Shown here one piece after another: positions 1 to 64,000 of a stretch of DNA of 64,000 nucleotides. Source of the DNA: Candidatus Omnitrophota bacterium (GTDB lineage: Bacteria; Omnitrophota; Omnitrophia; Omnitrophales; Aquincolibacteriaceae); assembly GCA_035368605.1 (NCBI GenBank), contig DAOSLF010000005.1:54520-118519 (forward strand), given 5' to 3'. The position numbers and the translations under genes are program-made. The notes under the pieces are model-generated. The model saw only the letters and a list, made by a program, of their open reading frames with translations, ran no database searches and was not told the DNA's origin. Numbering within the stretch: position 1 is the stretch's first letter; every line of letters begins with the position of its first letter.

Positions 1-227
1 GGCGTTTGATATCCTCGTTGGTCTGTTGCTGGCGGAGGGGTGCCCCCTGCTGGGACTGGATCTTGCTGAGGATAGTCGCGGTACTGACGATCTTGTTACC
101 GCGAACCTCGACCGAGGCGATCTTTTTCTGACTCTGCCCGGTCTGCGCGGCGTCCTCCGCGAAAACAGACGGGACACCGGTCGCGAATAAACAGATCGCC
201 AACAACACGCTCAAAAACTTCTTCATT
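1..227 (-). CDS. bamA: Partial outer-membrane protein assembly factor BamA-like gene: signal peptide plus POTRA-1 start. The 5' end only is present; the gene continues past the window start.
   Basis: A reverse-strand ATG at about 225-227 translates to MKKFLSVLLAICLFATGVPSVFAEDAAQTGQSQKKIASVEVRGNKIVSTATILSKIQSQQGAPLRQQQTNEDIKR. That is a signal peptide followed by the VEVxGN...EDIKxL pattern typical of BamA POTRA1. It is absent from the ORF track because the window edge truncates it. Confidence 0.45.
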
Positions 228-1590
228 GGGCTCCTTCGTTGGTACGGTAGAGTTCCGGGTTATCAAACCGGGTCCATTCCTTGATAAACACAAGCGGCAC
301 AGAGCCCACCGGCCCGTTACGCTGCTTGGCAATGATCGCCTCGGCCTTGTTCTTGTTCTCTTCGGAAGGAGCATAATATTCCTCTCTGAAGAGAAAAACA
401 ACAAGATCAGCATCCTGTTCGATCGCGCCCGACTCGCGGAGGTCCGAAAGCTGGGGACGGTTGCCCGTTCGCTGTTCGACGGCACGCGACAGCTGACTGA
501 CCGCGATGACAGGCACCCGGATTTCACGCGCGAGCGCCTTGAGGGACCGGGAGATTTCCGAGATCTCCTGCTGGCGGCTTTCGACGGAACGAACGCCCTG
601 CATCAGCTGCAAATAGTCGATCACGATCAACTGGATGTCATGCTTCATCTTGAGACGGCGCGCCTTGGCCCGGATTTCAAGCACGGTCTGGGCGGGGGAA
701 TCATCAATGAAGATGGGCGCTTCGGAAAGCTTTCCGGCGGCGGCCGTCAGTTTCGGCCAGTCCTGGTGCGAGAGGTACCCCGTCCTGACCTTTTGAGCGT
801 CCACGCGGGCGCGGGAGCAGAGCATCCTCTGAACGAGCTGCTCCTTGCTCATTTCGAGCGAGAAGATCACGACCGGCTTTTTCATGTTGATGCCGGCGTG
901 CTCGACGATCGCGGTCGCGAACGCCGATTTCCCCATCGAGGGACGCCCGGCAACAATGATGAGATCCGATGGCTGAAGGCCGGCGGTCATCGTATCGAAC
1001 TCATGGAACCCCGTCGCGAGACCGGTCACATATTCTTTTTTCTGGAAGAGCCGGTCGATCGTTTCCATGTTCTCGTGGATGATATCCTTGATCTGGACCG
1101 ACCTGCCTTCGACCTGCGATTGACCGATATCGAAGATCATCTTTTCCGCCGTGTCGATCATCTCCTTCGCGTTCGAGTCGGACTCGAGGCTGTTTTGAAC
1201 GATCTGCGTGGCGGAATGGATGAGCTGGCGGAGGAGAGCCTTTTCCTTGACGATCCGGGCGTAATACTCGACGTTCGCCGAGGTCGGCACGGAGGTCGAA
1301 AGTTGCGTCAGATAGCTGATGCCGCCGATGTCATCGAGCTGCTTGCGTTTGCGCAACTCTTCAGAAACGGTGATGAGGTCCACGGGCTGGTTCTTTTCGA
1401 AAAGATCCGCGACGACCTGGAAGAGATTCTGATGGCGCAGGTCGTAAAAATAGGCCGGGCGGAGGACCTCGATGGCCTTGATGAGAGCGGTCTCGTCGAA
1501 GAACATGGCGCCGAGCACGCTCATTTCGGCTTCACGGTTCTGAGGCGGGATCTTCTCGTAAAGCTTGACCGTTGTCTCGGGATTCGCCAC
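223..1590 (-). CDS. dnaB: Replicative DNA helicase DnaB
   Basis: 455-aa ORF with a GTG start. It has the DnaB N-terminal domain (SVLGAMFFDETAL), Walker A GRPSMGKSAFA, and the IVIDYLQLM and SQLSRAVEQR motifs. Confidence 0.95.
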   Translation of the reverse strand: MANPETTVKLYEKIPPQNREAEMSVLGAMFFDETALIKAIEVLRPAYFYDLRHQNLFQVVADLFEKNQPVDLITVSEELRKRKQLDDIGGISYLTQLSTSVPTSANVEYYARIVKEKALLRQLIHSATQIVQNSLESDSNAKEMIDTAEKMIFDIGQSQVEGRSVQIKDIIHENMETIDRLFQKKEYVTGLATGFHEFDTMTAGLQPSDLIIVAGRPSMGKSAFATAIVEHAGINMKKPVVIFSLEMSKEQLVQRMLCSRARVDAQKVRTGYLSHQDWPKLTAAAGKLSEAPIFIDDSPAQTVLEIRAKARRLKMKHDIQLIVIDYLQLMQGVRSVESRQQEISEISRSLKALAREIRVPVIAVSQLSRAVEQRTGNRPQLSDLRESGAIEQDADLVVFLFREEYYAPSEENKNKAEAIIAKQRNGPVGSVPLVFIKEWTRFDNPELYRTNEGAQ

Positions 1591-1615
1591 AAAGACCTCG
1601 TTTAAAACTTCGGGA

Positions 1616-2062
1616 TTACGGCTGACGGACCAGCTCGACAGCCAGGCGTGTCTTGACCTGCGGGTAGATTTCCAGGTCCACCTGGTGGGTTCCCAGGCTC
1701 TTGAGATGCTCCTTCAGGCGAACCTGCTTCTTGTCGAACTCATAACCCTTCGCGCTCAACGCCTGGCGGATTTCGTCGGGGCCGACCGAACCGTAAAGTT
1801 TGTTGCCTTCCCCGGCCTTGACCTCGATCGCGATCTTGAGGTCGGCCAGCTCCCTGGCCTTTTTTTCAGCCGCGGCCTTTTCCTTCGCCTTGCGTATTTC
1901 ACTGCGGGCCTTCTGGTCCGCGAAGAAATCCTGGTTCTTGCGCGTCGCGAGGATCGCCAGGTTGCGGGGCAGGAGGAAGTTGCGGCCAAAACCGTCGCGA
2001 ACCCTCACCACATCGCCTTTTTTACCGACTTCAGGGACATCCTTGATAAGCAAAAGTTCCAT
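1616..2062 (-). CDS. rplI: 50S ribosomal protein L9
   Basis: 148 aa. The N-terminus MELLLIKDVPEVGKKGDVVRVRDGFGRNFLLP is an L9 signature. It sits in the conserved rpsF-ssb-rpsR-rplI-dnaB arrangement. Confidence 0.9.
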   Translation of the reverse strand: MELLLIKDVPEVGKKGDVVRVRDGFGRNFLLPRNLAILATRKNQDFFADQKARSEIRKAKEKAAAEKKARELADLKIAIEVKAGEGNKLYGSVGPDEIRQALSAKGYEFDKKQVRLKEHLKSLGTHQVDLEIYPQVKTRLAVELVRQP

Positions 2063-2076
2063 GTCACATCACCTCG

Positions 2077-2376
2077 TTAAATGGCCTGGAAAGAGATCAG
2101 GCCCGCGTGCCGGGCACGCTTGATAAGCCGCTTCAGCGTCCGCTGGTCCTTGGCGTTGAGCCGGGTGATCCTGCGAGGCAGGATCTTGCCTTTTTCCGTG
2201 AGATACTTCGAAAGCGCGTCGGTATCCTTGTAATCGAGGGGAGGCAGGACGCGGCGCACACGCTTGCGCACCATTCTCAGACCCCCGGGGCCCCGGCGAT
2301 CACCGTCGCGGCCGGATTTCCTCATCGGTTTCTTGAAAGGTTTCTTTTCGAATTTTCCTTCGGGTTTTCTTTCCAT
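2077..2376 (-). CDS. rpsR: 30S ribosomal protein S18 (N-terminally extended relative to E. coli)
   Basis: 99 aa with the S18 core ...[48 protein letters not shown]. Confidence 0.85.
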
Positions 2377-2389
2377 GGCTCACACTTGG

Positions 2390-2875
2390 TTAAAAGGGGA
2401 TATCTTCATCCGGTTTAAGTTCATCCTGCGACACCGAAGGCCCACCCTTCCTGGAAGAGCCCGAACCTTCCGGTGCTTCAAAAATAGTGTTGTCGATGTC
2501 CATCGTCGGCACATCCGCGCTCTCGCTCTTGCCTCCCGGCTTGGAACCGAGAAACTGGATGTTGTCAGCAACCACTTCCGTTGAATACCGCTTGCTCCCG
2601 TCCGGGCCGTCCCAACTACGGGTCTGAATCCTGCCTTCCACGAAAACGGGGCGGCCTTTTTTCAGGTATTCGTTGCAGATCTCGGCCAGCCGCGCCCAGA
2701 CCACGATGCGAATGAAACTGACCTCTTCCTTCTTTTCGCCGGTCCTGGCCATATAGGTCCGCCCGCAGGCGATCGTGAAGGTGGCCACGGCCTGCCCGGA
2801 AGGAAGATACCGGAGTTCCGGGTCACGGGTAAGATTCCCGATCAGCATGACCTTGTTCAGATTTGCCGCCATCAC
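2390..2875 (-). CDS. ssb: Single-stranded DNA-binding protein
   Basis: 161 aa with an OB-fold N-terminus (NKVMLIGNLTRDPELRY), a Gly/Ser-rich linker and the acidic DEDIPF C-terminal tip. Confidence 0.9.
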   Translation of the reverse strand: MMAANLNKVMLIGNLTRDPELRYLPSGQAVATFTIACGRTYMARTGEKKEEVSFIRIVVWARLAEICNEYLKKGRPVFVEGRIQTRSWDGPDGSKRYSTEVVADNIQFLGSKPGGKSESADVPTMDIDNTIFEAPEGSGSSRKGGPSVSQDELKPDEDIPF

Positions 2876-2889
2876 ATCACCTCAGGTGT

Positions 2890-3237
2890 TCAGGTTTGGG
2901 GAGTGACCGGTTGCGCGACCGGGGCCGCCGCGACAGGCGTTTTGGCCTTCCTTTCGTCGGGGACCGTGATCATGTACTTCAGGAGGTTTTCCTGGAATTC
3001 GAGTTCCTTGTGGAAATCCTGCATCTTCGCGGGGTCCATCTCGAACTGGACCACCAACACCTTCCCGTCCTTGTGCTTCCCGACGGGATGACCGATGGTT
3101 TTCTTTCCAAGATCGGTCTTCTGGAGGACCCTCCCCTGGAACTTTTCAATCCACCTGGCCACTTCCGCAGAGCCGTCCTTATGGGTCTCCCCGGTGGCTT
3201 CCGTCGGAAAAATAAACAAACCCTCATACTTTCTCAT
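2890..3237 (-). CDS. rpsF: 30S ribosomal protein S6
   Basis: 115 aa beginning MRKYEGLFIF...; it heads the S6-SSB-S18-L9 cluster. A GGAGG SD lies 7 nt upstream. Confidence 0.9.
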   Translation of the reverse strand: MRKYEGLFIFPTEATGETHKDGSAEVARWIEKFQGRVLQKTDLGKKTIGHPVGKHKDGKVLVVQFEMDPAKMQDFHKELEFQENLLKYMITVPDERKAKTPVAAAPVAQPVTPQT

Positions 3238-3378
3238 TCTTGACTCCTCTTATTCCTGTAGACGATCGGTTACCTTAGCTAAGGCGTTCCGTGCGGCAAA
3301 TCAGCTGGGAACCTCCAGAAGGCCCTGAAAGGAGTGACAATGTAACATAAAGCCCTCTGTTCCGCAACAAAAGATAAC

Positions 3379-3981
3379 CTACAATTTTGTCGAATTGACC
3401 CAGTGGGCTGCCTTCGCGAACGGCTCGACGGCCCATCGCCGGCAGGCCTCGGCCCCCTGTTCGAGGAGCCCGGGAATCTCTTTTTCCTCCGCGCGACTGA
3501 ATGCGGCCAGGACATAGTTACGGAGAGGTTCGTCCGCCCCTGCGGAGCGGTTCGGGTCGTCCTCGCGCCGAACGCCGATCCCAACCCTCAATCGCGCGTA
3601 GGCGGCGCTCCGGAGAGTGTCCTCGATGGACGCGAGGCCATTATGGCCACCGGGGCTGCCGTCCCCTCTCAGACGGAACCGCCCGAACGGAAGCGCGATA
3701 TCGTCTACCACGATCAAAAGATTTTTATAGTCCCGCACCCCGAAATGCTCCGCAAGCAATTTCACCGGACCACCCGAGAGGTTCATATAACTTTCGGGAT
3801 AGGCGATCACAACGGGTTCGCAGTCCCAGGAAACTTCGGCGGCGCAGGCCCTCAGGGAAGGTTTCCTCGCGAAAGACCCGCCTTCCCGGGCAGCGATATG
3901 CTCGATCAAACGGCGTCCGATATTGTGCCGCGTTCCCGCATAGGAGGTTCCGGGGTTGCCGAGGCCGACGATAAGTTTCAT
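3379..3981 (-). CDS. pth: Peptidyl-tRNA hydrolase. The true start is the internal MKLIVGLGNPG; the listed 279-aa ORF is an Arg-rich 5' over-extension.
   Basis: MKLIVGLGNPGTSYAGTRHNIG is the canonical Pth N-terminus. An ATG was verified at 3979-3981. It sits in the glmU-prs-ctc-pth gene order. Confidence 0.9.
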   Translation of the reverse strand: MKLIVGLGNPGTSYAGTRHNIGRRLIEHIAAREGGSFARKPSLRACAAEVSWDCEPVVIAYPESYMNLSGGPVKLLAEHFGVRDYKNLLIVVDDIALPFGRFRLRGDGSPGGHNGLASIEDTLRSAAYARLRVGIGVRREDDPNRSAGADEPLRNYVLAAFSRAEEKEIPGLLEQGAEACRRWAVEPFAKAAHWVNSTKL

Positions 3982-3985
3982 AGAC

Positions 3986-4024
3986 AGGAAAAAGACCGGC
4001 GAACGCGCAAGGCGTCCGCCGGTC
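3986..4024 (-). terminator. Rho-independent terminator downstream of rplY/ctc
   Basis: On the minus strand an 8-bp GC stem (GACCGGCG...CGCCGGTC) is followed by TTTTTCC, immediately 3' of the rplY stop and 5' of the pth start. Confidence 0.55.
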
Positions 4025-4037
4025 TCCGGGACTTTCC

Positions 4038-4736
4038 TTATTTTGCCGGGGCCGCGCCGGGTTTCGCCGCGGGAGCGGCGCCTTCCTCGCCCTCCGCAGG
4101 CTTCTTGCCCTTTTCGATGACTTCCGGCTGCGTCGCGGCTTCTTCCGCCGGTTGCGCGACCTCTTCCTCGCGGGGAGGATGAACGGTCACGACGACATCG
4201 TCGGGAGACAGGAGACATTCGACGCCTTCGGCGAGCGCGAGCGCGCTGACGTGGATCGCGTCATTGATCTTCATTTCTTTCGCGTCGATCTCGATCTTCT
4301 CCGGAATCTGCGTCGGCAAACACTCGACCTCGACTTCATGGTGGACCACATCGAGCACGCCGCCTTCCTTGACGCCGGGAGCGAGGTCCGCGTGGACCAC
4401 GACGACCGGCACCTTGACCGTGATCTTCTCGGTCATCGAAATAACCATCAGATCGACGTGGTCGATCTTTTCGGTCATGGGATTGCGCTGCATGTCCTTG
4501 ATCAGGCAGATCGATTCCTTGAGCTGGACACCCTCGACCTTAAGCGAGATCATGACGTTCTCGCCCGCCTTGGTACGGATCGCCTTCAGGAACTCGCGTT
4601 CCGGAAGCTCCAGCGCGAGCGGCTTCATGCCGTGGCCGTAGACAATGGCCGGGATCATTTCGTTGCGGCGGACGCTACGCGCCTTCCGGCTGCCCTCGAC
4701 CTGACGGACGGTAACTTTCAGTTCATACGTTTGCAT
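4038..4736 (-). CDS. rplY: 50S ribosomal protein L25 / general stress protein Ctc
   Basis: 232 aa with the L25/Ctc beta-barrel domains and a Glu/Ala/Pro-rich low-complexity tail. Confidence 0.9.
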   Translation of the reverse strand: MQTYELKVTVRQVEGSRKARSVRRNEMIPAIVYGHGMKPLALELPEREFLKAIRTKAGENVMISLKVEGVQLKESICLIKDMQRNPMTEKIDHVDLMVISMTEKITVKVPVVVVHADLAPGVKEGGVLDVVHHEVEVECLPTQIPEKIEIDAKEMKINDAIHVSALALAEGVECLLSPDDVVVTVHPPREEEVAQPAEEAATQPEVIEKGKKPAEGEEGAAPAAKPGAAPAK

Positions 4737-4833
4737 GGATGGATCCTCCTTGAACCGGCGAAGACTTCGCTGCCTCTGCCGGTGGTTTGTTTTTAGGGTC
4801 TAAAACGGTCAAACTCCGCTATCGGGGCCCCGC

Positions 4834-5823
4834 TCAGGCCTCGACGCCGAGAGAACTGTTGAAAAAAAGCGTGCTGATCGAAACGTCGTTATGGATTCTC
4901 CAGATCGCGTCCGCGAGAAGCGGGGCGATCGAAAGCTGCTTGATCTTCGGAATCCTCTTCTCTTCAGAGAGAGGGATGCTGTTCGTCACGATCAGTTCCT
5001 TGATCGGGGAGTTCCTGATCTTCTCCACGGCGCTTCCCGCGAGCACGGGATGCACGATGCACGCGTAGATATCCTTGACCCCGCGCGCCTTCAGCGCCTT
5101 CGCGGCCTCCACGATCGAACCGCCGGTCGAAATCAGGTCATCGATCAGGACGACGTTCTTGCCCGTCACGGAACCGATGATGTGCATGACATGCGTCGTC
5201 GCGGCGCCTTCGCGGCGTTTGTCCACGATCGCGAGGTCGCAGCCGAAAAGCTTCGCATAACCGCGGGCCATCTTGATGCCGCCGACGTCGGGTGACACGA
5301 CCACGAGGTTCTTCAGCTTCTTTTTCTTGAAGTAGTTGCCGAGCACGGCGATCGAATAAAGGTGATCGACAGGGATATCGAAGAAGCCCTGGATCTGTCC
5401 GGCATGGAGATCGACCGTGAGGACGCGATTCGCGCCGGCGCTCACGATCAGGTTCGCGACCAGCTTCGCCGTGATCGGAACGCGGGGCCGGTCCTTGCGG
5501 TCCTGGCGGGCGTAACCGAAGAACGGCAGCACCGCCGTAATGCGCTTCGCGGACGCGCGGCGCGCGGCGTCGATCAGGATCAGAAGCTCCATCAGACTCT
5601 CGTTCGGAGGGGTGCAGGTCGGCTGCACGATAAAGACATCCTTGCCGCGGATATTGTCGCGAATCTGGACCTGGATCTCGCCTTCCGGGAACCTTCCGAT
5701 CACCACATCGCCCACGGGAATCCCGAGGAGCTTCGCGATCTCGGCCGTCAGCGCGGGGTTGGAGCTTCCCCCGATGAGGACCATGGAACCGTTGTTCTTT
5801 TTGTGTACTCTGATCTTCGTCAT
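4834..5823 (-). CDS. prs: Ribose-phosphate pyrophosphokinase (start taken at MTKIRVHKKNNGSMVLIGGSSN)
   Basis: PRPP synthetase signatures are present: the GGSSNPALTAEIAKLLG N-domain and the PRPP-binding loop VVLIDDLISTGGSI. Confidence 0.9.
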   Translation of the reverse strand: MTKIRVHKKNNGSMVLIGGSSNPALTAEIAKLLGIPVGDVVIGRFPEGEIQVQIRDNIRGKDVFIVQPTCTPPNESLMELLILIDAARRASAKRITAVLPFFGYARQDRKDRPRVPITAKLVANLIVSAGANRVLTVDLHAGQIQGFFDIPVDHLYSIAVLGNYFKKKKLKNLVVVSPDVGGIKMARGYAKLFGCDLAIVDKRREGAATTHVMHIIGSVTGKNVVLIDDLISTGGSIVEAAKALKARGVKDIYACIVHPVLAGSAVEKIRNSPIKELIVTNSIPLSEEKRIPKIKQLSIAPLLADAIWRIHNDVSISTLFFNSSLGVEA

Positions 5824-5830
5824 AAAGTCA

Positions 5831-7081
5831 TCACCTTTTCTTTTTTGAGATCTGCCTCGCGGGGATCCCGACCACGACCCCACCTTTTTTCATGCGTGTG
5901 CCCCGTGTCACGACGGCCCCGGCGCCGGTCTTTACCCGCTCGGGAACAACCAGGGGCGCCACGAGAACGGTATTCGAGCCGATCAGCGCGTTCTTCCCGA
6001 TCTTCGTGACATGTTTGTTCTTTCCGTCATAGTTGGCCGTGATCGCACCGGCCCCGATGTTCACACCGTCGCCGATAACCGCGTCGCCGAGATACGACAG
6101 ATGTTTCGCGCACACGCCCTTGCCGACCGTCGAGCGGTTTACCTCGACGAAACTGCCGATCTCGGAACCGTCCCCGACCTTCGTGCCCGGGCGGAACTTC
6201 GCGAACGGACCGATCTTGCAGTTTTTTCCGATCGTCACGCCGGTCTCGACCCAGCACCACGGATTAACGACGGTCCCCGCGCCGATCACGACCCCCGGCG
6301 CCACGAACGTCCGGGCCGGGGAAACGAAGGTCACGCCGCGTTCCATGTGGCGTTCGATCTCGCGCTGATTGATCCTTTCCGTTACCGTCGCCAGGTCCTT
6401 CTGGGAGTTGATCCCCGTCCCTTCCGCCGCCGCGGCGAACGGGAACGCCTCCACCTTGCAGCCTTCCTCGCGGAGGACTTCGATCGTGTCCGTAAGATAG
6501 TATTCGTTCTTCCTGTTATTACTGCCGATCCGCGCGAGGGCCCTGAAAAGGAGCTCCCGGTCGAAAAGGTAAATCCCCGTGTTAACCTCGCGAAGGGACC
6601 GTTCCCTGTCCGTAGCGTCCAACTCCTCGCGGATCGCGACGAACTTCCCGTCCTCGCGGACGATCCGTCCGTAACCCTTCGGGCATTCCACGACGGAACT
6701 CAGCACGCTCGCGTGGGCCCGGCTCCGTGCGTTCGCCGCGACGAACCTTTCGATCGTCCCGGTCTCGACCAGCGGCATATCCCCCGGCCAGATGAGCACG
6801 GGGCCCTTCGAACCCTTCAAAAGGGAACGCGTCATCATCACCGCGTGTCCGGTCCCCTTCTGCTCGGTCTGCAGGACGGGCCGCGCATCATAGTTTTTCA
6901 GGAAGCTTTTGACAAGGCCGGCCTTGTATCCGACCACCACAAGCGGCTTCCGGATTCCGGCCGCCGCCAGCGTGTCCAGCACATATCCCAACACCGGTTT
7001 CCCGAAGGCCGTATGCAGCACCTTGGGAAGCTCTGTCCGCATCCGCGTCCCTTTTCCCGCCGCCAGTACGACCGCATCCAT
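5831..7081 (-). CDS. glmU: Bifunctional UDP-GlcNAc pyrophosphorylase / GlcN-1-P acetyltransferase
   Basis: Nucleotidyltransferase N-terminus MDAVVLAAGKGTRMRTELPKVLH plus C-terminal left-handed beta-helix hexapeptide repeats. It is adjacent to prs, as in many bacteria. Confidence 0.9.
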   Translation of the reverse strand: MDAVVLAAGKGTRMRTELPKVLHTAFGKPVLGYVLDTLAAAGIRKPLVVVGYKAGLVKSFLKNYDARPVLQTEQKGTGHAVMMTRSLLKGSKGPVLIWPGDMPLVETGTIERFVAANARSRAHASVLSSVVECPKGYGRIVREDGKFVAIREELDATDRERSLREVNTGIYLFDRELLFRALARIGSNNRKNEYYLTDTIEVLREEGCKVEAFPFAAAAEGTGINSQKDLATVTERINQREIERHMERGVTFVSPARTFVAPGVVIGAGTVVNPWCWVETGVTIGKNCKIGPFAKFRPGTKVGDGSEIGSFVEVNRSTVGKGVCAKHLSYLGDAVIGDGVNIGAGAITANYDGKNKHVTKIGKNALIGSNTVLVAPLVVPERVKTGAGAVVTRGTRMKKGGVVVGIPARQISKKKR

Positions 7082-7084
7082 GGC

Positions 7085-8017
7085 TCAGCCCTTGATCCCC
7101 GTCAGCTTGATGCCCTCGACGAAGAACCGTTGATTGAACAGGAACACCACGAGGATCGGCAGGATCATCATCATCGAGCCCGCCATCAGGAGCGTCCAGT
7201 CCGTGTTGTGGACCCCCTGCAGGTAGGCCAGTCCGACCGGCAGGGTGTATTTCGTGTGCGTGTTCACGACGATCAGGGGCCACATCAGCGTCGTCCAGGA
7301 CCCCATGAACGTGAAGGTCGTCAGCGTCGCGAGCGCGGGCTTCGAGAGCGGGATGATGATGTGCCAGAAGATCCTGAAATAGTTGCAACCGTCGATCTTC
7401 GCTGCGTCCTCGAGGTCCTTCGGCAGCGTCAGGAAGAACTGGCGGAGCATGAATGTTCCGTACGCCGAAAAAATACCCGGAAGGATCAGCGCCTTGTACG
7501 TGTCAATCCAGCCGAGGTACCTCAGCAGGATGAACACGGGGATCATCGTCACCGTCCCGGGGATCATCATCGTCGCGAGATAACCGAAGAACAGTTTGTC
7601 GCGCCCGGGAAAACTCAGCCGCGCGAACGCGTAGGCCGCCATCGCACTCGTCGCCACCTGGCCAACCGTGATGCAGATGCTCACAAAAAGCGAGTTCAGG
7701 TAGAACATCGCGAACGGCACGGTCTTCATCTGCCAGACCTTCACGTAATTCTGCCAGACGAAGCTCATGGGGAGCCATTCCTTCCACCACACCTTGTCGA
7801 AGGCCAGCACATCGTTCGGATTCTTGAGCGAGGTCGAAAGCATCCAGAGGAAAGGGGCGATCATGCTGACGGCGCCGATCAGCAACGCGACATAGATGAA
7901 GGACCGCTGAAAGAGCCGCTTGAGCGGATAGTTCAGCTTGACCTCGATGAACGGCGTTCCCTTTTTCAGGAGCGCCGGATTCCTGGCGATGTATGATTTT
8001 TGTTTCATTCCGGGCAT
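7085..8017 (-). CDS. Carbohydrate ABC transporter permease (MalG/AraQ-type). Start taken at MPGMKQKS; the listed ORF 7085..8791 is a 5' extension.
   Basis: Six-TM ABC permease core with an EAA-like loop (AKIDGCNYFRIFWHIIIPLSKPAL). The ATG lies 14 nt after the upstream permease stop. Confidence 0.8.
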   Translation of the reverse strand: MPGMKQKSYIARNPALLKKGTPFIEVKLNYPLKRLFQRSFIYVALLIGAVSMIAPFLWMLSTSLKNPNDVLAFDKVWWKEWLPMSFVWQNYVKVWQMKTVPFAMFYLNSLFVSICITVGQVATSAMAAYAFARLSFPGRDKLFFGYLATMMIPGTVTMIPVFILLRYLGWIDTYKALILPGIFSAYGTFMLRQFFLTLPKDLEDAAKIDGCNYFRIFWHIIIPLSKPALATLTTFTFMGSWTTLMWPLIVVNTHTKYTLPVGLAYLQGVHNTDWTLLMAGSMMMILPILVVFLFNQRFFVEGIKLTGIKG

Positions 8018-8031
8018 AAGTTTCCGCGGCC

Positions 8032-8943
8032 TCAGGAGTAGTGGATGTTCCGTCCGTAAAAACGCCATTTCAGAAGCGTAATCATGAAGATGATCAGGAA
8101 GAGCACCCACGAGATCGCTGCGGCGTATCCCATGCGGTACCATTCGAACGCGTTGTTGTAAATGTAGTAAATGATCGTCGTCGTGGAACCGTTCGGCCCG
8201 CCGCCTGTCATGATATAGGCCTGGTCGAACCCCGCCTGGAACCCGCCGATCAGGCTCATAATCACGATGAAGAACGTCGTCGGGGAAATCTGCGGCCAGG
8301 TCACGTTCCAGAACTTCTGCCAGCTGTTCGCGCCGTCCACCTCGGCCGCGTCGTAGAGCTCCCTGGGGACACCCTGCAGGGCCGCAAGGTACAGGATCAT
8401 GTTGTAACCGCCGATTCCCTGCCAGACGCTCATGATGATGAACGCCGGCTTGGCCCAGGCCTCGTCCGTCAGCCAGTTGGGCCCAACGAGCTTGAGGCCG
8501 AGGAAGTTCCCCATCTGCGCGATCATGATATTGAGAAGACCCGAGTTGGCGTTGTAGATCAGTCGCCAGAGCATGAAGATCGCGACGCCGGAGCAGATCG
8601 TCGGCAGGAAATAGACCGTGCGGAAGATCACCGTCCCCTTGAGTTTCTGGTTGAGCGCGATCGCGAGAAGAAGCGAACCGGCCATGCTGAGCGGGATCGA
8701 GAGCATCAGGTAGACCGTGTTCCAGCAATATTTCAGAAAGTAAGGATCTTTCATGAGGTTGAAGTAGTTCCCGAGCCCCAGGAATTTGCAATCCCCCGAA
8801 AGCAGGTCCATCTGCAGGAAGCTGAGAACGAGGGACGCGAGCACGGGAAGCGACGTGAAGACGAGGAATCCGGCCAGATTCGGGGCGAGGAAGATGTACG
8901 CCGCGATCTTTTCTTTTGTCTTGTCCTTCATTCGGTTGAACAT
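8032..8943 (-). CDS. Carbohydrate ABC transporter permease (MalF/UgpA-type)
   Basis: 303-aa polytopic protein with the EAA motif region (YDAAEVDGANSWQKFWNVTWPQISP). It is paired with the downstream MalG-type permease. No SBP or ATPase gene is adjacent. Confidence 0.8.
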   Translation of the reverse strand: MFNRMKDKTKEKIAAYIFLAPNLAGFLVFTSLPVLASLVLSFLQMDLLSGDCKFLGLGNYFNLMKDPYFLKYCWNTVYLMLSIPLSMAGSLLLAIALNQKLKGTVIFRTVYFLPTICSGVAIFMLWRLIYNANSGLLNIMIAQMGNFLGLKLVGPNWLTDEAWAKPAFIIMSVWQGIGGYNMILYLAALQGVPRELYDAAEVDGANSWQKFWNVTWPQISPTTFFIVIMSLIGGFQAGFDQAYIMTGGGPNGSTTTIIYYIYNNAFEWYRMGYAAAISWVLFLIIFMITLLKWRFYGRNIHYS

Positions 8944-8983
8944 GATTTCCTTTTCAGGACTGGCAACTCACTTCGTTCGTAAA

Positions 8984-9056
8984 CTGCCCCGTCTGGACTC
9001 GAACCAGAAACCTTGCCTCCAAAGGGCAGTGTGATATCCGTTTTCACCACGGGGCA
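8984..9056 (-). tRNA. tRNA-Gln (anticodon UUG)
   Basis: Manually folded 73-nt cloverleaf with a 7-bp acceptor stem (U1-A72, discriminator G73, as in bacterial tRNA-Gln). Other features: U8, D-stem GUGA/UCAC with GG in the D-loop, anticodon loop cUUUGga, T-arm UCUGG-UUCGAGU-CCAGA. No CCA is encoded. Confidence 0.85.
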
Positions 9057-9104
9057 ATATTCCACGAAACCGTCCCGGCATTCATAAAACATCGGGACGG
9101 AGAA

Positions 9105-9980
9105 CTAAAACGTGTGACAGACCGATTTCCGGTAAGGGAGAGGATGCGTCTTCAAACGCCTTGCCAGGACGCCGGCCTCTTTACGGCTCGAAAGAACCGC
9201 AAAGACCGTGGGGCCGCTCCCGCTCATGAGGACACAAAGGGCGCCCGCTGCTTTTAAGGCTTGAATCGCTTTGCGGACCTGCGGGCGAAGACTGAACGCC
9301 GAAGGTTCCAGGTCGTTTCTGACCAAACGTGCCGCTTCCCCGATCCTTTGGTCCCCGAAAAAAGAGTTGAGGATTATAGCAACCCGCTTTTCCTCCGTCA
9401 AGGAAAGGGGCCTTTGGGGCGGCCGGATATTCTGGTACACTTTTTTCGTGTTAAGTCCTTGATCCGTAAGGAGTAAGAGGAACGAGAGCTTCCTTCCGGG
9501 CGGCAAAACCCGCATCTTTTCCCCGATTCCCCATGCCATCGCCTGGGAAGTATCCAGAAGGAAGAACGGGACATCGGCCCCGAGTTTCTTGCCCATTTTG
9601 AGCAATTCCGTCTCCGGGATTCCGAGCCGGAACATTTTCTTCATCCCGAGCAGGAAATGCGCCGCGTTGCTCGATCCGCCCCCGAGACCGGCGCCGGGCG
9701 GAATCTTTTTGTCGAGCCGGACTGAAACACCTCCGAGGTCCGGGAACCTCGCCTGAAGAAGCCGGTAGGCTTTCGTGATCAGATTCCCTTCTCCCGTTTC
9801 GAGGCCCGGCAGGTTCGTCGTCAGGCGAAAATCGCCGCGCGTCTTCCGGATCCGGATCGTGTCGCAAAGAGAGATGCGATGGAAGACCGTCAGGAGGTCG
9901 TGATAGCCGTCGGGACGGCGCCTCAGGATGCGGAGGTGGAGATTGAGTTTGGCGGGACTTTTTAAAACAAGACTTTTCAT
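9105..9980 (-). CDS. ispE: 4-diphosphocytidyl-2-C-methyl-D-erythritol kinase
   Basis: AKLNLHLRILRRRPDGYHDL N-terminus plus the GHMP kinase motif PPGAGLGGGSSNAA. Confidence 0.9.
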   Translation of the reverse strand: MKSLVLKSPAKLNLHLRILRRRPDGYHDLLTVFHRISLCDTIRIRKTRGDFRLTTNLPGLETGEGNLITKAYRLLQARFPDLGGVSVRLDKKIPPGAGLGGGSSNAAHFLLGMKKMFRLGIPETELLKMGKKLGADVPFFLLDTSQAMAWGIGEKMRVLPPGRKLSFLLLLTDQGLNTKKVYQNIRPPQRPLSLTEEKRVAIILNSFFGDQRIGEAARLVRNDLEPSAFSLRPQVRKAIQALKAAGALCVLMSGSGPTVFAVLSSRKEAGVLARRLKTHPLPYRKSVCHTF

Positions 9981-9993
9981 ATCAGCGCGGCGT

Positions 9994-10050
9994 GCGGGGT
10001 ACGGAGTACGGCGTTAAAATCCCGGGTTCGCACCGTACACCGTACCCCGC
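9994..10050. repeat. Family-B GC-rich hairpin repeat, copy R1 (two 20-nt imperfect inverted arms around a 17-nt loop)
   Basis: gcggggtacggagtacggcg ... caccgtacaccgtaccccgc. It shares the GTGCGGGGTAC and GTACGGAGTACG modules with the elements at 11727-11803, 12946-13012 and 23430-23500. Confidence 0.5.
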
Positions 10051-10062
10051 GTCCAGAACTGA

Positions 10063-10161
10063 TTACGACCAGTCCTTCTTTTTGTGCCGGTTCTTGCGGA
10101 GCTTCTTCTTCCGCTTGTGTTTGTTCATCTTCCTCTTGCGCTGTTTACTTGCCCAAGGCAT
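10063..10161 (-). CDS. Small (32-aa) highly basic protein resembling ribosomal protein bS22
   Basis: Unlisted ORF (under 60 aa) encoding MPWASKQRKRKMNKHKRKKKLRKNRHKKKDWS. A GGAG SD lies 7 nt upstream of the ATG. The K/R pattern KxRKRxMxKxKHRKxxLxKxR matches the 30-33-aa bS22 family. It lies in the otherwise empty 265-nt ispE-hisG spacer. Confidence 0.5.
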   Translation of the reverse strand: MPWASKQRKRKMNKHKRKKKLRKNRHKKKDWS

Positions 10162-10245
10162 GACTCACTCCGTTCGTCATCGCCAAGAACCGGAAGCGAA
10201 GAACCGGGAACCTCTCCCGGCCCCGAGCCCCCGGCGCTCGGCCGT

Positions 10246-11124
10246 TCAGGGGATACACTTGTTTAATGGATATTCAATAATGCCGGACGCGCCCGCCTCC
10301 TTGAGCTGCGGGATCAGTTCACGGACCACGGACTCGTCGATGATGGTCTCGACACCGAGCCAGTTCTCATCCGTCAGGTTCGCGATGGTCGGCTTCTTCA
10401 TCGCGGGAAGCACGACGAGGAGCTTCTCGAGGTTCTTCTTCTCGATGTTCATTTTGAGCCCGACCTTTTCCTGGGCCCGCATCGCGCCTTCAAGGAGCAT
10501 CACAAGGTTGTCCATCTTGTGCTTCTTCCACGGGTCCCCGACGCTCTGCCTGTTCGCGATGAATTTCGGGATCGACGTAATCACGGTGTCGATGATCTTG
10601 AGCTTGTTCGCGCGGAGGCTGGATCCCGTTTCGGTCGCTTCCACGATCGCGTCGGCAAGTCGCGGCGGCTTGGCTTCCGTCGCGCCCCACGAGAACTCCA
10701 CTTCGGCGGCGACCTTGTTCTTCTTGAGATAGCGTTTCGTCACCCCGACAAGCTCGGTGACGACCTTCTTGCCCTGGAGGTCCTTCACGCTCCGGAAAGG
10801 CGACGACTCATGCACGCAGAGGACCCAGCGCACCGGATTGGAAGTCCGTTTCGAGTACTGGAGCTCGCAAAGCTCAACGACGTCGGAATCGTTCTCGACA
10901 ATCCAGTCATGGCCCGTCAGGCCACAGTCCACGATCCCCTTCTCGACGTAGCGGGACATTTCCTGCGGGCGGAACAGCACCACCTCGATCTCGGGATCAT
11001 CGATGGAGGGGATATAAGAGCGGGAGCTGACGCTGATCCTGAAACCGGCGCGCCTGAAAAGGTTACAGGTCGCCTCTTCGAGACTGCCCTTCGGCAATGC
11101 GATCTTGAGCTTGTGCGTGGTCAT
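10246..11124 (-). CDS. hisG: ATP phosphoribosyltransferase, long form with C-terminal regulatory domain
   Basis: 292 aa beginning MTTHKLKIALPKGSLEEATCNLFRRAGF. It has the HisG catalytic fold motifs and the long-form C-terminal domain. Confidence 0.9.
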   Translation of the reverse strand: MTTHKLKIALPKGSLEEATCNLFRRAGFRISVSSRSYIPSIDDPEIEVVLFRPQEMSRYVEKGIVDCGLTGHDWIVENDSDVVELCELQYSKRTSNPVRWVLCVHESSPFRSVKDLQGKKVVTELVGVTKRYLKKNKVAAEVEFSWGATEAKPPRLADAIVEATETGSSLRANKLKIIDTVITSIPKFIANRQSVGDPWKKHKMDNLVMLLEGAMRAQEKVGLKMNIEKKNLEKLLVVLPAMKKPTIANLTDENWLGVETIIDESVVRELIPQLKEAGASGIIEYPLNKCIP

Positions 11125-11197
11125 AAGTGGCGAATTCTAGCGGTTTGAGGTCAGGGTGTCAACTGAGGGTCACCTTGCGCCTTCCCCTTTCCACCGA

Positions 11198-11218
11198 ATC
11201 CAACCTCGTAGGTTGGAT
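11198..11218. repeat. Family-A 21-bp perfect palindrome ATCCAACCTCGTAGGTTGGAT (copy 1, intergenic hisG/mgtC)
   Basis: Exact palindrome with the conserved flanks ccgAATCCAACC...GGTTGGATcggtt. The same element occurs at 16698-16740 (two copies), 26725-26745 and 35206-35226. Confidence 0.8.
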
Positions 11219-11235
11219 CGGTTCATGGGGGATGG

Positions 11236-11712
11236 TCAGGGACGCTCTTCCCTCTTCGGCGGCAGGACCTTTTCCTGCACCTTGGAAAAAATGACGAACA
11301 CGATCAGGACCAGCACCGTCGTAAAAATCGCCGGGCGGAACAGGCCGAGGCCGCAGGCAAGCCCGACGCCGCACATGGCCCATATCCCCGCCGCGGTCGT
11401 CAGCCCCCTCACAGCGCCCTGCGAGGAACGGATGATCGCGCCCGCCCCGAGGAACCCGATCCCGGTCACAACCTGCGCCGCGATGCGCGCGGGATCCACG
11501 ACCGTGATACCCCTGTACGTCTCAAAAATATTGATCGAGACGATCATCATGAGCGCGGAGCCGATACAGACGAGCGTGTAGGTCTTGAACCCCGCCTCTT
11601 TCATGCTGAGCTCGCGCTCAAGCCCGATCGCGGCGCCAAGCCCGGCGGCCATGAGAAGGCGGTAAATCGTTTCAACGTCCTGAGGGGTCAAAAAAGAAAG
11701 CCATGGACACAT
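11236..11712 (-). CDS. MgtC/SapB family membrane protein
   Basis: 158 aa with the MgtC N-domain pattern GLGAAIGLERE...DPARIAAQVVTGIGFLGAGAIIR...GLTTAAGIW. Confidence 0.8.
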   Translation of the reverse strand: MCPWLSFLTPQDVETIYRLLMAAGLGAAIGLERELSMKEAGFKTYTLVCIGSALMMIVSINIFETYRGITVVDPARIAAQVVTGIGFLGAGAIIRSSQGAVRGLTTAAGIWAMCGVGLACGLGLFRPAIFTTVLVLIVFVIFSKVQEKVLPPKREERP

Positions 11713-11726
11713 GTGAACCTCCCGAT

Positions 11727-11803
11727 TCAGTACGGAGTACGAAGTTTCGGGTGCGGAGATATGATAGCCGACCTTCCGCTCCGCACGTCGCCCCCCGTAC
11801 CCG
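11727..11803. repeat. Family-B hairpin repeat, copy R2 (intergenic mgtC/tsaD)
   Basis: cagtacggagtacgaagtttcgggtgcggag ... ctccgcacgtcgccccccgtaccc, with internal complementarity gtgcggag/ctccgcac. Confidence 0.45.
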
Positions 11804-11885
11804 TTAACGTATTTGCAACTCCGGCTCGCCGGTCATTGAAAAACGGCATCTGGTGTTTGGTGAGACCGGCCGTCCGGTACCATTA

Positions 11886-13028
11886 CTAACGGCCACCCGC
11901 GGCCATAGCTAAAGACGGCTCTCCCGTCATCCTGAAAGACGATCGGCGGCCTTGCTGAAAAAGCCCGAATCCGCGCCGGGCAATCATGGCACCGTTATCG
12001 GTCGAAAGCGGGAACGGCGGAAACCAGACCTCGACTCCCTTGGCCCTCGCCTCCCGGGTCAGTTTATTCCGGAGATGCGAGTTCGCGCTCACCCCTCCGC
12101 CGACCACGATATCCGATACACCCTTGAACCCGGCCGCGTCGAGTGTTTTTGTGACCAGCCAATCAATGACCGCGCGCTGGAAACTCGCGGCAATGTCCGC
12201 GCTCGACGGCGCGTCCGGCTTCGGCTGTCCCGTCTTCGGGTCTTTCACGAGGTAAAGCACCGCGGTTTTGATGCCCGAAAAACTAAAATCAAAGCGATGG
12301 GTATCATGAGCCTCCCGGTTCCCCCCCTCGAAAGAAGGGGAAGACTTCCCGGAAAATCGCCCCAACCTGGGGCACGTGAATTGAACCGCGCGCGGGTTCC
12401 CCTCCCGGGCGAGCCTGTCGATCACGGGACCGCCGGGGTAACCGAGATCGAGGATCTTCGCGACCTTGTCGTAGGCTTCGCCGACCGCGTCGTCGATCGT
12501 TTCGCCGAGGACGCGTATCTTCCCTTTTTCGCAATAAGTGATCGTCGTGTGCCCGCCGGAGACGAGGAGTCCGATGAACTTTTCAGGCGCGGGCCGGTCG
12601 AAAAAATTCGCGGCGAGGTGCGCCTCCATATGATTGACGCCGACAAGCGGGATGCCGAGCTCATAGGCGAGCGCCTTCGCGAAGGAGACGCCGACGAAAA
12701 GCGAGCCGATCAGTCCCGGCCCCTGCGTCACCGCGATCAGATCGAGGTCCGGGGCCCGGATTTTCGCCTCCGCGAGCGCCTCGTCAAAAACGCAGCGGAT
12801 CTGTTCCATCGAATGCCGCGACGCGATCTCGGGCACGACGCCGCCGAATTTCCTGTGCCGGAAGAGACTCGAGGAAACAACATTGGAGAGGATCTTCGCA
12901 CCGTTTTCGATGACGGCGCAGGACGTTTCGTCGCAGGAGGTTTCGATACCGAGTACGTAGAACGGGGCACGGAGTCCGCGGCCGGCCGCTCCGCCCTTAC
13001 GCCGTACTAGTTTTTTAGCTTGCGACAT
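11886..13028 (-). CDS. tsaD: tRNA N6-threonylcarbamoyladenosine synthase TsaD (Kae1/Gcp). Start at MSQAKK; the listed ORF 11886..13349 is an Arg-rich 5' extension.
   Basis: Core VLGIETSCDETSCAVI..., the HMEAH metal site and a GGVSAN-type C-domain. The only canonical start upstream of the GIETSCDE motif is the ATG at 13026-13028. It overlaps the gatB 3' end by 22 nt, and its first 24 codons are encoded by a family-B repeat. Confidence 0.85.
   Translation of the reverse strand: MSQAKKLVRRKGGAAGRGLRAPFYVLGIETSCDETSCAVIENGAKILSNVVSSSLFRHRKFGGVVPEIASRHSMEQIRCVFDEALAEAKIRAPDLDLIAVTQGPGLIGSLFVGVSFAKALAYELGIPLVGVNHMEAHLAANFFDRPAPEKFIGLLVSGGHTTITYCEKGKIRVLGETIDDAVGEAYDKVAKILDLGYPGGPVIDRLAREGNPRAVQFTCPRLGRFSGKSSPSFEGGNREAHDTHRFDFSFSGIKTAVLYLVKDPKTGQPKPDAPSSADIAASFQRAVIDWLVTKTLDAAGFKGVSDIVVGGGVSANSHLRNKLTREARAKGVEVWFPPFPLSTDNGAMIARRGFGLFQQGRRSSFRMTGEPSLAMAAGGR
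12946..13012. repeat. Family-B repeat, copy R3; its minus-strand reading starts CTAGTACGGCGTAAGGGCGGAG
   Basis: It is highly similar to the minus-strand reading of R4 (CTAGTACGAGGTACGGGGTGCGGAG). The TAG within CTAG is the gatB stop codon, and the element is translated as the TsaD N-terminal extension. Confidence 0.5.
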
Positions 13029-14503
13029 AAGATCTCGTTGACGACCTTCGGATTCGCCTTGCCTCCCGTCTCTTTCATGACGAAGCCCACGATCGCACCG
13101 ACGGCCTTCTGCTTCCCGGCCTTGAACTCGGCGACGGCGTTCGGATTCGCGGCGATCGCTTTCTCGACGGCCTCTTCGATCAGCCCCGCGTCGGAGACCT
13201 GGACGAGGCCCTTTTCTTTCACGAGCGTTTCCGCGTCCTTGCCGGTCTCGAACATCATCCCGAGCACGTCCTTCGCGATCTTCCCGGAGATGGTCCCGCC
13301 CTCGATCAGATTCAGAAGACCCGCGAACGCTTTCGGCGCCACCGGACAATTTTCGACCGTAAGACCTTTCGCGTTCAGGAGGGCGAGGAGTTCCGTCAGA
13401 ATCCAGTTACTCGCCCGTTTCGCGGAAAAGGGGTCAGACACCTTTTCCCTGTCTTCCGAAAAAGGTGTCTGACCCCTTTCGCGGCCCTTGAGACATTCTT
13501 CGAAATAGTCCGCGACCTTCTTGTCCTCGACGAGCGTGCAGGCGTCGTATTCGGGAAGACCGTGGTCCCTCATGAACCGCTTCGCGCGCTCAAGCGGTAA
13601 TTCGGGCAGTGTCTTCCGGATCGCTTCGACCGTTTCGCGCGTCAGCGTGAAAGGCACGAGGTCCGGGTCGGGGAAATAGCGGTAGTCATGCGCGTCCTCT
13701 TTCGAACGCATGGAAAAGGTCATACCTTTCGCGTCGTTCCAAAGCCGCGTCTCCTGGACGATCGTTTCGCCGTCCGTGATCGCTTCGATCTGCCGTGCGA
13801 TCTCGCACTGGATCGCGCGCTGGACCATCTTGAACGAGTTCAGGTTCTTGATCTCGACCTTCGTCCCGAACTTTTCCTGACCGACGGGACGGACCGACAC
13901 GTTCGCGTCGCAGCGGAGGCTTCCTTTTTCCATGTCGCAGTCGCTCACTTCCGCGTACCGGAGAATGGCCTTGAGCGCGGTCAGGTAATCGTAGGCCTCC
14001 TGCGGCGAACGGATATCGGGTTCGGAAACGATCTCAAGAAGCGGCACGCCGCCCCGGTTGTAATCGACAAGGCTCCCGTCCACGATGCCTTCGTGGAGAA
14101 GTTTGCCCGCGTCCTCTTCGAGGTGCGCGCGCGTAATCCCGATTTTCTTTTCGACTGTTTTTCCGTCCGGAGTTTTCGTTTCGATCAGGACTTCGCCGCG
14201 GCCGTTCACGGGCATATCGTATTGCGATATCTGATACGCCTTCGGAAGATCGGGATAAAAGTAGTTCTTGCGGTCAAACTTGAGCCGCTCCGCGACCTTG
14301 CAGTTCAGCGCGAGCCCCGCCTTGATGCCAAGCCTCAGCGCCTCTTCATTCACCACCGGCAGGGACCCCGGCCAGCCGAGACACACCGGGCACGTGTTCC
14401 GGTTCCCCTCTTCCCCGAACGTCGTCGGGCAAGGGCAGAACAACTTGCTCTTTGTCTTCAGCTGCACGTGGACTTCCAATCCGATTACGGGTTCGTAGTT
14501 CAT
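13007..14503 (-). CDS. gatB: Asp/Glu-tRNA(Asn/Gln) amidotransferase subunit B
   Basis: 498 aa beginning MNYEPVIGLEVHVQLKTKSKLFCPCPT... with C-terminal YqeY-like domain motifs. A GGGAG SD is embedded in the last codons of the upstream GIY-YIG ORF. Confidence 0.95.
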   Translation of the reverse strand: MNYEPVIGLEVHVQLKTKSKLFCPCPTTFGEEGNRNTCPVCLGWPGSLPVVNEEALRLGIKAGLALNCKVAERLKFDRKNYFYPDLPKAYQISQYDMPVNGRGEVLIETKTPDGKTVEKKIGITRAHLEEDAGKLLHEGIVDGSLVDYNRGGVPLLEIVSEPDIRSPQEAYDYLTALKAILRYAEVSDCDMEKGSLRCDANVSVRPVGQEKFGTKVEIKNLNSFKMVQRAIQCEIARQIEAITDGETIVQETRLWNDAKGMTFSMRSKEDAHDYRYFPDPDLVPFTLTRETVEAIRKTLPELPLERAKRFMRDHGLPEYDACTLVEDKKVADYFEECLKGRERGQTPFSEDREKVSDPFSAKRASNWILTELLALLNAKGLTVENCPVAPKAFAGLLNLIEGGTISGKIAKDVLGMMFETGKDAETLVKEKGLVQVSDAGLIEEAVEKAIAANPNAVAEFKAGKQKAVGAIVGFVMKETGGKANPKVVNEILCRKLKN

Positions 14504-14506
14504 TTT

Positions 14507-15121
14507 CTATTCTCCCGCTTCAAACCTTCTCCTGCGTTCTTCAAGCGTTTCGCCCTCGTACATCCAATAAATCGGCCCCTGCACTGAGTACTCTCTTCCA
14601 AGGGCTTTTTGGGCTGCGTTTGAAAGGCTTGTAACTTCTCCATTATATTCAACAGACCGGTTATCAATGACTTTCGCTTTTATGTTTTCATCATTAATGA
14701 AGAAAAGCTCCGCCCCCGGCGGGATATCAACCATTTTAAAATTGAAGATAGCACGCTTTGCGCGAGCCTGATTTAAGGCCTGCCGATCTTCTTCCGTTTC
14801 AACATAATCTTTTTTAGGCGTAACATTCTCAACTTCGGCAAGCCGCAGTGCCGCAAGAGCTCGCTCCGGAGCAATCTCAAAAAATTCTCTGCTGAAACGG
14901 ACGCGCCGATCCGAGAATGCATCATGCAACTGCTTTTCAACAAAATTTGCATTTTTGACGGTGCAAGCATAAAAGCATTCGAACGGAAGCGGCATATTTG
15001 TTGTGTCCAGATCGCGAATGCGCTTTTCGAGATTGGTCGTCCGCCCAATTTTTACATACCCGGGCATGGCTTCATTAATGAGAATATAGACTATTTCATC
15101 CATAAAACTCTTTTCCCTCAA
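14507..15121 (-). CDS. GIY-YIG-superfamily protein (T5orf172/MUG113-like N-domain plus DUF4357-like C-domain), AT-rich and inserted between gatA and gatB
   Basis: 204 aa. The N-domain IVYILINEAMPGYVKIGRTTNLEKRIRDL...EKQLHDAFSDRRVRFSREFFEI matches T5orf172. The C-terminal YWMYEGETLEERRRR matches the DUF4357 pattern. The coding sequence is visibly AT-rich compared with its flanks. Its stop TAG lies 4 nt before the gatB ATG. Confidence 0.7.
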   Translation of the reverse strand: MREKSFMDEIVYILINEAMPGYVKIGRTTNLEKRIRDLDTTNMPLPFECFYACTVKNANFVEKQLHDAFSDRRVRFSREFFEIAPERALAALRLAEVENVTPKKDYVETEEDRQALNQARAKRAIFNFKMVDIPPGAELFFINDENIKAKVIDNRSVEYNGEVTSLSNAAQKALGREYSVQGPIYWMYEGETLEERRRRFEAGE

Positions 15122-15438
15122 GCGCTATTTTTAAACCGTTTGTCGTCAAACAAAAGACATCCGCGCCCAAACAATACCGATTTGCTTTCCCGTCTGTTTG
15201 AAAACCTTTTGAACAGACGCCGGATAATCCGCGGATTCGCCGGGATGTGCGCCCATCATAACCGGTATCCCGGCCTTTGACGGTAATCCCCTCCTGACAC
15301 AAAATTCACTGCCGTTCGTCCGGTTTTCCGGCGGGCCGGGGAATTCCGTCCCGGTCCAATTTGCCCGCATGCGGTTAAATTCACTTCCGGGCCGGGCTTC
15401 CGCCACCGTTTCAATCTGCGCGGCTGAAACGGTTCCTG

Positions 15439-16881
15439 CTAGTCCAGCTTCGGCTTTCTTTTATAGACCCTGGCTTCCTGCTCAAACGCGTAGGCGGCGC
15501 GGAACATCGTCGCCTCGTCAAAGGGCCGGGCCATGAGCTGCATGCCGATGGGCAGGCCGCCCGAGGTAAATCCGCACGGCACCGACATCGCCGGAATGCC
15601 CGCGATGTTCGCCGGGACCGTGAAGATATCGGACAGGTACATCGCGATCGGATCCGCCGCCTTTTCGCCGAGCTTGAAGGCCGGCGTCGGCGAGGTCGGC
15701 GACAAGATAACATCGACTTCCCTGAAGGCCTTCTCAAAATCCCGGCGGATCAGCGTCCGGACCTTCTGCCCTTTCAAGTAGTAAGCCTCGTAGTAGCCGG
15801 CCGAGAGCACGAACGTCCCGAGAAGGATGCGCCGCTTGGTCTCCTGGCCGAAGCCCTGGTTACGGGTTTCAAAATACATTTCGCGAAGGTCCTTTGACGG
15901 AACGCGCAGGCCGTACTCCACGCCGTCGAACCGGCTGAGGTTCGAGCTCGCCTCCGCGACGGCGACGATACAGTAGACCGCGACGGAATATTCCGTGTGC
16001 GGAAGGCTGACCGGCTTGAGTTCGGCACCGAGCTTCCTGTAGAGGTCCGCCGCGGCGCGGACGCTTTTTTCGACTTCCGGGTCGATGCCTTCGATGAAAT
16101 ATTCCTTCGGGAGGCCGATCTTCAGGCCTTTCACGTCACGCTTGAGCGATTGCGTGAAATCCGGCACGGGCCGGGGCGCGGACGTGGAATCTTTCGGGTC
16201 GTGACCGGCGAGGATGTTCATGAGGATCGCGGCGTCCTCGACCGTCTTCGTGACGGGACCGATCTGGTCAAAGCTCGAACCGAACGCGATGAGCCCGTAG
16301 CGCGAGACGCGGCCGTAGGTCGGCTTCACGCCCACCACGCCGCAGAGCGCCGCGGGCTGGCGGATTGAACCGCCGGTGTCGGAACCGAGCGCCGCAAGCG
16401 TCATGTCCGCCGCGACCGAGGCCGCCGAGCCGCCGCTCGAGCCGCCCGGCACGCGCGTGAGGTCCCAGGGATTTTTGCACGGGCCGAACGCGGAAGTCTC
16501 ACAGGATGAACCGAACGCGAACTCGTCCATATTACACCGGCCAAAGAGCGTCGCGTCCGCCGCCTTCAGCTTCGCGATCACGGTCGCGTCGTAGGGCGGC
16601 ACGTGCTTCTCGAGAATCCGCGATGCGCAGGTCACTTCCCGGCCTTCGATGCAGATATTGTCCTTGCTGGAGACCGGAGCGCCGTACAGTGAACCGCTCC
16701 AACCTCGCAGGTTGGATTTATCCAACCTGCGAGGTTGGATATGGTTGTCAAAATCCAGGAAAGCGTTGATCCCGGGATTCAGTTCAGCGGCGCGTTTCGT
16801 GAACGCGTCGAGCAGAGGCTGGGCGCCCTCTTTTTTCGCGAACTCGATCCCTTCTTTGAGAGTAAACCTGATCAGATCCAT
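15439..16881 (-). CDS. gatA: Glu-tRNA(Gln) amidotransferase subunit A
   Basis: 480 aa with the amidase signature GGSSGGSAASVAA and the SKDNICIEG...TTCASRILE motifs. Residues about 46-62 (NHIQPRRLDKSNLRGWSG) are encoded by two tandem family-A palindromes. Confidence 0.95.
   Translation of the reverse strand: MDLIRFTLKEGIEFAKKEGAQPLLDAFTKRAAELNPGINAFLDFDNHIQPRRLDKSNLRGWSGSLYGAPVSSKDNICIEGREVTCASRILEKHVPPYDATVIAKLKAADATLFGRCNMDEFAFGSSCETSAFGPCKNPWDLTRVPGGSSGGSAASVAADMTLAALGSDTGGSIRQPAALCGVVGVKPTYGRVSRYGLIAFGSSFDQIGPVTKTVEDAAILMNILAGHDPKDSTSAPRPVPDFTQSLKRDVKGLKIGLPKEYFIEGIDPEVEKSVRAAADLYRKLGAELKPVSLPHTEYSVAVYCIVAVAEASSNLSRFDGVEYGLRVPSKDLREMYFETRNQGFGQETKRRILLGTFVLSAGYYEAYYLKGQKVRTLIRRDFEKAFREVDVILSPTSPTPAFKLGEKAADPIAMYLSDIFTVPANIAGIPAMSVPCGFTSGGLPIGMQLMARPFDEATMFRAAYAFEQEARVYKRKPKLD
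16698..16740. repeat. Two tandem family-A palindromes (TCCAACCTCGCAGGTTGGAT tt ATCCAACCTGCGAGGTTGGAT) inside the gatA coding sequence, in frame
   Basis: Seen directly in the sequence. The second copy has its central CGC flipped to GCG. Both copies are translated as part of GatA. Confidence 0.8.
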
Positions 16882-16938
16882 TTCGGCTCATGATAACCCG
16901 CACCGGATAAATCCGGCCTCGCGGGTCGGTTACGGTTA

Positions 16939-17223
16939 TTAATCGCGTTGCACTATTTTCGGGACTTTGAAGAAACGGCCGTCGGCGCACGGAGCATGTT
17001 CAAGGGCCTTCGTGGCCGCGTCCGTGGACCGCGCCTCGTCCTTCCGGCAAACGTTTTCGAGATCAAGGACATGGCTCGTCGGCTCGACGTTTTCCGTGTC
17101 GAGTTTTTCGAGGTTCTTCACATAGTCGAGGATCGCCCCGAGGTCTCTTTCGAGCCTGGCCTTCTCTTCGGCCTTCAGATTGAGCCGCGCAAGCTGCGCG
17201 ACCTCGTCGATATTGAATTCCAT
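16939..17223 (-). CDS. gatC: Asp/Glu-tRNA amidotransferase subunit C
   Basis: 94 aa beginning MEFNIDEVAQLARLNLKAEEKARLERDLGAILDYV; it is the first gene of a gatCAB cluster. Confidence 0.85.
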   Translation of the reverse strand: MEFNIDEVAQLARLNLKAEEKARLERDLGAILDYVKNLEKLDTENVEPTSHVLDLENVCRKDEARSTDAATKALEHAPCADGRFFKVPKIVQRD

Positions 17224-17401
17224 AAGTTTACCCCGTTAGAGATGGGCCTCGCCCGGAGAGCGCGACCGTGTGCCTTCCCGGTTATCATTACATTCCCGAT
17301 CACCCCGCCTGACCAATCCCGCAAGGAATCACTACGCGATGATCTCTGACGGGGCGGGACATTCTGCCCGAAGGGACGTGGCGTGTCAACGAAGCGGAGG
17401 G

Positions 17402-17956
17402 TCAGAGCGCGCCGTCATAGCGGTTGAACGCGCCGATCTCCGCGAGAGACTTCCGGTTCTTCGGAACAACCTGGTCCTCGGCCGGGTACCCGAGCGCGAT
17501 CACGACGTCGACCTTGCGGTCCTTCGGGACGCCGAGCTCCTCCTTCAGGGCCTTCTCATCGAACCAGCCGACCCAGCAGGTCCCGAGGCCGAGCTCCCGG
17601 GCCCGCAGGACAAAGTGCTCTCCCGCGATTCCGATATCGGTCAGGTAATATTCGGTCTTCCGGACCTGCGCCCCGACGGCGGCGAGAAACTTCATCTTTT
17701 CCGAAACCACCGCGATAATCACGGGCGCGTTCTTCGCGAACTCGTTCATGGAATAAAGTCCCGAAAAGATTCTCCCCGCGAGCCGCGCGCGTTTCCCGGG
17801 ATCATCCACCACAATAAATTTCCAGGGCTGGGAATTGCACGCCGACGGCGCGAGGCGGGCCGCCTCGAGGCAGGCAAGAATATCCTCCCGCTTGACGGGT
17901 TTATCGGAAAATCGCCGGACGCTTCTTCGCTTCAGGACAAGATCAGTAAAGGACAT
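17402..17956 (-). CDS. Nitroreductase family protein (FMN-dependent)
   Basis: RRSVRRFSDKPVKREDILACLEAARLAPSACNSQPWKFIVV. An AAGGAG SD lies upstream. Confidence 0.85.
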   Translation of the reverse strand: MSFTDLVLKRRSVRRFSDKPVKREDILACLEAARLAPSACNSQPWKFIVVDDPGKRARLAGRIFSGLYSMNEFAKNAPVIIAVVSEKMKFLAAVGAQVRKTEYYLTDIGIAGEHFVLRARELGLGTCWVGWFDEKALKEELGVPKDRKVDVVIALGYPAEDQVVPKNRKSLAEIGAFNRYDGAL

Positions 17957-18272
17957 GCCGTATCTCCTTGAGGGAAGTGATTCTACACCCTGACCTCAAA
18001 AGGGCTACCGTTAATTTCAAGCCCCCGGAAGCCGATGTTCAAACGGGCCCCAAAACCGCCGTTATCTATTATTCCTGAAAAAGAGGCGACAAGATCCGCG
18101 ACGCGCTCATGAAAAAGTACGGAAATCCGCACAAGACCTCGCGATATTACCGGCATTACAAATGGCGCGGCTCCTCGTTCGGCGAGGAGATTATCCTGGA
18201 TTGTTTCCGGGATTCGGAGAAGATGAAGAACACGACCGAACCGGTCTTCGACGCCGGCAAGGCATATCGCCC

Positions 18273-18908
18273 CTAACCGGCCGCGGCGTTCCCGCCCATC
18301 CCTTTCACGACATACTCCAGCACGACATCCGCCTGTTTGGCCGCCGCGATGGCGACGCGCGGCGCGAGCGCCGGCGTTCTCCGGATGTCGGAGCGAAGAT
18401 CCCCGATCATCACGAGGTTCTCCCTGATGCGATGGATGCGAATCTCGTCGCTGGCGCCGATCCCCCCGAGTCCCGAAGCGGTCACGAGGAATTTTCCCGT
18501 TGGCAGCAGCGTTTCGACGAACATGCTTTTCGCGTCGGCCTGGTCGAAACATTCCACGACGGCGTCGCATTCCGCGAACACGGAAGGGAGATTCGAGCGG
18601 TCGAGCTTCAGGACGAGCGCGTGAAGGGTCAGGCCCGGAAGCGTCCGGTGAAGGTTCTCGGCCAGCGCCTCGACCTTCGGCCTCCCGACCTGGTCCGCGA
18701 AATAAGCCTGCCGGTCCAGGTTCGTGTCGTCGATCACGTCAAAATCCGCGATCACAAGGTCCCGGAACCCCGAACGCACGAGAGCGGTCGCGCAATTCGA
18801 GCCGAGCCCGCCCGCGCCCGCGATCCCGATCTTCGCGGCCCGCACCCGCCGGAAACCTTCAGCGCCGAGCTTCGCGATCAGGTCCCTTTCGAAGGCTTCG
18901 GGATTCAT
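18273..18908 (-). CDS. thiF: ThiF/MoeB-type E1-like adenylyltransferase (sulfur carrier protein ThiS adenylyltransferase)
   Basis: Rossmann motif IGIAGAGGLGS and ADFDVIDDTNLDRQ. It is the last gene of thiSGHF, overlapping thiH by 4 nt. Confidence 0.85.
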   Translation of the reverse strand: MNPEAFERDLIAKLGAEGFRRVRAAKIGIAGAGGLGSNCATALVRSGFRDLVIADFDVIDDTNLDRQAYFADQVGRPKVEALAENLHRTLPGLTLHALVLKLDRSNLPSVFAECDAVVECFDQADAKSMFVETLLPTGKFLVTASGLGGIGASDEIRIHRIRENLVMIGDLRSDIRRTPALAPRVAIAAAKQADVVLEYVVKGMGGNAAAG

Positions 18909-20017
18909 ATCGGCATCCAGTCCTTCAGGACAGGTTGATAACCTTTCGCCGCGAGCATGGCCTTGATCGCCTCGACATCGCGTTCGTCCGCGATCCGGAA
19001 CTGTGGCGCGCTCCGGTCAGTTTTTGTCGCGAGCGTGTGCCCGCCCACTTCGGTAGTGGAACCCGCCGACATTTTCGTGATCCCCAGAGGAACGAGGTGT
19101 TCCCGGAGTTCCGACGATTCCCGCGTCGAGAGCGTGAGCCCGAGGCGCGACAGGAAAAGCCGCATCGCGAGGATGATCTGGACGAAGTCCCGGTCGCTGA
19201 TCTTTTCATCTCCACGGAAATCGCCTTCGTGGGGCCTGAGACGCGGCACCGAGGCGCCGACCTCCACGTCCGGGAAAGTGTCCTGCAGGTACCGAGCGTG
19301 GAGCCCGAGACGAAAGGCCTCGACGCGCCAATCGCTCAGACCGAGTAATGCCCCGATATTCACAGACCGCATTCCGCTCCTCGCGGCCCGTTCGGGGGCC
19401 TCGAGACGGAACCGGAAATCTTTCTTCGGCCCGGACCGGTGGACGCGGTCATAGACGGCTTCGTCGTAGGTCTCCTGGTAGATCGTGAGACCGTCCACCC
19501 CTTCGGCGGCCAGTTCGGCATACTCGGCTTCCGTGAGCGCGTAGACCTCGACCGAGATCGAACTGAAATGTTTCCTGAGGACCTGGACCGCGTCCCTGAT
19601 ATAAGAGACCGGTGCCCGCTTGCGGGCATCTCCCGTCAGAATAAGGATATGTTCCAGACCGGTCGAAGCGATGTACGCGGCTTCGCGCTCCACTTCCTCA
19701 AGGGTCATGGTCCGCCGCGGCAAACGGTTCGTCGCGTTGAACCCGCAATACTCGCACTGGTTCTCGCAGAAGTTCGAAAGGTACATCGGCGTGTAAAGCT
19801 GGATGACCCGTCCGAACTGCCGGAGGGTGATCTCATGGGCCCGCTGCGCCATAAGCTCGATCTGGTCCGCCGCCGCCGGCGAAAGCAGGGCGAAGAGCCG
19901 TTCGGAACGCGGGTCGTCGTCGAGGACCGCGCGCCGGACCTCCGCGGCCGTCACATCACGGAAGGCGTTCGCGGAAAAAAAATCTTTGTATTGTTGAAGG
20001 GTATCGTAGAAGCTCAT
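18905..20017 (-). CDS. thiH: 2-iminoacetate synthase ThiH (radical SAM tyrosine lyase)
   Basis: The radical-SAM cysteine motif sits in YLSNFCENQCEYCGF. Length is 370 aa, in a thiG/thiF context. Confidence 0.9.
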   Translation of the reverse strand: MSFYDTLQQYKDFFSANAFRDVTAAEVRRAVLDDDPRSERLFALLSPAAADQIELMAQRAHEITLRQFGRVIQLYTPMYLSNFCENQCEYCGFNATNRLPRRTMTLEEVEREAAYIASTGLEHILILTGDARKRAPVSYIRDAVQVLRKHFSSISVEVYALTEAEYAELAAEGVDGLTIYQETYDEAVYDRVHRSGPKKDFRFRLEAPERAARSGMRSVNIGALLGLSDWRVEAFRLGLHARYLQDTFPDVEVGASVPRLRPHEGDFRGDEKISDRDFVQIILAMRLFLSRLGLTLSTRESSELREHLVPLGITKMSAGSTTEVGGHTLATKTDRSAPQFRIADERDVEAIKAMLAAKGYQPVLKDWMPI

Positions 20018-20068
20018 GTTTGATAAACATCGGGGACATACCTCGCATGAAACGGGGTGAGCCCCGAT

Positions 20069-20845
20069 TTATTCATTCCTTAAAAAACCGGTAAGCGGGG
20101 ACGACGCGTTCGCGACCTGGCCCCGCGCGGGAAGTCCGGCAAGGCAGGCCCGGCGGCCGGCGATCACGGCCTCCCGGAAAGCGGCGGCCATCTGAACGGG
20201 ATCCTCCGCGATGGCGACGGCGGTGTTCACGAGGACCGCGGCGCAGCCCATCTCCAGGCACTCGCACGCCTGCGACGGACTGCCGAGCCCCGCGTCCACG
20301 ATGACGGGGACCTTGATCTCACGGACCATGATCCCGACAAGCTCGCGGGTCCTGAGACCCCGGTTGCTTCCGATCGGAGCGCCGAGCGGCATCACGGCCG
20401 CCGCGCCCGCGTCCGCCATGCGACGCGCCATTGAAAGGTCCGGGCTCATATAAGGAAGGACGATGAACCCCTCTTTCACGAGAATCTCCGTCGCCTTCAG
20501 CGTTTCGAGATTCTCCGGCAAAAGGTATTTATTGTCCCGGATGACCTCGATCTTCACCCAGTCCCCCGCGCCGCTCGCCCGCGCGAGTCTCGCGATGCGG
20601 ACCGCCTCGTCGGCGTTGCGGGCGCCGGAAGTGTTCGTCATAAGTACGCATTTTTTGGGGATGAAATCGAGGATGTTGTCCGTGGCGGAAGTGGCATCGA
20701 CCCTGCGAAGCGCGACGGTCACGATATCGGCACCCGAAGCCTCGACGGCTTTTTTCATAACGTCATGGCTCGGGAATTTCCCGGTCCCGAGCAGCAGGCG
20801 GCTCCGGAGTTCGCGGCCGCCGATCCTGAAAAGGTCCGTCATCTC
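20069..20845 (-). CDS. thiG: Thiazole synthase (start taken at MTDLFRIGG, overlapping the thiS stop)
   Basis: [32 protein letters not shown] is a ThiG TIM-barrel signature. It follows thiS. Confidence 0.9.
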
Positions 20846-21044
20846 ACCCTCCTCCGACAAAGCTGATAATCTCGAGGGTGTCGTTCTCGGCAAGCGTCAC
20901 GGTCTCCCATATCTCCCGCGGGACGATCCGGGCGTTGTGTTCGACCACGATCCCCTCGGGACGGAGATTCCTCGCGCCGATGAAGGCGGAAAGATTGACC
21001 GTTTTTTCGATACGCTCTTCTTTTCCGTTGATTCTGATGATCAT
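20844..21044 (-). CDS. thiS: Sulfur carrier protein ThiS
   Basis: 66-aa ubiquitin-like protein ending ...ISFVGGG. It sits upstream of thiG. Confidence 0.8.
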
Positions 21045-21154
21045 GAAGCTGTTCCCTTAAGATGTGCGGCAAGAGGGATTCCCGCGGGTCAGAAAATGAT
21101 ATGGGAATTATAGCGGGAATGGCCGCCGGAAACAACCCGCCCCGAACCCGGGTC

Positions 21155-21403
21155 CTACCCGGAGAAAAAACCTTTGACCCGGTCGAGAAGACCACTCAGG
21201 AATCCGGCCTTCCGAAGGACGCGGGCGCCGCAATAGAGACAATCCATGCTGTCCGCGGGAACGCGTTTCTTGCAGGAAGGGCACGGAACCGTTCCGGGGC
21301 CGAGGATTTCGTCTTTCGCCCATTTCTCCTTCAGGGCTTCGGGCGGCTCTTCGTCCCGGAGCTCCCAATCCTTCGGCTCATCATCTTCAAACATGTTCGT
21401 CAT
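21155..21403 (-). CDS. Small hypothetical zinc-ribbon protein (CPxC...CxxC)
   Basis: 82-aa ORF with an acidic N-terminus and CPSCKK...CLYCG. An AAGGA lies just upstream of the ATG. There is no homology beyond the motif. Confidence 0.35.
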   Translation of the reverse strand: MTNMFEDDEPKDWELRDEEPPEALKEKWAKDEILGPGTVPCPSCKKRVPADSMDCLYCGARVLRKAGFLSGLLDRVKGFFSG

Positions 21404-21575
21404 CCTTGATATCGGGGGCCGTCATTCCCGGCTGAAAACCGGCTGTTCCCGTTTTGAAGGATTGTACTACGAAAAACAATTCCGCCGCGCGGAACTTTCC
21501 GGAAAATCCGCGGGTCTAATCAAATAAAAATGTGAAGGTCCCGCCAAACCGGACCTCACGCCAAAGGAGCCTCTC

Positions 21576-22343
21576 ATGAAAAGAAACCTTTTTATACTCG
21601 TGCCTCTTCTTACCGTGACTCTCGCGATCTTCTCCGCGCGAACCGCTTTCGCGGGGCCAAAACCCGGGCCGGGCATTGACCGGCACAAACATTATGAGCC
21701 TTACTGTCCGCGCCCCGGCCGGTATTACCACACCCTCCCTCCCGGTCATCTCACAATGCGGGTCGCGAACATGCTCTTCTATTACAGGGACGGCGTCTAT
21801 TACCGGGAGACCCCTTCCGGATACGTGATCGTCAACGCGCCCGCGGGGGCCGTGATCCGGGAACTTCCTCCCTATTACAAACAGATTCCGTATGAGAACA
21901 ACGTCTATTACTATTACAACAACACCTATTACGTCCGGCATCCGGCCGGTTACACCGTCGTGAATCCCCCGGCGCAGGTCGTGGTTTCGAATCCGCCTGC
22001 CGTCGAAGCGCCGAAAGAAACGGTCGTCGTGACGGTACCGAACCCGAACGGCAGCTACATCCCGGTCACGCTCGAGAAATACAGTGACGGTTACAAGGGC
22101 CCGAACGGCGAGTTCTATCCGGATTACCCGACCATCGACCAGTTGAAGGCAATGTACGCGGTGGCTTCGGCGACCGCCGAGCGTCCGCTGCCGGAGGAAC
22201 TGGAGTTCCAGGTCCCCAACAGGAACGGCAGCTTTACGAAGGTCACGCTCCGAAGAACGAAGGACGGCTACGTGGGGCCCGAGGGCGAGTATTACAAAGA
22301 CAAGCCCACAATGGATCAGTTGAAGGTCATGTACGCGAAATAA
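21576..22343 (+). CDS. Secreted Tyr-rich hypothetical protein with an internal tandem ~40-aa repeat
   Basis: It has a strong AAGGAG SD and the signal peptide MKRNLFILVPLLTVTLAIFSARTAFA. A YY/GYxVVNPP-rich region follows. Two repeats are NPNGSYIPVTLEKYSDGYKGPNGEFYPDYPTIDQLKAMYA and NRNGSFTKVTLRRTKDGYVGPEGEYYKDKPTMDQLKVMYA. Confidence 0.7.
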   Translation: MKRNLFILVPLLTVTLAIFSARTAFAGPKPGPGIDRHKHYEPYCPRPGRYYHTLPPGHLTMRVANMLFYYRDGVYYRETPSGYVIVNAPAGAVIRELPPYYKQIPYENNVYYYYNNTYYVRHPAGYTVVNPPAQVVVSNPPAVEAPKETVVVTVPNPNGSYIPVTLEKYSDGYKGPNGEFYPDYPTIDQLKAMYAVASATAERPLPEELEFQVPNRNGSFTKVTLRRTKDGYVGPEGEYYKDKPTMDQLKVMYAK

Positions 22344-22372
22344 GGACCGCTGACAAAAAAGGCCGCCCCCTG

Positions 22373-23161
22373 TTACTCCCCGAGGAATTCTCGAAGCCTG
22401 GGACCGATCAGGTCCTTCGATTCAAAGAAACCGTCATTGTGCCCGCCCCGGATCTCAAGGGATTCTTTCGGGTCCGCCGCGGCCCGGAACAGGTCGGCGC
22501 CGAGACGCGGAGGAACGATTTTGTCCTCCCGGCTCCGGATGAAAAGTTTGGGGACCTTGAGCGAGGCAACCGCTTCCCGGGTATCGAACCGGCTCGCCAG
22601 GATCCAGGGCGGGATCACGGGATAATGGGCACGGGCCATGTCCCCGATGTTCGTAAAACTGTTTTCGAAGATTACGGCGCCGAGCGGTCGCCGCGTCGCG
22701 AGATGGGCAACGACGGACCCGCCGATCGATTCGCCATAGCCCGTGATTCGTTCCGGAGGAACCCCGCGTGAACGCAGGTAATCGTACGCCGCTTCGGCAT
22801 CCCGGTAGAAACCCTGCTCTCCCGGCCGGCCTTCGCTGTTCCCGTAGCCGCGATAGTCCAGGATCAGGACCCCGTACCCCAAGCCGTTCAGGAACGCGAG
22901 CTTCTCGATCCGGTGGCTGATGTTCCCCGCGTTCCCGTGACAGAAAAGGAATACTTTGGCGCCTTCCCTGCCGGGCAGATACCACGCGTTCAGTTTCTGC
23001 CGGTCCGTAGTCTCGAAATAAACATCTTCGAACCGGAGACCGTACGCGGAAGGGAGCGCGGCCAGGGGCTTGACGGGAAAAAAGATCGCGCGGCCTTCAA
23101 GGAACCGGACCGCGAGGAACGGGAGCGCTACGAGGGTCAGCAGCGTCAGAAACCTGGTCAT
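22373..23161 (-). CDS. Alpha/beta hydrolase (start at MTRFLTLLTL; the listed ORF is 5'-extended)
   Basis: It has a signal/TM N-terminus, the nucleophile elbow GYGESIGGS, an HGNAGN motif and a downstream His. An SD GGGGAAGG lies upstream. Confidence 0.8.
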   Translation of the reverse strand: MTRFLTLLTLVALPFLAVRFLEGRAIFFPVKPLAALPSAYGLRFEDVYFETTDRQKLNAWYLPGREGAKVFLFCHGNAGNISHRIEKLAFLNGLGYGVLILDYRGYGNSEGRPGEQGFYRDAEAAYDYLRSRGVPPERITGYGESIGGSVVAHLATRRPLGAVIFENSFTNIGDMARAHYPVIPPWILASRFDTREAVASLKVPKLFIRSREDKIVPPRLGADLFRAAADPKESLEIRGGHNDGFFESKDLIGPRLREFLGE

Positions 23162-23210
23162 GAGGGTCACCTTCCCCCGCGATTCCGTCAGCCGCGGAAC
23201 GGTCCGGCGA

Positions 23211-23420
23211 TCATTTGGAGGGCGCGCCGGCACCGCCGCCAACGCCCGTTTTTTTGAGGACCGCCTCGGCAAGGCACCAGCCGGTGAAGGCGGACTGGAT
23301 CAGGTTGAGGCCGACCAGGACGGTCCAGATCAGCCACCAGGGACTCACCAGGACCGCGAGCGCGACGCTCATCAGAATGAAGCTTCCCGCGATAACACGG
23401 ATGTGTTTTTCAATAGTCAT
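23211..23420 (-). CDS. DUF2892 (YgaP-like) small inner-membrane protein, 69 aa
   Basis: The unlisted real start is inside ORF 23211..24008. The sequence is MTIEKHIRVIAGSFILMSVALAVLVSPWWLIWTVLVGLNLIQSAFTGWCLAEAVL..., where LxQSAFTGWC is the DUF2892 hallmark. A GGAGG SD lies 7 nt upstream. Confidence 0.6.
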   Translation of the reverse strand: MTIEKHIRVIAGSFILMSVALAVLVSPWWLIWTVLVGLNLIQSAFTGWCLAEAVLKKTGVGGGAGAPSK

Positions 23421-23429
23421 TTCAGAACC

Positions 23430-23500
23430 TCCGGGTGCGGGGTACAAGGCGGAAAAACCGGACCTTTGCCTCCGGACTCCGCACCCCGTACCTCGTACTA
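23430..23500. repeat. Family-B repeat, copy R4, directly abutting and including the TAG stop of the RND gene
   Basis: The minus-strand reading is CTAGTACGAGGTACGGGGTGCGGAGTCCGG..., nested in a 12-bp outer stem GGCGGAAAAACC/GGTTTTTCCGCC. A large stem-loop sits between the RND gene and the DUF2892 gene. Confidence 0.5.
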
Positions 23501-26500
23501 GGTTTTTTCCGCCATCATATAATAGAACACCGGCACCGCCGTGCGGGACAGGACCGTCGAAGCGATCTCCCCCGCCATGAGCGACACGGCAAGTCCCTGG
23601 AAGATGGGATCGAACAGGATGACCGCGGCTCCGACCACGACGGCCGCCGCCGTAAGGAGCATCGGACGGAACCGCTTCGCGCCCGCGTCGACGACGGCCT
23701 CCTCGAGCGGCATCCCGGCCGCGCGCTGGAGTTCGATGAAATCGACGAGGATGATGGAGTTCCGGACCACGATCCCCGCGCCCGCGATCATACCGATCAT
23801 CGAGGTCGCCGTAAAGAAAACGCCGCCGAGCCAATGCGCGGGCAGGATGCCGATCAGCGTCAGCGGAATCGGGAGCATGATGATCCACGGCGTCTTGAAC
23901 GACTGGAACCAGCCGACCACGAGCGCGTAGATGAGGAGCAGGACGAACGCGAACGCGATCCCGAGGTCGCGGAACACCTCGAAGGTAATCTGCCACTCTC
24001 CGTCCCACTTCACGGTCCAGCGGTCCGCGCTGCGGGGCTGGCCGTTAAAGAGCTGGTCGAGCGTCTTCTGCCCCTCGTGGTTCTCGGGGGCCGGGATCTT
24101 CGCGATGTCTTTTTTGAGCTTCAGAATCGCGTAGGCCGGGCTCTCGAACCGGCCCGCCACGTCCGCGAGCACGTACGAGACACGCATCAGGTTCTTGTGG
24201 TAAATCGCAAGGTCCTTCGTGCCGCTCTCGATATCGACCAGCTCTCTCACGGGGATCGGATTGCCGTACCGTGAAAGCAACGTCATGTTGAGGACACTGT
24301 CGAGCGTCGCGCGTTTTTCCCTGGGGAGCCTGAGGAGAATCTCGACCGGCTCATATTCCTCGGACAGATGGGCAAGGTCCACCGTTTTTCCGCCGATCGC
24401 CGTCGCGACCGCTTCCGCGACCTGGTCAACGGGGATGCCGTTCAGGGAGGCCTTTTCGGTGTTCACCCGCAAGCGGGCGAGTTTTTCGGGAGCCTGGACG
24501 TAAGTATCGATATCCGTCACGCCTTCACTCGAGGCAAGCAGCCGTTCAATCTCCCGCGCGAGCCCGTTCTGCCCTTCGCGCGACGGGCCGTAAATCTCGA
24601 GCACAAGCGTCGAGAGGACCGGCGGGCCGGGCGGAACTTCCGCGACCTGGACATGGCCGCCGTGGGTCCGGACGATCTCATGGATCCTCGGACGGACCGC
24701 CTTCGCGATGTCATGACTCTGGCGTTTCCGGTCGTGTTTCCCGGCGAGGTTCACCTGGAGGTCGGCCTGGTGGGGTCTGGAACGCAGGAAGTAATGACGC
24801 ACGAGCCCGTTGAAATTATAAGGCGCCGCGCACCCGGCGTAGAGTTCGACATCCTTCACCTCCGGCACCGTCACGAGGTAATCGGCGATCTCCGTGATTA
24901 CCTCCCGGGTCTTTTCGATCGCCGTGCCGTCCGGCATGTTCAGGATGACCTGAAACTCGTTCTTGTTATCGAACGGGAGCATCTTCATCCGGACCAGTTT
25001 CAGCGGCACAAGCGCCATCGACGCAAGCAACAGACCGCCGAGAGCCCAAAGAAAAATATGCCGCACCTTCGCGTTACGGATCAGCGGGTTCATGTAGGAG
25101 CGGTAAAGACGGGTCAGGAAATCCTCCCTTTCGCCCTCGTGATGCGCCTTGAGCTTCCCTTTCGCGAACGCGCGGCCGAGAATCTGGTAAGCCGCCCACG
25201 GTGTCGCCACGAACGCGATGACCATCGAGAACATCATCGCCGCGCTCGCCCCGATCGGGATCGGTCTCATGTAAGGACCCATGAGCCCCCGCACGAACGC
25301 CATCGGAAGGATCGCCGCGACCACGGTGAGGGTCGCGAGGATGAGGGGGCTTCTGACCTCGTTGACCGCCTCGATCGTGATATCGAGGATATTTTTCCCC
25401 CTGTTTTCCGGCATCCGCAGATGCCGGACGATGTTCTCGACATCGACGATCGGATCGTCGACCAGTATCCCGATCGAAAAGATCAGCGCGAAGAGCGTGA
25501 TGCGGTTCAGCGTGAAACCGAGGAAATAGAACGTCGCGAGCGTGAGCGCGAGCGTCATCGGGATCGCGATCGCGATGACGCCGGATTCATGCCGTCCGAG
25601 CACCCAGGCGATCAGGACGCTCACGCCGAAGACCGCGATCGCCATATGGAACAGCAGTTCGTCGGATTTCTCCTTCGCCGTCTCGCCGTAGTCGCGCGTC
25701 ACGGTCATCCCGATATCCTTCGGAAGCGTCGCCTCCGGCAATTCCCGGATCGCGTGGAGAATCTCCTCCGACAGTCGGGCCGCGTTCGCGCCCTTGCGCT
25801 TGGAGACCGCGAGCGTCACCGCACCGAAGGGACCTTTTTCCGTTTCCCGGGAAGCCGGGCCGAAAAAAATCTCCGTCGCGCGTTCCTCTTCGTCGGGACC
25901 GTCCGCGACCGCCGCGATGTCTTTCAGCGTCACGACCGCTCCCGCGCTCACGCCGACGACCAGGTTCTCGAGATCGGCCTTCGTGCGAAAGAAGGAGTCC
26001 GATTCGACATGTTCGATCTCGGGAGAACTTTCGAGATGAGCCGCGCCCTGTTTCACGTTGGCGGAGCGGATGATCCCCGCGATTTCGAGCGGGTTCAGCA
26101 GGCGCGCCTTCAGTTTCTCCTCGTCAAAGAACACCTGGAACTGCCGTTTGCGGCCGCCCGTGATCGCGGTCTCCGAAACGTCGGGGATCGCGTTCACGAT
26201 GTTCCGGATGTTCGCGACCGTCCGGCGAAGCGTGACGGGGTCTCTTGCCTTCGAATGAAACGTGAGCGTGAGGATCGGCACGTCGTCGATCGACCGGACC
26301 TTGATGAACGGCTGCGCCGAACCCTGGGGCAGGAAATCGAGATTGGAGTAGATCTTCGTGTAGAGATTAATCAGGCTCTTTTCGGGGTCTTCGCCGACCT
26401 TGAACCGGACAATGATGAGCGCGCCTTCGGGTTCGATCGTGGAGTAGACGTACTCGACGCCGGGGATCTCCCAGAGCTTGCGTTCGCCGAGCGTCACGAT

Positions 26501-26710
26501 CCGCTGCTCGACCTCCTTCGAATCCGCGCCGGGAAACTTGACGAAGATATCGAACATCGGAACCGAAATCTGCGGCTCCTCCTCGCGCGGCAGGTTTATG
26601 ACCGCGAAGACACCGACGACGAGCGATACCGCGATGATGAGGGGCGTGATCTTCGATTTCGCGAAGTAGATGACGATCTTGCCGATGATGTCCGAATGAT
26701 GTGCGCTCAT
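23498..26710 (-). CDS. RND efflux transporter permease (AcrB/HAE1-like), 1070 aa
   Basis: 12-TM protein with two large periplasmic loops and the typical AcrB N-terminus MSAHHSDIIGKIVIYFAKSKITPLIIAVSLVVGVFAVINLP. Confidence 0.9.
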   Translation of the reverse strand: MSAHHSDIIGKIVIYFAKSKITPLIIAVSLVVGVFAVINLPREEEPQISVPMFDIFVKFPGADSKEVEQRIVTLGERKLWEIPGVEYVYSTIEPEGALIIVRFKVGEDPEKSLINLYTKIYSNLDFLPQGSAQPFIKVRSIDDVPILTLTFHSKARDPVTLRRTVANIRNIVNAIPDVSETAITGGRKRQFQVFFDEEKLKARLLNPLEIAGIIRSANVKQGAAHLESSPEIEHVESDSFFRTKADLENLVVGVSAGAVVTLKDIAAVADGPDEEERATEIFFGPASRETEKGPFGAVTLAVSKRKGANAARLSEEILHAIRELPEATLPKDIGMTVTRDYGETAKEKSDELLFHMAIAVFGVSVLIAWVLGRHESGVIAIAIPMTLALTLATFYFLGFTLNRITLFALIFSIGILVDDPIVDVENIVRHLRMPENRGKNILDITIEAVNEVRSPLILATLTVVAAILPMAFVRGLMGPYMRPIPIGASAAMMFSMVIAFVATPWAAYQILGRAFAKGKLKAHHEGEREDFLTRLYRSYMNPLIRNAKVRHIFLWALGGLLLASMALVPLKLVRMKMLPFDNKNEFQVILNMPDGTAIEKTREVITEIADYLVTVPEVKDVELYAGCAAPYNFNGLVRHYFLRSRPHQADLQVNLAGKHDRKRQSHDIAKAVRPRIHEIVRTHGGHVQVAEVPPGPPVLSTLVLEIYGPSREGQNGLAREIERLLASSEGVTDIDTYVQAPEKLARLRVNTEKASLNGIPVDQVAEAVATAIGGKTVDLAHLSEEYEPVEILLRLPREKRATLDSVLNMTLLSRYGNPIPVRELVDIESGTKDLAIYHKNLMRVSYVLADVAGRFESPAYAILKLKKDIAKIPAPENHEGQKTLDQLFNGQPRSADRWTVKWDGEWQITFEVFRDLGIAFAFVLLLIYALVVGWFQSFKTPWIIMLPIPLTLIGILPAHWLGGVFFTATSMIGMIAGAGIVVRNSIILVDFIELQRAAGMPLEEAVVDAGAKRFRPMLLTAAAVVVGAAVILFDPIFQGLAVSLMAGEIASTVLSRTAVPVFYYMMAEKT

Positions 26711-26724
26711 TATCCCTCAACCGA

Positions 26725-26745
26725 ATCCAACCTCGCAGGTTGGAT
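26725..26745. repeat. Family-A palindrome ATCCAACCTCGCAGGTTGGAT (copy 4) in the 38-nt spacer between the TolC-like and RND genes
   Basis: Exact palindrome, with flanks aaccgAATCCAACC...GGTTGGATtggtt extending it to about 34 bp. Confidence 0.8.
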
Positions 26746-26748
26746 TGG

Positions 26749-28146
26749 TTATCCTTTCAGTCTTGCGTTCACCTGGCGGATGCCGTCTTCCGTAAGCTGG
26801 CCGGAAAGAAAAAGAAGTTTCGCGTACTGGAGCTCAAGCGCGAGACGCAGGTTTTCGCGCCCGGCCGAGGTCTCGAAATAGGCCCGGCGCATCTCGAGGA
26901 GGTCCGCGATCGATTTGCGCCCTTCCTGGTAAAGTTTCGCCGTGAGCTCCGATGCCTCCTTCGCGTCGGCGCAAGCCCCTTTCATGACGGGCGCGTCGAG
27001 CGTGGCGGTCTCGTAGCGCGCAAGCTCCCCGACGAGATCCCTCGCGATCGCGTCGCGGAGCGCGTCGCGATCGGCCTTGAGCGCCTTGTATTTCGCGTTC
27101 GCGTCCTTCACGCGTCCGGGAAGGCCCGGATCGAAAAAGTCCATCGTTCCCTTCATTCCGATCGAAAAGCCCCGGCCGCCGGTGTGCCAGTCGTGGCTGT
27201 TTTCATCCAGGCTCGCGAACCCGTAGACCTTCGGGAGGAAGGAGGTCTTCCGACGCGTCCGTTCGATCCCCTGCGCGTCGAGCATCTGGTCCAGGGCCGC
27301 GAGGTCCTGACGCTTTTGATAGGCCTGCGCGAGCCACGCTTCGAGCGCACTCTTGTCCTGCGCGGTCTCGGGGAATTTTCCGACGGCGTTCCACGTCATC
27401 TCCGGGCTTTCCCCCATCAGGATGTTCATCAACATGTAAGAAGTCTTCCGCAGGGCGCTGAGCCGGTTCACTTCCCGTTCGATCCCCGCCGCGATCACCT
27501 TCGCCGCGTAATAATCCGCGCCGAGGATCATCCCCTTGTCGTTGAGGTCTTTCGCCTGCTGCAGGTCCTTGTCGGAGGCCCGTTTGACCTCGACCGCGAC
27601 GTTATAAAGCGTGTTGGCGAGCAGGATACCGAGATAGCTCTCGAGCGTCACGATCGCGGCTTCCATTTCCGTAAAATCAGCTTCGAGGTCGGCCGACTTC
27701 ACGAGCCGGCGCGCTTCGCGGATCTTCGAGATCGTATTGAACGAATCGAAAAGCAGCATGTCCCCCTCGATGCCAAACCGGTGATTGGTCCGGTGACGGG
27801 GGGTGTTGAGCGCCGGGAGCGCAAAGTTGTTCGAGGTGAAGGACTCCTGACGCAGGAGACTGCCGAACACGAACACCGGATCGTCCGAGGTCTGCATTTC
27901 GTAAACGCCGCGGATCTTCGGGAAAAGTTCGGAGATGACAAGGTTACGGCCCGCCTTCGCCTGTTCCAGCCGTTCGTAGCGTTTGCGGAGCGCGGGATAA
28001 TACCTGAGAACCTTCTCATAACAATCGAGAAAGGTCATCCCGGGGTCTGAAGCGGGCACAGGCACGGAGGCCGTGTCCGCGGACGCGACCTGTATCATAA
28101 AAAAAATAGCGGCGAAGAACGCCGACGCCTTTTTTCCGGTCAACAT
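26749..28146 (-). CDS. TolC-family outer-membrane efflux protein
   Basis: 465 aa with signal peptide MLTGKKASAFFAAIFFMIQVASA and two repeated coiled-coil/beta-strand halves typical of the OEP family. It is immediately upstream of the RND gene. Confidence 0.85.
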   Translation of the reverse strand: MLTGKKASAFFAAIFFMIQVASADTASVPVPASDPGMTFLDCYEKVLRYYPALRKRYERLEQAKAGRNLVISELFPKIRGVYEMQTSDDPVFVFGSLLRQESFTSNNFALPALNTPRHRTNHRFGIEGDMLLFDSFNTISKIREARRLVKSADLEADFTEMEAAIVTLESYLGILLANTLYNVAVEVKRASDKDLQQAKDLNDKGMILGADYYAAKVIAAGIEREVNRLSALRKTSYMLMNILMGESPEMTWNAVGKFPETAQDKSALEAWLAQAYQKRQDLAALDQMLDAQGIERTRRKTSFLPKVYGFASLDENSHDWHTGGRGFSIGMKGTMDFFDPGLPGRVKDANAKYKALKADRDALRDAIARDLVGELARYETATLDAPVMKGACADAKEASELTAKLYQEGRKSIADLLEMRRAYFETSAGRENLRLALELQYAKLLFLSGQLTEDGIRQVNARLKG

Positions 28147-28275
28147 GCTTCACATCTTAATCGGTTCTTCCGCCTTTGAAAACGTTTTTCATCCGTCCTT
28201 TCGGAAGGGATTCTCCTCACTTTTTTCAAGAACCGGGAAGTGATACGATACCCGGGTCGGAATATCCGATCAGGC

Positions 28276-29193
28276 ATGAACAGGATCATGACAAAAAATC
28301 TTTTTGGAACAATCGCAAAGGCGGGACTGCTTCTTTCCCTGATCGCAATCCTCCCTTCAACAGGGAGCGCCGGGGAACGTCCTCTTTTCGCCCGTGCCGA
28401 TAAATCGACTCCCGTGCTGAACACACCGGATTTCAGGTCCGTGTTCGGAGGCGGGGACGGGAGGACTCTGAAACGGGATGCCTCGGGGCTGATCCGCGAG
28501 GTCGAGTTCATCGCCTTGCCCGGAACGGCCTTTGTGGTCGAAACCTCCCTCAAGGTCCGCGGCGCCACGGTCTACCGCGTCCGCACGCCGGAATATCCTT
28601 CTCCCGCGAGCGGCCTTTTCGTCGACAGCCGTTTCGTGTCGGTTTCCGCGAAACCCTTCCCTCCTCGCATGAAGATCCTGCCGCGCGCGAGGCAAATTCT
28701 TGACCGGATGCTGAGTCACGAAGGCGCGAGGTATGTGTGGGGCGGCAATGCCCCCGGAGGCATCCCCGAACTTTTAACGTTTTATCCGCCCGCGGGGGCG
28801 CTTTCCCCGGCAACAAAAAACATGTGGTCTCTCCGCGGCCTGGATTGCTCGGGTCTTCTCTACGAAGCCACCGGAGGCGCAACGCCTCGCAACACATCGG
28901 ATCTCGTCACTTTCGGAAAACCCGTCGCGGTCGCGGGACTGACCCCGGGACAGATCGCGGCCAAACTCCGGCCGCTCGATTTGATCGTCTGGAAAGGTCA
29001 TGTGATCATCGTGCTCGATGAAGAACACACGATCGAAAGCTGCATGGGCTGCTCCCCGCGGGGAGGCGTCACGGTCCGTGACCTGCGCGCCGTCCTCAGG
29101 GAGGTCATGCGCACCCGCACCCCCGAGAACCACTATCCCGCCCAAACCATCCCGTCCCGGAAAACCTTCGTGGTCCGCCGCTGGTTTCCCTGA
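28276..29193 (+). CDS. SH3b-domain NlpC/P60 (C40) cell-wall peptidase, secreted
   Basis: Signal peptide, then an SH3-like region, then NlpC/P60 with the catalytic Cys in GLDCSGLLYE and His in KGHVIIVLDEEH. The start may be at either in-frame ATG (28276 or 28288). Confidence 0.8.
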   Translation: MNRIMTKNLFGTIAKAGLLLSLIAILPSTGSAGERPLFARADKSTPVLNTPDFRSVFGGGDGRTLKRDASGLIREVEFIALPGTAFVVETSLKVRGATVYRVRTPEYPSPASGLFVDSRFVSVSAKPFPPRMKILPRARQILDRMLSHEGARYVWGGNAPGGIPELLTFYPPAGALSPATKNMWSLRGLDCSGLLYEATGGATPRNTSDLVTFGKPVAVAGLTPGQIAAKLRPLDLIVWKGHVIIVLDEEHTIESCMGCSPRGGVTVRDLRAVLREVMRTRTPENHYPAQTIPSRKTFVVRRWFP

Positions 29194-29266
29194 AAAAGCG
29201 CGGACGGAGTCAGCGGACAGATTCAGAGCCCGGGGGCGGAAACAGGGAAAAACATGACCGGACGGT

Positions 29267-30745
29267 TTAATGCCAGGAGGCACGCCGCTCGCGGGCGCGG
29301 CGGTAAATCTCTTCGTAGCGTTTCGCGGAATCGTGCCAGGAAAAACGCTGTTTCATCGCGAGCTTTCGCATCATTTCGATGTGCCGCGGACGGTCAAAGT
29401 AAGTGCTGACGGCCCAACGCACGGTCCCGTAGATCGCTTCCGGAGTGGCATCGTAAAAGAGGAATCCCGTACCGGCGCCCGTCCTTTCATCGTACTGGAT
29501 GACCGTGTCCCGGAGCCCGCCCGTCGCGCGAACGATCGGGAGCGTTCCGTACCGGAGGCTGTACATCTGGTTCAGGCCGCAGGGCTCGTAGAGCGACGGC
29601 ATGAGGAAGAAATCGGAACCCGCCTCAATCAGATGGGCCTTCCTGTTACTGTATCCGATCCAGGCCCCGACGCGTCCGTGATGAACGGCGGGCAGCCCGC
29701 CGAAGAAATCCTCCTGCCATTTTTCGCCGGTCCCGAGGATCACGAACTGCGCTTTCGTGTCGCGGAGCAACCGGACGATCACCGGCATGAGATTCTGGAG
29801 CCCCTTTTGGGGAGCGAACCTTGTGATGATTCCGATCACGGGAACGTTCGCCGCGTTCTCGAGATGAAACTCCGTCTGAAGAGCGTGTTTGCAGACCGCC
29901 TTGCCGCGAAGGTCTTCGGCGGAATAATGCGCCGGGATCAGCTTGTCGGTCGAAGGATCCCAGTGGTCGTAATCGGCGCCGTTCAGGACGCCGGACACAT
30001 CGTCGCGGCGCCGGTTCAGATATTCGGAAAGGCCGTTGCCGCCCGGCTCGGAAAGGATCTCCCCGGCATACGTGGGACTGACGGTGGAGATGTGGTCCGC
30101 GAAAAAGATCGCGCCTTTCATCAGGTTGACGCCGCCGTAGTTTTCGAGAATCTCCTGCCTGTAATTTTCCGGACCGAGCCCGAGGAACGGGTACCGGTCC
30201 CCCTTGAACGTGCCCTGATACGCGATATTGTGGATCGAAAAGACGCTGGCCGTATGTTTGAAGAAAGGATCGTTCTTGTACCAGGTCTTGAGATACACGG
30301 GTATGAGGGCCGTTTGCCAGTCATGCGCGTGGATGATATCAGGGACGAACTTCAGGTCTTTGCAAAGCTGGAGCGCCGCCTTCGAAAAAAAGCCGAACCG
30401 TTCTATGTTGTCCGGATGCTCCCAGTTGCCGTCATCATAAAGCCCGGCGCGGCCGAAATACTGTTCGTGTTCGACGAAATAGACCGGGAAACCGTCCGCC
30501 TTGCCCTGGAGGACCTCGCACCAGACTGTTCCGCCGCCCATTTCGACCCCCATCGGGGCGAGGATCGTCTTGAGATTGTTGGCGTAGCGGTCGACCGCCC
30601 AGTACCGCGGCAGGACAAGCCGGACATCGTGGCCCAGCTTTTTGAGGATCTTCGGGAGGGCGCCGCAGACATCCCCGAGCCCGCCCGTCTTCACGAACGG
30701 AACAGCCTCGGAGGTGACAAAGAGAATCTTGAACTTGCCCGGCAT
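29267..30745 (-). CDS. glgA: Glycogen (starch) synthase, ADP-glucose type GT5. The start is probably at MPGKFKILFV; the listed ORF extends to 30820.
   Basis: KILFVTSEAVPFVKTGGLGDVCGALPK is the GlgA signature, and the overall length fits. Confidence 0.9.
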   Translation of the reverse strand: MPGKFKILFVTSEAVPFVKTGGLGDVCGALPKILKKLGHDVRLVLPRYWAVDRYANNLKTILAPMGVEMGGGTVWCEVLQGKADGFPVYFVEHEQYFGRAGLYDDGNWEHPDNIERFGFFSKAALQLCKDLKFVPDIIHAHDWQTALIPVYLKTWYKNDPFFKHTASVFSIHNIAYQGTFKGDRYPFLGLGPENYRQEILENYGGVNLMKGAIFFADHISTVSPTYAGEILSEPGGNGLSEYLNRRRDDVSGVLNGADYDHWDPSTDKLIPAHYSAEDLRGKAVCKHALQTEFHLENAANVPVIGIITRFAPQKGLQNLMPVIVRLLRDTKAQFVILGTGEKWQEDFFGGLPAVHHGRVGAWIGYSNRKAHLIEAGSDFFLMPSLYEPCGLNQMYSLRYGTLPIVRATGGLRDTVIQYDERTGAGTGFLFYDATPEAIYGTVRWAVSTYFDRPRHIEMMRKLAMKQRFSWHDSAKRYEEIYRRARERRASWH

Positions 30746-31018
30746 CTGCTTCCCGCCGGGGGATGTTCGTTTCACCCGAGCGGTCATTTTTTTCTTTGTT
30801 GGCATAGATTTTGGAATCATATCACAATATTTTTCTAAAAAAACGGAAAATCATCGGCGGAATCGTGCCTCGGGGGCTGTCAACGGCCATCCTCCTCCCT
30901 TGTGTTATAATTCGAATTCGCCCGCAGATTTCCTCAAAACCGTTAAAAGCGGGACCCGTGCGTAATCAGGAGCTATCAAAAAAATGACGCCTCTTTCTTT
31001 TGCGGAAGGCATTGCGAC

Positions 31019-31924
31019 ATGGAATCCGTAACCTCCGACGGAACAAAACCGCTCGTCAGCGTCATCATCCCCTTTTACAACCGGGCGCATGTCCTCCCCC
31101 GCGCCGTTGATTCCGTCCTTGCGCAAAGGGGCTGTAACTTCGAGCTCATTCTCGTGGACGACGGATCGACGGACGCGGCAACGCCCGGACACGGAGCGCA
31201 AAGTACGAAATACGGAGAAAAAGCCACCGGCCGTCACACTGTACTCCGCGCCCCGCACTCCGTGCCTGTTCGATGGATTTCTCAATCAAATAAAGGCCCT
31301 TCCGCCGCGCGCAATCTCGGCATCCGTCACGCGCACGGCAAATGGATCGCGTTCCTCGATTCCGACGACGAGTGGAAACCCGGCAAGCTCAAGGCGCAGA
31401 TGAAGTTCTTCGAAGAAAATCCGGACTACCGGATTTGTCAGACCGAGGAGATTTGGGTCCGAAACGGCGTGCGCGTCAATCCGATGAAGAAACACAAAAA
31501 ATACGGCGGCTGGATTTTCGAAAAGTGCCTGCCGCTTTGCGTTGTGAGCCCGTCGGCCGTCATGATGCACCGCACGCTCCTCGACGAGATCGGCCTTTTC
31601 GACGAATCGCTCCCCGCCTGCGAAGATTACGATCTCTGGCTCCGGATCGCCTCCCGTTATCCCGTCGGGCTGATCGAAAAACCTTACCTCATTAAATATG
31701 GCGGACACGCGGACCAGCGCTCCCGCGAATTCCCGGCAATGGACCGGTTCCGCATCCGCTCGCTCGTGAAACTGTTAAGGGAAGGCTTCCTCACACCGGA
31801 ACAGACCCTCGCCGCCCGGAAAACCCTTGAGGAAAAATCCCGCATCTTCATCCGGGGCGCGTTAAAGCACGGGAACCGGAAGGAAGCCGGGGAAATCCAG
31901 AGGCTTATCGCGGAGAGTTTATAA
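31019..31924 (+). CDS. Family 2 glycosyltransferase (GT-A), carrying an atypical ~35-aa insertion after the DDGSTD motif
   Basis: VSVIIPFYNRAHVLPRAVDSVLAQ..ELILVDDGSTD ... SARNLGI ... the FLDSDDEW DXD motif ... CEDYDLWLRI. Confidence 0.8.
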   Translation: MESVTSDGTKPLVSVIIPFYNRAHVLPRAVDSVLAQRGCNFELILVDDGSTDAATPGHGAQSTKYGEKATGRHTVLRAPHSVPVRWISQSNKGPSAARNLGIRHAHGKWIAFLDSDDEWKPGKLKAQMKFFEENPDYRICQTEEIWVRNGVRVNPMKKHKKYGGWIFEKCLPLCVVSPSAVMMHRTLLDEIGLFDESLPACEDYDLWLRIASRYPVGLIEKPYLIKYGGHADQRSREFPAMDRFRIRSLVKLLREGFLTPEQTLAARKTLEEKSRIFIRGALKHGNRKEAGEIQRLIAESL

Positions 31925-32074
31925 CCTTTCACCACGCGCCCGGCACCATGGACCAGGCGCGGCCACTGTTTCGCAGAGTTTCGCCCGTTTCGCTTCCGCC
32001 GTTTCGGGCTTTTTCAATAAGGTTGCCGGCCCGCGCTGTTCTTGGGCGGAAAGTTTTCCGGCGGGGCGTCCCGG

Positions 32075-33238
32075 TCAGCCCAGCACGGCCCTGACCGCCG
32101 GCAGGATTCTTTCGGCCTGCCAGCGCATGAGACCGCCGGCCTCCATGACGCCCTCAACCGTCGAGGGACGACAACGCACAATATCGACCGCGGCGGCGCG
32201 GGAGACCAGAAAACAGGCTTCGATCTTCAGTTCGTCAGCGATCTTCTTGCACGCGGCGCGCAGTTCCTCCACTTTTTCGCCGGAGACCGGCGCCTCCCGC
32301 GTGAAGGTCATCTTCAGCGGCTCGGGAAAGGCTTCCGCGGGACAGGCCCGCGCGCGACGGATCGCGTCTTCCAGTCTCGTGAGAGTGCCGCCGCTGACCT
32401 TCCGGAGGAAGGCGGGACCTCCCGCGACAGACGCGCCCGGATTCGCGGCAAGCCACCCGGCGAGCGCGATCAGATTCTCGTTCGACATGACCATGAACGG
32501 CGGACGGTCCCGGCGCCGGGACTCGGCGTCGCGCCACGACCAGAGCTCCTTCACGTAGACAAGCACCCCGGACGGCAGCTTCGAGGATCCTTTGATTCGC
32601 CATTCCTCCCTCTCCCCGGCCTTATCCGGACGACCGGAAACTTCGACGACGCGCTCGCAACACTCCCGGTGCCATTCGAGCCGACCCAGGGACTGAAGCT
32701 CACCGGTCATCCGAGCGGCGACGGTTTCGAGATACCGGGTGTCGTCCGCCGCGTAGGTCAGATGCCTGGCCAACAAGGGACGCCGGGCCCAGTCGGCTTT
32801 CCGGGAAGATTTCGGAAGAACGACCCCGCAGAACTTTTCGACAAGCGCCGCGAGACCGATCTTTTCGTAACCAAGCACCTGCGCGGCAAGCATCATGTCG
32901 AAAACGGGCGCGGCAGGCCGGAACCCGAAGGTCTTTTTCATCATCCGCAGGTCATAGTCCGCGCCCTGGATAATCAGTTCCTTGCGGGAGAGTTCCGCGA
33001 GGAATTCCCCGAGATCGAGCCGCGCGAGAGGATCGACCACATAGGTAGCCCCCGCAAAACTCAGCTGGATCAGGCAGACCTTCTCGAAATAATGATGGAG
33101 GCTGTCGGCCTCGGTGTCGAAGGCGACACGGTCAACCGTACGAAGGGCCGCGGTCAGACGGGAAAGGGCTTCCGCGCGGTCGACATAGATGAATTGCGAA
33201 CTGAGCGCGGGGCCGGTGTTCTTTTGCATGGGAAGCAT
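32075..33238 (-). CDS. rnd: Ribonuclease D (DEDDy 3'-5' exonuclease plus HRDC); start at MLPMQKN
   Basis: VAFDTEADSLHHYFEKVCLIQLS is the Exo I motif, and ARHLTYAADDTRYL is Exo III with the catalytic Tyr. A C-terminal HRDC-like region follows. Confidence 0.8.
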   Translation of the reverse strand: MLPMQKNTGPALSSQFIYVDRAEALSRLTAALRTVDRVAFDTEADSLHHYFEKVCLIQLSFAGATYVVDPLARLDLGEFLAELSRKELIIQGADYDLRMMKKTFGFRPAAPVFDMMLAAQVLGYEKIGLAALVEKFCGVVLPKSSRKADWARRPLLARHLTYAADDTRYLETVAARMTGELQSLGRLEWHRECCERVVEVSGRPDKAGEREEWRIKGSSKLPSGVLVYVKELWSWRDAESRRRDRPPFMVMSNENLIALAGWLAANPGASVAGGPAFLRKVSGGTLTRLEDAIRRARACPAEAFPEPLKMTFTREAPVSGEKVEELRAACKKIADELKIEACFLVSRAAAVDIVRCRPSTVEGVMEAGGLMRWQAERILPAVRAVLG

Positions 33239-33320
33239 TATACAACACCGGGGAAATTCTCCGCGCACGCGCGTCCCTTTTGCCTTTCCCATTCCGGGAT
33301 TTGTGAATAAAATACCGCTC

Positions 33321-34049
33321 ATGACGAACCTCCTCGCCGTCGAAACCTCCGGGCCTTTCCTGAGCGTCGCCGTTAAAAAAGGCGGCCGTCCCGTCCGCCG
33401 CGCTCACATGAAAGGCTTCTCACGCCATGTTGAGAGCTTGATCCCCTTGATCGACCGGCTCCTTAAAAAAGAAAAATTGTCCATCCGGGACATCGGCGCC
33501 TTTTTGATCGGACGGGGTCCGGGTTCGTTCACGGGGCTCCGGGTCGGCTTCGCGACGCTGAAAGGCTTTCTTGCGGTACGAGAACGGCCGTGTTTCGGCG
33601 CCCTGTCGCTCGACCTGATCGCCGCGAACGTCAATCCGGGGCGGGGTGATCCCGGCTCAAATCGGGTTCGCACCCCGATTCTGGCCGTGTGTTTGAATGC
33701 CAAGCGTGATAAACTTTATGTTCGTTCGTACCGTTACCACAAGAAAGGGTGGAAACCTCTCGGGGCGCCGGCGGCCGAGGAGCCGGGCGCGTGGCTTGGA
33801 GGATTGCCCGAAGGTACCTGGATCGCCGGCGATGGACTGGCGATCTGCCGCCTTGGGCTTTTGGGAAAGCTCGGGCCGCTTCCCGAAAAACACTGGTACC
33901 CGGACGCCGCGACATTGATCGCACTGTATGAAAGAAAGGATCCGTTGCTCCGAAAGCTGACCAGACCGAAAGACTTGTTGCCGTTCTATTTGCGGGCTTC
34001 CGAAGCCGAGGAACGGCTTAAAACAGCCGGGAGCCGCTCTCGGCGCTGA
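33321..34049 (+). CDS. tsaB: tRNA threonylcarbamoyladenosine biosynthesis protein TsaB (YeaZ); start at MTNLLAVETS
   Basis: LLAVETSGPFLSVAV...GRGPGSFTGLRVGFATLKGF is an inactive Kae1/YeaZ-family signature. Confidence 0.8.
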   Translation: MTNLLAVETSGPFLSVAVKKGGRPVRRAHMKGFSRHVESLIPLIDRLLKKEKLSIRDIGAFLIGRGPGSFTGLRVGFATLKGFLAVRERPCFGALSLDLIAANVNPGRGDPGSNRVRTPILAVCLNAKRDKLYVRSYRYHKKGWKPLGAPAAEEPGAWLGGLPEGTWIAGDGLAICRLGLLGKLGPLPEKHWYPDAATLIALYERKDPLLRKLTRPKDLLPFYLRASEAEERLKTAGSRSRR

Positions 34050-34067
34050 GCTCCTGGCGGAAATCAT

Positions 34068-35201
34068 ATGTCACAACTCACTCAGAGCATTGTTAAACAT
34101 CAGCACGCATCGTGGGTCGAACTGCGTTCAGACCGTCTCCTCGCGAATCTTGAAGCCCTCCGGCAAAGATCGGGGACCTCCGACGCGCTTGCGGTGATCA
34201 AGGCCAATGCGTATGGGCACGGGTTGAACGAGATCGCGAAGATTCTCGACGGCAGGGTCAATTTCTTCGGCGTCGCAACGCTCCGCGAAGGACTGGAACT
34301 GAAGGAACGTCATCCCGGGACTCCGGTCTTCCTCTTCGGACATCCTTTTCCTCATGAGGTTTCCGCCGCGATCGGCGCCAATCTTGTCCTGAGCGTCTCC
34401 AGCTTCGATAAAGCGAAAGAGATTTCCGATTGCTCGGAACAGCTCGGCAGACAAACCCGCGTCCATCTCAAGATCGACACCGGCATGGGCCGCATGGGCA
34501 TCAAGGTCCGGGAGGCCGCAAGGGAGATCATGAAAATCCGCGCGCTGAAAGGCATTCTGCTCGACGGCATTTACATGCACTTCCCGACCGCGGAAACGGA
34601 CGACGATTTCCGCGCCGGACAGGTCGCAAAATTCAGCGCCCTGATCGAGGATCTGGACCGCGGCGGCATCGCTTTCCGTTTCCGCCACGCGCAGAACAGC
34701 GCCGCGAGTCTGAATCTGAAAACCCCCATGCTTAACATGATCCGGCCCGGACTTGCCCTCTACGGCATCTATCCGGGCACAGGATTCGCCGATGCCGCGT
34801 GCCTCGAACCGGTCCTTTCGTTGAAGAGTCGGATCACCTTGATCAAGAGAATCGACGCGGGGGATTCCGTCGGTTATGGCCGCGAATACCGTCCGGACCG
34901 CGAAACAACGATCGCCGTCCTCCCGTTCGGTTACAGCCACGGTTATCCGTGGGCGGCCTGGAAGAAGGCGTGCGTCCTTTATAAAGGAAAACGCTATCCC
35001 CTCGCCGGCAAGGTCTCGATGGATTATCTGACCGTAAACCTCGGAGACCGGAAAGCGGCCGAGGGAGACACTGTGACATTGATCGGCGAGGACGGGGACG
35101 AACGCATTACGGCGGATGAACTCGCCGGATGGGCCGGCACGATACCCTACGAGGTCGTCACGCGGCTGAATCCCCACATTCCGCGCATCGTCCTCTCCTG
35201 A
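34068..35201 (+). CDS. alr: Alanine racemase
   Basis: The PLP-binding motif AVIKANAYGHG is present; 377 aa. Confidence 0.9.
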   Translation: MSQLTQSIVKHQHASWVELRSDRLLANLEALRQRSGTSDALAVIKANAYGHGLNEIAKILDGRVNFFGVATLREGLELKERHPGTPVFLFGHPFPHEVSAAIGANLVLSVSSFDKAKEISDCSEQLGRQTRVHLKIDTGMGRMGIKVREAAREIMKIRALKGILLDGIYMHFPTAETDDDFRAGQVAKFSALIEDLDRGGIAFRFRHAQNSAASLNLKTPMLNMIRPGLALYGIYPGTGFADAACLEPVLSLKSRITLIKRIDAGDSVGYGREYRPDRETTIAVLPFGYSHGYPWAAWKKACVLYKGKRYPLAGKVSMDYLTVNLGDRKAAEGDTVTLIGEDGDERITADELAGWAGTIPYEVVTRLNPHIPRIVLS

Positions 35202-35205
35202 CCTT

Positions 35206-35226
35206 ATCCAACCTCGTAGGTTGGAT
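35206..35226. repeat. Family-A palindrome ATCCAACCTCGTAGGTTGGAT (copy 5), between alr and birA
   Basis: Exact 21-bp palindrome 4 nt after the alr stop. Confidence 0.8.
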
Positions 35227-35277
35227 GATGGTTACAAGGTAACATAAGCGGGGATCGCGGCACGCCGATACCGGGAC

Positions 35278-35859
35278 TTGGCCACGATGATAAATTTCAG
35301 GATCGAACATCTCGAAGAGACCTCCTCAACCAACAGCCTTGTCCTGGAGCGTGCCCGCCACGGAGAACCGGAAGGGCTTGTCATCGTCGCGGGCCACCAG
35401 ACCAGCGGACGCGGCAAGCCGGGCCGGAAATGGGAATCCCCCAGGGGAAAGAACCTCCTTTTTTCCGTTCTGCTCCGTCCGCCGATGAAACCCGCGGGAG
35501 CCCCGCTCCTCACGCAAGTGGCATGCCGGACGGTTGCGAAGGTCCTGGAAGCAAAGTATGATATCCCGTCGACTTTCAAGCGTCCCAACGATGTCATGGT
35601 GAACGGTAAAAAAATCTGCGGGATATTGACGGAAGCCATAAGCTCCGGCAACCGCCTTGAAGCTGTCGTAATCGGCATCGGCCTCGACGTGAACGCCGAA
35701 ACTGAAGAAATACCTCCGGAAGCTGTTTCGATGAAGGTCCTCCGGGGAATAACATACGTCCTCCCGGACGTCCTGAACGGCATTCTTGCGGAACTGAACA
35801 GAAACTTAAAAGATCTCTATAAAAAAGGAAGTCATGGGGAAATGCCTGCTTGCCATTGA
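35278..35859 (+). CDS. birA: Biotin--[acetyl-CoA-carboxylase] ligase: catalytic core only, with no HTH domain and apparently no C-terminal SH3-like domain
   Basis: GHQTSGRGKPGRKWESPRGKNLLFSVLL and GIGLDVN are BirA catalytic motifs. The ORF ends about 40 aa after GIGLDVN and overlaps the coaX start by 26 nt. Confidence 0.8.
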   Translation: MATMINFRIEHLEETSSTNSLVLERARHGEPEGLVIVAGHQTSGRGKPGRKWESPRGKNLLFSVLLRPPMKPAGAPLLTQVACRTVAKVLEAKYDIPSTFKRPNDVMVNGKKICGILTEAISSGNRLEAVVIGIGLDVNAETEEIPPEAVSMKVLRGITYVLPDVLNGILAELNRNLKDLYKKGSHGEMPACH

Positions 35860-36589
35860 CATAGGAAACACCGCCTCCAAGGTTGGCCTTTACAAGGCCG
35901 GCAGATTTTTAGACCATCGAACCATGAAGTTTAACGCCGTCCCTGTTTATGCCAATAAATTGATAAAAAGTGGGAAGTATCCCCATCTTGATATCGTTAT
36001 ATGCTCTGTTAACCCTAAAATAACGGCTTTATACAAAAAGAGACTTTTGAGACACAATGATACAAAGCTCGTCATCTGCGGAAAGGATATTGAGGTAAAG
36101 ATACGACATAAATACATTGAACATAATCGGTTAGGTATTGACCGAAGGGTAAGCGTCTATGGAGCCGTCAGAATGTATAGACTCCCCTTGCTCGTTCTGA
36201 GCTACGGAACAGCCCTGACTTGCGATTATATCGATGCAAAAGGATGCTTCCGCGGCGGCATGATTATTCCCGGACCCGGCACAGCACTCAAAGCCCTCGG
36301 GAGAGAAACAGCTTTATTGCCAACGCTCCACTTTCCATCCAAAAGGACCTCTTTTTTGGGACGGACCACAATAGAATGCATGGAATCAGGCATTCTTGAG
36401 GGATATGGATCTTTGACTGACGAACTTGTCCGAAGATTCAAATCCCGTTACGGCTCCTCCATTCGGGTAATCGCGACGGGAGGTCTCGCCAGGACAATTG
36501 CATCCTGCTGTTCTTCAATAGATGTCATTGACCCCATGCACGTTCTAAAGTCCCTTATGGCCCTCTGGCGGGACAACCTCCGGTCTTAG
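35834..36589 (+). CDS. coaX: Type III pantothenate kinase
   Basis: LLAIDIGNTASKVGLY is the ASKHA N-terminus. The birA-coaX adjacency is classic. The coding sequence is markedly lower in GC than its neighbours. Confidence 0.85.
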   Translation: MGKCLLAIDIGNTASKVGLYKAGRFLDHRTMKFNAVPVYANKLIKSGKYPHLDIVICSVNPKITALYKKRLLRHNDTKLVICGKDIEVKIRHKYIEHNRLGIDRRVSVYGAVRMYRLPLLVLSYGTALTCDYIDAKGCFRGGMIIPGPGTALKALGRETALLPTLHFPSKRTSFLGRTTIECMESGILEGYGSLTDELVRRFKSRYGSSIRVIATGGLARTIASCCSSIDVIDPMHVLKSLMALWRDNLRS

Positions 36590-36656
36590 TTTCAAAAACC
36601 TCCCATCCCGGGTCTGACCTTTCATTGTCAAAGCGGGCAGGATAATAAATTTCCGC

Positions 36657-36684
36657 TTGATTTTTTAAGCCCCTTCCTTAAAAT
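36657..36684 (+). promoter_or_regulatory. Putative sigma-70-type promoter of groEL1 (TTGATT, 16-nt spacer, TAAAAT)
   Basis: Seen in the sequence; a CIRCE operator begins 10 nt downstream of the -10 element, which is the usual HrcA-controlled layout. Confidence 0.4.
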
Positions 36685-36693
36685 AGCAATTCC

Positions 36694-36720
36694 TTAGCAC
36701 TCTCGGTTTCGGAGTGCCAA
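36694..36720 (+). promoter_or_regulatory. CIRCE operator (HrcA binding site): TTAGCACTC-N9-GAGTGCCAA
   Basis: It matches the consensus TTAGCACTC-N9-GAGTGCTAA with one mismatch and lies about 80 nt upstream of groEL1. Confidence 0.8.
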
Positions 36721-36796
36721 GACTTCGAAATATCTCTCAGATATCGATCCGGGCCGAATTTCCGGCCTTTCATTAAAACAAAAACAACGGAGGTAA

Positions 36797-38458
<1,662 letters not shown>

Positions 38459-38464
38459 CCTCCC

Positions 38465-38500
38465 CAACCCGCGCGGTTAAAAACTCAACCGCGCGGGTTG
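38465..38500 (+). promoter_or_regulatory. Intercistronic perfect 14-bp inverted repeat (CAACCCGCGCGGTT-N8-AACCGCGCGGGTTG) between groEL1 and groES
   Basis: Seen in the sequence. No T-run follows it. It is a possible partial terminator or mRNA processing/stability element. Confidence 0.4.
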
Positions 38501-38541
38501 ACTCTGGTTCTTAACCACATCAATCATAAGGAGATCAGACA

Positions 38542-38838
38542 ATGAAAGTAAAGCCGTTAGCAGATCGCGTTCTCGTGGAAATCCTCGAAGCCGAGGAAAA
38601 GACCAAGGGCGGTATTATCCTCCCGGACACGGCAAAGGAGGAAAAGACCGAAGGTAAGGTCATCGCCGTCGGCGCCGGAAAAATGCTCGAATCCGGCAAG
38701 ATCCAGCCCGTCGAAGTGAAGAAGGGCGACCGCGTCCTTTTCGGGAAATATTCCGGCGACGATATCATCATCGACGGCACGAAACACAAAATCCTGAAAG
38801 AAAGCGAGATCCTCGCGGTTTACGAGGGTGACAAGTAA
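38542..38838 (+). CDS. groS: Co-chaperonin GroES
   Basis: 98 aa beginning MKVKPLADRVLVEILEAEEKTKGGIILPDTAKEEKTEGKVIAVG, with a TAAGGAG SD upstream. Confidence 0.95.
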   Translation: MKVKPLADRVLVEILEAEEKTKGGIILPDTAKEEKTEGKVIAVGAGKMLESGKIQPVEVKKGDRVLFGKYSGDDIIIDGTKHKILKESEILAVYEGDK

Positions 38839-38953
38839 AATTCCAAATCCGAATATCGAATGCCGGACCGAGGGTTTGTCCGGGATCAGGTCTTCAGGTA
38901 TTGTTTCGTCATTCGGATTTAGAAATTGGGCAGTCTAAAAAAGGAGTCAATCT

Positions 38954-40585
38954 ATGGCAGCTAAATCACTTTCCTATTCCGAAGAAGCGCGTCAGAAGAT
39001 CAAGCGCGGCATCGACATCCTCGCAAGGGCCGTCGCCGTCACTCTCGGTCCGCGCGGCCGGAACGTCGTCATTGACCGCAAGTTCGGCGCCCCGCTCGTC
39101 ACAAAGGACGGCGTCACGGTCGCCAAGGAGATAGACCTGAAGGACCCGTACGAGAATATGGGATGCCAGATGGTCCGCGAGGTCGCCGAAAAGACCTCCG
39201 ATCTCGCCGGCGACGGAACGACGACCGCGACGGTACTCGCCCAGGCCATCGTGACTGAAGGCCTGAAGAACGTCACGGCCGGCGCGAACCCGATGGCCCT
39301 CAAGCGCGGCATCGACAAAGCCACCGAGAAGATCGTCGAATCCGTGAAGAAGCTCTCCAAGACCGTCAAGGGCAAGGAAGACGTCAAAGCCGTCGGCACG
39401 ATCAGCGCCAACAATGACGCTTCGATCGGTGAGATTCTCGCCGACGCGATCGAGAAGGTCGGCAAGGACGGCGTCATCACGGTCGAAGAGGCAAAAGGCA
39501 TGAAGACCGAACTTGAGATCGTCGAAGGCATGCAGTTCGACCGCGGTTATTCGTCCCCGTATTTCGCGACGGACACCGAGCGGATGGAGGTCGTCCTGAA
39601 GGAGCCATACATCCTTCTTTATGAAAAGAAGATCGCCTCCGTCAAGGACCTCGTGCCGATGCTCGAGAAGGTCGCGCGTCTCGGCAAACCGCTTCTCATC
39701 ATCTCCGAGGACATCGAGGGTGAGGCGCTCGCGACACTCGTGGTCAACAAGCTCCGCGGCGTGCTCCAGATCGCGGCCGTCAAGGCACCCGGTTTCGGCG
39801 ACCGCCGCAAGGCGATGATGGAGGATATCGCGATCCTGACCAAGGGGAAATTCATCTCCGAGGATCTCGGCGTAAAGCTCGAGAACGTGGAGCTCGATAT
39901 GCTCGGCACCGCGAAACGGGTCGTGATCGATAAGGACGACACCACGATCGTCGGCGGCGCAGGTTCCGACAAGGACATCAAGGCCCGCTGCGAACAGATC
40001 AAGGTCCAGATCGAGAAATCCGATTCGGACTACGACAAGGAGAAGCTCCTGGAACGCATCGCGAAACTTTCCGGCGGTGTCGCCGTCGTGAAGGTCGGCG
40101 CGGCCACCGAGGTTGAGATGAAAGAGACCAAGGCCCGCGTTGAGGACGCTCATCACGCCACCCGCGCGGCGCTCCAGGAAGGGATCGTCCCCGGCGGCGG
40201 CGTCGCGCTGCTCCGCGCCATCGAATCGCTCGACACCCTCAAGCTGAAAGGCGACGAGGCAACGGGCGTGCAGATCGTGCGGCGCGCGATCGAGGAACCG
40301 GCCCGCAAGATCGCTTCTAACGCCGGTTTTGACGGCTCGGTTGTCGTGAAGAAGATTCTCGAGGGCAAGAACGGTTTCGGTTTCAACGCCCAGACCGGCA
40401 AGTTCTCGGATCTTCTTGAGGACGCGGTCATCGACCCGGCCAAGGTCGTTCGCGTCGCGATCGAGAACGCGACCTCGATCGCCGGTCTCATTCTCACGAC
40501 CGAATGCGTGGTCGCGGAGAAACCCAGGGAAAAGAAAGAGGACGAGAAAAAACCGGCCTCGAACTATTCCGGCAGCATCCGGTAA
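38954..40585 (+). CDS. groL: Chaperonin GroEL, copy 2, with no GGM tail (ends [17 protein letters not shown])
   Basis: 543 aa, a paralogue of copy 1 at roughly 70% amino-acid identity. It shares a 56-nt perfectly identical tract with copy 1 (37105-37160 versus 39267-39322). Confidence 0.95.
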
Positions 40586-40593
40586 GCGGTTCG

Positions 40594-40640
40594 AAAAACC
40601 CCGTTCCCGCGCAAGCGGGAGCGGGGTTTTTTTATGCCTT
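40594..40640. terminator. Bidirectional rho-independent terminator between groEL2 (+) and the NapH-like gene (-)
   Basis: AAAAACC-CCCGTTCCCGC-GCAA-GCGGGAGCGGGG-TTTTTTT. The A-run and T-run flank a 12-bp GC stem, and the T-run overlaps the stop of the minus-strand gene. Confidence 0.7.
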
Positions 40641-41351
40641 TTTCCGGAAACTTGAGACCAGCGAATCGATCGTGCCGACCGGACAAAGATAACGGCACCA
40701 GAATTTCGGCACAAAGAACGCCGCGACGACACATGCGACCGCGAACAAGGCCGTTACCTTGAGAAAATCGTAACGCCCCACATCGAAAAAATTCAACCAC
40801 GGCCACCGGAAAAGCGTCGCGAGATAAAACCCGAGTGCCGCAAAGAGCGCGGCATACGCCGTCCCGGCGAACCACGCGGAAAACCGCCAATGCCGCCGCG
40901 TGATCCTGGACAACGCCTCCTGGAAAGTGCCGAACGGGCAGAGCAAATCGCACCACGACCTCCCGGCAAGATTCAGCAGCAGGAAACCGTTGAACAGGAA
41001 CACCCTTGAGATCCCCCACGGGCACGGATGAGGACACGCGCGGCAAAAAACGTAGGGGACCTTGAAATAACACCTGAGAAGCGGGAAGAAAGCGACCGGC
41101 AGGAAAAGAAGACCGCCGGTCCATTGCAGCCAGCGGCGCGGGATCGCTCTTCCGCAGAACCTTCCGACAATCCAGAGAACAAGCGTGACGCCCAAAGCCC
41201 CCCGGATAAGGGAAGCGTACGTCCCGCCCCAGAAAACACGAACCGCGGGGTGATCGGGAAAGACGAGGATCGCCACGGAAAGGACCGCGATAAAAAAAAG
41301 AAAGGCGATAGTGACCGCGTAAGCGCGCACCCCCGGATTCATCTCTTTCAT
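40632..41351 (-). CDS. Polytopic membrane protein with CX3CP motifs (NapH/NosR/MauN-like), lacking a C-terminal ferredoxin domain
   Basis: CRACPHPCPWG, WCDLLCPFG and WCRYLCPVG lie in loops between hydrophobic segments. Start assumed at MKEMNPGV; the listed ORF extends to 41429. Confidence 0.55.
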   Translation of the reverse strand: MKEMNPGVRAYAVTIAFLFFIAVLSVAILVFPDHPAVRVFWGGTYASLIRGALGVTLVLWIVGRFCGRAIPRRWLQWTGGLLFLPVAFFPLLRCYFKVPYVFCRACPHPCPWGISRVFLFNGFLLLNLAGRSWCDLLCPFGTFQEALSRITRRHWRFSAWFAGTAYAALFAALGFYLATLFRWPWLNFFDVGRYDFLKVTALFAVACVVAAFFVPKFWCRYLCPVGTIDSLVSSFRKKA

Positions 41352-41490
41352 TTTCCTTCCCCCTGCCGTTTTTTCCCGAAGAATCTTCGCCGGCACGCCA
41401 AGCATATCACGATTTTTCCGGATTTTCACGGTCCGCGGATCTTTCGCGCAAGGATTATTTTTCGCCGGAAATTTTTCTTTGAATTAGCGA

Positions 41491-41518
41491 TTGACTTCGC
41501 TTTCTCGGGTGCTAAAAT
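41491..41518 (+). promoter_or_regulatory. Candidate sigma-70 promoter (TTGACT-16-TAAAAT) about 265 nt upstream of nrdJ
   Basis: Sequence match only. It would leave a long 5' UTR containing the NrdR boxes. Alternative promoters nearer the ATG are not excluded. Confidence 0.3.
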
Positions 41519-41701
41519 CCCACCCGCTCGATTCGGTTCTTTAATATTCTTCGGAGTTTTTTTACAAAAATTTTTCAGAGCTTCAAAACCGCCGGAACTT
41601 CGCTCCGGATTCCGGACGGTTCAAAGACACGGCACGGAGCAACGCTTGAACTGACACGATGAAAATCAGAAACTTTGTTTCAGTAGAAGTTTTCGCATCG
41701 A

Positions 41702-41748
41702 ATACTACATATAGTATTTCTCCTTCCATTAATTCACAAAATATAGTA
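41702..41748 (+). promoter_or_regulatory. Two NrdR boxes (ATACTACATATAGTAT and CACAAAATATAGTAAA) with about 31-bp centre-to-centre spacing
   Basis: Both match the 16-bp NrdR consensus acaCwAtATaTwGtgt, and the tandem arrangement about 3 helical turns apart upstream of an RNR gene is as expected from established knowledge. Confidence 0.6.
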
Positions 41749-41783
41749 AAGGTTTTAAAAAGCCTTTACCGGAGGCGCTCCCA

Positions 41784-44700
41784 ATGAGTAATAAAGAAGA
41801 CAGAAAAAGCTCGTCCGTGATCACTAATTCTTCCGGAAAAGGCATCGAAATCCGCCGTTATTTCACGCGCGCGGGCGTCAATCCCCTCGACGAGGTCAAA
41901 TACACGCGGCGCAGCTCCGTGATCACGAACCCGGACGGTTCAGTGGTCTTCAGGATGGAGAACGCCGAAGTCCCGGAATCCTGGAGTCAGCTCGCGACCG
42001 ATATCGTCGTCTCCAAATACTTCCGCAAGGCAGGCGTCCCCGGGACGGGAAGCGAAACGAGCGTCCGCCAGCTTGTTCATCGCGTCGCCCACTCGATCCG
42101 GCTTGCCGGGGAGCGGCTCGGGAATTATTTCCGGACCGGGGAAGACGCCCAGGCCTTCGAGGATGAGCTCCTCCACCTGCTCGTGGAACAGAAATGCGCC
42201 TTCAACTCCCCCGTCTGGTTCAACTGCGGGCTCGACCTCTACCATATTAAAGGAAGCGGCGGCAACTGGTACTGGGACCCCGAAACGGATTCGGTGCGCG
42301 AAACGACGGATGCCTATGCCCACCCCCAGTGTTCCGCCTGTTTCATTCAGTCCGTGGAAGACGACCTGATGTCGATCTTCGACCTGGTCAAGAACGAGGC
42401 ACGTCTTTTCAAATACGGCTCCGGTACGGGCACCAATTTCTCGAAGATTCGCGGACGCATGGAAAAACTCTCGGGCGGCGGCACCTCGTCCGGCCTCATG
42501 TCTTTCCTCGAAGTGCTCGATCGCGGGGCAGGCGCCACGAAGTCCGGCGGCACGACGCGGCGCGCGGCAAAGATGGTCTGTCTCGACATGGACCATCCCG
42601 AGATCGTGGACTTCATCAACTGGAAAGTCCGCGAGGAACGCAAGGTCGCGGCGCTGATCGCGGCCGGCTATTCCTCCGACTTCAACGGAGAGGCCTACAA
42701 GACCGTCGGCGGCCAGAACGCCAACAATTCCGTCCGCATCTCCGATGAGTTCATGAAATCCTGCATGGAAAACGGCAAGTGGCAGACGACCTTCCGAACG
42801 ACAGGCCAGGTCTGCGATACCTACGACACGCGCCACCTGATGCGGCAGATCTCCTTCGCCGCATGGGCCTGCGCGGACCCGGGCGTCCAGTTTGATACCA
42901 CGATCAATGACTGGCACACCTGTGCCGGCACCGGCAAGATCCGGGCCTCGAACCCCTGCTCGGAGTTCATGTTCCTGGACAACACCGCCTGCAACCTGTC
43001 CTCCATCAACGTGATGAAGTACCTGAACGAGGACGGGACCTTCGATATCGAGGCCTTCCGCCACACAATCCGGGTCTTCACGACCGCCATGGAAATCATC
43101 GTCGATCACGCATCCTACCCGACGAAAGAAATCGCGCAGAACAGCCATCTCTACCGTCCTCTCGGGCTCGGCTACGCGAACCTCGGCACGCTGCTCATGG
43201 TCTCGGGCATTCCCTACGACAGTCCGAAGGCCTTCGCGATCTGCTCGGCCATCACGGCGATCATGACAGGTCACGCCTACAAGACCTCGGCGGAACTCGC
43301 GGCCGCCAAAGGACCGTTCACCGAATACGCCAGGAACGAATCCTCCATGCTGCGCGTCATCGAAAAGCACCGTGCCGCCGCCTATCAGATCCCCTCCGAG
43401 CACTGCTGGGACGACCTGCTCAAGGCCGCGCAGGAGGACTGGGACCTCGCGCTCGAGTTCGGCAAGCACCACGGCTACCGGAACGCCCAGGTCTCCGTGA
43501 TCGCCCCGACCGGGACCATCGGCCTTCTGATGGACTGTGATACGACCGGCATCGAACCGGATTTCGCGCTCGTGAAGTTCAAGAAGCTGGCCGGCGGCGG
43601 GCACTTCAAGATCATCAATCAATCCGTGCCCGAGGCCCTCAAGCGGCTCGGATACAGTGCGGTCGAGGTCCAGAATATCGTCGAGTACATCCAGGGTACC
43701 GCGAGACTCGATGGCACGCCGTGGATCAACCGCGAGACGTTGACTGAAAAGGGTTTCACGACCCAGGATCTCGCGAAGATCGAGGCGGTCCTGCCCTCGG
43801 TCTTCGATCTCGGTTTCGCGTTCACGAAATGGACGCTCGGCGAGGAAACCCTGAAACGTCTCGGCTTCAAGCCGGAAGACTATAACCGGCCCGATTTTAA
43901 TCCCCTCGAAACCCTCGGTTTCTCTCATTCCGAGATCGAAGAGGCCAACAACGTCATCTGCGGCATGATGACGATCGAGGGCGCGCCGCACCTCAAGCAC
44001 GAGCATCTCCCCGTCTTCGACTGCGCGAACAAGTGCGGCAAGTACGGCAAGCGCTATCTTGAGGCGATGTCGCATGTCCGCATGATGGCCGCGGCGCAGC
44101 CTTTCATCTCGGGCGCGATCTCCAAAACCGTGAACCTGCCGAACGAAATGACCGTCGAGGAGATCGAGGACATCTACATCCAGGCGTGGAAGATGGGCCT
44201 CAAGGCCGTCGCGCTCTACCGGGACGGCTCCAAATTGTCTCAACCTCTCAATACGAAATCCAAGGAATCCGCGGGCGAGAAACCGGAGACGCCGAAACTG
44301 GAACGGAAACGGCTCCCGAAAAAACGGATCGGCATGACCGTGGAGGCCAGGGTCGGCGGTCAGAAGGTCTACCTGCGAACCGGCGAGTACGCCGACGGCG
44401 AGCTCGGCGAAATCTTCATCGATATCCACAAGGAAGGCGCGGCGTTCCGCTCAATGATGAACTGCTTCGCGATCGCCGTTTCGCTCGGTCTCCAGTACGG
44501 CGTTCCGCTCGAGGAATTCGTGAACGTGTTCACCTTCACGCGTTTCGAGCCGCAGGGCATGGTGGAGCATCCGAACATCAAGATATCCACCTCAATCGTG
44601 GACTACATGTTCCGCGTGTTGGGGATGGAATACCTGGGTCGCACCGACTTCGTCCAGGTGCCGCCCGACCCTTCGACACTGGCCATCGCCCGAAAATCCC

Positions 44701-44903
44701 AGCCCTTGGCCGAGACGCCCGTGAAGACCTCCGCGCAAACGCCCGGCAAGGAACTTTCCAAAGGCAAGGCATCCGGAGCCAACGAGCATCTTTCACAGAT
44801 GATGGGAGATGCGCCGTTCTGTCCGAACTGCGGGCATGTCACGGTAAGGAGCGGGGCTTGCTACAAGTGCCTGAACTGCGGGAGCAGTCTGGGCTGTTCC
44901 TGA
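41784..44903 (+). CDS. nrdJ: Adenosylcobalamin-dependent (class II) ribonucleotide reductase
   Basis: 1039 aa with RNR 10-stranded barrel motifs and no R2 partner. The C-terminal Zn-ribbon [21 protein letters not shown] is typical of NrdJ. Confidence 0.9.
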
Positions 44904-44912
44904 TCCGCGGTT

Positions 44913-44954
44913 CCGGTCTTCACGCCGCCCGGTCCTCCCCGGAGGGAAGACCGG
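44913..44954. other. GC-rich hairpin (9-bp stem CCGGTCTTC/GAAGACCGG) in the convergent nrdJ / giant-gene intergenic region
   Basis: Seen in the sequence; there is no adjacent U-run, so terminator function is uncertain. Confidence 0.3.
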
Positions 44955-44976
44955 GCCTTATCTAGGGCGAGCCCCG

Positions 44977-47900
44977 TCAAGCCGTCGCGGCCTGAGGCGG
45001 GTAGATCGCCACTTTCCTTTGCGCGTTGGACAGGGCGGGTCCGCTCTTGAACGGACTCTTTGACACATCGCGCTCGACCTTGAGGACCCTGATGGGACCT
45101 CTCGGCTGGGAGATGTCCCTGGGCAGGATCAGCTCATTGTGGATGAGCGTCGCGCCGGCCACACCCTCAAAAGCCTGGCGGAGCATCCATCCCGCGGCGC
45201 CGGTATAGCCGTTCCAGATCATGCGCCCCGGCTCGAACGTCGTGAGGAAGTCGGCCGGCTGTTTGTTCGGCTGTCCGCCGTAGATTTCGATCTCCTCCGG
45301 CGTCACGTGAGCGAGCGGCGAGATCTTCGACCAGAGACGGAACGACGTCGCGCGGTATTCGTCCGCTTTCGCGCGATCACCGCGTTTCTCGTATTCCTCG
45401 GCGATCAGGCGCGCGGCACGGACAAGCCACTGGACACCGTGGCAGTACATGCCGTTCTCGCGAACGCCTTCGGGATACTTGCTGCTCCGTCCGAGGTACG
45501 GCTTCGTGTCCTCACGCAGGGCCGGCCATCCGAGGAGGATGACGCTGCCGCGTTCAAGAACCGAAAGGGCCGTGTTGAAGATGGTGACCCCGCGATCGAA
45601 GTTGATCCCTGTATAGACCGACCAGGCGGCCGTCAGGGCATCGATCTCCCACACCCCGCTGTCCTTCACGCCGATCTCGGTGCCATCGTCGTGAATCGCG
45701 CGAAGGTAGCGGTCACCACGCCAGGTCTTCTCCAGCGCCGTGGCCAGGTCCTTCATTTTCGCGGTGTAATGTTCCTTGCGTTTCACGCCATCCTTGCGCT
45801 CGATCGCCGGAAGCATCTCGCGCAGGATGTAATAGAGGAAGAACCCGAGCCACACGCTCTCGCCCTTCCCCCCGCTGCCGATCTCGTCGAGACCGTCGTT
45901 CCAGTCGCCGACACCCATGAGAGGAAGACCGTTCCGTCCCATGCGGTGATCCAGGACTGTGTCGATCGACCGCATGCAGTGGCGGTAGACCGTGTCGGCC
46001 CGGGTCGAACGTCCATAAAGGGCGCCCCACCCGTGCTTGTTCTTCGGGAGCGGCGCGAACGGGAACTCGGACGTCACATACGACGTCATCTCGTCCAGGA
46101 TCGTGTCATCGCCCGTGATGCGGATGTACTCGCCGACCCCCCACGCGATCCAGAGCAGGTTGTCGGAGGCGTGCGACCGGCACGAAAAGGCCGAACGGCC
46201 GTCCGTCAGCGTGAAGAACCAGTGGAACACGTCGCCCTCGATGAACTGCTGGGAGGCATGCAGGATGATTTGCTTGCGCGCGAGCGCGGGGTCCACCCAT
46301 GTGAGGTTGACCGTATCCTGCAGCTGGTCGCGGAAGCCGAACGCGCCGCTCGTCTGGTAGAAACCGCGGCGGGCCCAGATGCGTTCCGCGAGGGCCTGAT
46401 ATTTCAGCCAGTTGAGGTAACGATCGAACTCGGGCTGGTTCGTCTGAAGCGTGGTCGTGCCCATGAGCCCAAGCCACCATTTCCGGGTCTCATCAAGCGT
46501 CGTCTTGACCATCTCCATATTCTTGTACTTCTGGACCAGCTGGATCGCATGCTTCCTGTGGTCGGTCTGCCCGAGAATGATGGCGACCGTGCGCTCCCCG
46601 CGCGCCGGGACTTCCAGCGTCCCGACAAAAGCCGCGACCTGCGCATTATCGGTCATTTGCAGCGCATCCGGTTCCGCGCGCTCGACAAAATAGGGGTCCA
46701 CGGGACCCCGCCCGCTTCCAAAGAAGCAGCCGCGTTTTGTCGTGACGTTATCCGCCGGAATCGACATTGAAACGAAGGCCGACCCGGTGCGGAAGGTGTT
46801 CCTCGGATTTTCGAAGAAAAGGGCGTCCAGCGCCTTGTCGTACTTCGTAACGAGCGGGCCCGAACGTTCCGGCTGGAACGCGAGCGCCATCTGGAAATAC
46901 GGGGCGACGCGGATCTTGCGCGCCTGGTCCTCGTGGTTGCGGACCGTCAGGAGGTAAACCCCCATCGGGTCTTCCGTCGGCACGAACACCGTCAGTTCGG
47001 TCGAGAGGTTCCCCTTGGACATCCGGAAAACCGCCGTTCCGTCCACGCCGAATTCGCACTCGTTCTTCGCGGCCGTGTCGTTCAGCGGGTGATGCGTCGG
47101 CGAATACCACTCACCGCGGTCCGGCTCATACAGGTAGATCGCCTCCGACGGGATCTCACGCGTCACCGTGTCCGGCCAGTCGGGCGTCACGCGGTTCTGC
47201 TGGGAATTCCCGTTACAGGAGGTGTGAAGACCGCGATTCGTGACCATCACGGAATGCACGGGGTTCGCCATGCCGTGATCGAACGGGCGCGGCGTGTAGG
47301 GGGTCTTGACGAGCAGCCGGTCCCCGTCGTTCTTGAATTCGTAATAGGGCTGCGGGGTTCCCTCCGGAATCTCGCCATGACCGATCAAAAGCGCGTGCTT
47401 TTTCGGCTGGAACGCGGACGGGATTTTTTTCGGGTCCGGCTTCAGGTGCTTCGCGATCATCTCAAGCGCCTGTTCTTTCTTTTTCGCGTAGCCGATCATG
47501 AGTTTCACGGTCTTTTTCGCGCCGGCGGCAAGCGGCAGATGGATCAGGAAACTGCCGATCGGATCGAAAGTCGGGCAGGCCGGCGTGTCCTTCGCCTCGA
47601 GAAAATCAAGCGTCTCGACGATCCGCGGCGACCAGATGCTGCGCGCGCGGCCGATGAAATCGACGCGCCCCGTCAGGAAGCCTTCGGGGGCGATATCGGA
47701 CGCGAGGAATCCCATGGACTTCGTGCTCTTGTTCCAGGAAAGCATCGCGTTCGAGGCGTTCACGTACTGCATCTCGGGATAAAGCCGCTGGTACTGCGTG
47801 TGGAAACGGTCATGCATCCACCCGTTCAGCACCCATTCGAGGTACGGGACGACCTTGAGCTGGCGCTCGCGGTCCGTCAGGTTCTCGACGGTAATGCTCC

Positions 47901-50900
47901 AGATCTCGGCCGTGCTGTCCTGGTCGGGCAGCGTGATATCGATCGAGGTCCGGACCCCCTGGTTCGAGTTCGTGATCCGGAGCGTGTCGTCGACCTTTTC
48001 GGCCTTTGAAGGAGCGAAATAGCGTTCCGGGAAATTGCCGGCGACCGGCCACGCCCGTTCGGCGCTGTCCGGGGCCCTGCCGGTATCCACGAGATAAAGA
48101 ACGCGGCCGCAGGGATCAACAAGGTCATAAGAACGGCGGGTGACGTCGCATTCCTTGTTGATGACTTCCCCGTAGACCTCGGTGTTCTCTTTCATCGTGA
48201 TGCGGTACTCGCGATTCGCGACCGTGTAGCTTGCGATCTTCCGCCGGGCCGCGCGCCGGTGAAGTTTCCGGACGATCATGGAAACAACCGAAAAAAGAAC
48301 CACCGCGGCGGCGATCAGAAGCACGAGCTGCGGCCAGGACATCGACTGCAGCGCGGGGATCAATCCCTTGCCGCGATGCGCGTTCTGGATCTTTTCGGCC
48401 GTCCCCCAGACCTCGTCCCACTGCGCTCCGCGCGGAAGATAGAACGGGATCAGAAGCGGCGCCCACGTCGTGAACCGTTTGACGCCTTCGGGAATGTAGC
48501 GCTGGGCGGCCGCGGGACCGATGAACCGCGCAACCTTTTCATCCAGCTTGTCCATCCCGAGAAAGCTCAGGTTCACGAGCGTCGCGACGCGAAGCCCCAT
48601 GTGGTCCATCCAGATCAGGATCCGGAAGAAATCAAAGGCCAGAATCCAGACGAAGATCTTGAGGCTCCATTCCTGGAACGCAGGCGCGGACATCGTGAAG
48701 CTGTTCCACGTGGCGATACAGGTGCGGATCAAACCGTCCTGGTTATACCACGTCGCGACCGGCATCATGCGCAGGAACGTGTAGATGATCGGCGACATCC
48801 AGAGACCCCAACGAAGGACGTAGATCATCAGTTCGGTCAACTGGGCGAGACCCGCCTTCGAGAAGAAGAACTTGATCGGGGTCTTGTCCTTGTCGAAGAA
48901 CGCCTGCATGAACACCTTGTTGATAGCGAAAAGCCACGTGGCAACCGACCACTTGATGACGCCGTCGAGGGATTCCGTAAAAAGCAGTTTGACGCCGCCC
49001 CGGCAGAACCCGAGGTCCACCTGCCCCCATTTGCTGATCAGAACCGGCTGCACGTAACGGCCTTCGCTGCTGAAATAAGGGTACATCGTCGGGGTCATCC
49101 GGCCGGTCGCGTCGAAGGAAGGATAGGAGGCGATTTGCGCAGTCGTAAAATGCGACGTGATGTAAAGGTTGAATTTGTAGATGACGACCGCGACCTGCTG
49201 GGCGTCCATATAGAAGGCCAGCATGCCGCCGAGGAAACCGCCAAGGAGCGAATCGATAAAATAAAGTCTCCAGGACTGAACCTTCCCGCAACCTTTCATC
49301 ATGTAAACAAGGTCGCGGAAAAAACTGATGCCGCCGGATGCGAGAAACCCGATCATGAGCCCGAAGAGAATACGATCCGAGGTCGACCGATGGATGTAAC
49401 CCTGCACGATCATCGCGGCGATCCCGAAACCGGCCACCGCGCCGCGCGCGTAAAGCACGCGGTTCCGGTAGCTGTAGGCGAGCCGGTCAAAGAACGGCAT
49501 GCTGCCGTCAAAGCTTTCGATAATGGTCTTCGCGAACGGGAACACGATCGCCCCGAGCAGGATGCCGATCACGTACGGGAATGAGGCCATGACCTTCTGC
49601 GCCGCCGGCATCATGAAGATCGTCGCGAGCACGTAGAGGATCGTCATCAGGATGCCGCTGTACGCCATGCCCTTTTTCATACCGGTCGTAACGTTCCTGA
49701 AAATGGTGTCCTCGGAAGGGGCGATATGTTTGCCGCCATCCAGGAGGATACCGGTCACGAGGTAGACCTCTCCCCAAAGACCAGCGAACGAAAGGACGGT
49801 GGTCACCACGGAGACGAGGGCCCGTAGCGCCATCGGCCAGGTGCCGATCACAGCCGCGGAGCCGAGGTTCGCGATCGCCGGTGCGAGCACGACCGCGAGC
49901 GAGACCAGCAGGAGAAGGCCGTGCGCCCTGGGCGTTTTCAGGAACCGGCCTTTAGTCGCGTAGCTCATACCGTTCGAGAGGAGTTCATTGAAAACAAAGA
50001 CAACCACCAGCCGGCCGAGCCCGTCAAGGACCGCGGGCCACGCCGCGAGAAGACCGAAGGTCAGGGAGTACGCCATCGTCTTGATCAGGGTGGCATTTTC
50101 GAGGAGCAACAGCAGACCGACCAGATAGGGCGTACCGACGATCAGGGCCGCAGGAACCGGCGCCGCATGCTTGCCGGAAGAGCCCATCGCATTGGCGTTG
50201 AAGATCTGATAAACAAGGAAAGCGACCGCCGCCGTGAGCTTGTTGACCATCAGCAGGTTGCTCCACACCGTCGGGATTTGCAGGAGTTCCAGGCGGCTCG
50301 AGGAAAAAGCGAGCAGTGCCGCAATGAAGAAATCCTGAAAGGCTTCGGCCGGCGTCAGATGCCTGCCGATGTGCTTCACCTTGAGGCATTCCGCAATCAG
50401 CGCGCCCGCGAGACCGACAAGCAGGAACCAGAAACCCGCTTCGGCGGGACCTTTTAGTCCGAGGATGTAAATCCAGAGCGCGACACCCGCGATCGCGGCC
50501 ACGATCACTCCGTAGAAAAGATCCGTCAGCAGACGGGAGATCAAAGACACCCTGGCGGCTTCCGGAAGCGCCGCGACGGCCGGTTTCTTTACCGTCCGCT
50601 TGCCCGCCAGAAACGCGAGCAGGGCGAGGAAAAGACCTCCGAGGACCGCGGCCCCGATCTTGACGGGAAACAGATACCGTTGCATGAACGTGATCCTGGA
50701 GAAATCGGCGCTGAGGAACAGTGTGCCGCGCGCGGGAGCATCCCCTTTCGGCGTGATCACAAAAACCACTTCGGCGAGACTGCCAATATCTGTCCATCGC
50801 ACCGGTTTGCGGACGATGTTCCAGCCCGGCTTCAGGCCAAGCGGGACCGTCTTCGTTCCGACGCTTCCCTTGATCTCCGCCCGCACCGTGATCTTGTTCA

Positions 50901-51843
50901 GCTGATCGGCCTCGAGGACCTGATAGCTGAGGGTAACCGTATTGGTCTGCTCGAGTTCGGAAGCCGGCGGGAACTTTTTGGTCCAGACACGCATTTCGGA
51001 ACCCGGGACAAGGGTGTAGCCGGTATCAAGGATATCCTTCCGGATTTCTCCGTCGAAAGTCAGCGTGGCGGAACCCTTCGCGCCTCCGGTGGTCGTTGTC
51101 CCGTATTTTTTCATCTCCTGGACGAACGCGACCGCGGCAGAGCCCACTTTCCTGGCCGTTTCTTTCATTGCGGCAGACACTTTCGCCGCGGCCTGGCTCG
51201 CGGCGGCCGCCATCCTTTGCGCTTCAACCCTCGCCTTTGTCGCGGGAGCGGCCGCGGCTGTCCTTACAAGGTCCGCGGCAATATAAAGGGTTCCCCTGGA
51301 AGGGGCCTCGCCCGCCGGCGCGACCACAAAGGCGATTCCGCTCAGCGTCCCGATCTTCTCCCGATCGATCGTTCCCTGGACATGATTGATCCCCTGTTTA
51401 AGACTGACGGGCAGGCTCTGAACGCCCTTCGTGCCGAGGATCTCCATTTTCACCGTAACCGCCCGGGATTGCGCGGCTTCCGGAACGCTGATCACGGCCT
51501 TGACCGATGTCACCGGGGACACCGCCACTTCCGGGGGAAAATCTTTCGCCCAAACGCTGATGGAAGAACCGGTGGCAAGCGTGTAGGTGAAATCCCACAC
51601 ATCCTTCCGCAGGGATTCCTCATAAGTCGAGGTGATCGTTCCTTTCGCGTCTCCGGACGGGGTCACGCCCTTCGCCTTCGCGTCCTGGAGCCGGAAAGAC
51701 GCGGCGGGCTCATCGGCGGCCGGAACCGGCGACGGACCGCAAATTAAAAACGCCGCCAAGGCCGAGAAGAACACGGCCGCGAGGCGGCGTCGGGAAAGCT
51801 TCGGGAACGGAAAGGATCCGCGGGAGGGCGAGGCTTGATTCAT
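44977..51843 (-). CDS. Giant membrane protein (about 2288 aa from MNQASPSRG...). It has a signal peptide, 2 x ~130-aa periplasmic repeats, an ~850-aa polytopic membrane module of unknown family, and a ~1000-aa GH94-like glycoside-phosphorylase / cyclic-glucan-synthase-like C-terminal region.
   Basis: C-terminal motifs FGFRDQLQDT, GVGDWNDGLD and TGAAGWM fit the GH94 (alpha/alpha)6-barrel phosphorylase family. The first 75 codons of the listed ORF (44977..52068) fall in an AT-rich non-coding-looking stretch. An ATG at 51841-51843 begins a signal-like peptide RRRLAAVFFSALAAFLICGPSPVPAA. Confidence 0.8.
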   Translation of the reverse strand: MNQASPSRGSFPFPKLSRRRLAAVFFSALAAFLICGPSPVPAADEPAASFRLQDAKAKGVTPSGDAKGTITSTYEESLRKDVWDFTYTLATGSSISVWAKDFPPEVAVSPVTSVKAVISVPEAAQSRAVTVKMEILGTKGVQSLPVSLKQGINHVQGTIDREKIGTLSGIAFVVAPAGEAPSRGTLYIAADLVRTAAAAPATKARVEAQRMAAAASQAAAKVSAAMKETARKVGSAAVAFVQEMKKYGTTTTGGAKGSATLTFDGEIRKDILDTGYTLVPGSEMRVWTKKFPPASELEQTNTVTLSYQVLEADQLNKITVRAEIKGSVGTKTVPLGLKPGWNIVRKPVRWTDIGSLAEVVFVITPKGDAPARGTLFLSADFSRITFMQRYLFPVKIGAAVLGGLFLALLAFLAGKRTVKKPAVAALPEAARVSLISRLLTDLFYGVIVAAIAGVALWIYILGLKGPAEAGFWFLLVGLAGALIAECLKVKHIGRHLTPAEAFQDFFIAALLAFSSSRLELLQIPTVWSNLLMVNKLTAAVAFLVYQIFNANAMGSSGKHAAPVPAALIVGTPYLVGLLLLLENATLIKTMAYSLTFGLLAAWPAVLDGLGRLVVVFVFNELLSNGMSYATKGRFLKTPRAHGLLLLVSLAVVLAPAIANLGSAAVIGTWPMALRALVSVVTTVLSFAGLWGEVYLVTGILLDGGKHIAPSEDTIFRNVTTGMKKGMAYSGILMTILYVLATIFMMPAAQKVMASFPYVIGILLGAIVFPFAKTIIESFDGSMPFFDRLAYSYRNRVLYARGAVAGFGIAAMIVQGYIHRSTSDRILFGLMIGFLASGGISFFRDLVYMMKGCGKVQSWRLYFIDSLLGGFLGGMLAFYMDAQQVAVVIYKFNLYITSHFTTAQIASYPSFDATGRMTPTMYPYFSSEGRYVQPVLISKWGQVDLGFCRGGVKLLFTESLDGVIKWSVATWLFAINKVFMQAFFDKDKTPIKFFFSKAGLAQLTELMIYVLRWGLWMSPIIYTFLRMMPVATWYNQDGLIRTCIATWNSFTMSAPAFQEWSLKIFVWILAFDFFRILIWMDHMGLRVATLVNLSFLGMDKLDEKVARFIGPAAAQRYIPEGVKRFTTWAPLLIPFYLPRGAQWDEVWGTAEKIQNAHRGKGLIPALQSMSWPQLVLLIAAAVVLFSVVSMIVRKLHRRAARRKIASYTVANREYRITMKENTEVYGEVINKECDVTRRSYDLVDPCGRVLYLVDTGRAPDSAERAWPVAGNFPERYFAPSKAEKVDDTLRITNSNQGVRTSIDITLPDQDSTAEIWSITVENLTDRERQLKVVPYLEWVLNGWMHDRFHTQYQRLYPEMQYVNASNAMLSWNKSTKSMGFLASDIAPEGFLTGRVDFIGRARSIWSPRIVETLDFLEAKDTPACPTFDPIGSFLIHLPLAAGAKKTVKLMIGYAKKKEQALEMIAKHLKPDPKKIPSAFQPKKHALLIGHGEIPEGTPQPYYEFKNDGDRLLVKTPYTPRPFDHGMANPVHSVMVTNRGLHTSCNGNSQQNRVTPDWPDTVTREIPSEAIYLYEPDRGEWYSPTHHPLNDTAAKNECEFGVDGTAVFRMSKGNLSTELTVFVPTEDPMGVYLLTVRNHEDQARKIRVAPYFQMALAFQPERSGPLVTKYDKALDALFFENPRNTFRTGSAFVSMSIPADNVTTKRGCFFGSGRGPVDPYFVERAEPDALQMTDNAQVAAFVGTLEVPARGERTVAIILGQTDHRKHAIQLVQKYKNMEMVKTTLDETRKWWLGLMGTTTLQTNQPEFDRYLNWLKYQALAERIWARRGFYQTSGAFGFRDQLQDTVNLTWVDPALARKQIILHASQQFIEGDVFHWFFTLTDGRSAFSCRSHASDNLLWIAWGVGEYIRITGDDTILDEMTSYVTSEFPFAPLPKNKHGWGALYGRSTRADTVYRHCMRSIDTVLDHRMGRNGLPLMGVGDWNDGLDEIGSGGKGESVWLGFFLYYILREMLPAIERKDGVKRKEHYTAKMKDLATALEKTWRGDRYLRAIHDDGTEIGVKDSGVWEIDALTAAWSVYTGINFDRGVTIFNTALSVLERGSVILLGWPALREDTKPYLGRSSKYPEGVRENGMYCHGVQWLVRAARLIAEEYEKRGDRAKADEYRATSFRLWSKISPLAHVTPEEIEIYGGQPNKQPADFLTTFEPGRMIWNGYTGAAGWMLRQAFEGVAGATLIHNELILPRDISQPRGPIRVLKVERDVSKSPFKSGPALSNAQRKVAIYPPQAATA

Positions 51844-52116
51844 CTTTTTTTGACCTTTCTTTAATCGGTGAAGTAACTTTCGAAAAGATTCCCCTTGAAC
51901 ATGGACTTTCAGGAAAATGGACTTGCGAAAATATGACACCTGATCGAAGAATAAAGACGGCGTATTATACCCGGAAACCCGATTTTCGGAAGGTTTTGTT
52001 TTTATCAAAGGAATGTTATATGATGCCCCGCATGAACCCCGTTGGAGACAGGACCTGCTTTCCGGCAAGTCCTTGTCCGTCCCTTAACGTCGGCTTTCAG
52101 ACAAACCTGTCTTCTT

Positions 52117-53373
52117 ATGAGTAACCATAAAACAAAACACAAACGTCACTCCGACGGGTTAAAAGCCCTCCTTTTGACAAATGAGTATCCCCCTTACGTC
52201 TACGGCGGCGCGGGGGTTCATGTCGATTACCTGAGCCGGGAGCTATCCAGGCTTTGCCCGGTCGACATCCGCTGTTTTGGCGACCAGAAGATCGCGAGGC
52301 CGGGTTTCAAAGTGACGGGCTTCGGCCTGCAAGGGAAAAAACCGGGCGCCCCGAAGGAACTTCTTCCGGTTTTCGGCGCCCTGCGCCGCTGCGTGGATTT
52401 CAACGCGGCCGGCAGTGATGCCGACATCGTCCACGTTCACACCTGGTACACACACTTGGGCGGAATCCTCGCGAAACTGAACTACGGCATCCCTCTCGTG
52501 CTCACCACGCACTCCCTCGAACCCCTCCGGCCCTGGAAACGCGAACAGCTCGGCAATGGTTATGATTTCAGCTGCTGGATCGAGAAGACCGCAATCGAAA
52601 TGGCAGATGCCGTCGTCGCTGTTTCCGAGGAGGCGCGACGGGACGTACTCCGGCTCTTCCTCGTCGACAAAAGACGGGTCCATGTGATCCATAACGGCAT
52701 CGACCCGCAGGAATACCGCAAGGGACACGCCCCGGAGAAAATCCGCCGTTTCGGGATCAACCTTTCTAGGCCTTATGTCCTCTTCGTGGGCCGGATCACG
52801 CGCCAAAAGGGCATCATCCATCTCGTGAACGCCATCCGTCATATGGACCCGGGTTTTCAGGTCGTCCTCTGCGCAGGCGCTCCGGACACAAAAGAGATCT
52901 GGCGGGAAATGAAAGCGCGCGTGGCGGAGATCCGGAAAGAACGTCCGGGCGTGATCTGGATCGACGAGACGGTGGACGATCCGGTCAAGATCGCCCTTTA
53001 TTCCCATGCCGCGCTCTTTTGCTGTCCTTCAATCTACGAGCCGTTCGGGATCATCAATCTTGAGGCCATGGCCTGCGAAGTCCCCGTCGTAGCGAGCGCG
53101 GTCGGCGGCATCAAGGAAGTCGTCGTTCCGGGCGAAACGGGCACCCTCGTCCCGGTACGACAACACCGGGCCAGCCCCTTCGAACCGATTTTCCCCGGAA
53201 AATTCTCGGAAGACCTGGCGCGGGAGATCAACCGTCTGATGAAAGACGCCGCGCTCCGAAAGCGCATGGGCAAGGCGGGACGCCGGCGCGTGATTAAAAA
53301 TTTCAGCTGGCGATCCGTCGCGAAAAAATATCACGCCCTCTACCGCTCTCTCACCCGCCCCTCCGGCCGCTGA
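52117..53373 (+). CDS. glgM: GT4 glycosyltransferase of the GlgM / Corynebacterium-type glycogen synthase family (probable alpha-maltose-1-phosphate synthase)
   Basis: LLLTNEYPPYVYGGAGVHVDYL, HSLEPLRPWKREQLGNGY, FVGRITRQKG, VVLCAGAPDT and SIYEPFGIINLEAMAC closely follow the mycobacterial GlgM pattern. Start taken at MSNHKTKHK. Confidence 0.75.
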   Translation: MSNHKTKHKRHSDGLKALLLTNEYPPYVYGGAGVHVDYLSRELSRLCPVDIRCFGDQKIARPGFKVTGFGLQGKKPGAPKELLPVFGALRRCVDFNAAGSDADIVHVHTWYTHLGGILAKLNYGIPLVLTTHSLEPLRPWKREQLGNGYDFSCWIEKTAIEMADAVVAVSEEARRDVLRLFLVDKRRVHVIHNGIDPQEYRKGHAPEKIRRFGINLSRPYVLFVGRITRQKGIIHLVNAIRHMDPGFQVVLCAGAPDTKEIWREMKARVAEIRKERPGVIWIDETVDDPVKIALYSHAALFCCPSIYEPFGIINLEAMACEVPVVASAVGGIKEVVVPGETGTLVPVRQHRASPFEPIFPGKFSEDLAREINRLMKDAALRKRMGKAGRRRVIKNFSWRSVAKKYHALYRSLTRPSGR

Positions 53374-53458
53374 CCCAAAAACCATCCGCGCGGCCCGGAG
53401 CGGTCCGGATTTTCCGGTGAAAGATTCAATCCCGGGTCATTTCAATACCCGTGGCCAA

Positions 53459-54772
53459 CTATGGTCCCGTGACGACCTCCGGAATGATCCCCTTCTGCGC
53501 GTAGATGGGGCGGATCTTTGCCTTGACAAGGGGAAGCTTCCTCAAAAAAACAACGGCGCCCGCGACGCAGCAGGCGCCGCTGAAAAAGATCGTAAGGGAA
53601 GCGCCGATCCTGCCCGCGAGCCCTCCGGCCAGGAGACTCCCGAAAGGCGCCATCCCCATGAACGACATCGTGTAAAGGCTCATGACCCTTCCCCGCTTGT
53701 CTTCTTCCACAATGGTCTGAAGGATAGTGTTACAGGAAGCCGTGTGGACGATCATCCCGAAACCCGAGAACCAGCTGATAAGAAGCGAAAGGGAGAAACT
53801 CCTGGACAAGGAGAGCGCGATCATGCTGATCCCGAAAAGACCCGCCATCCGCGCGAGAACCTTTCCCAGCCCGACCACGCTCCTGCGCGCGGCCAGAAAA
53901 AGCGCCCCGGCCAGCGCGCCCGCCCCGGACATGGCCATCAGGAAACCGAGGGTATGCGGCCCGCCTCGGAAAACATCTTTCGCGAACACCGGCATCAGAA
54001 CCGGATAGGCAACGCCCATCAGACTCACAACCGACAGGATAAAAAGAATCCAGCGAATCGGCACGGAACGGAACCCGTAGGCAAGACCTTCCCTCAGTTC
54101 GTGCCAGATCCTTTGCTCCGGAATGAACAGCCTCCCGGCCGCGACCTTCATGGCACAAAGCGACAGCACCACGGGAATATAACTGACCGCGTTCAGGAAA
54201 AAGCAGACCCCTTCCCCCGCCCAAGCGATCAGGAGGCCGGCCGCCGAAGGCCCGATAAGCCGCGCCGCGTTTATCATCGACGAGTTCAGGGCGATCGCAT
54301 TACCAAGATCTTCGCGCTCCTCGACCATTTCGATCGTGAAGGATTGACGGACGGGAATATCGAAAGAATTGATGATGCCCAGAAAAGCGCTCAGCGCGAC
54401 CACATGCCACACCTGTATCCTTTGAGAGAGCACAAGAAAGGCCAGCAGGGACGCCTGCAAAAGGGCCGCGACCTGCGTCACGATCAGAAGGGATCGCCGC
54501 TCATGCCGGTCCGCCAGCACGCCGGCGACCGGCGAGATCAGGAAGGTCGGAATCTGCCCGACAAAGCCCACAACGCCGAGCCAGATCGGTGAACTTGTCA
54601 TGCGGTAGACCAGCCAGCCCACGGCCACCTGCTGCATCCACGTCCCGACCAGCGAGATTCCCTGCCCGAAGAAAAAGAGCCGATAATTGCGGTGCCGCAA
54701 TGCGCGGAACATGGATCGCAAGTCGATTCCGCGGGAAGGTCGGGGGTCCGGAACGCTCATGGCCGGACTCAT
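53459..54772 (-). CDS. MFS transporter (EntS/macrolide-efflux-like)
   Basis: 437 aa with 12 predicted TM segments and the MFS motif region LADRHERRSLL. Its start overlaps the macB stop (ATGA). Confidence 0.85.
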   Translation of the reverse strand: MSPAMSVPDPRPSRGIDLRSMFRALRHRNYRLFFFGQGISLVGTWMQQVAVGWLVYRMTSSPIWLGVVGFVGQIPTFLISPVAGVLADRHERRSLLIVTQVAALLQASLLAFLVLSQRIQVWHVVALSAFLGIINSFDIPVRQSFTIEMVEEREDLGNAIALNSSMINAARLIGPSAAGLLIAWAGEGVCFFLNAVSYIPVVLSLCAMKVAAGRLFIPEQRIWHELREGLAYGFRSVPIRWILFILSVVSLMGVAYPVLMPVFAKDVFRGGPHTLGFLMAMSGAGALAGALFLAARRSVVGLGKVLARMAGLFGISMIALSLSRSFSLSLLISWFSGFGMIVHTASCNTILQTIVEEDKRGRVMSLYTMSFMGMAPFGSLLAGGLAGRIGASLTIFFSGACCVAGAVVFLRKLPLVKAKIRPIYAQKGIIPEVVTGP

Positions 54773-56736
54773 TCGTACCGCAGGGAACGGATGGGATCAA
54801 GGGCAGCGGCCTGTTTCGCCGGCCAAAGGCCGAACAGGATTCCCACACCCGCGGAAAAAAGAAACGCGAGGCAGAGGGAACCGAAGGTAATGATCATCTT
54901 CCACTTCGCGAAGGTTGCGATCAGCCAGGAGACCACACCGGCCAGGGCGATGCCGGTCAGCCCCCCCAGAAAAGTAATCATAACCGCTTCCACGAGAAAC
55001 TGTACCAGGATATCGCGGGACGTGGCGCCAAGCGCCTTCCGAAGACCGATCTCACGCGTCCGCTCCTTCACCGAAACAAGCATGATATTCATGATCCCGA
55101 TCCCGCCGACCACGAGCGAAATCGTCGCAACGCTCCCGAGAAGGATCCCGAAGGTCCGCGTCGTACTGGAGAGCGCGGCCTGAATATCCGCAAAGTTCCG
55201 GATATTGAAACTATCGTAACGGTCGGGCGTCAGGTGATGTCGCCGGATAATCAGGGCGCTGATCTCCTCCTGCGCGGCGGGCATCGCGCCAAGCTCCGTG
55301 ATCTCCGCGTCAACCTAATCCAGATAGTCCTTCCCCATCAGCCGTTTCATGGCGGTCATGAGCGGGATCACAACCATGTCATCCTGGTCGTGAAAGGCGC
55401 TGGCTCCCCGAGAGGGCAGGATCCCGAGAATCTGAAAGTTCACACGATTGATCTTGATCGTTTTTCCGATCGGGTCTTCTGTTCCGAAAAGATTTTTCTG
55501 AACGGTCTGGCCGACCAACGCCACCCGCAAGCGTCTCTGATTTTCGTCCGAAGTGAAAAAACGTCCCGCAACGGGTTCCTGGTTCCTCATTGGGGCGTAT
55601 TCGGGAACCGCGCCGATCACCCGCGTGGTCCAGTTCTTGTCTTCAAACACAAGCTGTCCCTGACCGGTCACCTGGGGAGACACCCTCCTGACCGATGGCA
55701 CTGCGGCGATCGCCCGGGCATCATCAAGCGTCAGGCGCGTTGCCGCCCCCGCCTCAACGCTGGCGCCGCGAACCTTGACCGACCCGGGACGGATCGTCAA
55801 AAGATTGGAGCCCATTCTGGCAAGATCTTCCTTGACCGATTCCGCGGCGCCCCGTCCCAGGGCCAGCATCGTAATCACACAGGCCACCCCGATCAGAACG
55901 CCGAGGATGGAAAGGAACGACCGCAATTTGTTGTTGAGGACCACGCGCCGCGCCAGCCGGAAATGCTCGAGAAATTCCCCGTAATTGTATCTTTTTTTTC
56001 TCAAGCTTCCTCCCCGATCCAGGTCCGCAATCCCTGTCACGGACTGCTCTTTCGCGGGGATCCGCCGTTCATCGCTGACGATCTTCCCGTCATGCATCCG
56101 GACGACACGCTCCGCCTCTTTCCCCACTTCCTCGCCGTGCGTGACAAGCACAATGGTCATGCCTTGCCGGTGAAGCTCCTTGAAGATTCCGAGGATCTCC
56201 TGTCCGGCCCTGGAATCAAGGTTCCCCGTCGGCTCGTCGGCAAGAATCATCAGCGGTTTTGTCACAAGGGCGCGGGCGATCGCGACTCGCTGCTGCTGGC
56301 CTCCCGAAAGTTCGTTCGGGCGATGGCCGGTACGGTTCGAAAGACCGACCCTGGCAAGCATCTCCCGGGACCGGTCGAGGTCCCCCGCGCGGTCATCGGA
56401 ATAAAGCAGCGGGAGACAGACGTTTTCAAGGGCGGTGGAGCGCGCCATCAGGTTAAATTGCTGGAACACAAAACCGACCACCCGGTTTCTGAGGAAGGCA
56501 TACGCTTCGTCCGAAAGGCGGGAGGTGTCCCGGCCCATCAGACGAACCGTTCCGCTGTCGGGCCGGTCCAGGAACCCCAAAAGATGCATCAGCGTGGACT
56601 TGCCGGAACCGGAAGGCCCCATGATCGCGATGAATTCGCCGGCATGGATCGTCAGAGAAACATCCTGAAGCGCGCGAACCTCGACTTCGCCGATCTTGTA
56701 GGTTTTGGAAATGTTTTCGACTTCGAGCAGTTTCAT
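54769..56736 (-). pseudogene. macB: MacB-type ABC transporter (ATPase fused to FtsX-like permease) interrupted by a single in-frame TAG at 55315-55317. Listed as two ORFs, 55315..56736 and 54769..55284, both in the same frame.
   Basis: ORF1 has Walker A GPSGSGKST, signature [17 protein letters not shown]1 and most of the periplasmic domain. Reading through the TAG gives ...DYLD*VDAEITELGAMPAAQEEI... continuing in frame into the FtsX C-terminal TM bundle. Combined length is about 655 aa, the normal MacB size. Confidence 0.75.
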
Positions 56737-57743
56737 GAGGATTTCGTGGCGCCACTTTTTCTGGCGGCGCGCGGCGAGCCGAAAAGATTCGAGGATCTTT
56801 CCTTTTCCTTCTTCCTGACCACCGCGATCTCCGCGCCTTCTTTCAGGCCGTCCGTGATCTCGGTCCTGACGCCGTCGGTTTCCCCCGTCTTGACGGCCAC
56901 CGGTTCCAGTTTGCCTCCGAAAACTTTTTTGTAAACCGCAAAGACCGCACCGGAGGGGTTCGGGATGTTCTTCGGCCAGGCCACGACCGCCTCCGAGGGG
57001 ACCGTAAGAACATTTTTGCAGTCCTTAACGATAAAGGTAACGTTCGCGGTCATCCCGCTCCGAAAAGATTCGGACAACGCTTCCGGGGCCACATCGATCG
57101 CATAGACATTGACGTTGTTTTCGAGCGTGCTTTCGAACGCGATATGGTCGACCGTACCGGGGACAAGCTCGTCCCGGTAGGCGTCCAGCGTGATCTCCAC
57201 CGGCTGAGCGAGCCGGATGAACGCGAGATCGGTCTCGTCCACCAGGGCCTGAACGATCAGGCGGTCGGAAAGGACCACCACCGGATCCGCCGTCGTGACC
57301 GTTTGACCGGGTTCCACCGAGCGAACAATGATCGTCCCGTCGAGCGGGGCAAGGAGCGGCGCGGGCAGATAGGCTTCTTCCCACCGTTTGACAACTTCGT
57401 CGCCCCTGGAACGCGCGGCATCGAGCAGAGCCGCCCTCTCGACCGAGCTCATGCGGGCCAGCACCTGCCCTTTCTTCACTTCGTCCCCTTCGCGCACCAG
57501 CACTTCCTCGATCCGTCCCGCGATCGGCGCCTTGACCTCGACGCGATTATAGGGCTGGACCGTCCCTGTCGAACTGACCGTCACGGACAGGTCTCCGCGA
57601 ACCACCTGGGCGGTCCGGACAATCTGGAGATCCCCCTTCGCCGCCCCGCAGGAGGCAAAAATCCTCATGAGGAGGAACACTCCGATCGCGACCAGGGTGA
57701 ACCTGGCCGGGCGCGAAAGTTTATGGGGTAACGATTTCATCAT
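56733..57743 (-). CDS. macA: Efflux periplasmic adaptor (membrane fusion protein, MacA-like); lipoprotein
   Basis: Start at MMKSLPHKLSRPARFTLVAIGVFLLMRIFASC (lipobox FASC) with a GGAGG SD. It has HlyD-family biotinyl-lipoyl and beta-barrel segments. It overlaps macB (ATGA) and the upstream OMP gene by about 20 nt. Confidence 0.85.
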   Translation of the reverse strand: MMKSLPHKLSRPARFTLVAIGVFLLMRIFASCGAAKGDLQIVRTAQVVRGDLSVTVSSTGTVQPYNRVEVKAPIAGRIEEVLVREGDEVKKGQVLARMSSVERAALLDAARSRGDEVVKRWEEAYLPAPLLAPLDGTIIVRSVEPGQTVTTADPVVVLSDRLIVQALVDETDLAFIRLAQPVEITLDAYRDELVPGTVDHIAFESTLENNVNVYAIDVAPEALSESFRSGMTANVTFIVKDCKNVLTVPSEAVVAWPKNIPNPSGAVFAVYKKVFGGKLEPVAVKTGETDGVRTEITDGLKEGAEIAVVRKKEKERSSNLFGSPRAARKSGATKSS

Positions 57744-59061
57744 AAGCATCCTCCAGGGTGGCGCCCTGTGTTTTTTCCCAATTGGCCTGCTGAGTAAAAA
57801 CATCGGCCAGGCTTTCGACATAATCTTTTTCGGCGTTCGCATTCTCCTGTTCCGCGGTATCAAAATCCGTGAAATTGACGAGCCCGCTCGTGTATTCCGC
57901 CCGGATGATCTCGGCGCGCTTCTGCGCGGCCTCAAGGAATTTCTTTTTCACGCTGACCGCGTCAACCGCGTCCGCGTACGGTACCCAGGCGGCCGACAGG
58001 GCGGCGATGGCCTCGTCACGGGCACTTTTCGCGGCGCTTTCGGCGGCATCGTAATCCGCTTTCGCCTTCCGGATCGCCGCGACGTTCTTCCCGCCCTCAA
58101 AGAACGGGACCGACACACGAACGCCAAGGGAGCTCTGGTCTTTCAAGCGGGACGCGCGATCGCCTGTATAACCGTACTCATAGGTCCCGTCGACCCGGGG
58201 CCACACGGCCGATTGGGCCGAAACGACATTCGCCCTGGACGCTTCGGCCGTTTTAAGGAGCCTCATCACCGCGGGCGTCTTTTCGGCCAACGCGACATAA
58301 TCCGCCTCCGACAGCGTGACGCCGCCAAGCATTTTCTCCAGACCATCCGTGATCCGGAGCGGAAGCAAAAAATCCCCGCCGCTTTCGCGCGCAAGACGGA
58401 GCGATTCTTTTTCAAGCAGACGCTCCGTCTGCTTGACGTCAAAGCCGGCCTGATCGGCGATCGCCTCCGCCCGGAGGGCCGATCCCACGTTCTCGCGGCC
58501 GGCCTCGTAGCGGAGACGAACCATTTCCGCGTTTTGCTTGCGTCTCTCGAGGATCTGCCGGTTCGTCTTCAAAAGCCTTTCCAGACGGATCACGCTTATA
58601 TAGGAAGACCGCAGGCGGTAACGGACGTCCGCGCTGGTCTCGTCGTAGGCCATACGGGCCGCTTCAAGTTCCTTGCGGGCCTTGATCCAGTCTCCCGTCG
58701 TCCCGAACCCGTTAAAAAGGTTCTGACTCGCGTTGATATCGAGACTGAGCGTGTCCGCATGGGCCCCGGGCATGGTCTTTCGCGAAACATTCTTTTGCAT
58801 GCTCCCTTCCACCGAGGGAAGAAAATCTCCTAGCGCGATGTCGCGATTACGGGCGGCCGATGTCACGCGGGAGCGGGCTCCCCGGAGGTCGGGATTCCGG
58901 CTAAGGGTCTGCCGGACGAGACCCTCCCAGGTCAATGTTTCGGGCTCGGCGCGACGCTCGATCTTCGCCTGGGGCAGGCTGACGGTCCGGCAGCCGCCCA
59001 GAAAAAAAACGGCGGTTAACGCCGTTATCGCGAACTTCCATCTCGCCGTGTTCTGCCGCAT
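57721..59061 (-). CDS. TolC/NodT-family outer-membrane efflux lipoprotein
   Basis: Start at MRQNTARWKFAITALTAVFFLGGC (lipobox LGGC), followed by two OEP repeats. It is the first gene of the OMP-MFP-MacB-MFS operon. Confidence 0.85.
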   Translation of the reverse strand: MRQNTARWKFAITALTAVFFLGGCRTVSLPQAKIERRAEPETLTWEGLVRQTLSRNPDLRGARSRVTSAARNRDIALGDFLPSVEGSMQKNVSRKTMPGAHADTLSLDINASQNLFNGFGTTGDWIKARKELEAARMAYDETSADVRYRLRSSYISVIRLERLLKTNRQILERRKQNAEMVRLRYEAGRENVGSALRAEAIADQAGFDVKQTERLLEKESLRLARESGGDFLLPLRITDGLEKMLGGVTLSEADYVALAEKTPAVMRLLKTAEASRANVVSAQSAVWPRVDGTYEYGYTGDRASRLKDQSSLGVRVSVPFFEGGKNVAAIRKAKADYDAAESAAKSARDEAIAALSAAWVPYADAVDAVSVKKKFLEAAQKRAEIIRAEYTSGLVNFTDFDTAEQENANAEKDYVESLADVFTQQANWEKTQGATLEDAYDEIVTP

Positions 59062-59237
59062 GCTTCGTCTTGTCCTTATGTTGGTGCCTTCAGGTTTGAC
59101 CGCTAAAACGCCGACAAAGTTCCGCTTGTCTGAAATTGTGGTATCGTTCGGGGAGAGGCCGGAAGGCGCTGTTCTCATCGCGGGGGACGCGATCCGGGTC
59201 CGGGACCTTTTGTCCGTGAAATTCCGGAAGGTGTATC

Positions 59238-60746
59238 CTAAACGGCCTTTTCACCCGCCGTTTTTTTATTTTCAACCGCATTTAGAATAGCCTTGACCCG
59301 TTCGAGGTCCGGAGGGCTTACGAGGGCAAGAACAACATCACCTTCCTTCAGCGCCGTATCCCCTTTCGCAACGATGAACTTGTTGTTCCGTCCGACCAGC
59401 ACCGCGAGACTGCCTTTCGGAAAATCGAGATCATAGAGCTTCTTTCCGGCCACAGTCCCCGAATACGGCACCATGAACTCGAGAAGATCCGCCTCCATCG
59501 CTTCGGTCTTTTCGAATTCGATCGGAGAGACCACGCGGCGCCTCAAAGGGGTATCCAGCTTCAGCCATTTGGAAACGACCGGGATCGAGGTCCCCTGGAT
59601 CAGGACCGACGCGAAAACGACGAAGAACACCACGTTAAAGATCGTGCCCGCCTGCGGGACCCCCGCCATAAAAGGGAACGTCGCGAGGATGATCGGCACC
59701 GAACCGCGAAGGCCGACCCACGCGATCATGGTTTTTTTGCGGAAACTGAGCTTGAAGGGAAGCAGGCACAAGAACACGCTGACCGGTCGCGCCACCACCA
59801 TCAGCAAAAGAGTCAGCAACAAACCCGCTCCCATCAAAGGAATGATGTGGGACGGGAACACCAGCATTCCCAGCGTGACAAACATCGTAATCTGCATCAA
59901 CCAGGCCAGTCCCCCCTGGAACCGGAGAAGCGTCCTCTTGTTGGGGAACCTGGAGCGGCCGAGCATGAGGCCGGCGAGGTAGACCGCGAGGATGCCGTTC
60001 CCTTTCAGGAACACGGCCGTCACGTAGGTCAAAAGAACGAGTGCGATCATGACCACGGGGTAAAGCCCTTCATATTCCAGCTCTACGCGGCGAAGAAGAT
60101 AAACGATCAGTCTCGCCATCAGGAGCCCGACAAGCGCGCCGACGCCCATGTCCAGGAAGAACATCGGGATGAGGGAGACAAGGCTCATTTCCTTCGTGCT
60201 CATGAGACCGATGAATCCCGTCGTCAAAAAAACGGCCATGGGGTCATTGCTCCCCGATTCCAGCTCCAGCAGGGGCTTCAGTGGCTGTTTCAGGCTGATG
60301 CGCCGGGAGCGCAGGATACTGAAAACCGCCGCCGCATCCGTGGAAGAAACGATGGACCCGAGAAGCATGCCCTCCAGGAACGAGAACTTCAGGATGAGCA
60401 TCGCGAAATACCCCGTGATGACCGCGGTCAAAAGAACGCCGATCGTCGAAAGGAGGGCGGCATGCCAAAGGACCGGCCGGACCTCTTCCCAATCGGTGTC
60501 GAGACCGCCGTGAAAAATGATAAAAATAAGGGCGATGATACCGATCGATTTCGCGAGCGGCGCGTTGTCAAAATAGATCTTCCCGGGTCCTTCGGAACCG
60601 GCCAGCATGCCGATCGCGAGGAAGAGGAGCAGGACCGGGATCGCGAACCGGTCCGAGACCTTGCTCGAGAAAACTCCCATCAGCAGGAGGAGAGACACGG
60701 CCAGCAGGACTTGCTCGATCGTAATAGACCAGGAAGCATCAAACAT
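59238..60746 (-). CDS. Cation:proton antiporter (CPA1, NhaP2-type) with a C-terminal TrkA-C/RCK_C domain
   Basis: Start at MFDASWSITIEQVLLAVSLL. Multi-TM Na_H_Exchanger core (ELESGSNDPMAV) and a C-terminal KLYDLDFPKGSLAVLVGRNNKFIVAKGDTALKEGDVVLALV. Confidence 0.85.
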   Translation of the reverse strand: MFDASWSITIEQVLLAVSLLLLMGVFSSKVSDRFAIPVLLLFLAIGMLAGSEGPGKIYFDNAPLAKSIGIIALIFIIFHGGLDTDWEEVRPVLWHAALLSTIGVLLTAVITGYFAMLILKFSFLEGMLLGSIVSSTDAAAVFSILRSRRISLKQPLKPLLELESGSNDPMAVFLTTGFIGLMSTKEMSLVSLIPMFFLDMGVGALVGLLMARLIVYLLRRVELEYEGLYPVVMIALVLLTYVTAVFLKGNGILAVYLAGLMLGRSRFPNKRTLLRFQGGLAWLMQITMFVTLGMLVFPSHIIPLMGAGLLLTLLLMVVARPVSVFLCLLPFKLSFRKKTMIAWVGLRGSVPIILATFPFMAGVPQAGTIFNVVFFVVFASVLIQGTSIPVVSKWLKLDTPLRRRVVSPIEFEKTEAMEADLLEFMVPYSGTVAGKKLYDLDFPKGSLAVLVGRNNKFIVAKGDTALKEGDVVLALVSPPDLERVKAILNAVENKKTAGEKAV

Positions 60747-60975
60747 CTTTTCCCTCCGGGGACTTAAACGCCTTTCCGGTATTCTATTCGTAAAACCATC
60801 TTCGCGCAAAATCTAAAAACAGCGGGACGGCGAAGCGTTAATGCGATCAACTTTCCCGCGCGTGCGTTTTCGAACTTATCCCTCACGGAGCCATCGTAAA
60901 GGGTTTGCGGTGATCCTCGCCGCTCTGATATTCGCGGGCGGCTCGATCGTCACGGACAGGGAACGCGGAAACTAT

Positions 60976-61134
60976 TCAGAAACCATGCACGACCTTCAAG
61001 TTCTGTCCCGTAAATTTCAGCCGGGTGACACTGCCGGAATCCGTGTCCGTGCCCTTCAGGGTCGTGGGACATCCGGAAAAAAGAAGGCCCCATAGCAGAA
61101 TGGCCAGGCTCAGCATTTCGCAAACGCTTTTCAT
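60976..61134 (-). CDS. Small hypothetical lipoprotein (52 aa), unlisted
   Basis: GGAGCC SD, then the ATG and MKSVCEMLSLAILLWGLLFSGCPTTLKGTDTDSGSVTRLKFTGQNLKVVHGF (lipobox LFSGC). It lies immediately downstream of the PP2C sensor gene. Confidence 0.4.
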   Translation of the reverse strand: MKSVCEMLSLAILLWGLLFSGCPTTLKGTDTDSGSVTRLKFTGQNLKVVHGF

Positions 61135-61212
61135 GATAAGGGCTCCTTGACAGGCGGAACATCATGCCGGGCGGTATCGGCATCTTCCCTGTTTCCCCGA
61201 AGCCCGCCAGCG

Positions 61213-63150
61213 TCAGAGGAGCCGTCTCAGTCCGAGGATCGTCAGATCATCGGCGGGTTTCTGCTGCTGGAAATCCATCACATTCCGGAAGACCCGTTCG
61301 CAAAGGTCCGTGATGGATTCCGTCGCGTGTCCTTCGAGAAGCGCCCGGAAACGGTCTTCATTCAGGAATTCCCCGGCGGGGGTCCTCGCTTCCGGGAACC
61401 CGTCCGTGTAGAGAATAAGCGTCTCGCCCGGTGCGAGCATTTCGTGAGCGTCCTCATATTCAAGACCTTCCGCGATCCCGAGGATGGTTCCGGTCACCTT
61501 TCCGAATTTCCGGACCCCGCCGGAGCGGTTTATGCAGTAGGGCTGATGATGACCGGCATTCACATACCAGACCTTTCCGCTCGTGAGATCGTAGTATCCC
61601 AAAAACAGAGTGACGAACATCCCCCGGTCATTATTCTCGAAAAGCAGCCGGTTCGCTTCGTTCAACACGTCCGACGGAGGCTTCCCAACCGACGCGATAT
61701 TGCGAAGCAGCGTGCGCGTGATCACCATGAACATCGCGGCGGGAACCCCTTTGCCGGAAACATCCGCGATCATGAAGGCCAGCGTTCTTTTATCAATGAA
61801 AAAGAAATCGAAAAAATCCCCCGCGACGAACCGCGCCGGGCCGTTCTTGGCATAAAGGTCGAATTCCTTTTGCTCGGGGAACGGCGGAAAGATCTTTGGA
61901 AGAAGCGACTCCTGGATATCCCGCGCGATCTGCAGCTCGCTTTCCACCTGCTGCCGTTTTGCCGTCTCGCGCGTCAGGGCTTCCATGTGTTCCTTGAGAC
62001 CCCGGACCATTTTTTGGAAGGAGTCCGCGAGGTCTCCGATCTCATCCGCCTCAAAGTCACTTTTGAACGGGACATCGAAGCGGCCGCCTCCGATTTCCTT
62101 GGCCAGGGCCGCGAACTCCCGCACCGGACGCGTGATGCGCCGGGTAAGCCCCAGCAAAAGGCCAAGGATCAGAAGAAGCCCCGCGCCGAGGATGCCCCCG
62201 ACCTTCGCGAGCTGGACCCAGACCGGCCCCATCACGGTCGATTCGGGGACCGTCGCCGCGAAAGACCATCCCGTGCTCGGGATCGGGGCGTGGAACAGGA
62301 ATATATTCCCCCCGCCCTTGAAATCCCTGATCAGGGAGGCGCCTTTCCTGCCGGCGATCATGGTCTTCCCGAGGCTCTTCAGCTCCGGACGCCCCACCTT
62401 CTCCGCGTTGGAGAAGATCGTCTCGTTCATGATGTAATCCTTTATGGGATGAAAGATATACCGCCCCTGGCGGCTCACGATGACAAAGGCGTCGGGGGCC
62501 ACCAGGCCATCTTCGCGGATCAGCTGTCTGAGGTCCTCAACCCGGATATCAACCGTCACGACACCGAGGAACTTCTTGTCGCCTGAAAAAAACGGCATGG
62601 AATACGTGCACATAATCACATCGCCCGCGCCCTTGTCAAAATAAGGCTCCGTCCAGACCGCCTTCCCGCTCTCGCGGGCCAGACGGTACCAGTCCGCCTG
62701 CCGGTAATCATAAGCGTCGCGGGCGATATCGAGCTCCCCGAGATCTTCCGGCCCGTCCCTGCCCGCCACGCGATGCACGTAAGGGCAGAACAGCTCCTTG
62801 TCACGCCGGAACTCCCGCTCTTCAAAGGCTGCCGCGGACCCGTAGACAAAAGAGTTCCGGGAGACATGCTGTCTGAGCAGGCGGTAAACTTCACGACCGT
62901 CGGTGGTCCGGTCAATCGTGGGAAGAGTCAGCGCGGCGGCCTTCGTCATCCGGGCGGCGACCTGGAAGGTCGTATCGAAGCGCTCCGCGTAATTTTCCGC
63001 GACCTTCGCCATAATGGCATGGACATCCGCGTAGGCGTCCTTGCGGAGATCGTAATAACCGAGACCAAAAACAAGCAGGTGGACCAGCAGGAGCGGCGTG
63101 CCGATCGCGAAGAAAAGCTTCCAGCGAATGGAACAATATCCCCGAACCAT
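61213..63150 (-). CDS. Membrane sensor Ser/Thr phosphatase: extracytoplasmic Cache-like domain, then a TM segment, a HAMP domain and a PP2C (SpoIIE/RsbU family) domain
   Basis: N-terminal TM, a ~280-aa periplasmic region and a second TM (VGGILGAGLLLILGLLLGL). HAMP segment TRRITRPVREFAALAKEIGGGRF. PP2C motifs ARDIQESLLP, FVAGDFFDFF, ADVSGKGVPAAMFM and YTDGFPEA. Confidence 0.85.
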   Translation of the reverse strand: MVRGYCSIRWKLFFAIGTPLLLVHLLVFGLGYYDLRKDAYADVHAIMAKVAENYAERFDTTFQVAARMTKAAALTLPTIDRTTDGREVYRLLRQHVSRNSFVYGSAAAFEEREFRRDKELFCPYVHRVAGRDGPEDLGELDIARDAYDYRQADWYRLARESGKAVWTEPYFDKGAGDVIMCTYSMPFFSGDKKFLGVVTVDIRVEDLRQLIREDGLVAPDAFVIVSRQGRYIFHPIKDYIMNETIFSNAEKVGRPELKSLGKTMIAGRKGASLIRDFKGGGNIFLFHAPIPSTGWSFAATVPESTVMGPVWVQLAKVGGILGAGLLLILGLLLGLTRRITRPVREFAALAKEIGGGRFDVPFKSDFEADEIGDLADSFQKMVRGLKEHMEALTRETAKRQQVESELQIARDIQESLLPKIFPPFPEQKEFDLYAKNGPARFVAGDFFDFFFIDKRTLAFMIADVSGKGVPAAMFMVITRTLLRNIASVGKPPSDVLNEANRLLFENNDRGMFVTLFLGYYDLTSGKVWYVNAGHHQPYCINRSGGVRKFGKVTGTILGIAEGLEYEDAHEMLAPGETLILYTDGFPEARTPAGEFLNEDRFRALLEGHATESITDLCERVFRNVMDFQQQKPADDLTILGLRRLL

Positions 63151-63307
63151 AAAGTAGGCTTCCCGTCAGGTTAGATGCGGGCGTATTCTAAACCGCGGAG
63201 GGCAGAAACACCATACCCGCCTTCAAATTGCATGACAGACAAAAATCCCCCCAAAACTTTTTTCGGGCCCGGGAAAACCGGGGGGCGGTGACGGACGCGG
63301 CAGGACT

Positions 63308-64000
63308 TTACCAGGGGCCCAGGTCGAAACTCGAGGACTTGCTAACGACCTGACCGGGCTTCCGGTTCAGGGTCTCGACCAGCTTGACGGACCACTCGTC
63401 GATCCTTTTTTCGGCAAAACCGTACCAGTTGAACTGGTTGACATTCACGAGCGTGAACGGTTCCGACTTCTTGTCCGCGAACTTCGCGAGAATCTCGCCC
63501 GTCTTCGCGTCCCTGAGCCGGATCTCAATGGACACGTAACTCTTGTTGGTCTGGTTCACGGCCTTGGCAACCCACCCGTAGAGCGGCACATAACCGGCCG
63601 CCTTCAGAAAAATCTTGTTCGGGGTCAGTTCGGTAAGCGCCATTTCCACTCTGAGCGTATCGGGGTTCGGCTGAAGGCTGTAGACGATCCGGAACCGTTT
63701 TTCCGGATCGGAGATGAACGCCTGCTCGAAAACGGCGCGGGCGTAGTTCGCGATTTTTGAAACATCCTTCCTGATGTCGCCGCTCCGTCCGAGCTCCTGC
63801 CAGACATCCGACTCCAGGAGGTGCTTCGTGTCCACCGGCAGGATCACGACTTTCCGATATTTCGTCCATGGGACCCCCGGTTTGATCCAGGCCGTCTCAA
63901 AGGGAAGGTCACCGCGCAGCGTCATGTTCCGCCGGTCCATGAAACCACTCTGCGGGGCTTCCGCGGCGAACAACGGGATCGGAACCGCGAGCGCCGCGGC
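63308..64000 (-). CDS. Secreted hypothetical protein (possibly a DUF3313-like periplasmic protein); the N-terminus runs off the window end
   Basis: The ORF continues past 64000: the frame upstream of the listed Met reads ...AAALAVPIPLFAAEAPQSGF..., the end of a signal peptide. There is no catalytic motif. Confidence 0.5.
   Translation of the reverse strand, partial: AAALAVPIPLFAAEAPQSGFMDRRNMTLRGDLPFETAWIKPGVPWTKYRKVVILPVDTKHLLESDVWQELGRSGDIRKDVSKIANYARAVFEQAFISDPEKRFRIVYSLQPNPDTLRVEMALTELTPNKIFLKAAGYVPLYGWVAKAVNQTNKSYVSIEIRLRDAKTGEILAKFADKKSEPFTLVNVNQFNWYGFAEKRIDEWSVKLVETLNRKPGQVVSKSSSFDLGPW

Follow-up and report, generated by a model that had tools for sequence, protein, structure and literature searches.

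A 2288-residue protein of Candidatus Omnitrophota that joins a new polytopic membrane module to a GH94 phosphorylase, a possible conduit for beta-1,2-glucan

The 64,000-nucleotide stretch of Candidatus Omnitrophota DNA that we analyzed (the window; GCA_035368605.1, DAOSLF010000005.1:54520-118519) contains a giant minus-strand gene that is divergent from a GlgM-type GT4 gene, the two being 273 bp apart. The open reading frame spans 44977..52068, and translation from the ATG at 51843 yields 2288 aa, the start and length proposed in a first-pass annotation made from the sequence alone. An identical 2288-aa product had already been called as a gene on contig JAKPKJ010000061.1 of NCBI assembly GCA_029553765.1. 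The reading frame is not a product of chance, given that its GC3 is 0.78 and that it has hundreds of homologues. From the N to the C terminus, the protein consists of a signal-like peptide, two repeats, an ~810-aa polytopic module, two supersandwiches, and a GH94 catalytic domain; the fusion of a polytopic module to a GH94 phosphorylase that had been claimed for it is upheld by the reading frame, the Pfam domains, and a helical structural model. The features discussed here are as follows:

44977..51843, minus strand: giant gene, 2288 aa, from the open reading frame list and translation; stop codon counted within 44977
51712..51843, minus strand: signal-like N terminus, aa 1-44 (RRR, 14-residue hydrophobic core, VPA-AD; hydropathy peak at aa 22-40)
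51262..51657, minus strand: repeat 1, aa 63-194, predicted periplasmic; matches repeat 2, poorly conserved (~25%)
50689..51090, minus strand: repeat 2, aa 252-385, predicted periplasmic; matches repeat 1, has a family consensus
48241..50673, minus strand: polytopic membrane module, aa 391-1201, ~20 helices, ~16-18 membrane spans
49507..49530, minus strand: motif KTIIESFD, aa 772-779 (E776, D779), invariant or nearly invariant columns
48406..49029, minus strand: hyper-conserved module core, aa 939-1146 (RWGLWMSPII, WYNQDG, DHMGLRVATLVNLSF, IPEGVKRFTTWAPLLIPFY)
47491..48222, minus strand: first GH94 supersandwich, aa 1208-1451 (GH94_b-supersand), counterpart of Cgs GP1
46570..47292, minus strand: second GH94 supersandwich, aa 1518-1758 (PF06165, full-length match)
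45154..46476, minus strand: GH94 (alpha/alpha)6 catalytic domain, aa 1790-2230 (PF17167, Glyco_hydro_94, E 3e-58)
45895..45897, minus strand: codon of D1983 (GDWND), predicted general acid, aligned to the Cgs catalytic Asp
52117..53373, plus strand: divergent GlgM-type GT4 neighbor (TIGR02149, 503.9 bits versus a cut-off of 302.4)

The C-terminal ~1000 aa had been described as GH94-like, an assignment sustained by the Pfam domains, by the positions of the motifs, and by the alignment with the GP half of Cgs, which synthesizes cyclic beta-1,2-glucan. The GH94 layout is complete, with an N-terminal supersandwich and an (alpha/alpha)6 catalytic domain that carries the general-acid Asp in a DWND motif. 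The three motifs quoted earlier, of the FGFRDQLQD, GDWNDG, and TGAAGWM types, lie at aa 1835-1843, 1979-1984, and 2214-2220, respectively. FGFRDQLQD, which is identical to the aligned Cgs segment, and YCHG are conserved in the family; they may contain the phosphate-binding Arg and His of GH94 known from cellobiose phosphorylase structures. GDWND occupies aa 1979-1983 and the catalytic Asp is intact: D1983, 97% conserved in the giant-protein family, aligns with the second Asp of the Cgs GDWND, which is D2528 in wild-type numbering and has been named as the catalytic residue (PMC11842490). Among solved structures, the nearest relative by a wide margin is the GP half of A. tumefaciens Cgs (E 2e-105 over Cgs 2050-2758, compared with E 4e-34 for cellobiose phosphorylases), and the match of the GH94 part to L. 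phytofermentans SOGP reached only E 1e-3. All characterized GH94 enzymes, the Cgs GP included, carry out phosphorolysis at the non-reducing end (PMC10901819, PMC11842490). By the positive-inside rule, the last helix of the module (aa 1170-1201), followed by RKLHRRAARRK, would put the GH94 part in the cytoplasm.

At the opposite end, translation reads KLSRRR, then LAAVFFSALAAFLI, then VPA/AD, and this sequence and the hydropathy peak agree with the signal-like peptide that had been reported. The two tandem ~130-aa repeats noted behind it are real, with 41% identity over 131 ungapped aa (E 5e-36); repeat 2 has the family consensus FNIGxAxG...DY...GVWTK...EIKG...GWN...W..IG.L.EVVFVV.P. Pfam and PDB sequence searches gave no match to the repeats, and the sole signal came from hhalign, with a 55% probability to CBM11-like proteins whose genes adjoin those of homologues. 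Their description as carbohydrate-binding beta-sandwiches is a guess.

Between the repeats and the GH94 part, hydropathy analysis of the region of aa ~391-1201 identified ~14 strongly hydrophobic spans, followed by amphipathic helices that are conserved and by the last transmembrane helix. The AlphaFold model of the module consists of ~20 long helices (pLDDT 88.8), with aa 908-936 as the sole disordered loop. The first-pass annotation had counted at least 16 spans in ~850 aa; the polytopic region is real, with ~16-18 spans, and its length comes down to ~810 aa. No Pfam family matched aa 381-1215 at E<=10, including GT-C, MBOAT, acyltransferase, and any glycosyltransferase family; no NCBIfam family matched the module, nor did any PDB sequence at E<=10 when a family profile was used, and hhalign found no internal repeat within it. 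The AlphaFold model of the module matched no membrane-protein fold in the PDB, and neither sequence nor fold related the module to flippases (MOP/Wzx), BcsA-type channels, MFS/RND/ABC transporters, GT-C enzymes, or acyltransferase-3/MBOAT. The earlier view that the module stands outside every characterized family was thus confirmed by both the sequence searches (Pfam, NCBIfam, PDB) and the fold search: it is a new family with no detected relative. Among 58 full-length homologues, the core at aa 939-1146 is 75-83% identical across phyla, level with the GH94 catalytic core. At least 95% conservation is found at 116 module positions, including 11 Trp, 10 Arg, and 8 Asp, most of which fall within this core; Trp, Tyr, Phe, Arg, Asp, and Asn are abundant at the near-invariant positions. 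Given this core identity and these 116 positions, the module looks functional, more than an anchor. An out-to-in orientation of both the first and the last helix agrees with the positive-inside rule, with basic loops alternating in between. On this topology, KTIIESFD is predicted to lie at the cytoplasmic end of a transmembrane helix, and the near-invariant E776, D779, R787, R800, and D844 would lie on the cytoplasmic side, W690, N975, R1011, D1080, H1081, R1085, and N1091 inside helices, and W1032-G1037 on the periplasmic side.

The architecture is conserved in 178 GTDB species of the Omnitrophota, Elusimicrobiota, and Planctomycetota, and all 80 of the related loci keep it in full where contig extent permits. 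It is likewise found in 589 cluster representatives, including ~1800-aa forms from Proteobacteria, which lack the N-terminal repeats. Within the window, the TIGR02149 score bears out the GlgM-type neighbor, and the glgA and GT2 genes that had been noted are present at 29267-30820 and 31019-31924, 14-22 kb from the giant gene. The weight placed on a glucan-metabolic neighborhood was not supported, given that housekeeping genes separate glgM from glgA and GT2; a class II RNR, two GroEL, Alr, RNase D, and an RND pump lie between them. Conservation of the glgM pairing was not supported either: a GlgM homologue adjoins the giant gene in 1 of 80 related loci, that of the closest relative (L001), and is missing in the next closest (L018). 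The glgM pairing is local. ABC permeases homologous to those found beside the giant gene in one clade occur elsewhere in the window, at 7085-8943.

Among the 125 flanking genes of related loci, no partner gene was conserved and no GT4 was recurrent, and the commonest family was PF10091. Functional neighbors of only two kinds recur, both of them secreted: homologues of GH144 beta-1,2-glucanase and homologues of the GH189/Cgs cyclase. In 12 loci, which belong to two clades, the functional gene that comes next downstream encodes a protein, secreted or a lipoprotein, that is homologous to the Cgs cyclase/GH189 domain (8wy1, E 3.5e-44; Cgs 978-1099, E 1.6e-41; signal peptide or lipobox), and a GH144-type endo-beta-1,2-glucanase homologue is found upstream of the giant gene in 8 loci. 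The giant gene of one clade (L025-L062) lies within an operon, all on one strand, that also includes SBP_bac_1, two ABC permeases, a ROK kinase, and a two-component system, and one member (L032) additionally carries a separate soluble GH94; by predicted gene content, this operon has the make-up of a utilization locus. The giant gene stands alone among housekeeping genes, without a transporter or regulator, in most genomes; this window, its closest relatives, and the short forms from Proteobacteria are among them.

We consider it possible, if somewhat short of an even chance, that the giant protein is a self-contained inner-membrane machine acting on beta-1,2-glucan, a substrate suggested by its nearest relative, the Cgs GP, and by the GH144/GH189-like neighbors. 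The reading that we tentatively favor, while granting that it may well be wrong, is a conduit for glucan to which a phosphorylase of beta-1,2-glucan is coupled, with degradative uptake as the favored direction. The GH94 Pfam domains, the closeness to the Cgs GP, and the retained catalytic Asp and motifs argue for the phosphorylase, and the recurrent GH144/GH189-like neighbors and the utilization-type operon of clade L025-L062 are in keeping with this reading. In the mechanism that we infer, for topology, conduit role, and transport direction alike, a Sec-type signal would place the two repeat domains in the periplasm, where they would hold a beta-1,2-glucan chain that secreted GH144-like and GH189-like enzymes may first nick or linearize. 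The module would be the glucan-conducting conduit joining the periplasm to the phosphorylase, its path lined by conserved aromatic and charged residues, and the chain would thread through it with the non-reducing end leading. D1983 and phosphate would then shorten the chain glucose by glucose, yielding glucose-1-phosphate inside the cell. Uptake by phosphorolysis would run without ATP and would retain the energy of the bond. Several points weigh against uptake. Because the gene is alone in most genomes and the protein is strongly conserved, a constitutive envelope function fits better than the use of a rare substrate. The GP and the neighboring cyclase-like protein resemble biosynthetic Cgs more than catabolic enzymes, and an extra import route beside an ABC importer looks redundant.

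The protein could instead be a synthase-exporter, producing periplasmic beta-1,2-glucan (of the osmoregulated type) with no nucleotide-sugar glycosyltransferase involved, which we regard as rather unlikely. Either the GH94 domain would work backwards from glucose-1-phosphate or the membrane module itself would polymerize, and the chain would be pushed through the module with its reducing end leading, possibly by the proton gradient. The repeats would receive it in the periplasm in the manner of the BcsB carbohydrate-binding domains, and the secreted GH189-like enzyme, where present, would cyclize or remodel it, making the system in effect a split Cgs whose GT84 part has been replaced. Two of the three Cgs catalytic modules do occur as close relatives (the GP in cis and the cyclase-like protein adjoining in 12 loci), and the stand-alone housekeeping context and strong conservation over Omnitrophota, Elusimicrobiota, Planctomycetota, and Proteobacteria recall opg/cgs genes. 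Conserved acidic and basic residues within helices could couple to protons, and GlgE provides a precedent for polymerization from a sugar-1-phosphate donor. However, cellular phosphate is far above glucose-1-phosphate and GH94 reactions run towards phosphorolysis; a synthase-exporter must therefore assume an extra energy input. The 2288-aa protein also lacks any GT signature, its partners in clade L025-L062 are catabolic (binding-protein importer, ROK kinase, GH144 endo-glucanase, soluble GH94), and the GP domain within Cgs only trims (PMC10901819). We think it improbable that the module is itself an enzyme working with the phosphorylase, either a divergent GT-C-type lipid-linked-sugar glycosyltransferase or an acyl/succinyl/phosphoglycerol glucan-modifying transferase. 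Invariant Asp, Glu, Arg, and His residues are densely clustered in it, and these and its invariant motifs KTIIESFDG, WYNQDG, and DHMGLR would suit catalysis; its size and helix number would not be unusual for GT-C enzymes, a class that likewise has sugar-binding domains in the periplasm. Yet the Pfam GT-C, MBOAT, and acyltransferase families were unmatched at E<=10, as was the PDB by profile, and a periplasmic active site would face away from the GH94 side of the membrane.

A mere anchor, scaffold, or sensor, holding the phosphorylase at the membrane (for example, beside an ABC importer or a separate synthase) or sensing periplasmic glucan, would agree with the Cgs GP domain, which likewise works at the membrane inside a larger assembly, and with the ABC permeases near the gene in one clade and at 7085-8943 in the window. 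We judge this quite improbable, given that 810 aa, ~18 helices, and 116 near-invariant positions exceed what an anchor needs, that Cgs manages with 6 helices, and that no conserved partner gene was found. A functional pair with the divergent glgM, in which released glucose-1-phosphate would feed the GlgM and GlgE alpha-glucan pathway from a shared regulatory region, would account for the 273-bp divergent layout, repeated in L001, and GlgM uses glucose-1-phosphate; but the layout is missing in 79 of 80 related loci, close relative L018 included, and no GT4 recurs among the 125 flanking genes, which makes such a pair very improbable. Database names ('cyclic beta-1,2-glucan synthetase', 'glycosyl transferase family 36') and the best PDB match would make the protein a Cgs-type synthase of cyclic beta-1,2-glucan, a reading that we find scarcely credible. 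The alignment is confined to residues ~1546-1806 and 2050-2758 of Cgs, with nothing aligning before ~1546 and residues 979-1535 unaligned, and the membrane part is unrelated. Pfam found no GT84/GT2 or other glycosyltransferase domain in the 2288-aa protein and no PF10091 or PF11329 match. Since the GT84 polymerase, the cyclase domain, and the 6-helix anchor are all absent, the protein is not a Cgs, in keeping with the earlier distinction from Cgs/NdvB, and we rejected that identity on domain content (no GT84/GT2, no PF10091/DUF3131 cyclase, no RFL insert).

It is somewhat doubtful that the ~810-aa module represents a new polysaccharide-translocase fold and the protein the first inner-membrane glucan transport coupled directly to a phosphorylase. 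If true, one version would be an ATP-free, processive, phosphorolytic import of glucan. The more striking version would be a nucleotide-sugar-free synthase-exporter making periplasmic beta-1,2-glucans from glucose-1-phosphate in phyla without a known periplasmic-glucan pathway, with a separately secreted GH189-like cyclase completing the "split Cgs."

Among known systems, OpgH, OpgG, and OpgD likewise deal with beta-1,2-glucan at the inner membrane, alongside glucanase-type partners in the periplasm, and have stand-alone genes, but no homology to the giant protein was detected; OpgH is a GT2 that uses UDP-glucose, and OpgG and OpgD are GH186 and not GH144/GH189-like. In BcsA-BcsB, a cytoplasmic catalytic domain lies below an aromatic-lined membrane channel, and a single helix packed on that channel holds two domains of carbohydrate-binding type in the periplasm. 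This likeness is a functional analogy only, given that the module has no sequence or fold similarity to that system and that BcsA is a GT2 using UDP-glucose, whereas the cytoplasmic enzyme of the giant protein is a phosphorylase. We found no transporter-phosphorylase fusion in the literature as a precedent. The GH144 endo-beta-1,2-glucanases and the GH189 cyclization domain (5GZH, 8XUL, 8WY1; PMC10834661, PMC12102758) are the families of the recurrent neighbors, which are encoded in other genomes and are not part of the giant protein; none was found in the 64,000-nt window. The soluble 1,2-beta-oligoglucan phosphorylases (Listeria innocua Lin1839, PMC3960220; L. phytofermentans SOGP, PDB 5H3Z) share the GH94 fold, an extra N-terminal supersandwich, and presumably the substrate, beta-1,2-gluco-oligosaccharides, with glucose-1-phosphate as product. 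Their genes adjoin ABC sugar importers, as in clade L025-L062, but these enzymes are cytoplasmic and lack the membrane module. Cgs differs in having an N-terminal domain, a GT84 with a Tyr primer loop, a GH189 cyclase domain, and a Rossmann-like (RFL) insert between GP1 and GP2, all lacking in the giant protein, and in having a 6-helix membrane domain where the giant protein has ~16-18 helices of an unrelated module. All soluble domains of Cgs are cytoplasmic, without counterparts of the predicted periplasmic repeats, and the cyclase-like protein found with some giant-gene homologues is a separate secreted protein. Nevertheless, the C-terminal ~1090 aa of the giant protein are equivalent to the GP half of Cgs, which comprises GP1, a second supersandwich, and the (alpha/alpha)6 GH94 catalytic domain, with the catalytic Asp in the same GDWNDG context and SGAFGFRDQLQDT identical, and both are large inner-membrane proteins with a cytoplasmic phosphorylase, a location that is predicted for the giant protein.

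The giant gene of the window encodes a GH94 phosphorylase permanently fused to a membrane domain that is both large and under functional constraint; in many members, predicted periplasmic repeats are attached as well. The ORF listing places it on the minus strand from 52068 down to 44977, and translation from the ATG at 51843 gives the 2,288-aa product that the first-pass annotation had proposed, with the N-terminus MNQASPSRGSFPFPKLSRRRLAAVFFSALAAFLICGPSPVPAADE. An identical 2,288-aa gene call with the same neighbors exists in NCBI assembly GCA_029553765.1, where its contig measures 176 kb. The GC3 of the gene (0.78) is similar to that of other real genes in the window, and the long opposite-strand ORFs overlapping it (e.g., 45139-46770 and 48259-49584) have low GC3 and were for this reason treated as shadow ORFs. 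The tandem repeats of about 130 residues described earlier are 41% identical over 131 gap-free residues (E 5e-36); neither Pfam nor the PDB gave support for reading them as a known CBM. The linker between them (window 51091-51261, minus strand; aa 195-251) is Ala-rich, of low complexity, and essentially unconserved, at 8% identity. Protein length across the family runs from ~2,040 to ~2,700 aa, and thus repeat number or linker length differs among lineages. All sequence-level claims of the first-pass annotation held up, with sizes needing only small corrections.

The sole Pfam matches in the whole protein are GH94 domains, and an NCBIfam search matched no family.

aa 1208-1451, GH94 supersandwich 1
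aa 1518-1758, GH94 supersandwich 2
aa 1790-2230, GH94 catalytic domain

When all PDB sequences were searched, the best matches were the cryo-EM structures of the Agrobacterium tumefaciens synthase of cyclic beta-1,2-glucan (Cgs; E 2e-105), which together with the Pfam domains bears out the GH94-type C-terminus that had been claimed. Next, at E 1e-34 or weaker, came cellobiose and chitobiose phosphorylases, and L. phytofermentans contributed a marginal match, its catabolic 1,2-beta-oligoglucan phosphorylase (SOGP). The glycoside phosphorylase (GP) part of Cgs extends from residue 1536 onwards and comprises GP1, a Rossmann-like insert (1847-2012), GP2, and GP3, while residues 979-1535 form the cyclase and a GT84 domain lies beneath the 6-helix membrane domain (PMC10901819). 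Cgs residues 2050-2758 aligned strongly to the giant protein and 1546-1806 weakly, and no other Cgs residues aligned. The supersandwich domains of the giant protein are separated by only ~50 residues, and therefore the Cgs-type Rossmann-like insert is absent. The aligned block includes the motif GDWNDG, whose second Asp corresponds, after a 19-residue offset between two PDB sequences, to the GH94 catalytic residue D2528 of Cgs (review PMC11842490); its equivalent in the giant protein, D1983, is 97% conserved across the family. Neither a glycosyltransferase family nor the PF10091/DUF3131 cyclase family was detected by Pfam anywhere in the giant protein. It is therefore a GH94 member, but of the four testable features that define Cgs it lacks three, and its C-terminal half is equivalent to the GP half of Cgs and to no further part of it. 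The earlier statement that this protein is not a Cgs/NdvB is borne out by these alignments. The family is uniformly misannotated as cyclic glucan synthase or as "glycosyl transferase family 36."

The polytopic region that had been called unassigned (the module, aa ~391-1201) remains so. Residues 381-1215 gave no Pfam match even at E<=10, a family profile gave no match at E<=10 against all PDB sequences, and the module matches no described family by sequence, nor any known fold. An internal duplication, typical of transporters, was considered, and hhalign detected no repeat. In the hydropathy analysis, an N-terminal hydrophobic segment is followed by closely packed spans between aa 396 and ~885; amphipathic segments of weaker signal continue to ~1108, and the last helix, at 1173-1191, is strongly hydrophobic. 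Among 58 full-length homologues, the repeats are least conserved (25-40%), and the GH94 core and module residues 939-1146 are most conserved (75-89%). Across 81 sequences, short forms included, 116 module positions are at least 95% conserved, and the near-invariant positions include 11 Trp, 10 Arg, 8 Asp, 8 Phe, and 6 Tyr. The repeats would lie outside, in the periplasm, as the signal-like N-terminus implies. Basic loops (KRTVKK, KVKHIGRH, KGRFLKTPRAH, GKH..MKKG, KDKTPIK, and, after the last helix, RKLHRRAARRK) alternate with neutral ones, and we thus place the GH94 part in the cytoplasm. With this topology, the conserved polar and aromatic residues are predicted to fall at three levels: E776, D779, R787, R800, and D844 at the cytoplasmic face, W690, N975, R1011/W1012, and D1080/H1081/R1085/N1091 within helices, and W1032-G1037 and much of 1109-1146 at the periplasmic face. 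Such a predicted polar and aromatic track has the look expected of a path for a hydrophilic polymer.

When each GTDB species was represented by one genome, 178 species proved to have relatives of the module, and the family as a whole spreads from Omnitrophota to Proteobacteria. Omnitrophota make up most of the best 80 of the 178; the others belong to Elusimicrobiota, Planctomycetota, Auribacterota, FCPU426, and one Chlamydiota bin. They are without exception MAGs or single-cell genomes; among these 80, tblastn with four parts of the protein showed that the order repeat, module, GP1, GH94 is kept wherever the contig is long enough. Synteny sets the window beside Omnitrophota UBA1443 (RNR 87%, GroEL 85%, and GlgM 79%). 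An exhaustive HMM search of 1.84 billion cluster representatives returned 589 proteins at a cutoff of E<=1e-3, of which 263 also passed E<=1e-30. They include a class of ~1,650-1,890 aa that has the module and both GH94 parts without the N-terminal repeats. These short forms indicate that the repeats are accessory and that the conserved unit is module plus GP. They come from Beijerinckiaceae and Deltaproteobacteria MAGs, with a partial member from a Methylocystis MAG. Their database names are "GH36-type glycosyl hydrolase domain-containing protein," "cyclic beta-1,2-glucan synthetase," and "glycosyl transferase family 36." The core-query matches were all fragments of <500 aa, and one that was looked at came from a long-read gene call broken by a frameshift; a stand-alone "core" protein was rejected. 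In an ENA long-read assembly (L081:7414-10769; L-numbers denote homologous loci in other genomes, with coordinates inside the locus), the homologous gene is split into at least five gene calls (177, 382, 177, 66, and 93 aa), which explains why word-indexed searches with the conserved core give only <500-aa fragments. Two other short fragments matching the core, P0192 and P0312, have Pfam hits to unrelated families, one to BPD_transp_2 and the second to PDZ-type families. Their contigs are just 1.6-2.5 kb long, and they are probably chimeric or miscalled; if real, they would be interesting alternative fusions.

De novo clustering of 718 flanking ORFs revealed no universal neighbor of the giant gene. 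A Pfam census of 125 immediately flanking genes was topped by PF10091 with 10 members, all else being local synteny, and contained no recurrent glycosyltransferase or exporter; beyond PF10091 in a minority of loci, no conserved operon partner emerged from either analysis. The PF10091 neighbors fall into two kinds. Upstream, 8 loci encode a relative of GH144-type endo-beta-1,2-glucanases (XCC2207, 7e-66; C. pinensis SGL, 1.5e-42). Shortly downstream, 12 loci in two separate clades encode a GH189-like protein whose best solved relatives are, at 3.5e-44, the cyclization domain of T. italicus Cgs (GH189) and, at 1.6e-41, the cyclase part of the A. tumefaciens enzyme. All of these proteins have a signal peptide or lipobox and a CBM-like N-terminal domain.

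L032:15655-17754, GH189-like, secreted or lipoprotein
L013:12544-14733, GH189-like, secreted or lipoprotein
L014:17475-19733, GH189-like, secreted or lipoprotein
L036:15588-17654, GH189-like, secreted or lipoprotein
Eight further loci, GH189-like, secreted or lipoprotein

GH189 is a strict beta-1,2-glucanotransferase that cyclizes linear chains (PMC10834661), and an extracytoplasmic relative appears to be uncharacterized so far. The GH144-like and GH189-like neighbors are the main independent evidence for a beta-1,2-glucan substrate. In clade L025-L062, a same-strand array runs from a solute-binding protein through a response regulator, histidine kinase, CBM11-like lipoprotein, GH144-like protein, and TPR protein to the giant gene, followed by the GH189-like gene, two ABC permeases, and a ROK kinase. 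In L036:51-22415, and with the same layout in L032 and L057, SBP_bac_1 comes first, the kinase is of the HisKA type, an unassigned 256-aa protein lies between permeases and ROK kinase, and an M48 peptidase closes the array; it is a probable beta-1,2-glucan locus. Upstream of the array, L032:95-2371 encodes a second, soluble GH94 of 758 aa, which has a supersandwich and a catalytic domain and may be truncated at the edge of the locus, and thus the L032 genome has both soluble and membrane-fused GH94. The proteobacterial short forms are orphans amid housekeeping genes. An amine-oxidase/FAD-type gene at L083:15516-17114 (Beijerinckiaceae MAG) shares an 8-nt overlap with the stop of the short-form gene, suggesting co-transcription, and at L054:697-8541 (minus strand; Auribacterota MAG) a gene for a 2,614-aa protein with PATR repeats, Laminin_G_3, and PEP-CTERM divergently adjoins the giant gene.

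The window itself was said to be a glucan-metabolic region, which its gene content contradicts: DnaB, Prs, GlmU, two ABC permeases, TsaD, GatB/GatA, ThiH/ThiG, an RND pump, GlgA, a GT2, RNase D, Alr, two GroEL, and a class II RNR precede the giant gene, and GlgM, an MFS transporter, and a MacB-HlyD-OEP pump follow it. The window is mostly a housekeeping region. Its two ABC sugar permease genes (7085-8943, minus strand) are 53-62% identical to the permeases flanking the giant gene in clade L025-L062 and lie 36 kb from the giant gene, adjoining glmU, prs, and tRNA-Gln (8983-9057). The GroEL (Cpn60) paralogues are in tandem (36803-38458 and 38954-40585, plus strand; gap ~500 bp). In the tripartite efflux operon (54769-59178, minus strand), MacB is encoded at 55315-56736 with both its ABC and its periplasmic core domain, and the 171-aa ORF that follows (54769-55284) may be its detached FtsX-like end, possibly through a frameshift or split gene. 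The divergent neighbor at 52117-53373 is, as reported, a GlgM-type GT4 (TIGR02149, 504 bits versus a cutoff of 302). A GlgM homologue adjoins the giant gene in just 1 of the best 80 of 178 relatives, however, and glgM linkage was rejected as a conserved feature.

The simplest model using all parts of the giant protein is a conduit, in which the module would connect the periplasm with the GH94 active site and let a glucan chain pass. Uptake through it is possible, and we tentatively favor this direction because of what every characterized GH94 does and because the one conserved operon is clearly catabolic in makeup; cellular phosphate to glucose-1-phosphate ratios also favor it. Export or synthesis by the giant protein seems to us only slightly less probable than uptake. 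In its favor, the gene is stand-alone, housekeeping-like, and very strongly conserved in most genomes, the GP and the cyclase-like partner are both closer kin to the biosynthetic Cgs, and the predicted placement of the repeats is BcsB-like. The module could itself be an enzyme, which we regard as improbable, or act as an anchor or sensor, which seems quite improbable. A role coupled to GlgM is very doubtful given that single adjacency, and with most of the defining features of Cgs lacking, a true Cgs is scarcely credible.

Our literature search turned up no paper on a GH94 that is fused to a membrane part but lacks a GT domain, nor any on this family in Omnitrophota. In bacteria, beta-1,2-glucans belong to the cell envelope and to interactions with hosts. 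To our knowledge, only two kinds of beta-1,2-glucan synthases are known, Cgs and OpgH, along with a handful of degrading enzymes discovered within the last decade. If the conduit role of the module were proved, it would be a new kind of polysaccharide translocase. Solving the function of the giant protein would define a new membrane protein family, mend misannotations, and reveal either a new energy-saving uptake of a polysaccharide or a new route of making and exporting one; a first handle on the glucan metabolism of uncultured, often host-dependent, ultrasmall bacteria would follow. For enzymologists, the secreted GH189-like partner that recurs beside the gene would be useful as a naturally free-standing relative of the Cgs cyclase that works outside the cytoplasm. 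Compared with known systems, the giant protein would act partly like the soluble SOGPs, which are also GH94 members, and partly like the trimming half of Cgs, yet it stands outside the Cgs family: the phosphorylase is common to both, and everything else has been swapped for a large, conserved membrane domain.

Follow-up and report, generated by a model that had tools for sequence, protein, structure and literature searches.

A probable recent nonsense mutation in macB of a Candidatus Omnitrophota strain lineage

In the 64,000-nucleotide stretch of DNA analysed here (the window), a gene for a MacB-type transporter is interrupted by a single in-frame TAG. Is this stop an error, a codon that is read through, the border between two working pieces, or a mutation that ended the function of the gene? 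Translation of positions 54769..56736 on the minus strand gave 656 codons with one internal stop and a terminal TGA, that is, a single 655-codon frame with one internal TAG. This TAG is codon 474 (55317..55315, minus strand; DNA context GAT TAG GTT; protein context ...MGKDYLD*VDAEITELGAMPAAQ...). A preliminary description had joined the two same-frame ORFs of the ORF listing, 55315..56736 (473 aa) and 54769..55284 (171 aa), into one MacB frame of about 655 aa with the TAG at 55315-55317 as its sole break, and the translation agrees. The N-terminal fragment (55318..56736, minus strand; codons 1-473) was delimited by translation, Pfam, structure alignment and the called product P0125. It comprises the nucleotide-binding domain, whose motifs are present in the translation (Walker A GPSGSGKST, signature LSGGQQQR, Walker B ILADEPT), together with TM1, the first Porter half and the Sabre subdomain. 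The C-terminal remnant (54769..55314, minus strand; codons 475-655 plus TGA) is in frame and intact, as seen by translation and its Pfam FtsX match. This part of the frame encodes the second beta-alpha-beta motif of Porter together with TM2-TM4 (the FtsX domain), and its amino acid sequence is 100% identical to that of the full-length allele, P0128.

The identity of the protein was examined with Pfam and with solved structures. ABC_tran matched residues 23-170 (E 3.8e-34), MacB_PCD matched residues 273-466 (E 3.9e-45) and FtsX matched the C-terminal part of the frame (E 2.4e-20). The joined protein with Q474 matched 5LIL over query residues 1-654 (E 7.7e-130), 5GKO (E 2.3e-123) and 5NIK (E 5.5e-122). 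Q474 aligns with residue 467 of the MacB of A. actinomycetemcomitans, in which the Sabre subdomain spans residues 347-465 and the second Porter motif residues 466-503 (PMC5985334). By this alignment, the stop is inside the periplasmic domain, as had been described, but well past its middle: about four fifths of the domain precede it, and it marks the point where Sabre gives way to the second half of Porter. The conceptual full-length protein shares its domain order (NBD, TM1, Porter/Sabre, TM2-TM4) with MacB of the MacAB-TolC pump, a Type VII ABC transporter. In contrast to that protein, the window ORF is cut at codon 474, so the canonical protein cannot be encoded. The one-polypeptide layout, with Porter and Sabre between TM1 and TM2 followed by FtsX-type TM2-TM4, is present in the CAG allele P0128 of the same species and absent from the window allele, in which the TAG splits the domains.

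The operon type is also shared with MacAB-TolC in that a MacA-type adaptor and a TolC-like outer-membrane factor are encoded, and it differs in that an MFS_3 gene is appended downstream. The gene for the outer-membrane factor is intact (57721..59178, minus strand) and matched Pfam OEP in two stretches (E 2.8e-47). The macA-type periplasmic adaptor gene (56733..57743, minus strand; 336 aa as called in public assemblies) matched HlyD_3, HlyD_D23 and Biotin_lipoyl_2; its open frame reaches 57935, and its stop overlaps the macB start (ATGA). The MFS_3 transporter gene lies directly downstream of macB (53459..54772, minus strand; Pfam MFS_3, E 2.2e-60). The start of its longest ORF overlaps the macB TGA, again as ATGA, and gene callers also use starts at 54760 or 54712. 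The Pfam domains and the ATGA overlaps agree with the earlier account of a TolC-like, macA, macB and MFS cassette that is otherwise complete and coupled. An antisense ORF of 781 aa opposite macB (54589..56934, plus strand) had no Pfam match and was taken as a GC-rich shadow ORF. A DUF3313 gene appeared to be split in contig L006, where the choice of start by the gene caller differs and the frame is open.

A sequencing or assembly error had been offered as one explanation, with the T at 55317 as a consensus artefact and CAG in the true genome. The source of the window is a metagenome-assembled genome (MAG), and coverage is low in two of the TAG contigs, L002 (2.7x) and L032 (1.9x, with many indels). 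However, the same TAG recurs in at least 11 contigs from separate records, with lengths of 1.6-202 kb and several assembler styles of naming (NODE_, k141_, Logan, JGI, NCBI). The DNA itself shows TAG in GCA_029553765.1, ERZ795058, ERZ27257448, Logan SRR4236665, JGI 3300009715 and ERZ2648042, on contigs that include L002, L027-L031 and L032. The exact 473-aa and 171-aa products were also called in JGI 3300010344, 3300025682 and 3300009720 and in ERZ27257401. The allele counts were taken from contigs encoding called products (the 473-aa product, P0125, on 8 contigs and the 171-aa product on 10). TAG is read directly in six records and deduced in at least five more. Three of the TAG records (ERZ795058, ERZ27257448 and JGI 3300009715) share a further private SNP, a synonymous GCG>GCA change at codon 640 (54817, minus strand), which was seen in the variable-site table and the mismatch list. 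This SNP is present only in TAG-carrying records and marks a sub-haplotype inside the TAG lineage. Since random error would not hit one base repeatedly, error was rejected as an explanation, and the chance that it applies is negligible.

The TAG allele accounts for about 11 of the approximately 25 contigs recovered for the species and sits on the longest of them, which suggests that it belongs to abundant strains. The only extra downstream mutation in the TAG lineage is synonymous, which fits continued constraint, but one site proves nothing. A paper search on the sample and assembly accessions returned no matches, and the 'ADurb.Bin' naming, which may point to an anaerobic-digester origin, was not used as evidence.

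Over 13.4 kb, the window matches a contig of the Candidatus Omnitrophota MAG GCA_029553765.1 with 100% identity. In two other contigs, L004 and L005, 55317 is the single base that departs from the window. The stop is therefore a CAG>TAG transition (C>T at 55317 on the coding strand), and the protein P0128 equals the window MacB translation except for Q474. A third contig with CAG, L003, has 3 differing bases in 9,051, and L006-L015 are 99.2-99.8% identical to the window; all of L003-L015 carry CAG at codon 474, and macB is unbroken in no fewer than 13 contigs of the species. The samples with CAG include SRR29782968, SRR18053991, SRR17648133, SRR11809874 and JGI 3300010346, 3300009666 and 3300036958. 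At this codon, relatives that are 79-80% identical encode Q or E. Across 124 homologues, the column contains Q (72), T (17), S (13) and E (11), and the break occurs in none of them. The split macB is confined to one lineage that is approximately 99.97-100% identical. The preliminary description had proposed a comparison with orthologous macB in relatives, and this returned a sense codon in the sister strains and in all full-length homologues listed. Its suggestion of a very recent nonsense pseudogenisation is borne out, as otherwise identical strains carry CAG (Gln) at codon 474. Within the species, macB varies at 13 synonymous sites, 3 nonsynonymous sites and 1 nonsense site, and the gene was under purifying selection until the nonsense mutation. 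The C at 55317 belongs to a GATC site (GATCAG>GATTAG), and it could conceivably have been lost by deamination after methylation.

The TAG in macB is very probably a genuine and very young nonsense allele of one strain lineage that segregates beside CAG. A C>T transition changed Gln474 (CAG) to TAG in one Candidatus Omnitrophota strain lineage, and translation would then stop after residue 473. The product would keep the ATPase domain, TM1, the first Porter half and the Sabre subdomain. The parts lost would be the second beta-alpha-beta motif of Porter, the stalk helix TM2 and, with the coupling helices, TM3-TM4. As half of the Porter subdomain and TM2-TM4 would be lost, the MacAB-OMF pump is most likely inactivated in the TAG lineage, which would place macB at the first step of pseudogenisation. 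The downstream MFS gene may be affected by weaker translational coupling or polarity. Any full-length protein made by near-cognate Gln misreading of UAG would probably be present in trace amounts at most.

Another possible explanation is programmed readthrough or recoding, in which TAG is decoded as an amino acid (Gln, pyrrolysine or another) and full-length MacB is made in functional amounts. The frame downstream of the TAG is fully intact and the ancestral residue is Gln, as this explanation would have it. The amino acid that UAG most often receives is glutamine, carried by near-cognate tRNA-Gln, and a leak would therefore restore wild-type MacB. A distant MacB, on contig L033, also has TAG at the homologous column, but it has two TAGs and came from a length-biased choice. 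The TAG in the window is not conserved; it is a derived allele of a near-clonal lineage. In addition, six or more conserved genes of the window have TAG as the stop at their natural end: GatB, GatA, the RND permease, CoaX, IspE and the K+/H+ antiporter all stop at TAG within a few residues of their family-profile ends. This includes gatB and the RND gene, for which TAG had already been named as a genuine stop. Ten of the 51 ORFs in a crude ORF set of the window end in TAG, and of the conserved genes looked at across the 64 kb, macB alone was noticed to be interrupted by TAG. On these natural termini and the stop usage, genome-wide recoding, which had earlier been judged unlikely, was rejected.

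The surroundings of the stop also argue against readthrough. The codon context had been proposed as a place to look for readthrough signals, and the fold of the 121 nt that surround the TAG was no better than that of shuffles (z = +0.6), with no RNA structure after the stop. Within the 64-kb window, the sole tRNA is tRNA-Gln(UUG), and neither a tRNA(CUA) nor pyl genes were found there. To our knowledge, MacB is not among the Pyl (pyrrolysine) protein families. Pyrrolysine decoding and UAG-to-Gln reassignment resemble this case in that an in-frame UAG stands where relatives have Gln. In contrast to those systems, UAG terminates other genes here, and the UAG of macB is derived and strain-specific. 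Programmed readthrough is considered extremely unlikely; its product would be recognizable by a predicted junction-spanning tryptic peptide, DYLDQVDAEITELGAMPAAQEEISALIIR or a variant.

The intact remnant also raises the idea of a functional two-piece MacB, in which re-initiation yields a 171-aa protein that assembles with the 473-aa protein and the pump is retained. The first in-frame start after the stop is the ATG of Met485 (55282..55284, minus strand), which is 30 nt past the stop, has GGAG 9 nt upstream and is the start of the 171-aa ORF as annotated by gene callers. It is a candidate re-initiation site, and from the sequence re-initiation there is possible. The synonymous nature of the sole post-stop SNP and the frequency of the allele in nature are also consistent with a working pair. 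On the other hand, such a pair would lose residues 474-484, which correspond in the alignment to the beginning of the second beta-alpha-beta motif of Porter. Met485 is a family-conserved internal Met (Met in 103 of the 124 homologues) and not a newly evolved start. The lineage is also too young: with 0-1 extra SNP, constraint is not measurable. The C-terminal fragment would need to be inserted in the membrane with a periplasmic N-terminus and without TM1. No relative has a stable split, and the 119 listed matches, bar one partial, are 650-680 aa. A two-piece pump is very unlikely.

The MacB family does tolerate more than one polypeptide, as seen in the naturally split transporters Spr0694-0695 of S. 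pneumoniae (PDB 5XU1), LolCDE and FtsEX. Chains A and M of 5XU1 matched the MacB frame separately, one over the NBD (residues 2-228) and the other over the permease (residues 258-655). These splits fall between the NBD and TM1, whereas the window macB is split within the periplasmic domain, between Sabre and the second Porter motif, a division kept by no relative. The preliminary description had also considered that relatives might have the same split as two stably separate genes; the split was found only in the nearly identical lineage. The search for splits used the C-terminal 181 aa as the query and returned mostly partial proteins at contig edges. Three candidates were rejected. P0218 on L034 is cut off by the contig edge and has Gly at the column. 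P0130 on L032 is from the same species and has the same TAG on the indel-ridden 1.9x contig. P0190 on L033 is from a different organism, has two in-frame TAGs and was read as an independent pseudogene.

The macB TAG is probably an ordinary young loss-of-function allele. Like young nonsense pseudogenes in bacterial populations, it arose by a one-step transition, has an intact allele in otherwise identical strains, is polymorphic among samples and leaves the rest of the gene and the operon undecayed. Nothing about it is unusual in kind, and only its apparent high frequency across metagenome assemblies stands out. Such a frequency is unexpected for a deleterious knockout unless the pump is dispensable in the habitats or the allele hitch-hiked. 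For annotation, the two ORFs at 54769..56736 should be merged into a single entry, a macB pseudogene or nonsense allele, instead of being given as separate genes, and the TAG is no evidence for an alternative genetic code in Omnitrophota. The allele raises no new mechanistic question. It does provide a clean natural case, in a bacterium that is uncultivated, of a polymorphism between strains with probable loss of function, with alleles one base apart that could be used as a strain marker or as a start for asking if MacAB pumps are dispensable in these habitats.

An alternative account of the high frequency is that the nonsense allele, rather than decaying neutrally, is kept in many communities because it is advantageous to have the pump off or down, maybe as a leaky knock-down in which Gln misreading of UAG gives back low amounts of exactly the wild-type MacB, with the CAG of Gln474 as a recurrent target, as the TAG in L033 could indicate. 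This is unlikely, although less so than readthrough or a two-piece pump. From its sequence, the macB of L033 looks like a decaying pseudogene, and the stop column that it shares with the window is largely a matter of ascertainment. Picking 171-aa products forces the stop into the approximately 17-20 codons before the conserved Met485, and in the window sequence no codon of that stretch other than the CAG of Gln474 becomes a stop by a transition.

The macB frame runs on the reverse strand from 56736 to 54769 and, on translation, was found to contain 656 codons with one internal stop and a TGA at the end. The internal stop is codon 474 (TAG at 55317..55315, reverse strand, in the context GAT TAG GTT), and it is flanked by the residues ...AMKRLMGKDYLD-stop-VDAEITELGAMPAAQEEI... 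The preliminary description assigned two listed ORFs on the reverse strand, of 473 aa (55315..56736) and 171 aa (54769..55284), to a single macB frame broken only by this TAG, and the translation agrees. Pfam matched the N-terminal part to ABC_tran (E 3.8e-34) and MacB_PCD (E 3.9e-45) and the C-terminal part to FtsX (E 2.4e-20). With Gln in place of the stop, residues 1-654 of the joined protein align to the solved MacB 5LIL (E 7.7e-130), and the protein also aligns to the solved structures 5GKO and 5NIK. The intact allele of this locus belongs to the MacAB-OMF tripartite efflux family, whereas the allele in the window departs from the single uninterrupted NBD-permease polypeptide through one nonsense mutation.

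ORF positions, sequence and Pfam matches also gave the neighbours previously described, which are a TolC-like OEP gene (57721..59178), an HlyD/MacA-type adaptor gene and an MFS_3 gene (53459..54772, reverse strand). These genes had been called translationally coupled. The adaptor TGA does overlap the macB ATG (ATGA, 56736..56733), but the macB TGA overlaps the MFS_3 start (ATGA, 54772..54769) only with the longest-ORF start. Depending on the assembly's gene call, MFS_3 begins at 54772, 54760 or 54712, yielding 437, 433 or 417 aa.

A protein search with the joined MacB retrieved a group of 655-aa proteins that are essentially identical and are annotated as Candidatus Omnitrophota MacB/ABC permease; all have Gln at position 474. 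One protein, P0128, matches the conceptual translation of the window at every residue but 474. At the DNA level, contig JAKPKJ010000061.1 of the MAG GCA_029553765.1 matches the window at 100% identity for 13,422 bp. In two other contigs, L004 (GCA_029563985.1) and L005 (JGI 3300010346), the sole difference from the window is a C in place of its T at 55317, and L003 (Logan SRR29782968) has three mismatches in 9,051 bases, 55317 among them. Haplotypes of the same species that are more distant from the window (L006-L015, 99.2-99.8% identity) all carry CAG at codon 474. In relatives at 79-80% identity this position is Q or E, and the column in 124 homologues with a length of 600 aa or more reads Q72, T17, S13, E11, R4, A3, M2 and N2. 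The CAG in near-identical strains and divergent haplotypes, together with the Q-dominated column, shows that the stop is a derived CAG>TAG transition, which arose on a haplotype whose intact form still exists. The mutated cytosine lies inside a GATC site that was lost by the mutation (GATCAG to GATTAG; 55314..55320, reverse strand). It is pure conjecture that the C>T change may have come from deamination, if the organism methylates the cytosine of this site.

A sequencing or assembly error had been offered as one explanation of the stop. The exact 473-aa product (P0125) was called on eight contigs and the exact 171-aa downstream product on 10. Records with the split products are NCBI GCA_029553765.1 (176 kb contig), JGI 3300010344 (111 kb), 3300025682 (74 kb), 3300009720 (75 kb) and 3300009715 (1.6 kb), ENA ERZ27257401 (202 kb), ERZ27257448 (1.6 kb) and ERZ795058 (3.5 kb), and Logan SRR4236665 (13.6 kb). 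The TAG was seen directly in the DNA of five of these nine records, and a sixth direct observation came from L032 (ENA ERZ2648042 NODE_6645), an indel-ridden contig of the same species with coverage of 1.9. The unlike lengths and naming styles of the TAG contigs point to different assemblers. Some of these records may re-assemble the same reads, and the number of independent samples is therefore below 11 but clearly more than one. A synonymous SNP at codon 640 (54817 G>A) is common to ERZ795058, ERZ27257448 and JGI 3300009715 and is absent from every CAG contig. The recurrence of the TAG across records and this SNP in three of them rule out a random consensus error. L032 itself is a low-coverage, error-rich assembly: its alignment to the window opens 71 gaps, and many of its genes are broken, including a Na+/H+ exchanger and a macB in three pieces. 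Its additional breaks should not be taken for biology.

Programmed readthrough or suppression of the TAG was another possible explanation. The most decisive point against it is that a programmed signal would be conserved, while the TAG at codon 474 is a strain-level allele found neither in the sister strains nor in any listed homologue. In addition, the 121 nt around the TAG fold no better than shuffles (z = +0.6). TAG closes conserved genes elsewhere in the window, as had been stated for gatB and the RND gene: GatB ends at profile position 479/481 (residue 497/498) and the RND permease at 1008/1009 (residue 1067/1070), and the TAGs of GatA, CoaX, IspE and a K+/H+ antiporter coincide with the profile ends of their families or lie within a few residues of them. 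In a crude set of non-overlapping ORFs from the window, the stop is TGA 21 times, TAA 20 times and TAG 10 times. No further TAG-interrupted gene was noticed in a non-systematic look at conserved genes in the 64 kb, and the window contains a single tRNA, tRNA-Gln(UUG). Pyrrolysine or a reassigned code failed the tests that were run, since TAG stands at natural gene ends and the codon-474 TAG is not conserved. Near-cognate misreading of UAG commonly inserts Gln, so any trace readthrough product would be wild-type MacB; this is a curiosity and does not count as evidence of function.

The C-terminal 181 aa were used to search for relatives that carry the same split as stable, separate genes. Mainly contig-edge partial proteins were found, and none of the three 170/171-aa products examined was such a case. 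P0130, on L032, belongs to the species of the window and has its TAG. P0218, on L034, is cut off by the contig edge and has Gly at the codon-474 column. P0190, on L033 (ENA ERZ27294411 k141_1109678, 2567-4516), comes from a different organism with 65.6% GC and a MacB about 60% identical. Its macB has two in-frame TAGs, GKDYLD-stop-IYVEV, exactly at the column homologous to codon 474, and HGVAL-stop-AGAVT, and with two stops it is probably an independent decaying pseudogene. Of the other L033 genes, six stop at TGA, one at TAA and one at TAG, a sample too small to fix the genetic code of that organism, and the case serves as no more than a lead. The shared column is largely ascertainment, because picking 171-aa products confines the stop to the stretch from the preceding in-frame start to Met485. 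In the window's copy, Gln474 CAG is the only codon of that stretch made a stop by a transition. Among the matches listed, all 119 but one partial are 650-680 aa, and none of them represents a relative keeping a two-piece MacB. Natural splits in the MacB superfamily (5XU1, LolCDE and FtsEX) fall between the NBD and TM1, partly as judged from our alignment, in contrast to the break inside the periplasmic domain seen here.

Q474 aligns with position 487 in the 5LIL chain, equivalent to native residue 467 of A. actinomycetemcomitans MacB once the 20-residue chain offset is subtracted. The Sabre subdomain spans residues 347-465, the Porter subdomain consists of two beta-alpha-beta motifs (306-346 and 466-503), and both stalk helices connect directly to Porter (PMC5985334, a review of MacB). 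The 473-aa product therefore ends exactly at the point of return from Sabre to the second Porter motif. It is without that motif, the TM2 stalk helix, TM3-TM4 and the coupling helices, and we infer that it could not support mechanotransmission and that a pump with the TAG allele should be inactive. The first in-frame start past the stop is the ATG of Met485, 30 nt downstream, with GGAG 9 nt upstream of it; Met occupies this position in 103 of the 124 homologues. Re-initiation here is possible and would give a 171-aa fragment without residues 474-484. The premature stop should, in addition, make translational coupling to the MFS gene weaker, and polarity on that gene is possible.

Within the species, the fetched contigs hold 13 synonymous, three nonsynonymous (K186R, L256F and A597V) and one nonsense variable site in macB, and the protein P0001 adds A488V. 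From this pattern, purifying selection evidently acted on macB. The nonsense change is all that separates the TAG lineage from its intact sister haplotype, and no more than one additional SNP has accumulated in it across the available regions; the macB remnant and the macA, OMF and MFS genes remain intact. Together these features bear the signature of a very recent event. Recent nonsense pseudogenisation, the explanation listed first at the outset, is supported by CAG in otherwise identical strains and by the recurrent TAG. The split macB is an ordinary event of a kind already known, and the case for it here is well documented. The TAG allele is nevertheless frequent among the recovered contigs, including the longest, which would fit a dispensable pump, hitch-hiking in an abundant clone, or positive selection for loss.

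Two features of the surrounding sequence were also recorded. A 781-aa ORF (54589..56934, forward strand) lies antisense to the entire macB and exceeds each macB fragment in length. Pfam gave no match for it, and it resembles the shadow ORF of a gene rich in GC; a longest-ORF caller used naively would choose it over the broken macB. Farther along, a very large gene (44977..52068, reverse strand; a 2,363-aa ORF, for which public assemblies give 2,288 aa) carries GH94 glycoside-hydrolase/phosphorylase domains (GH94_b-supersand and Glyco_hydro_94) and is adjoined by a divergent GT4 glycosyltransferase gene, which stands between it and the macAB cassette.
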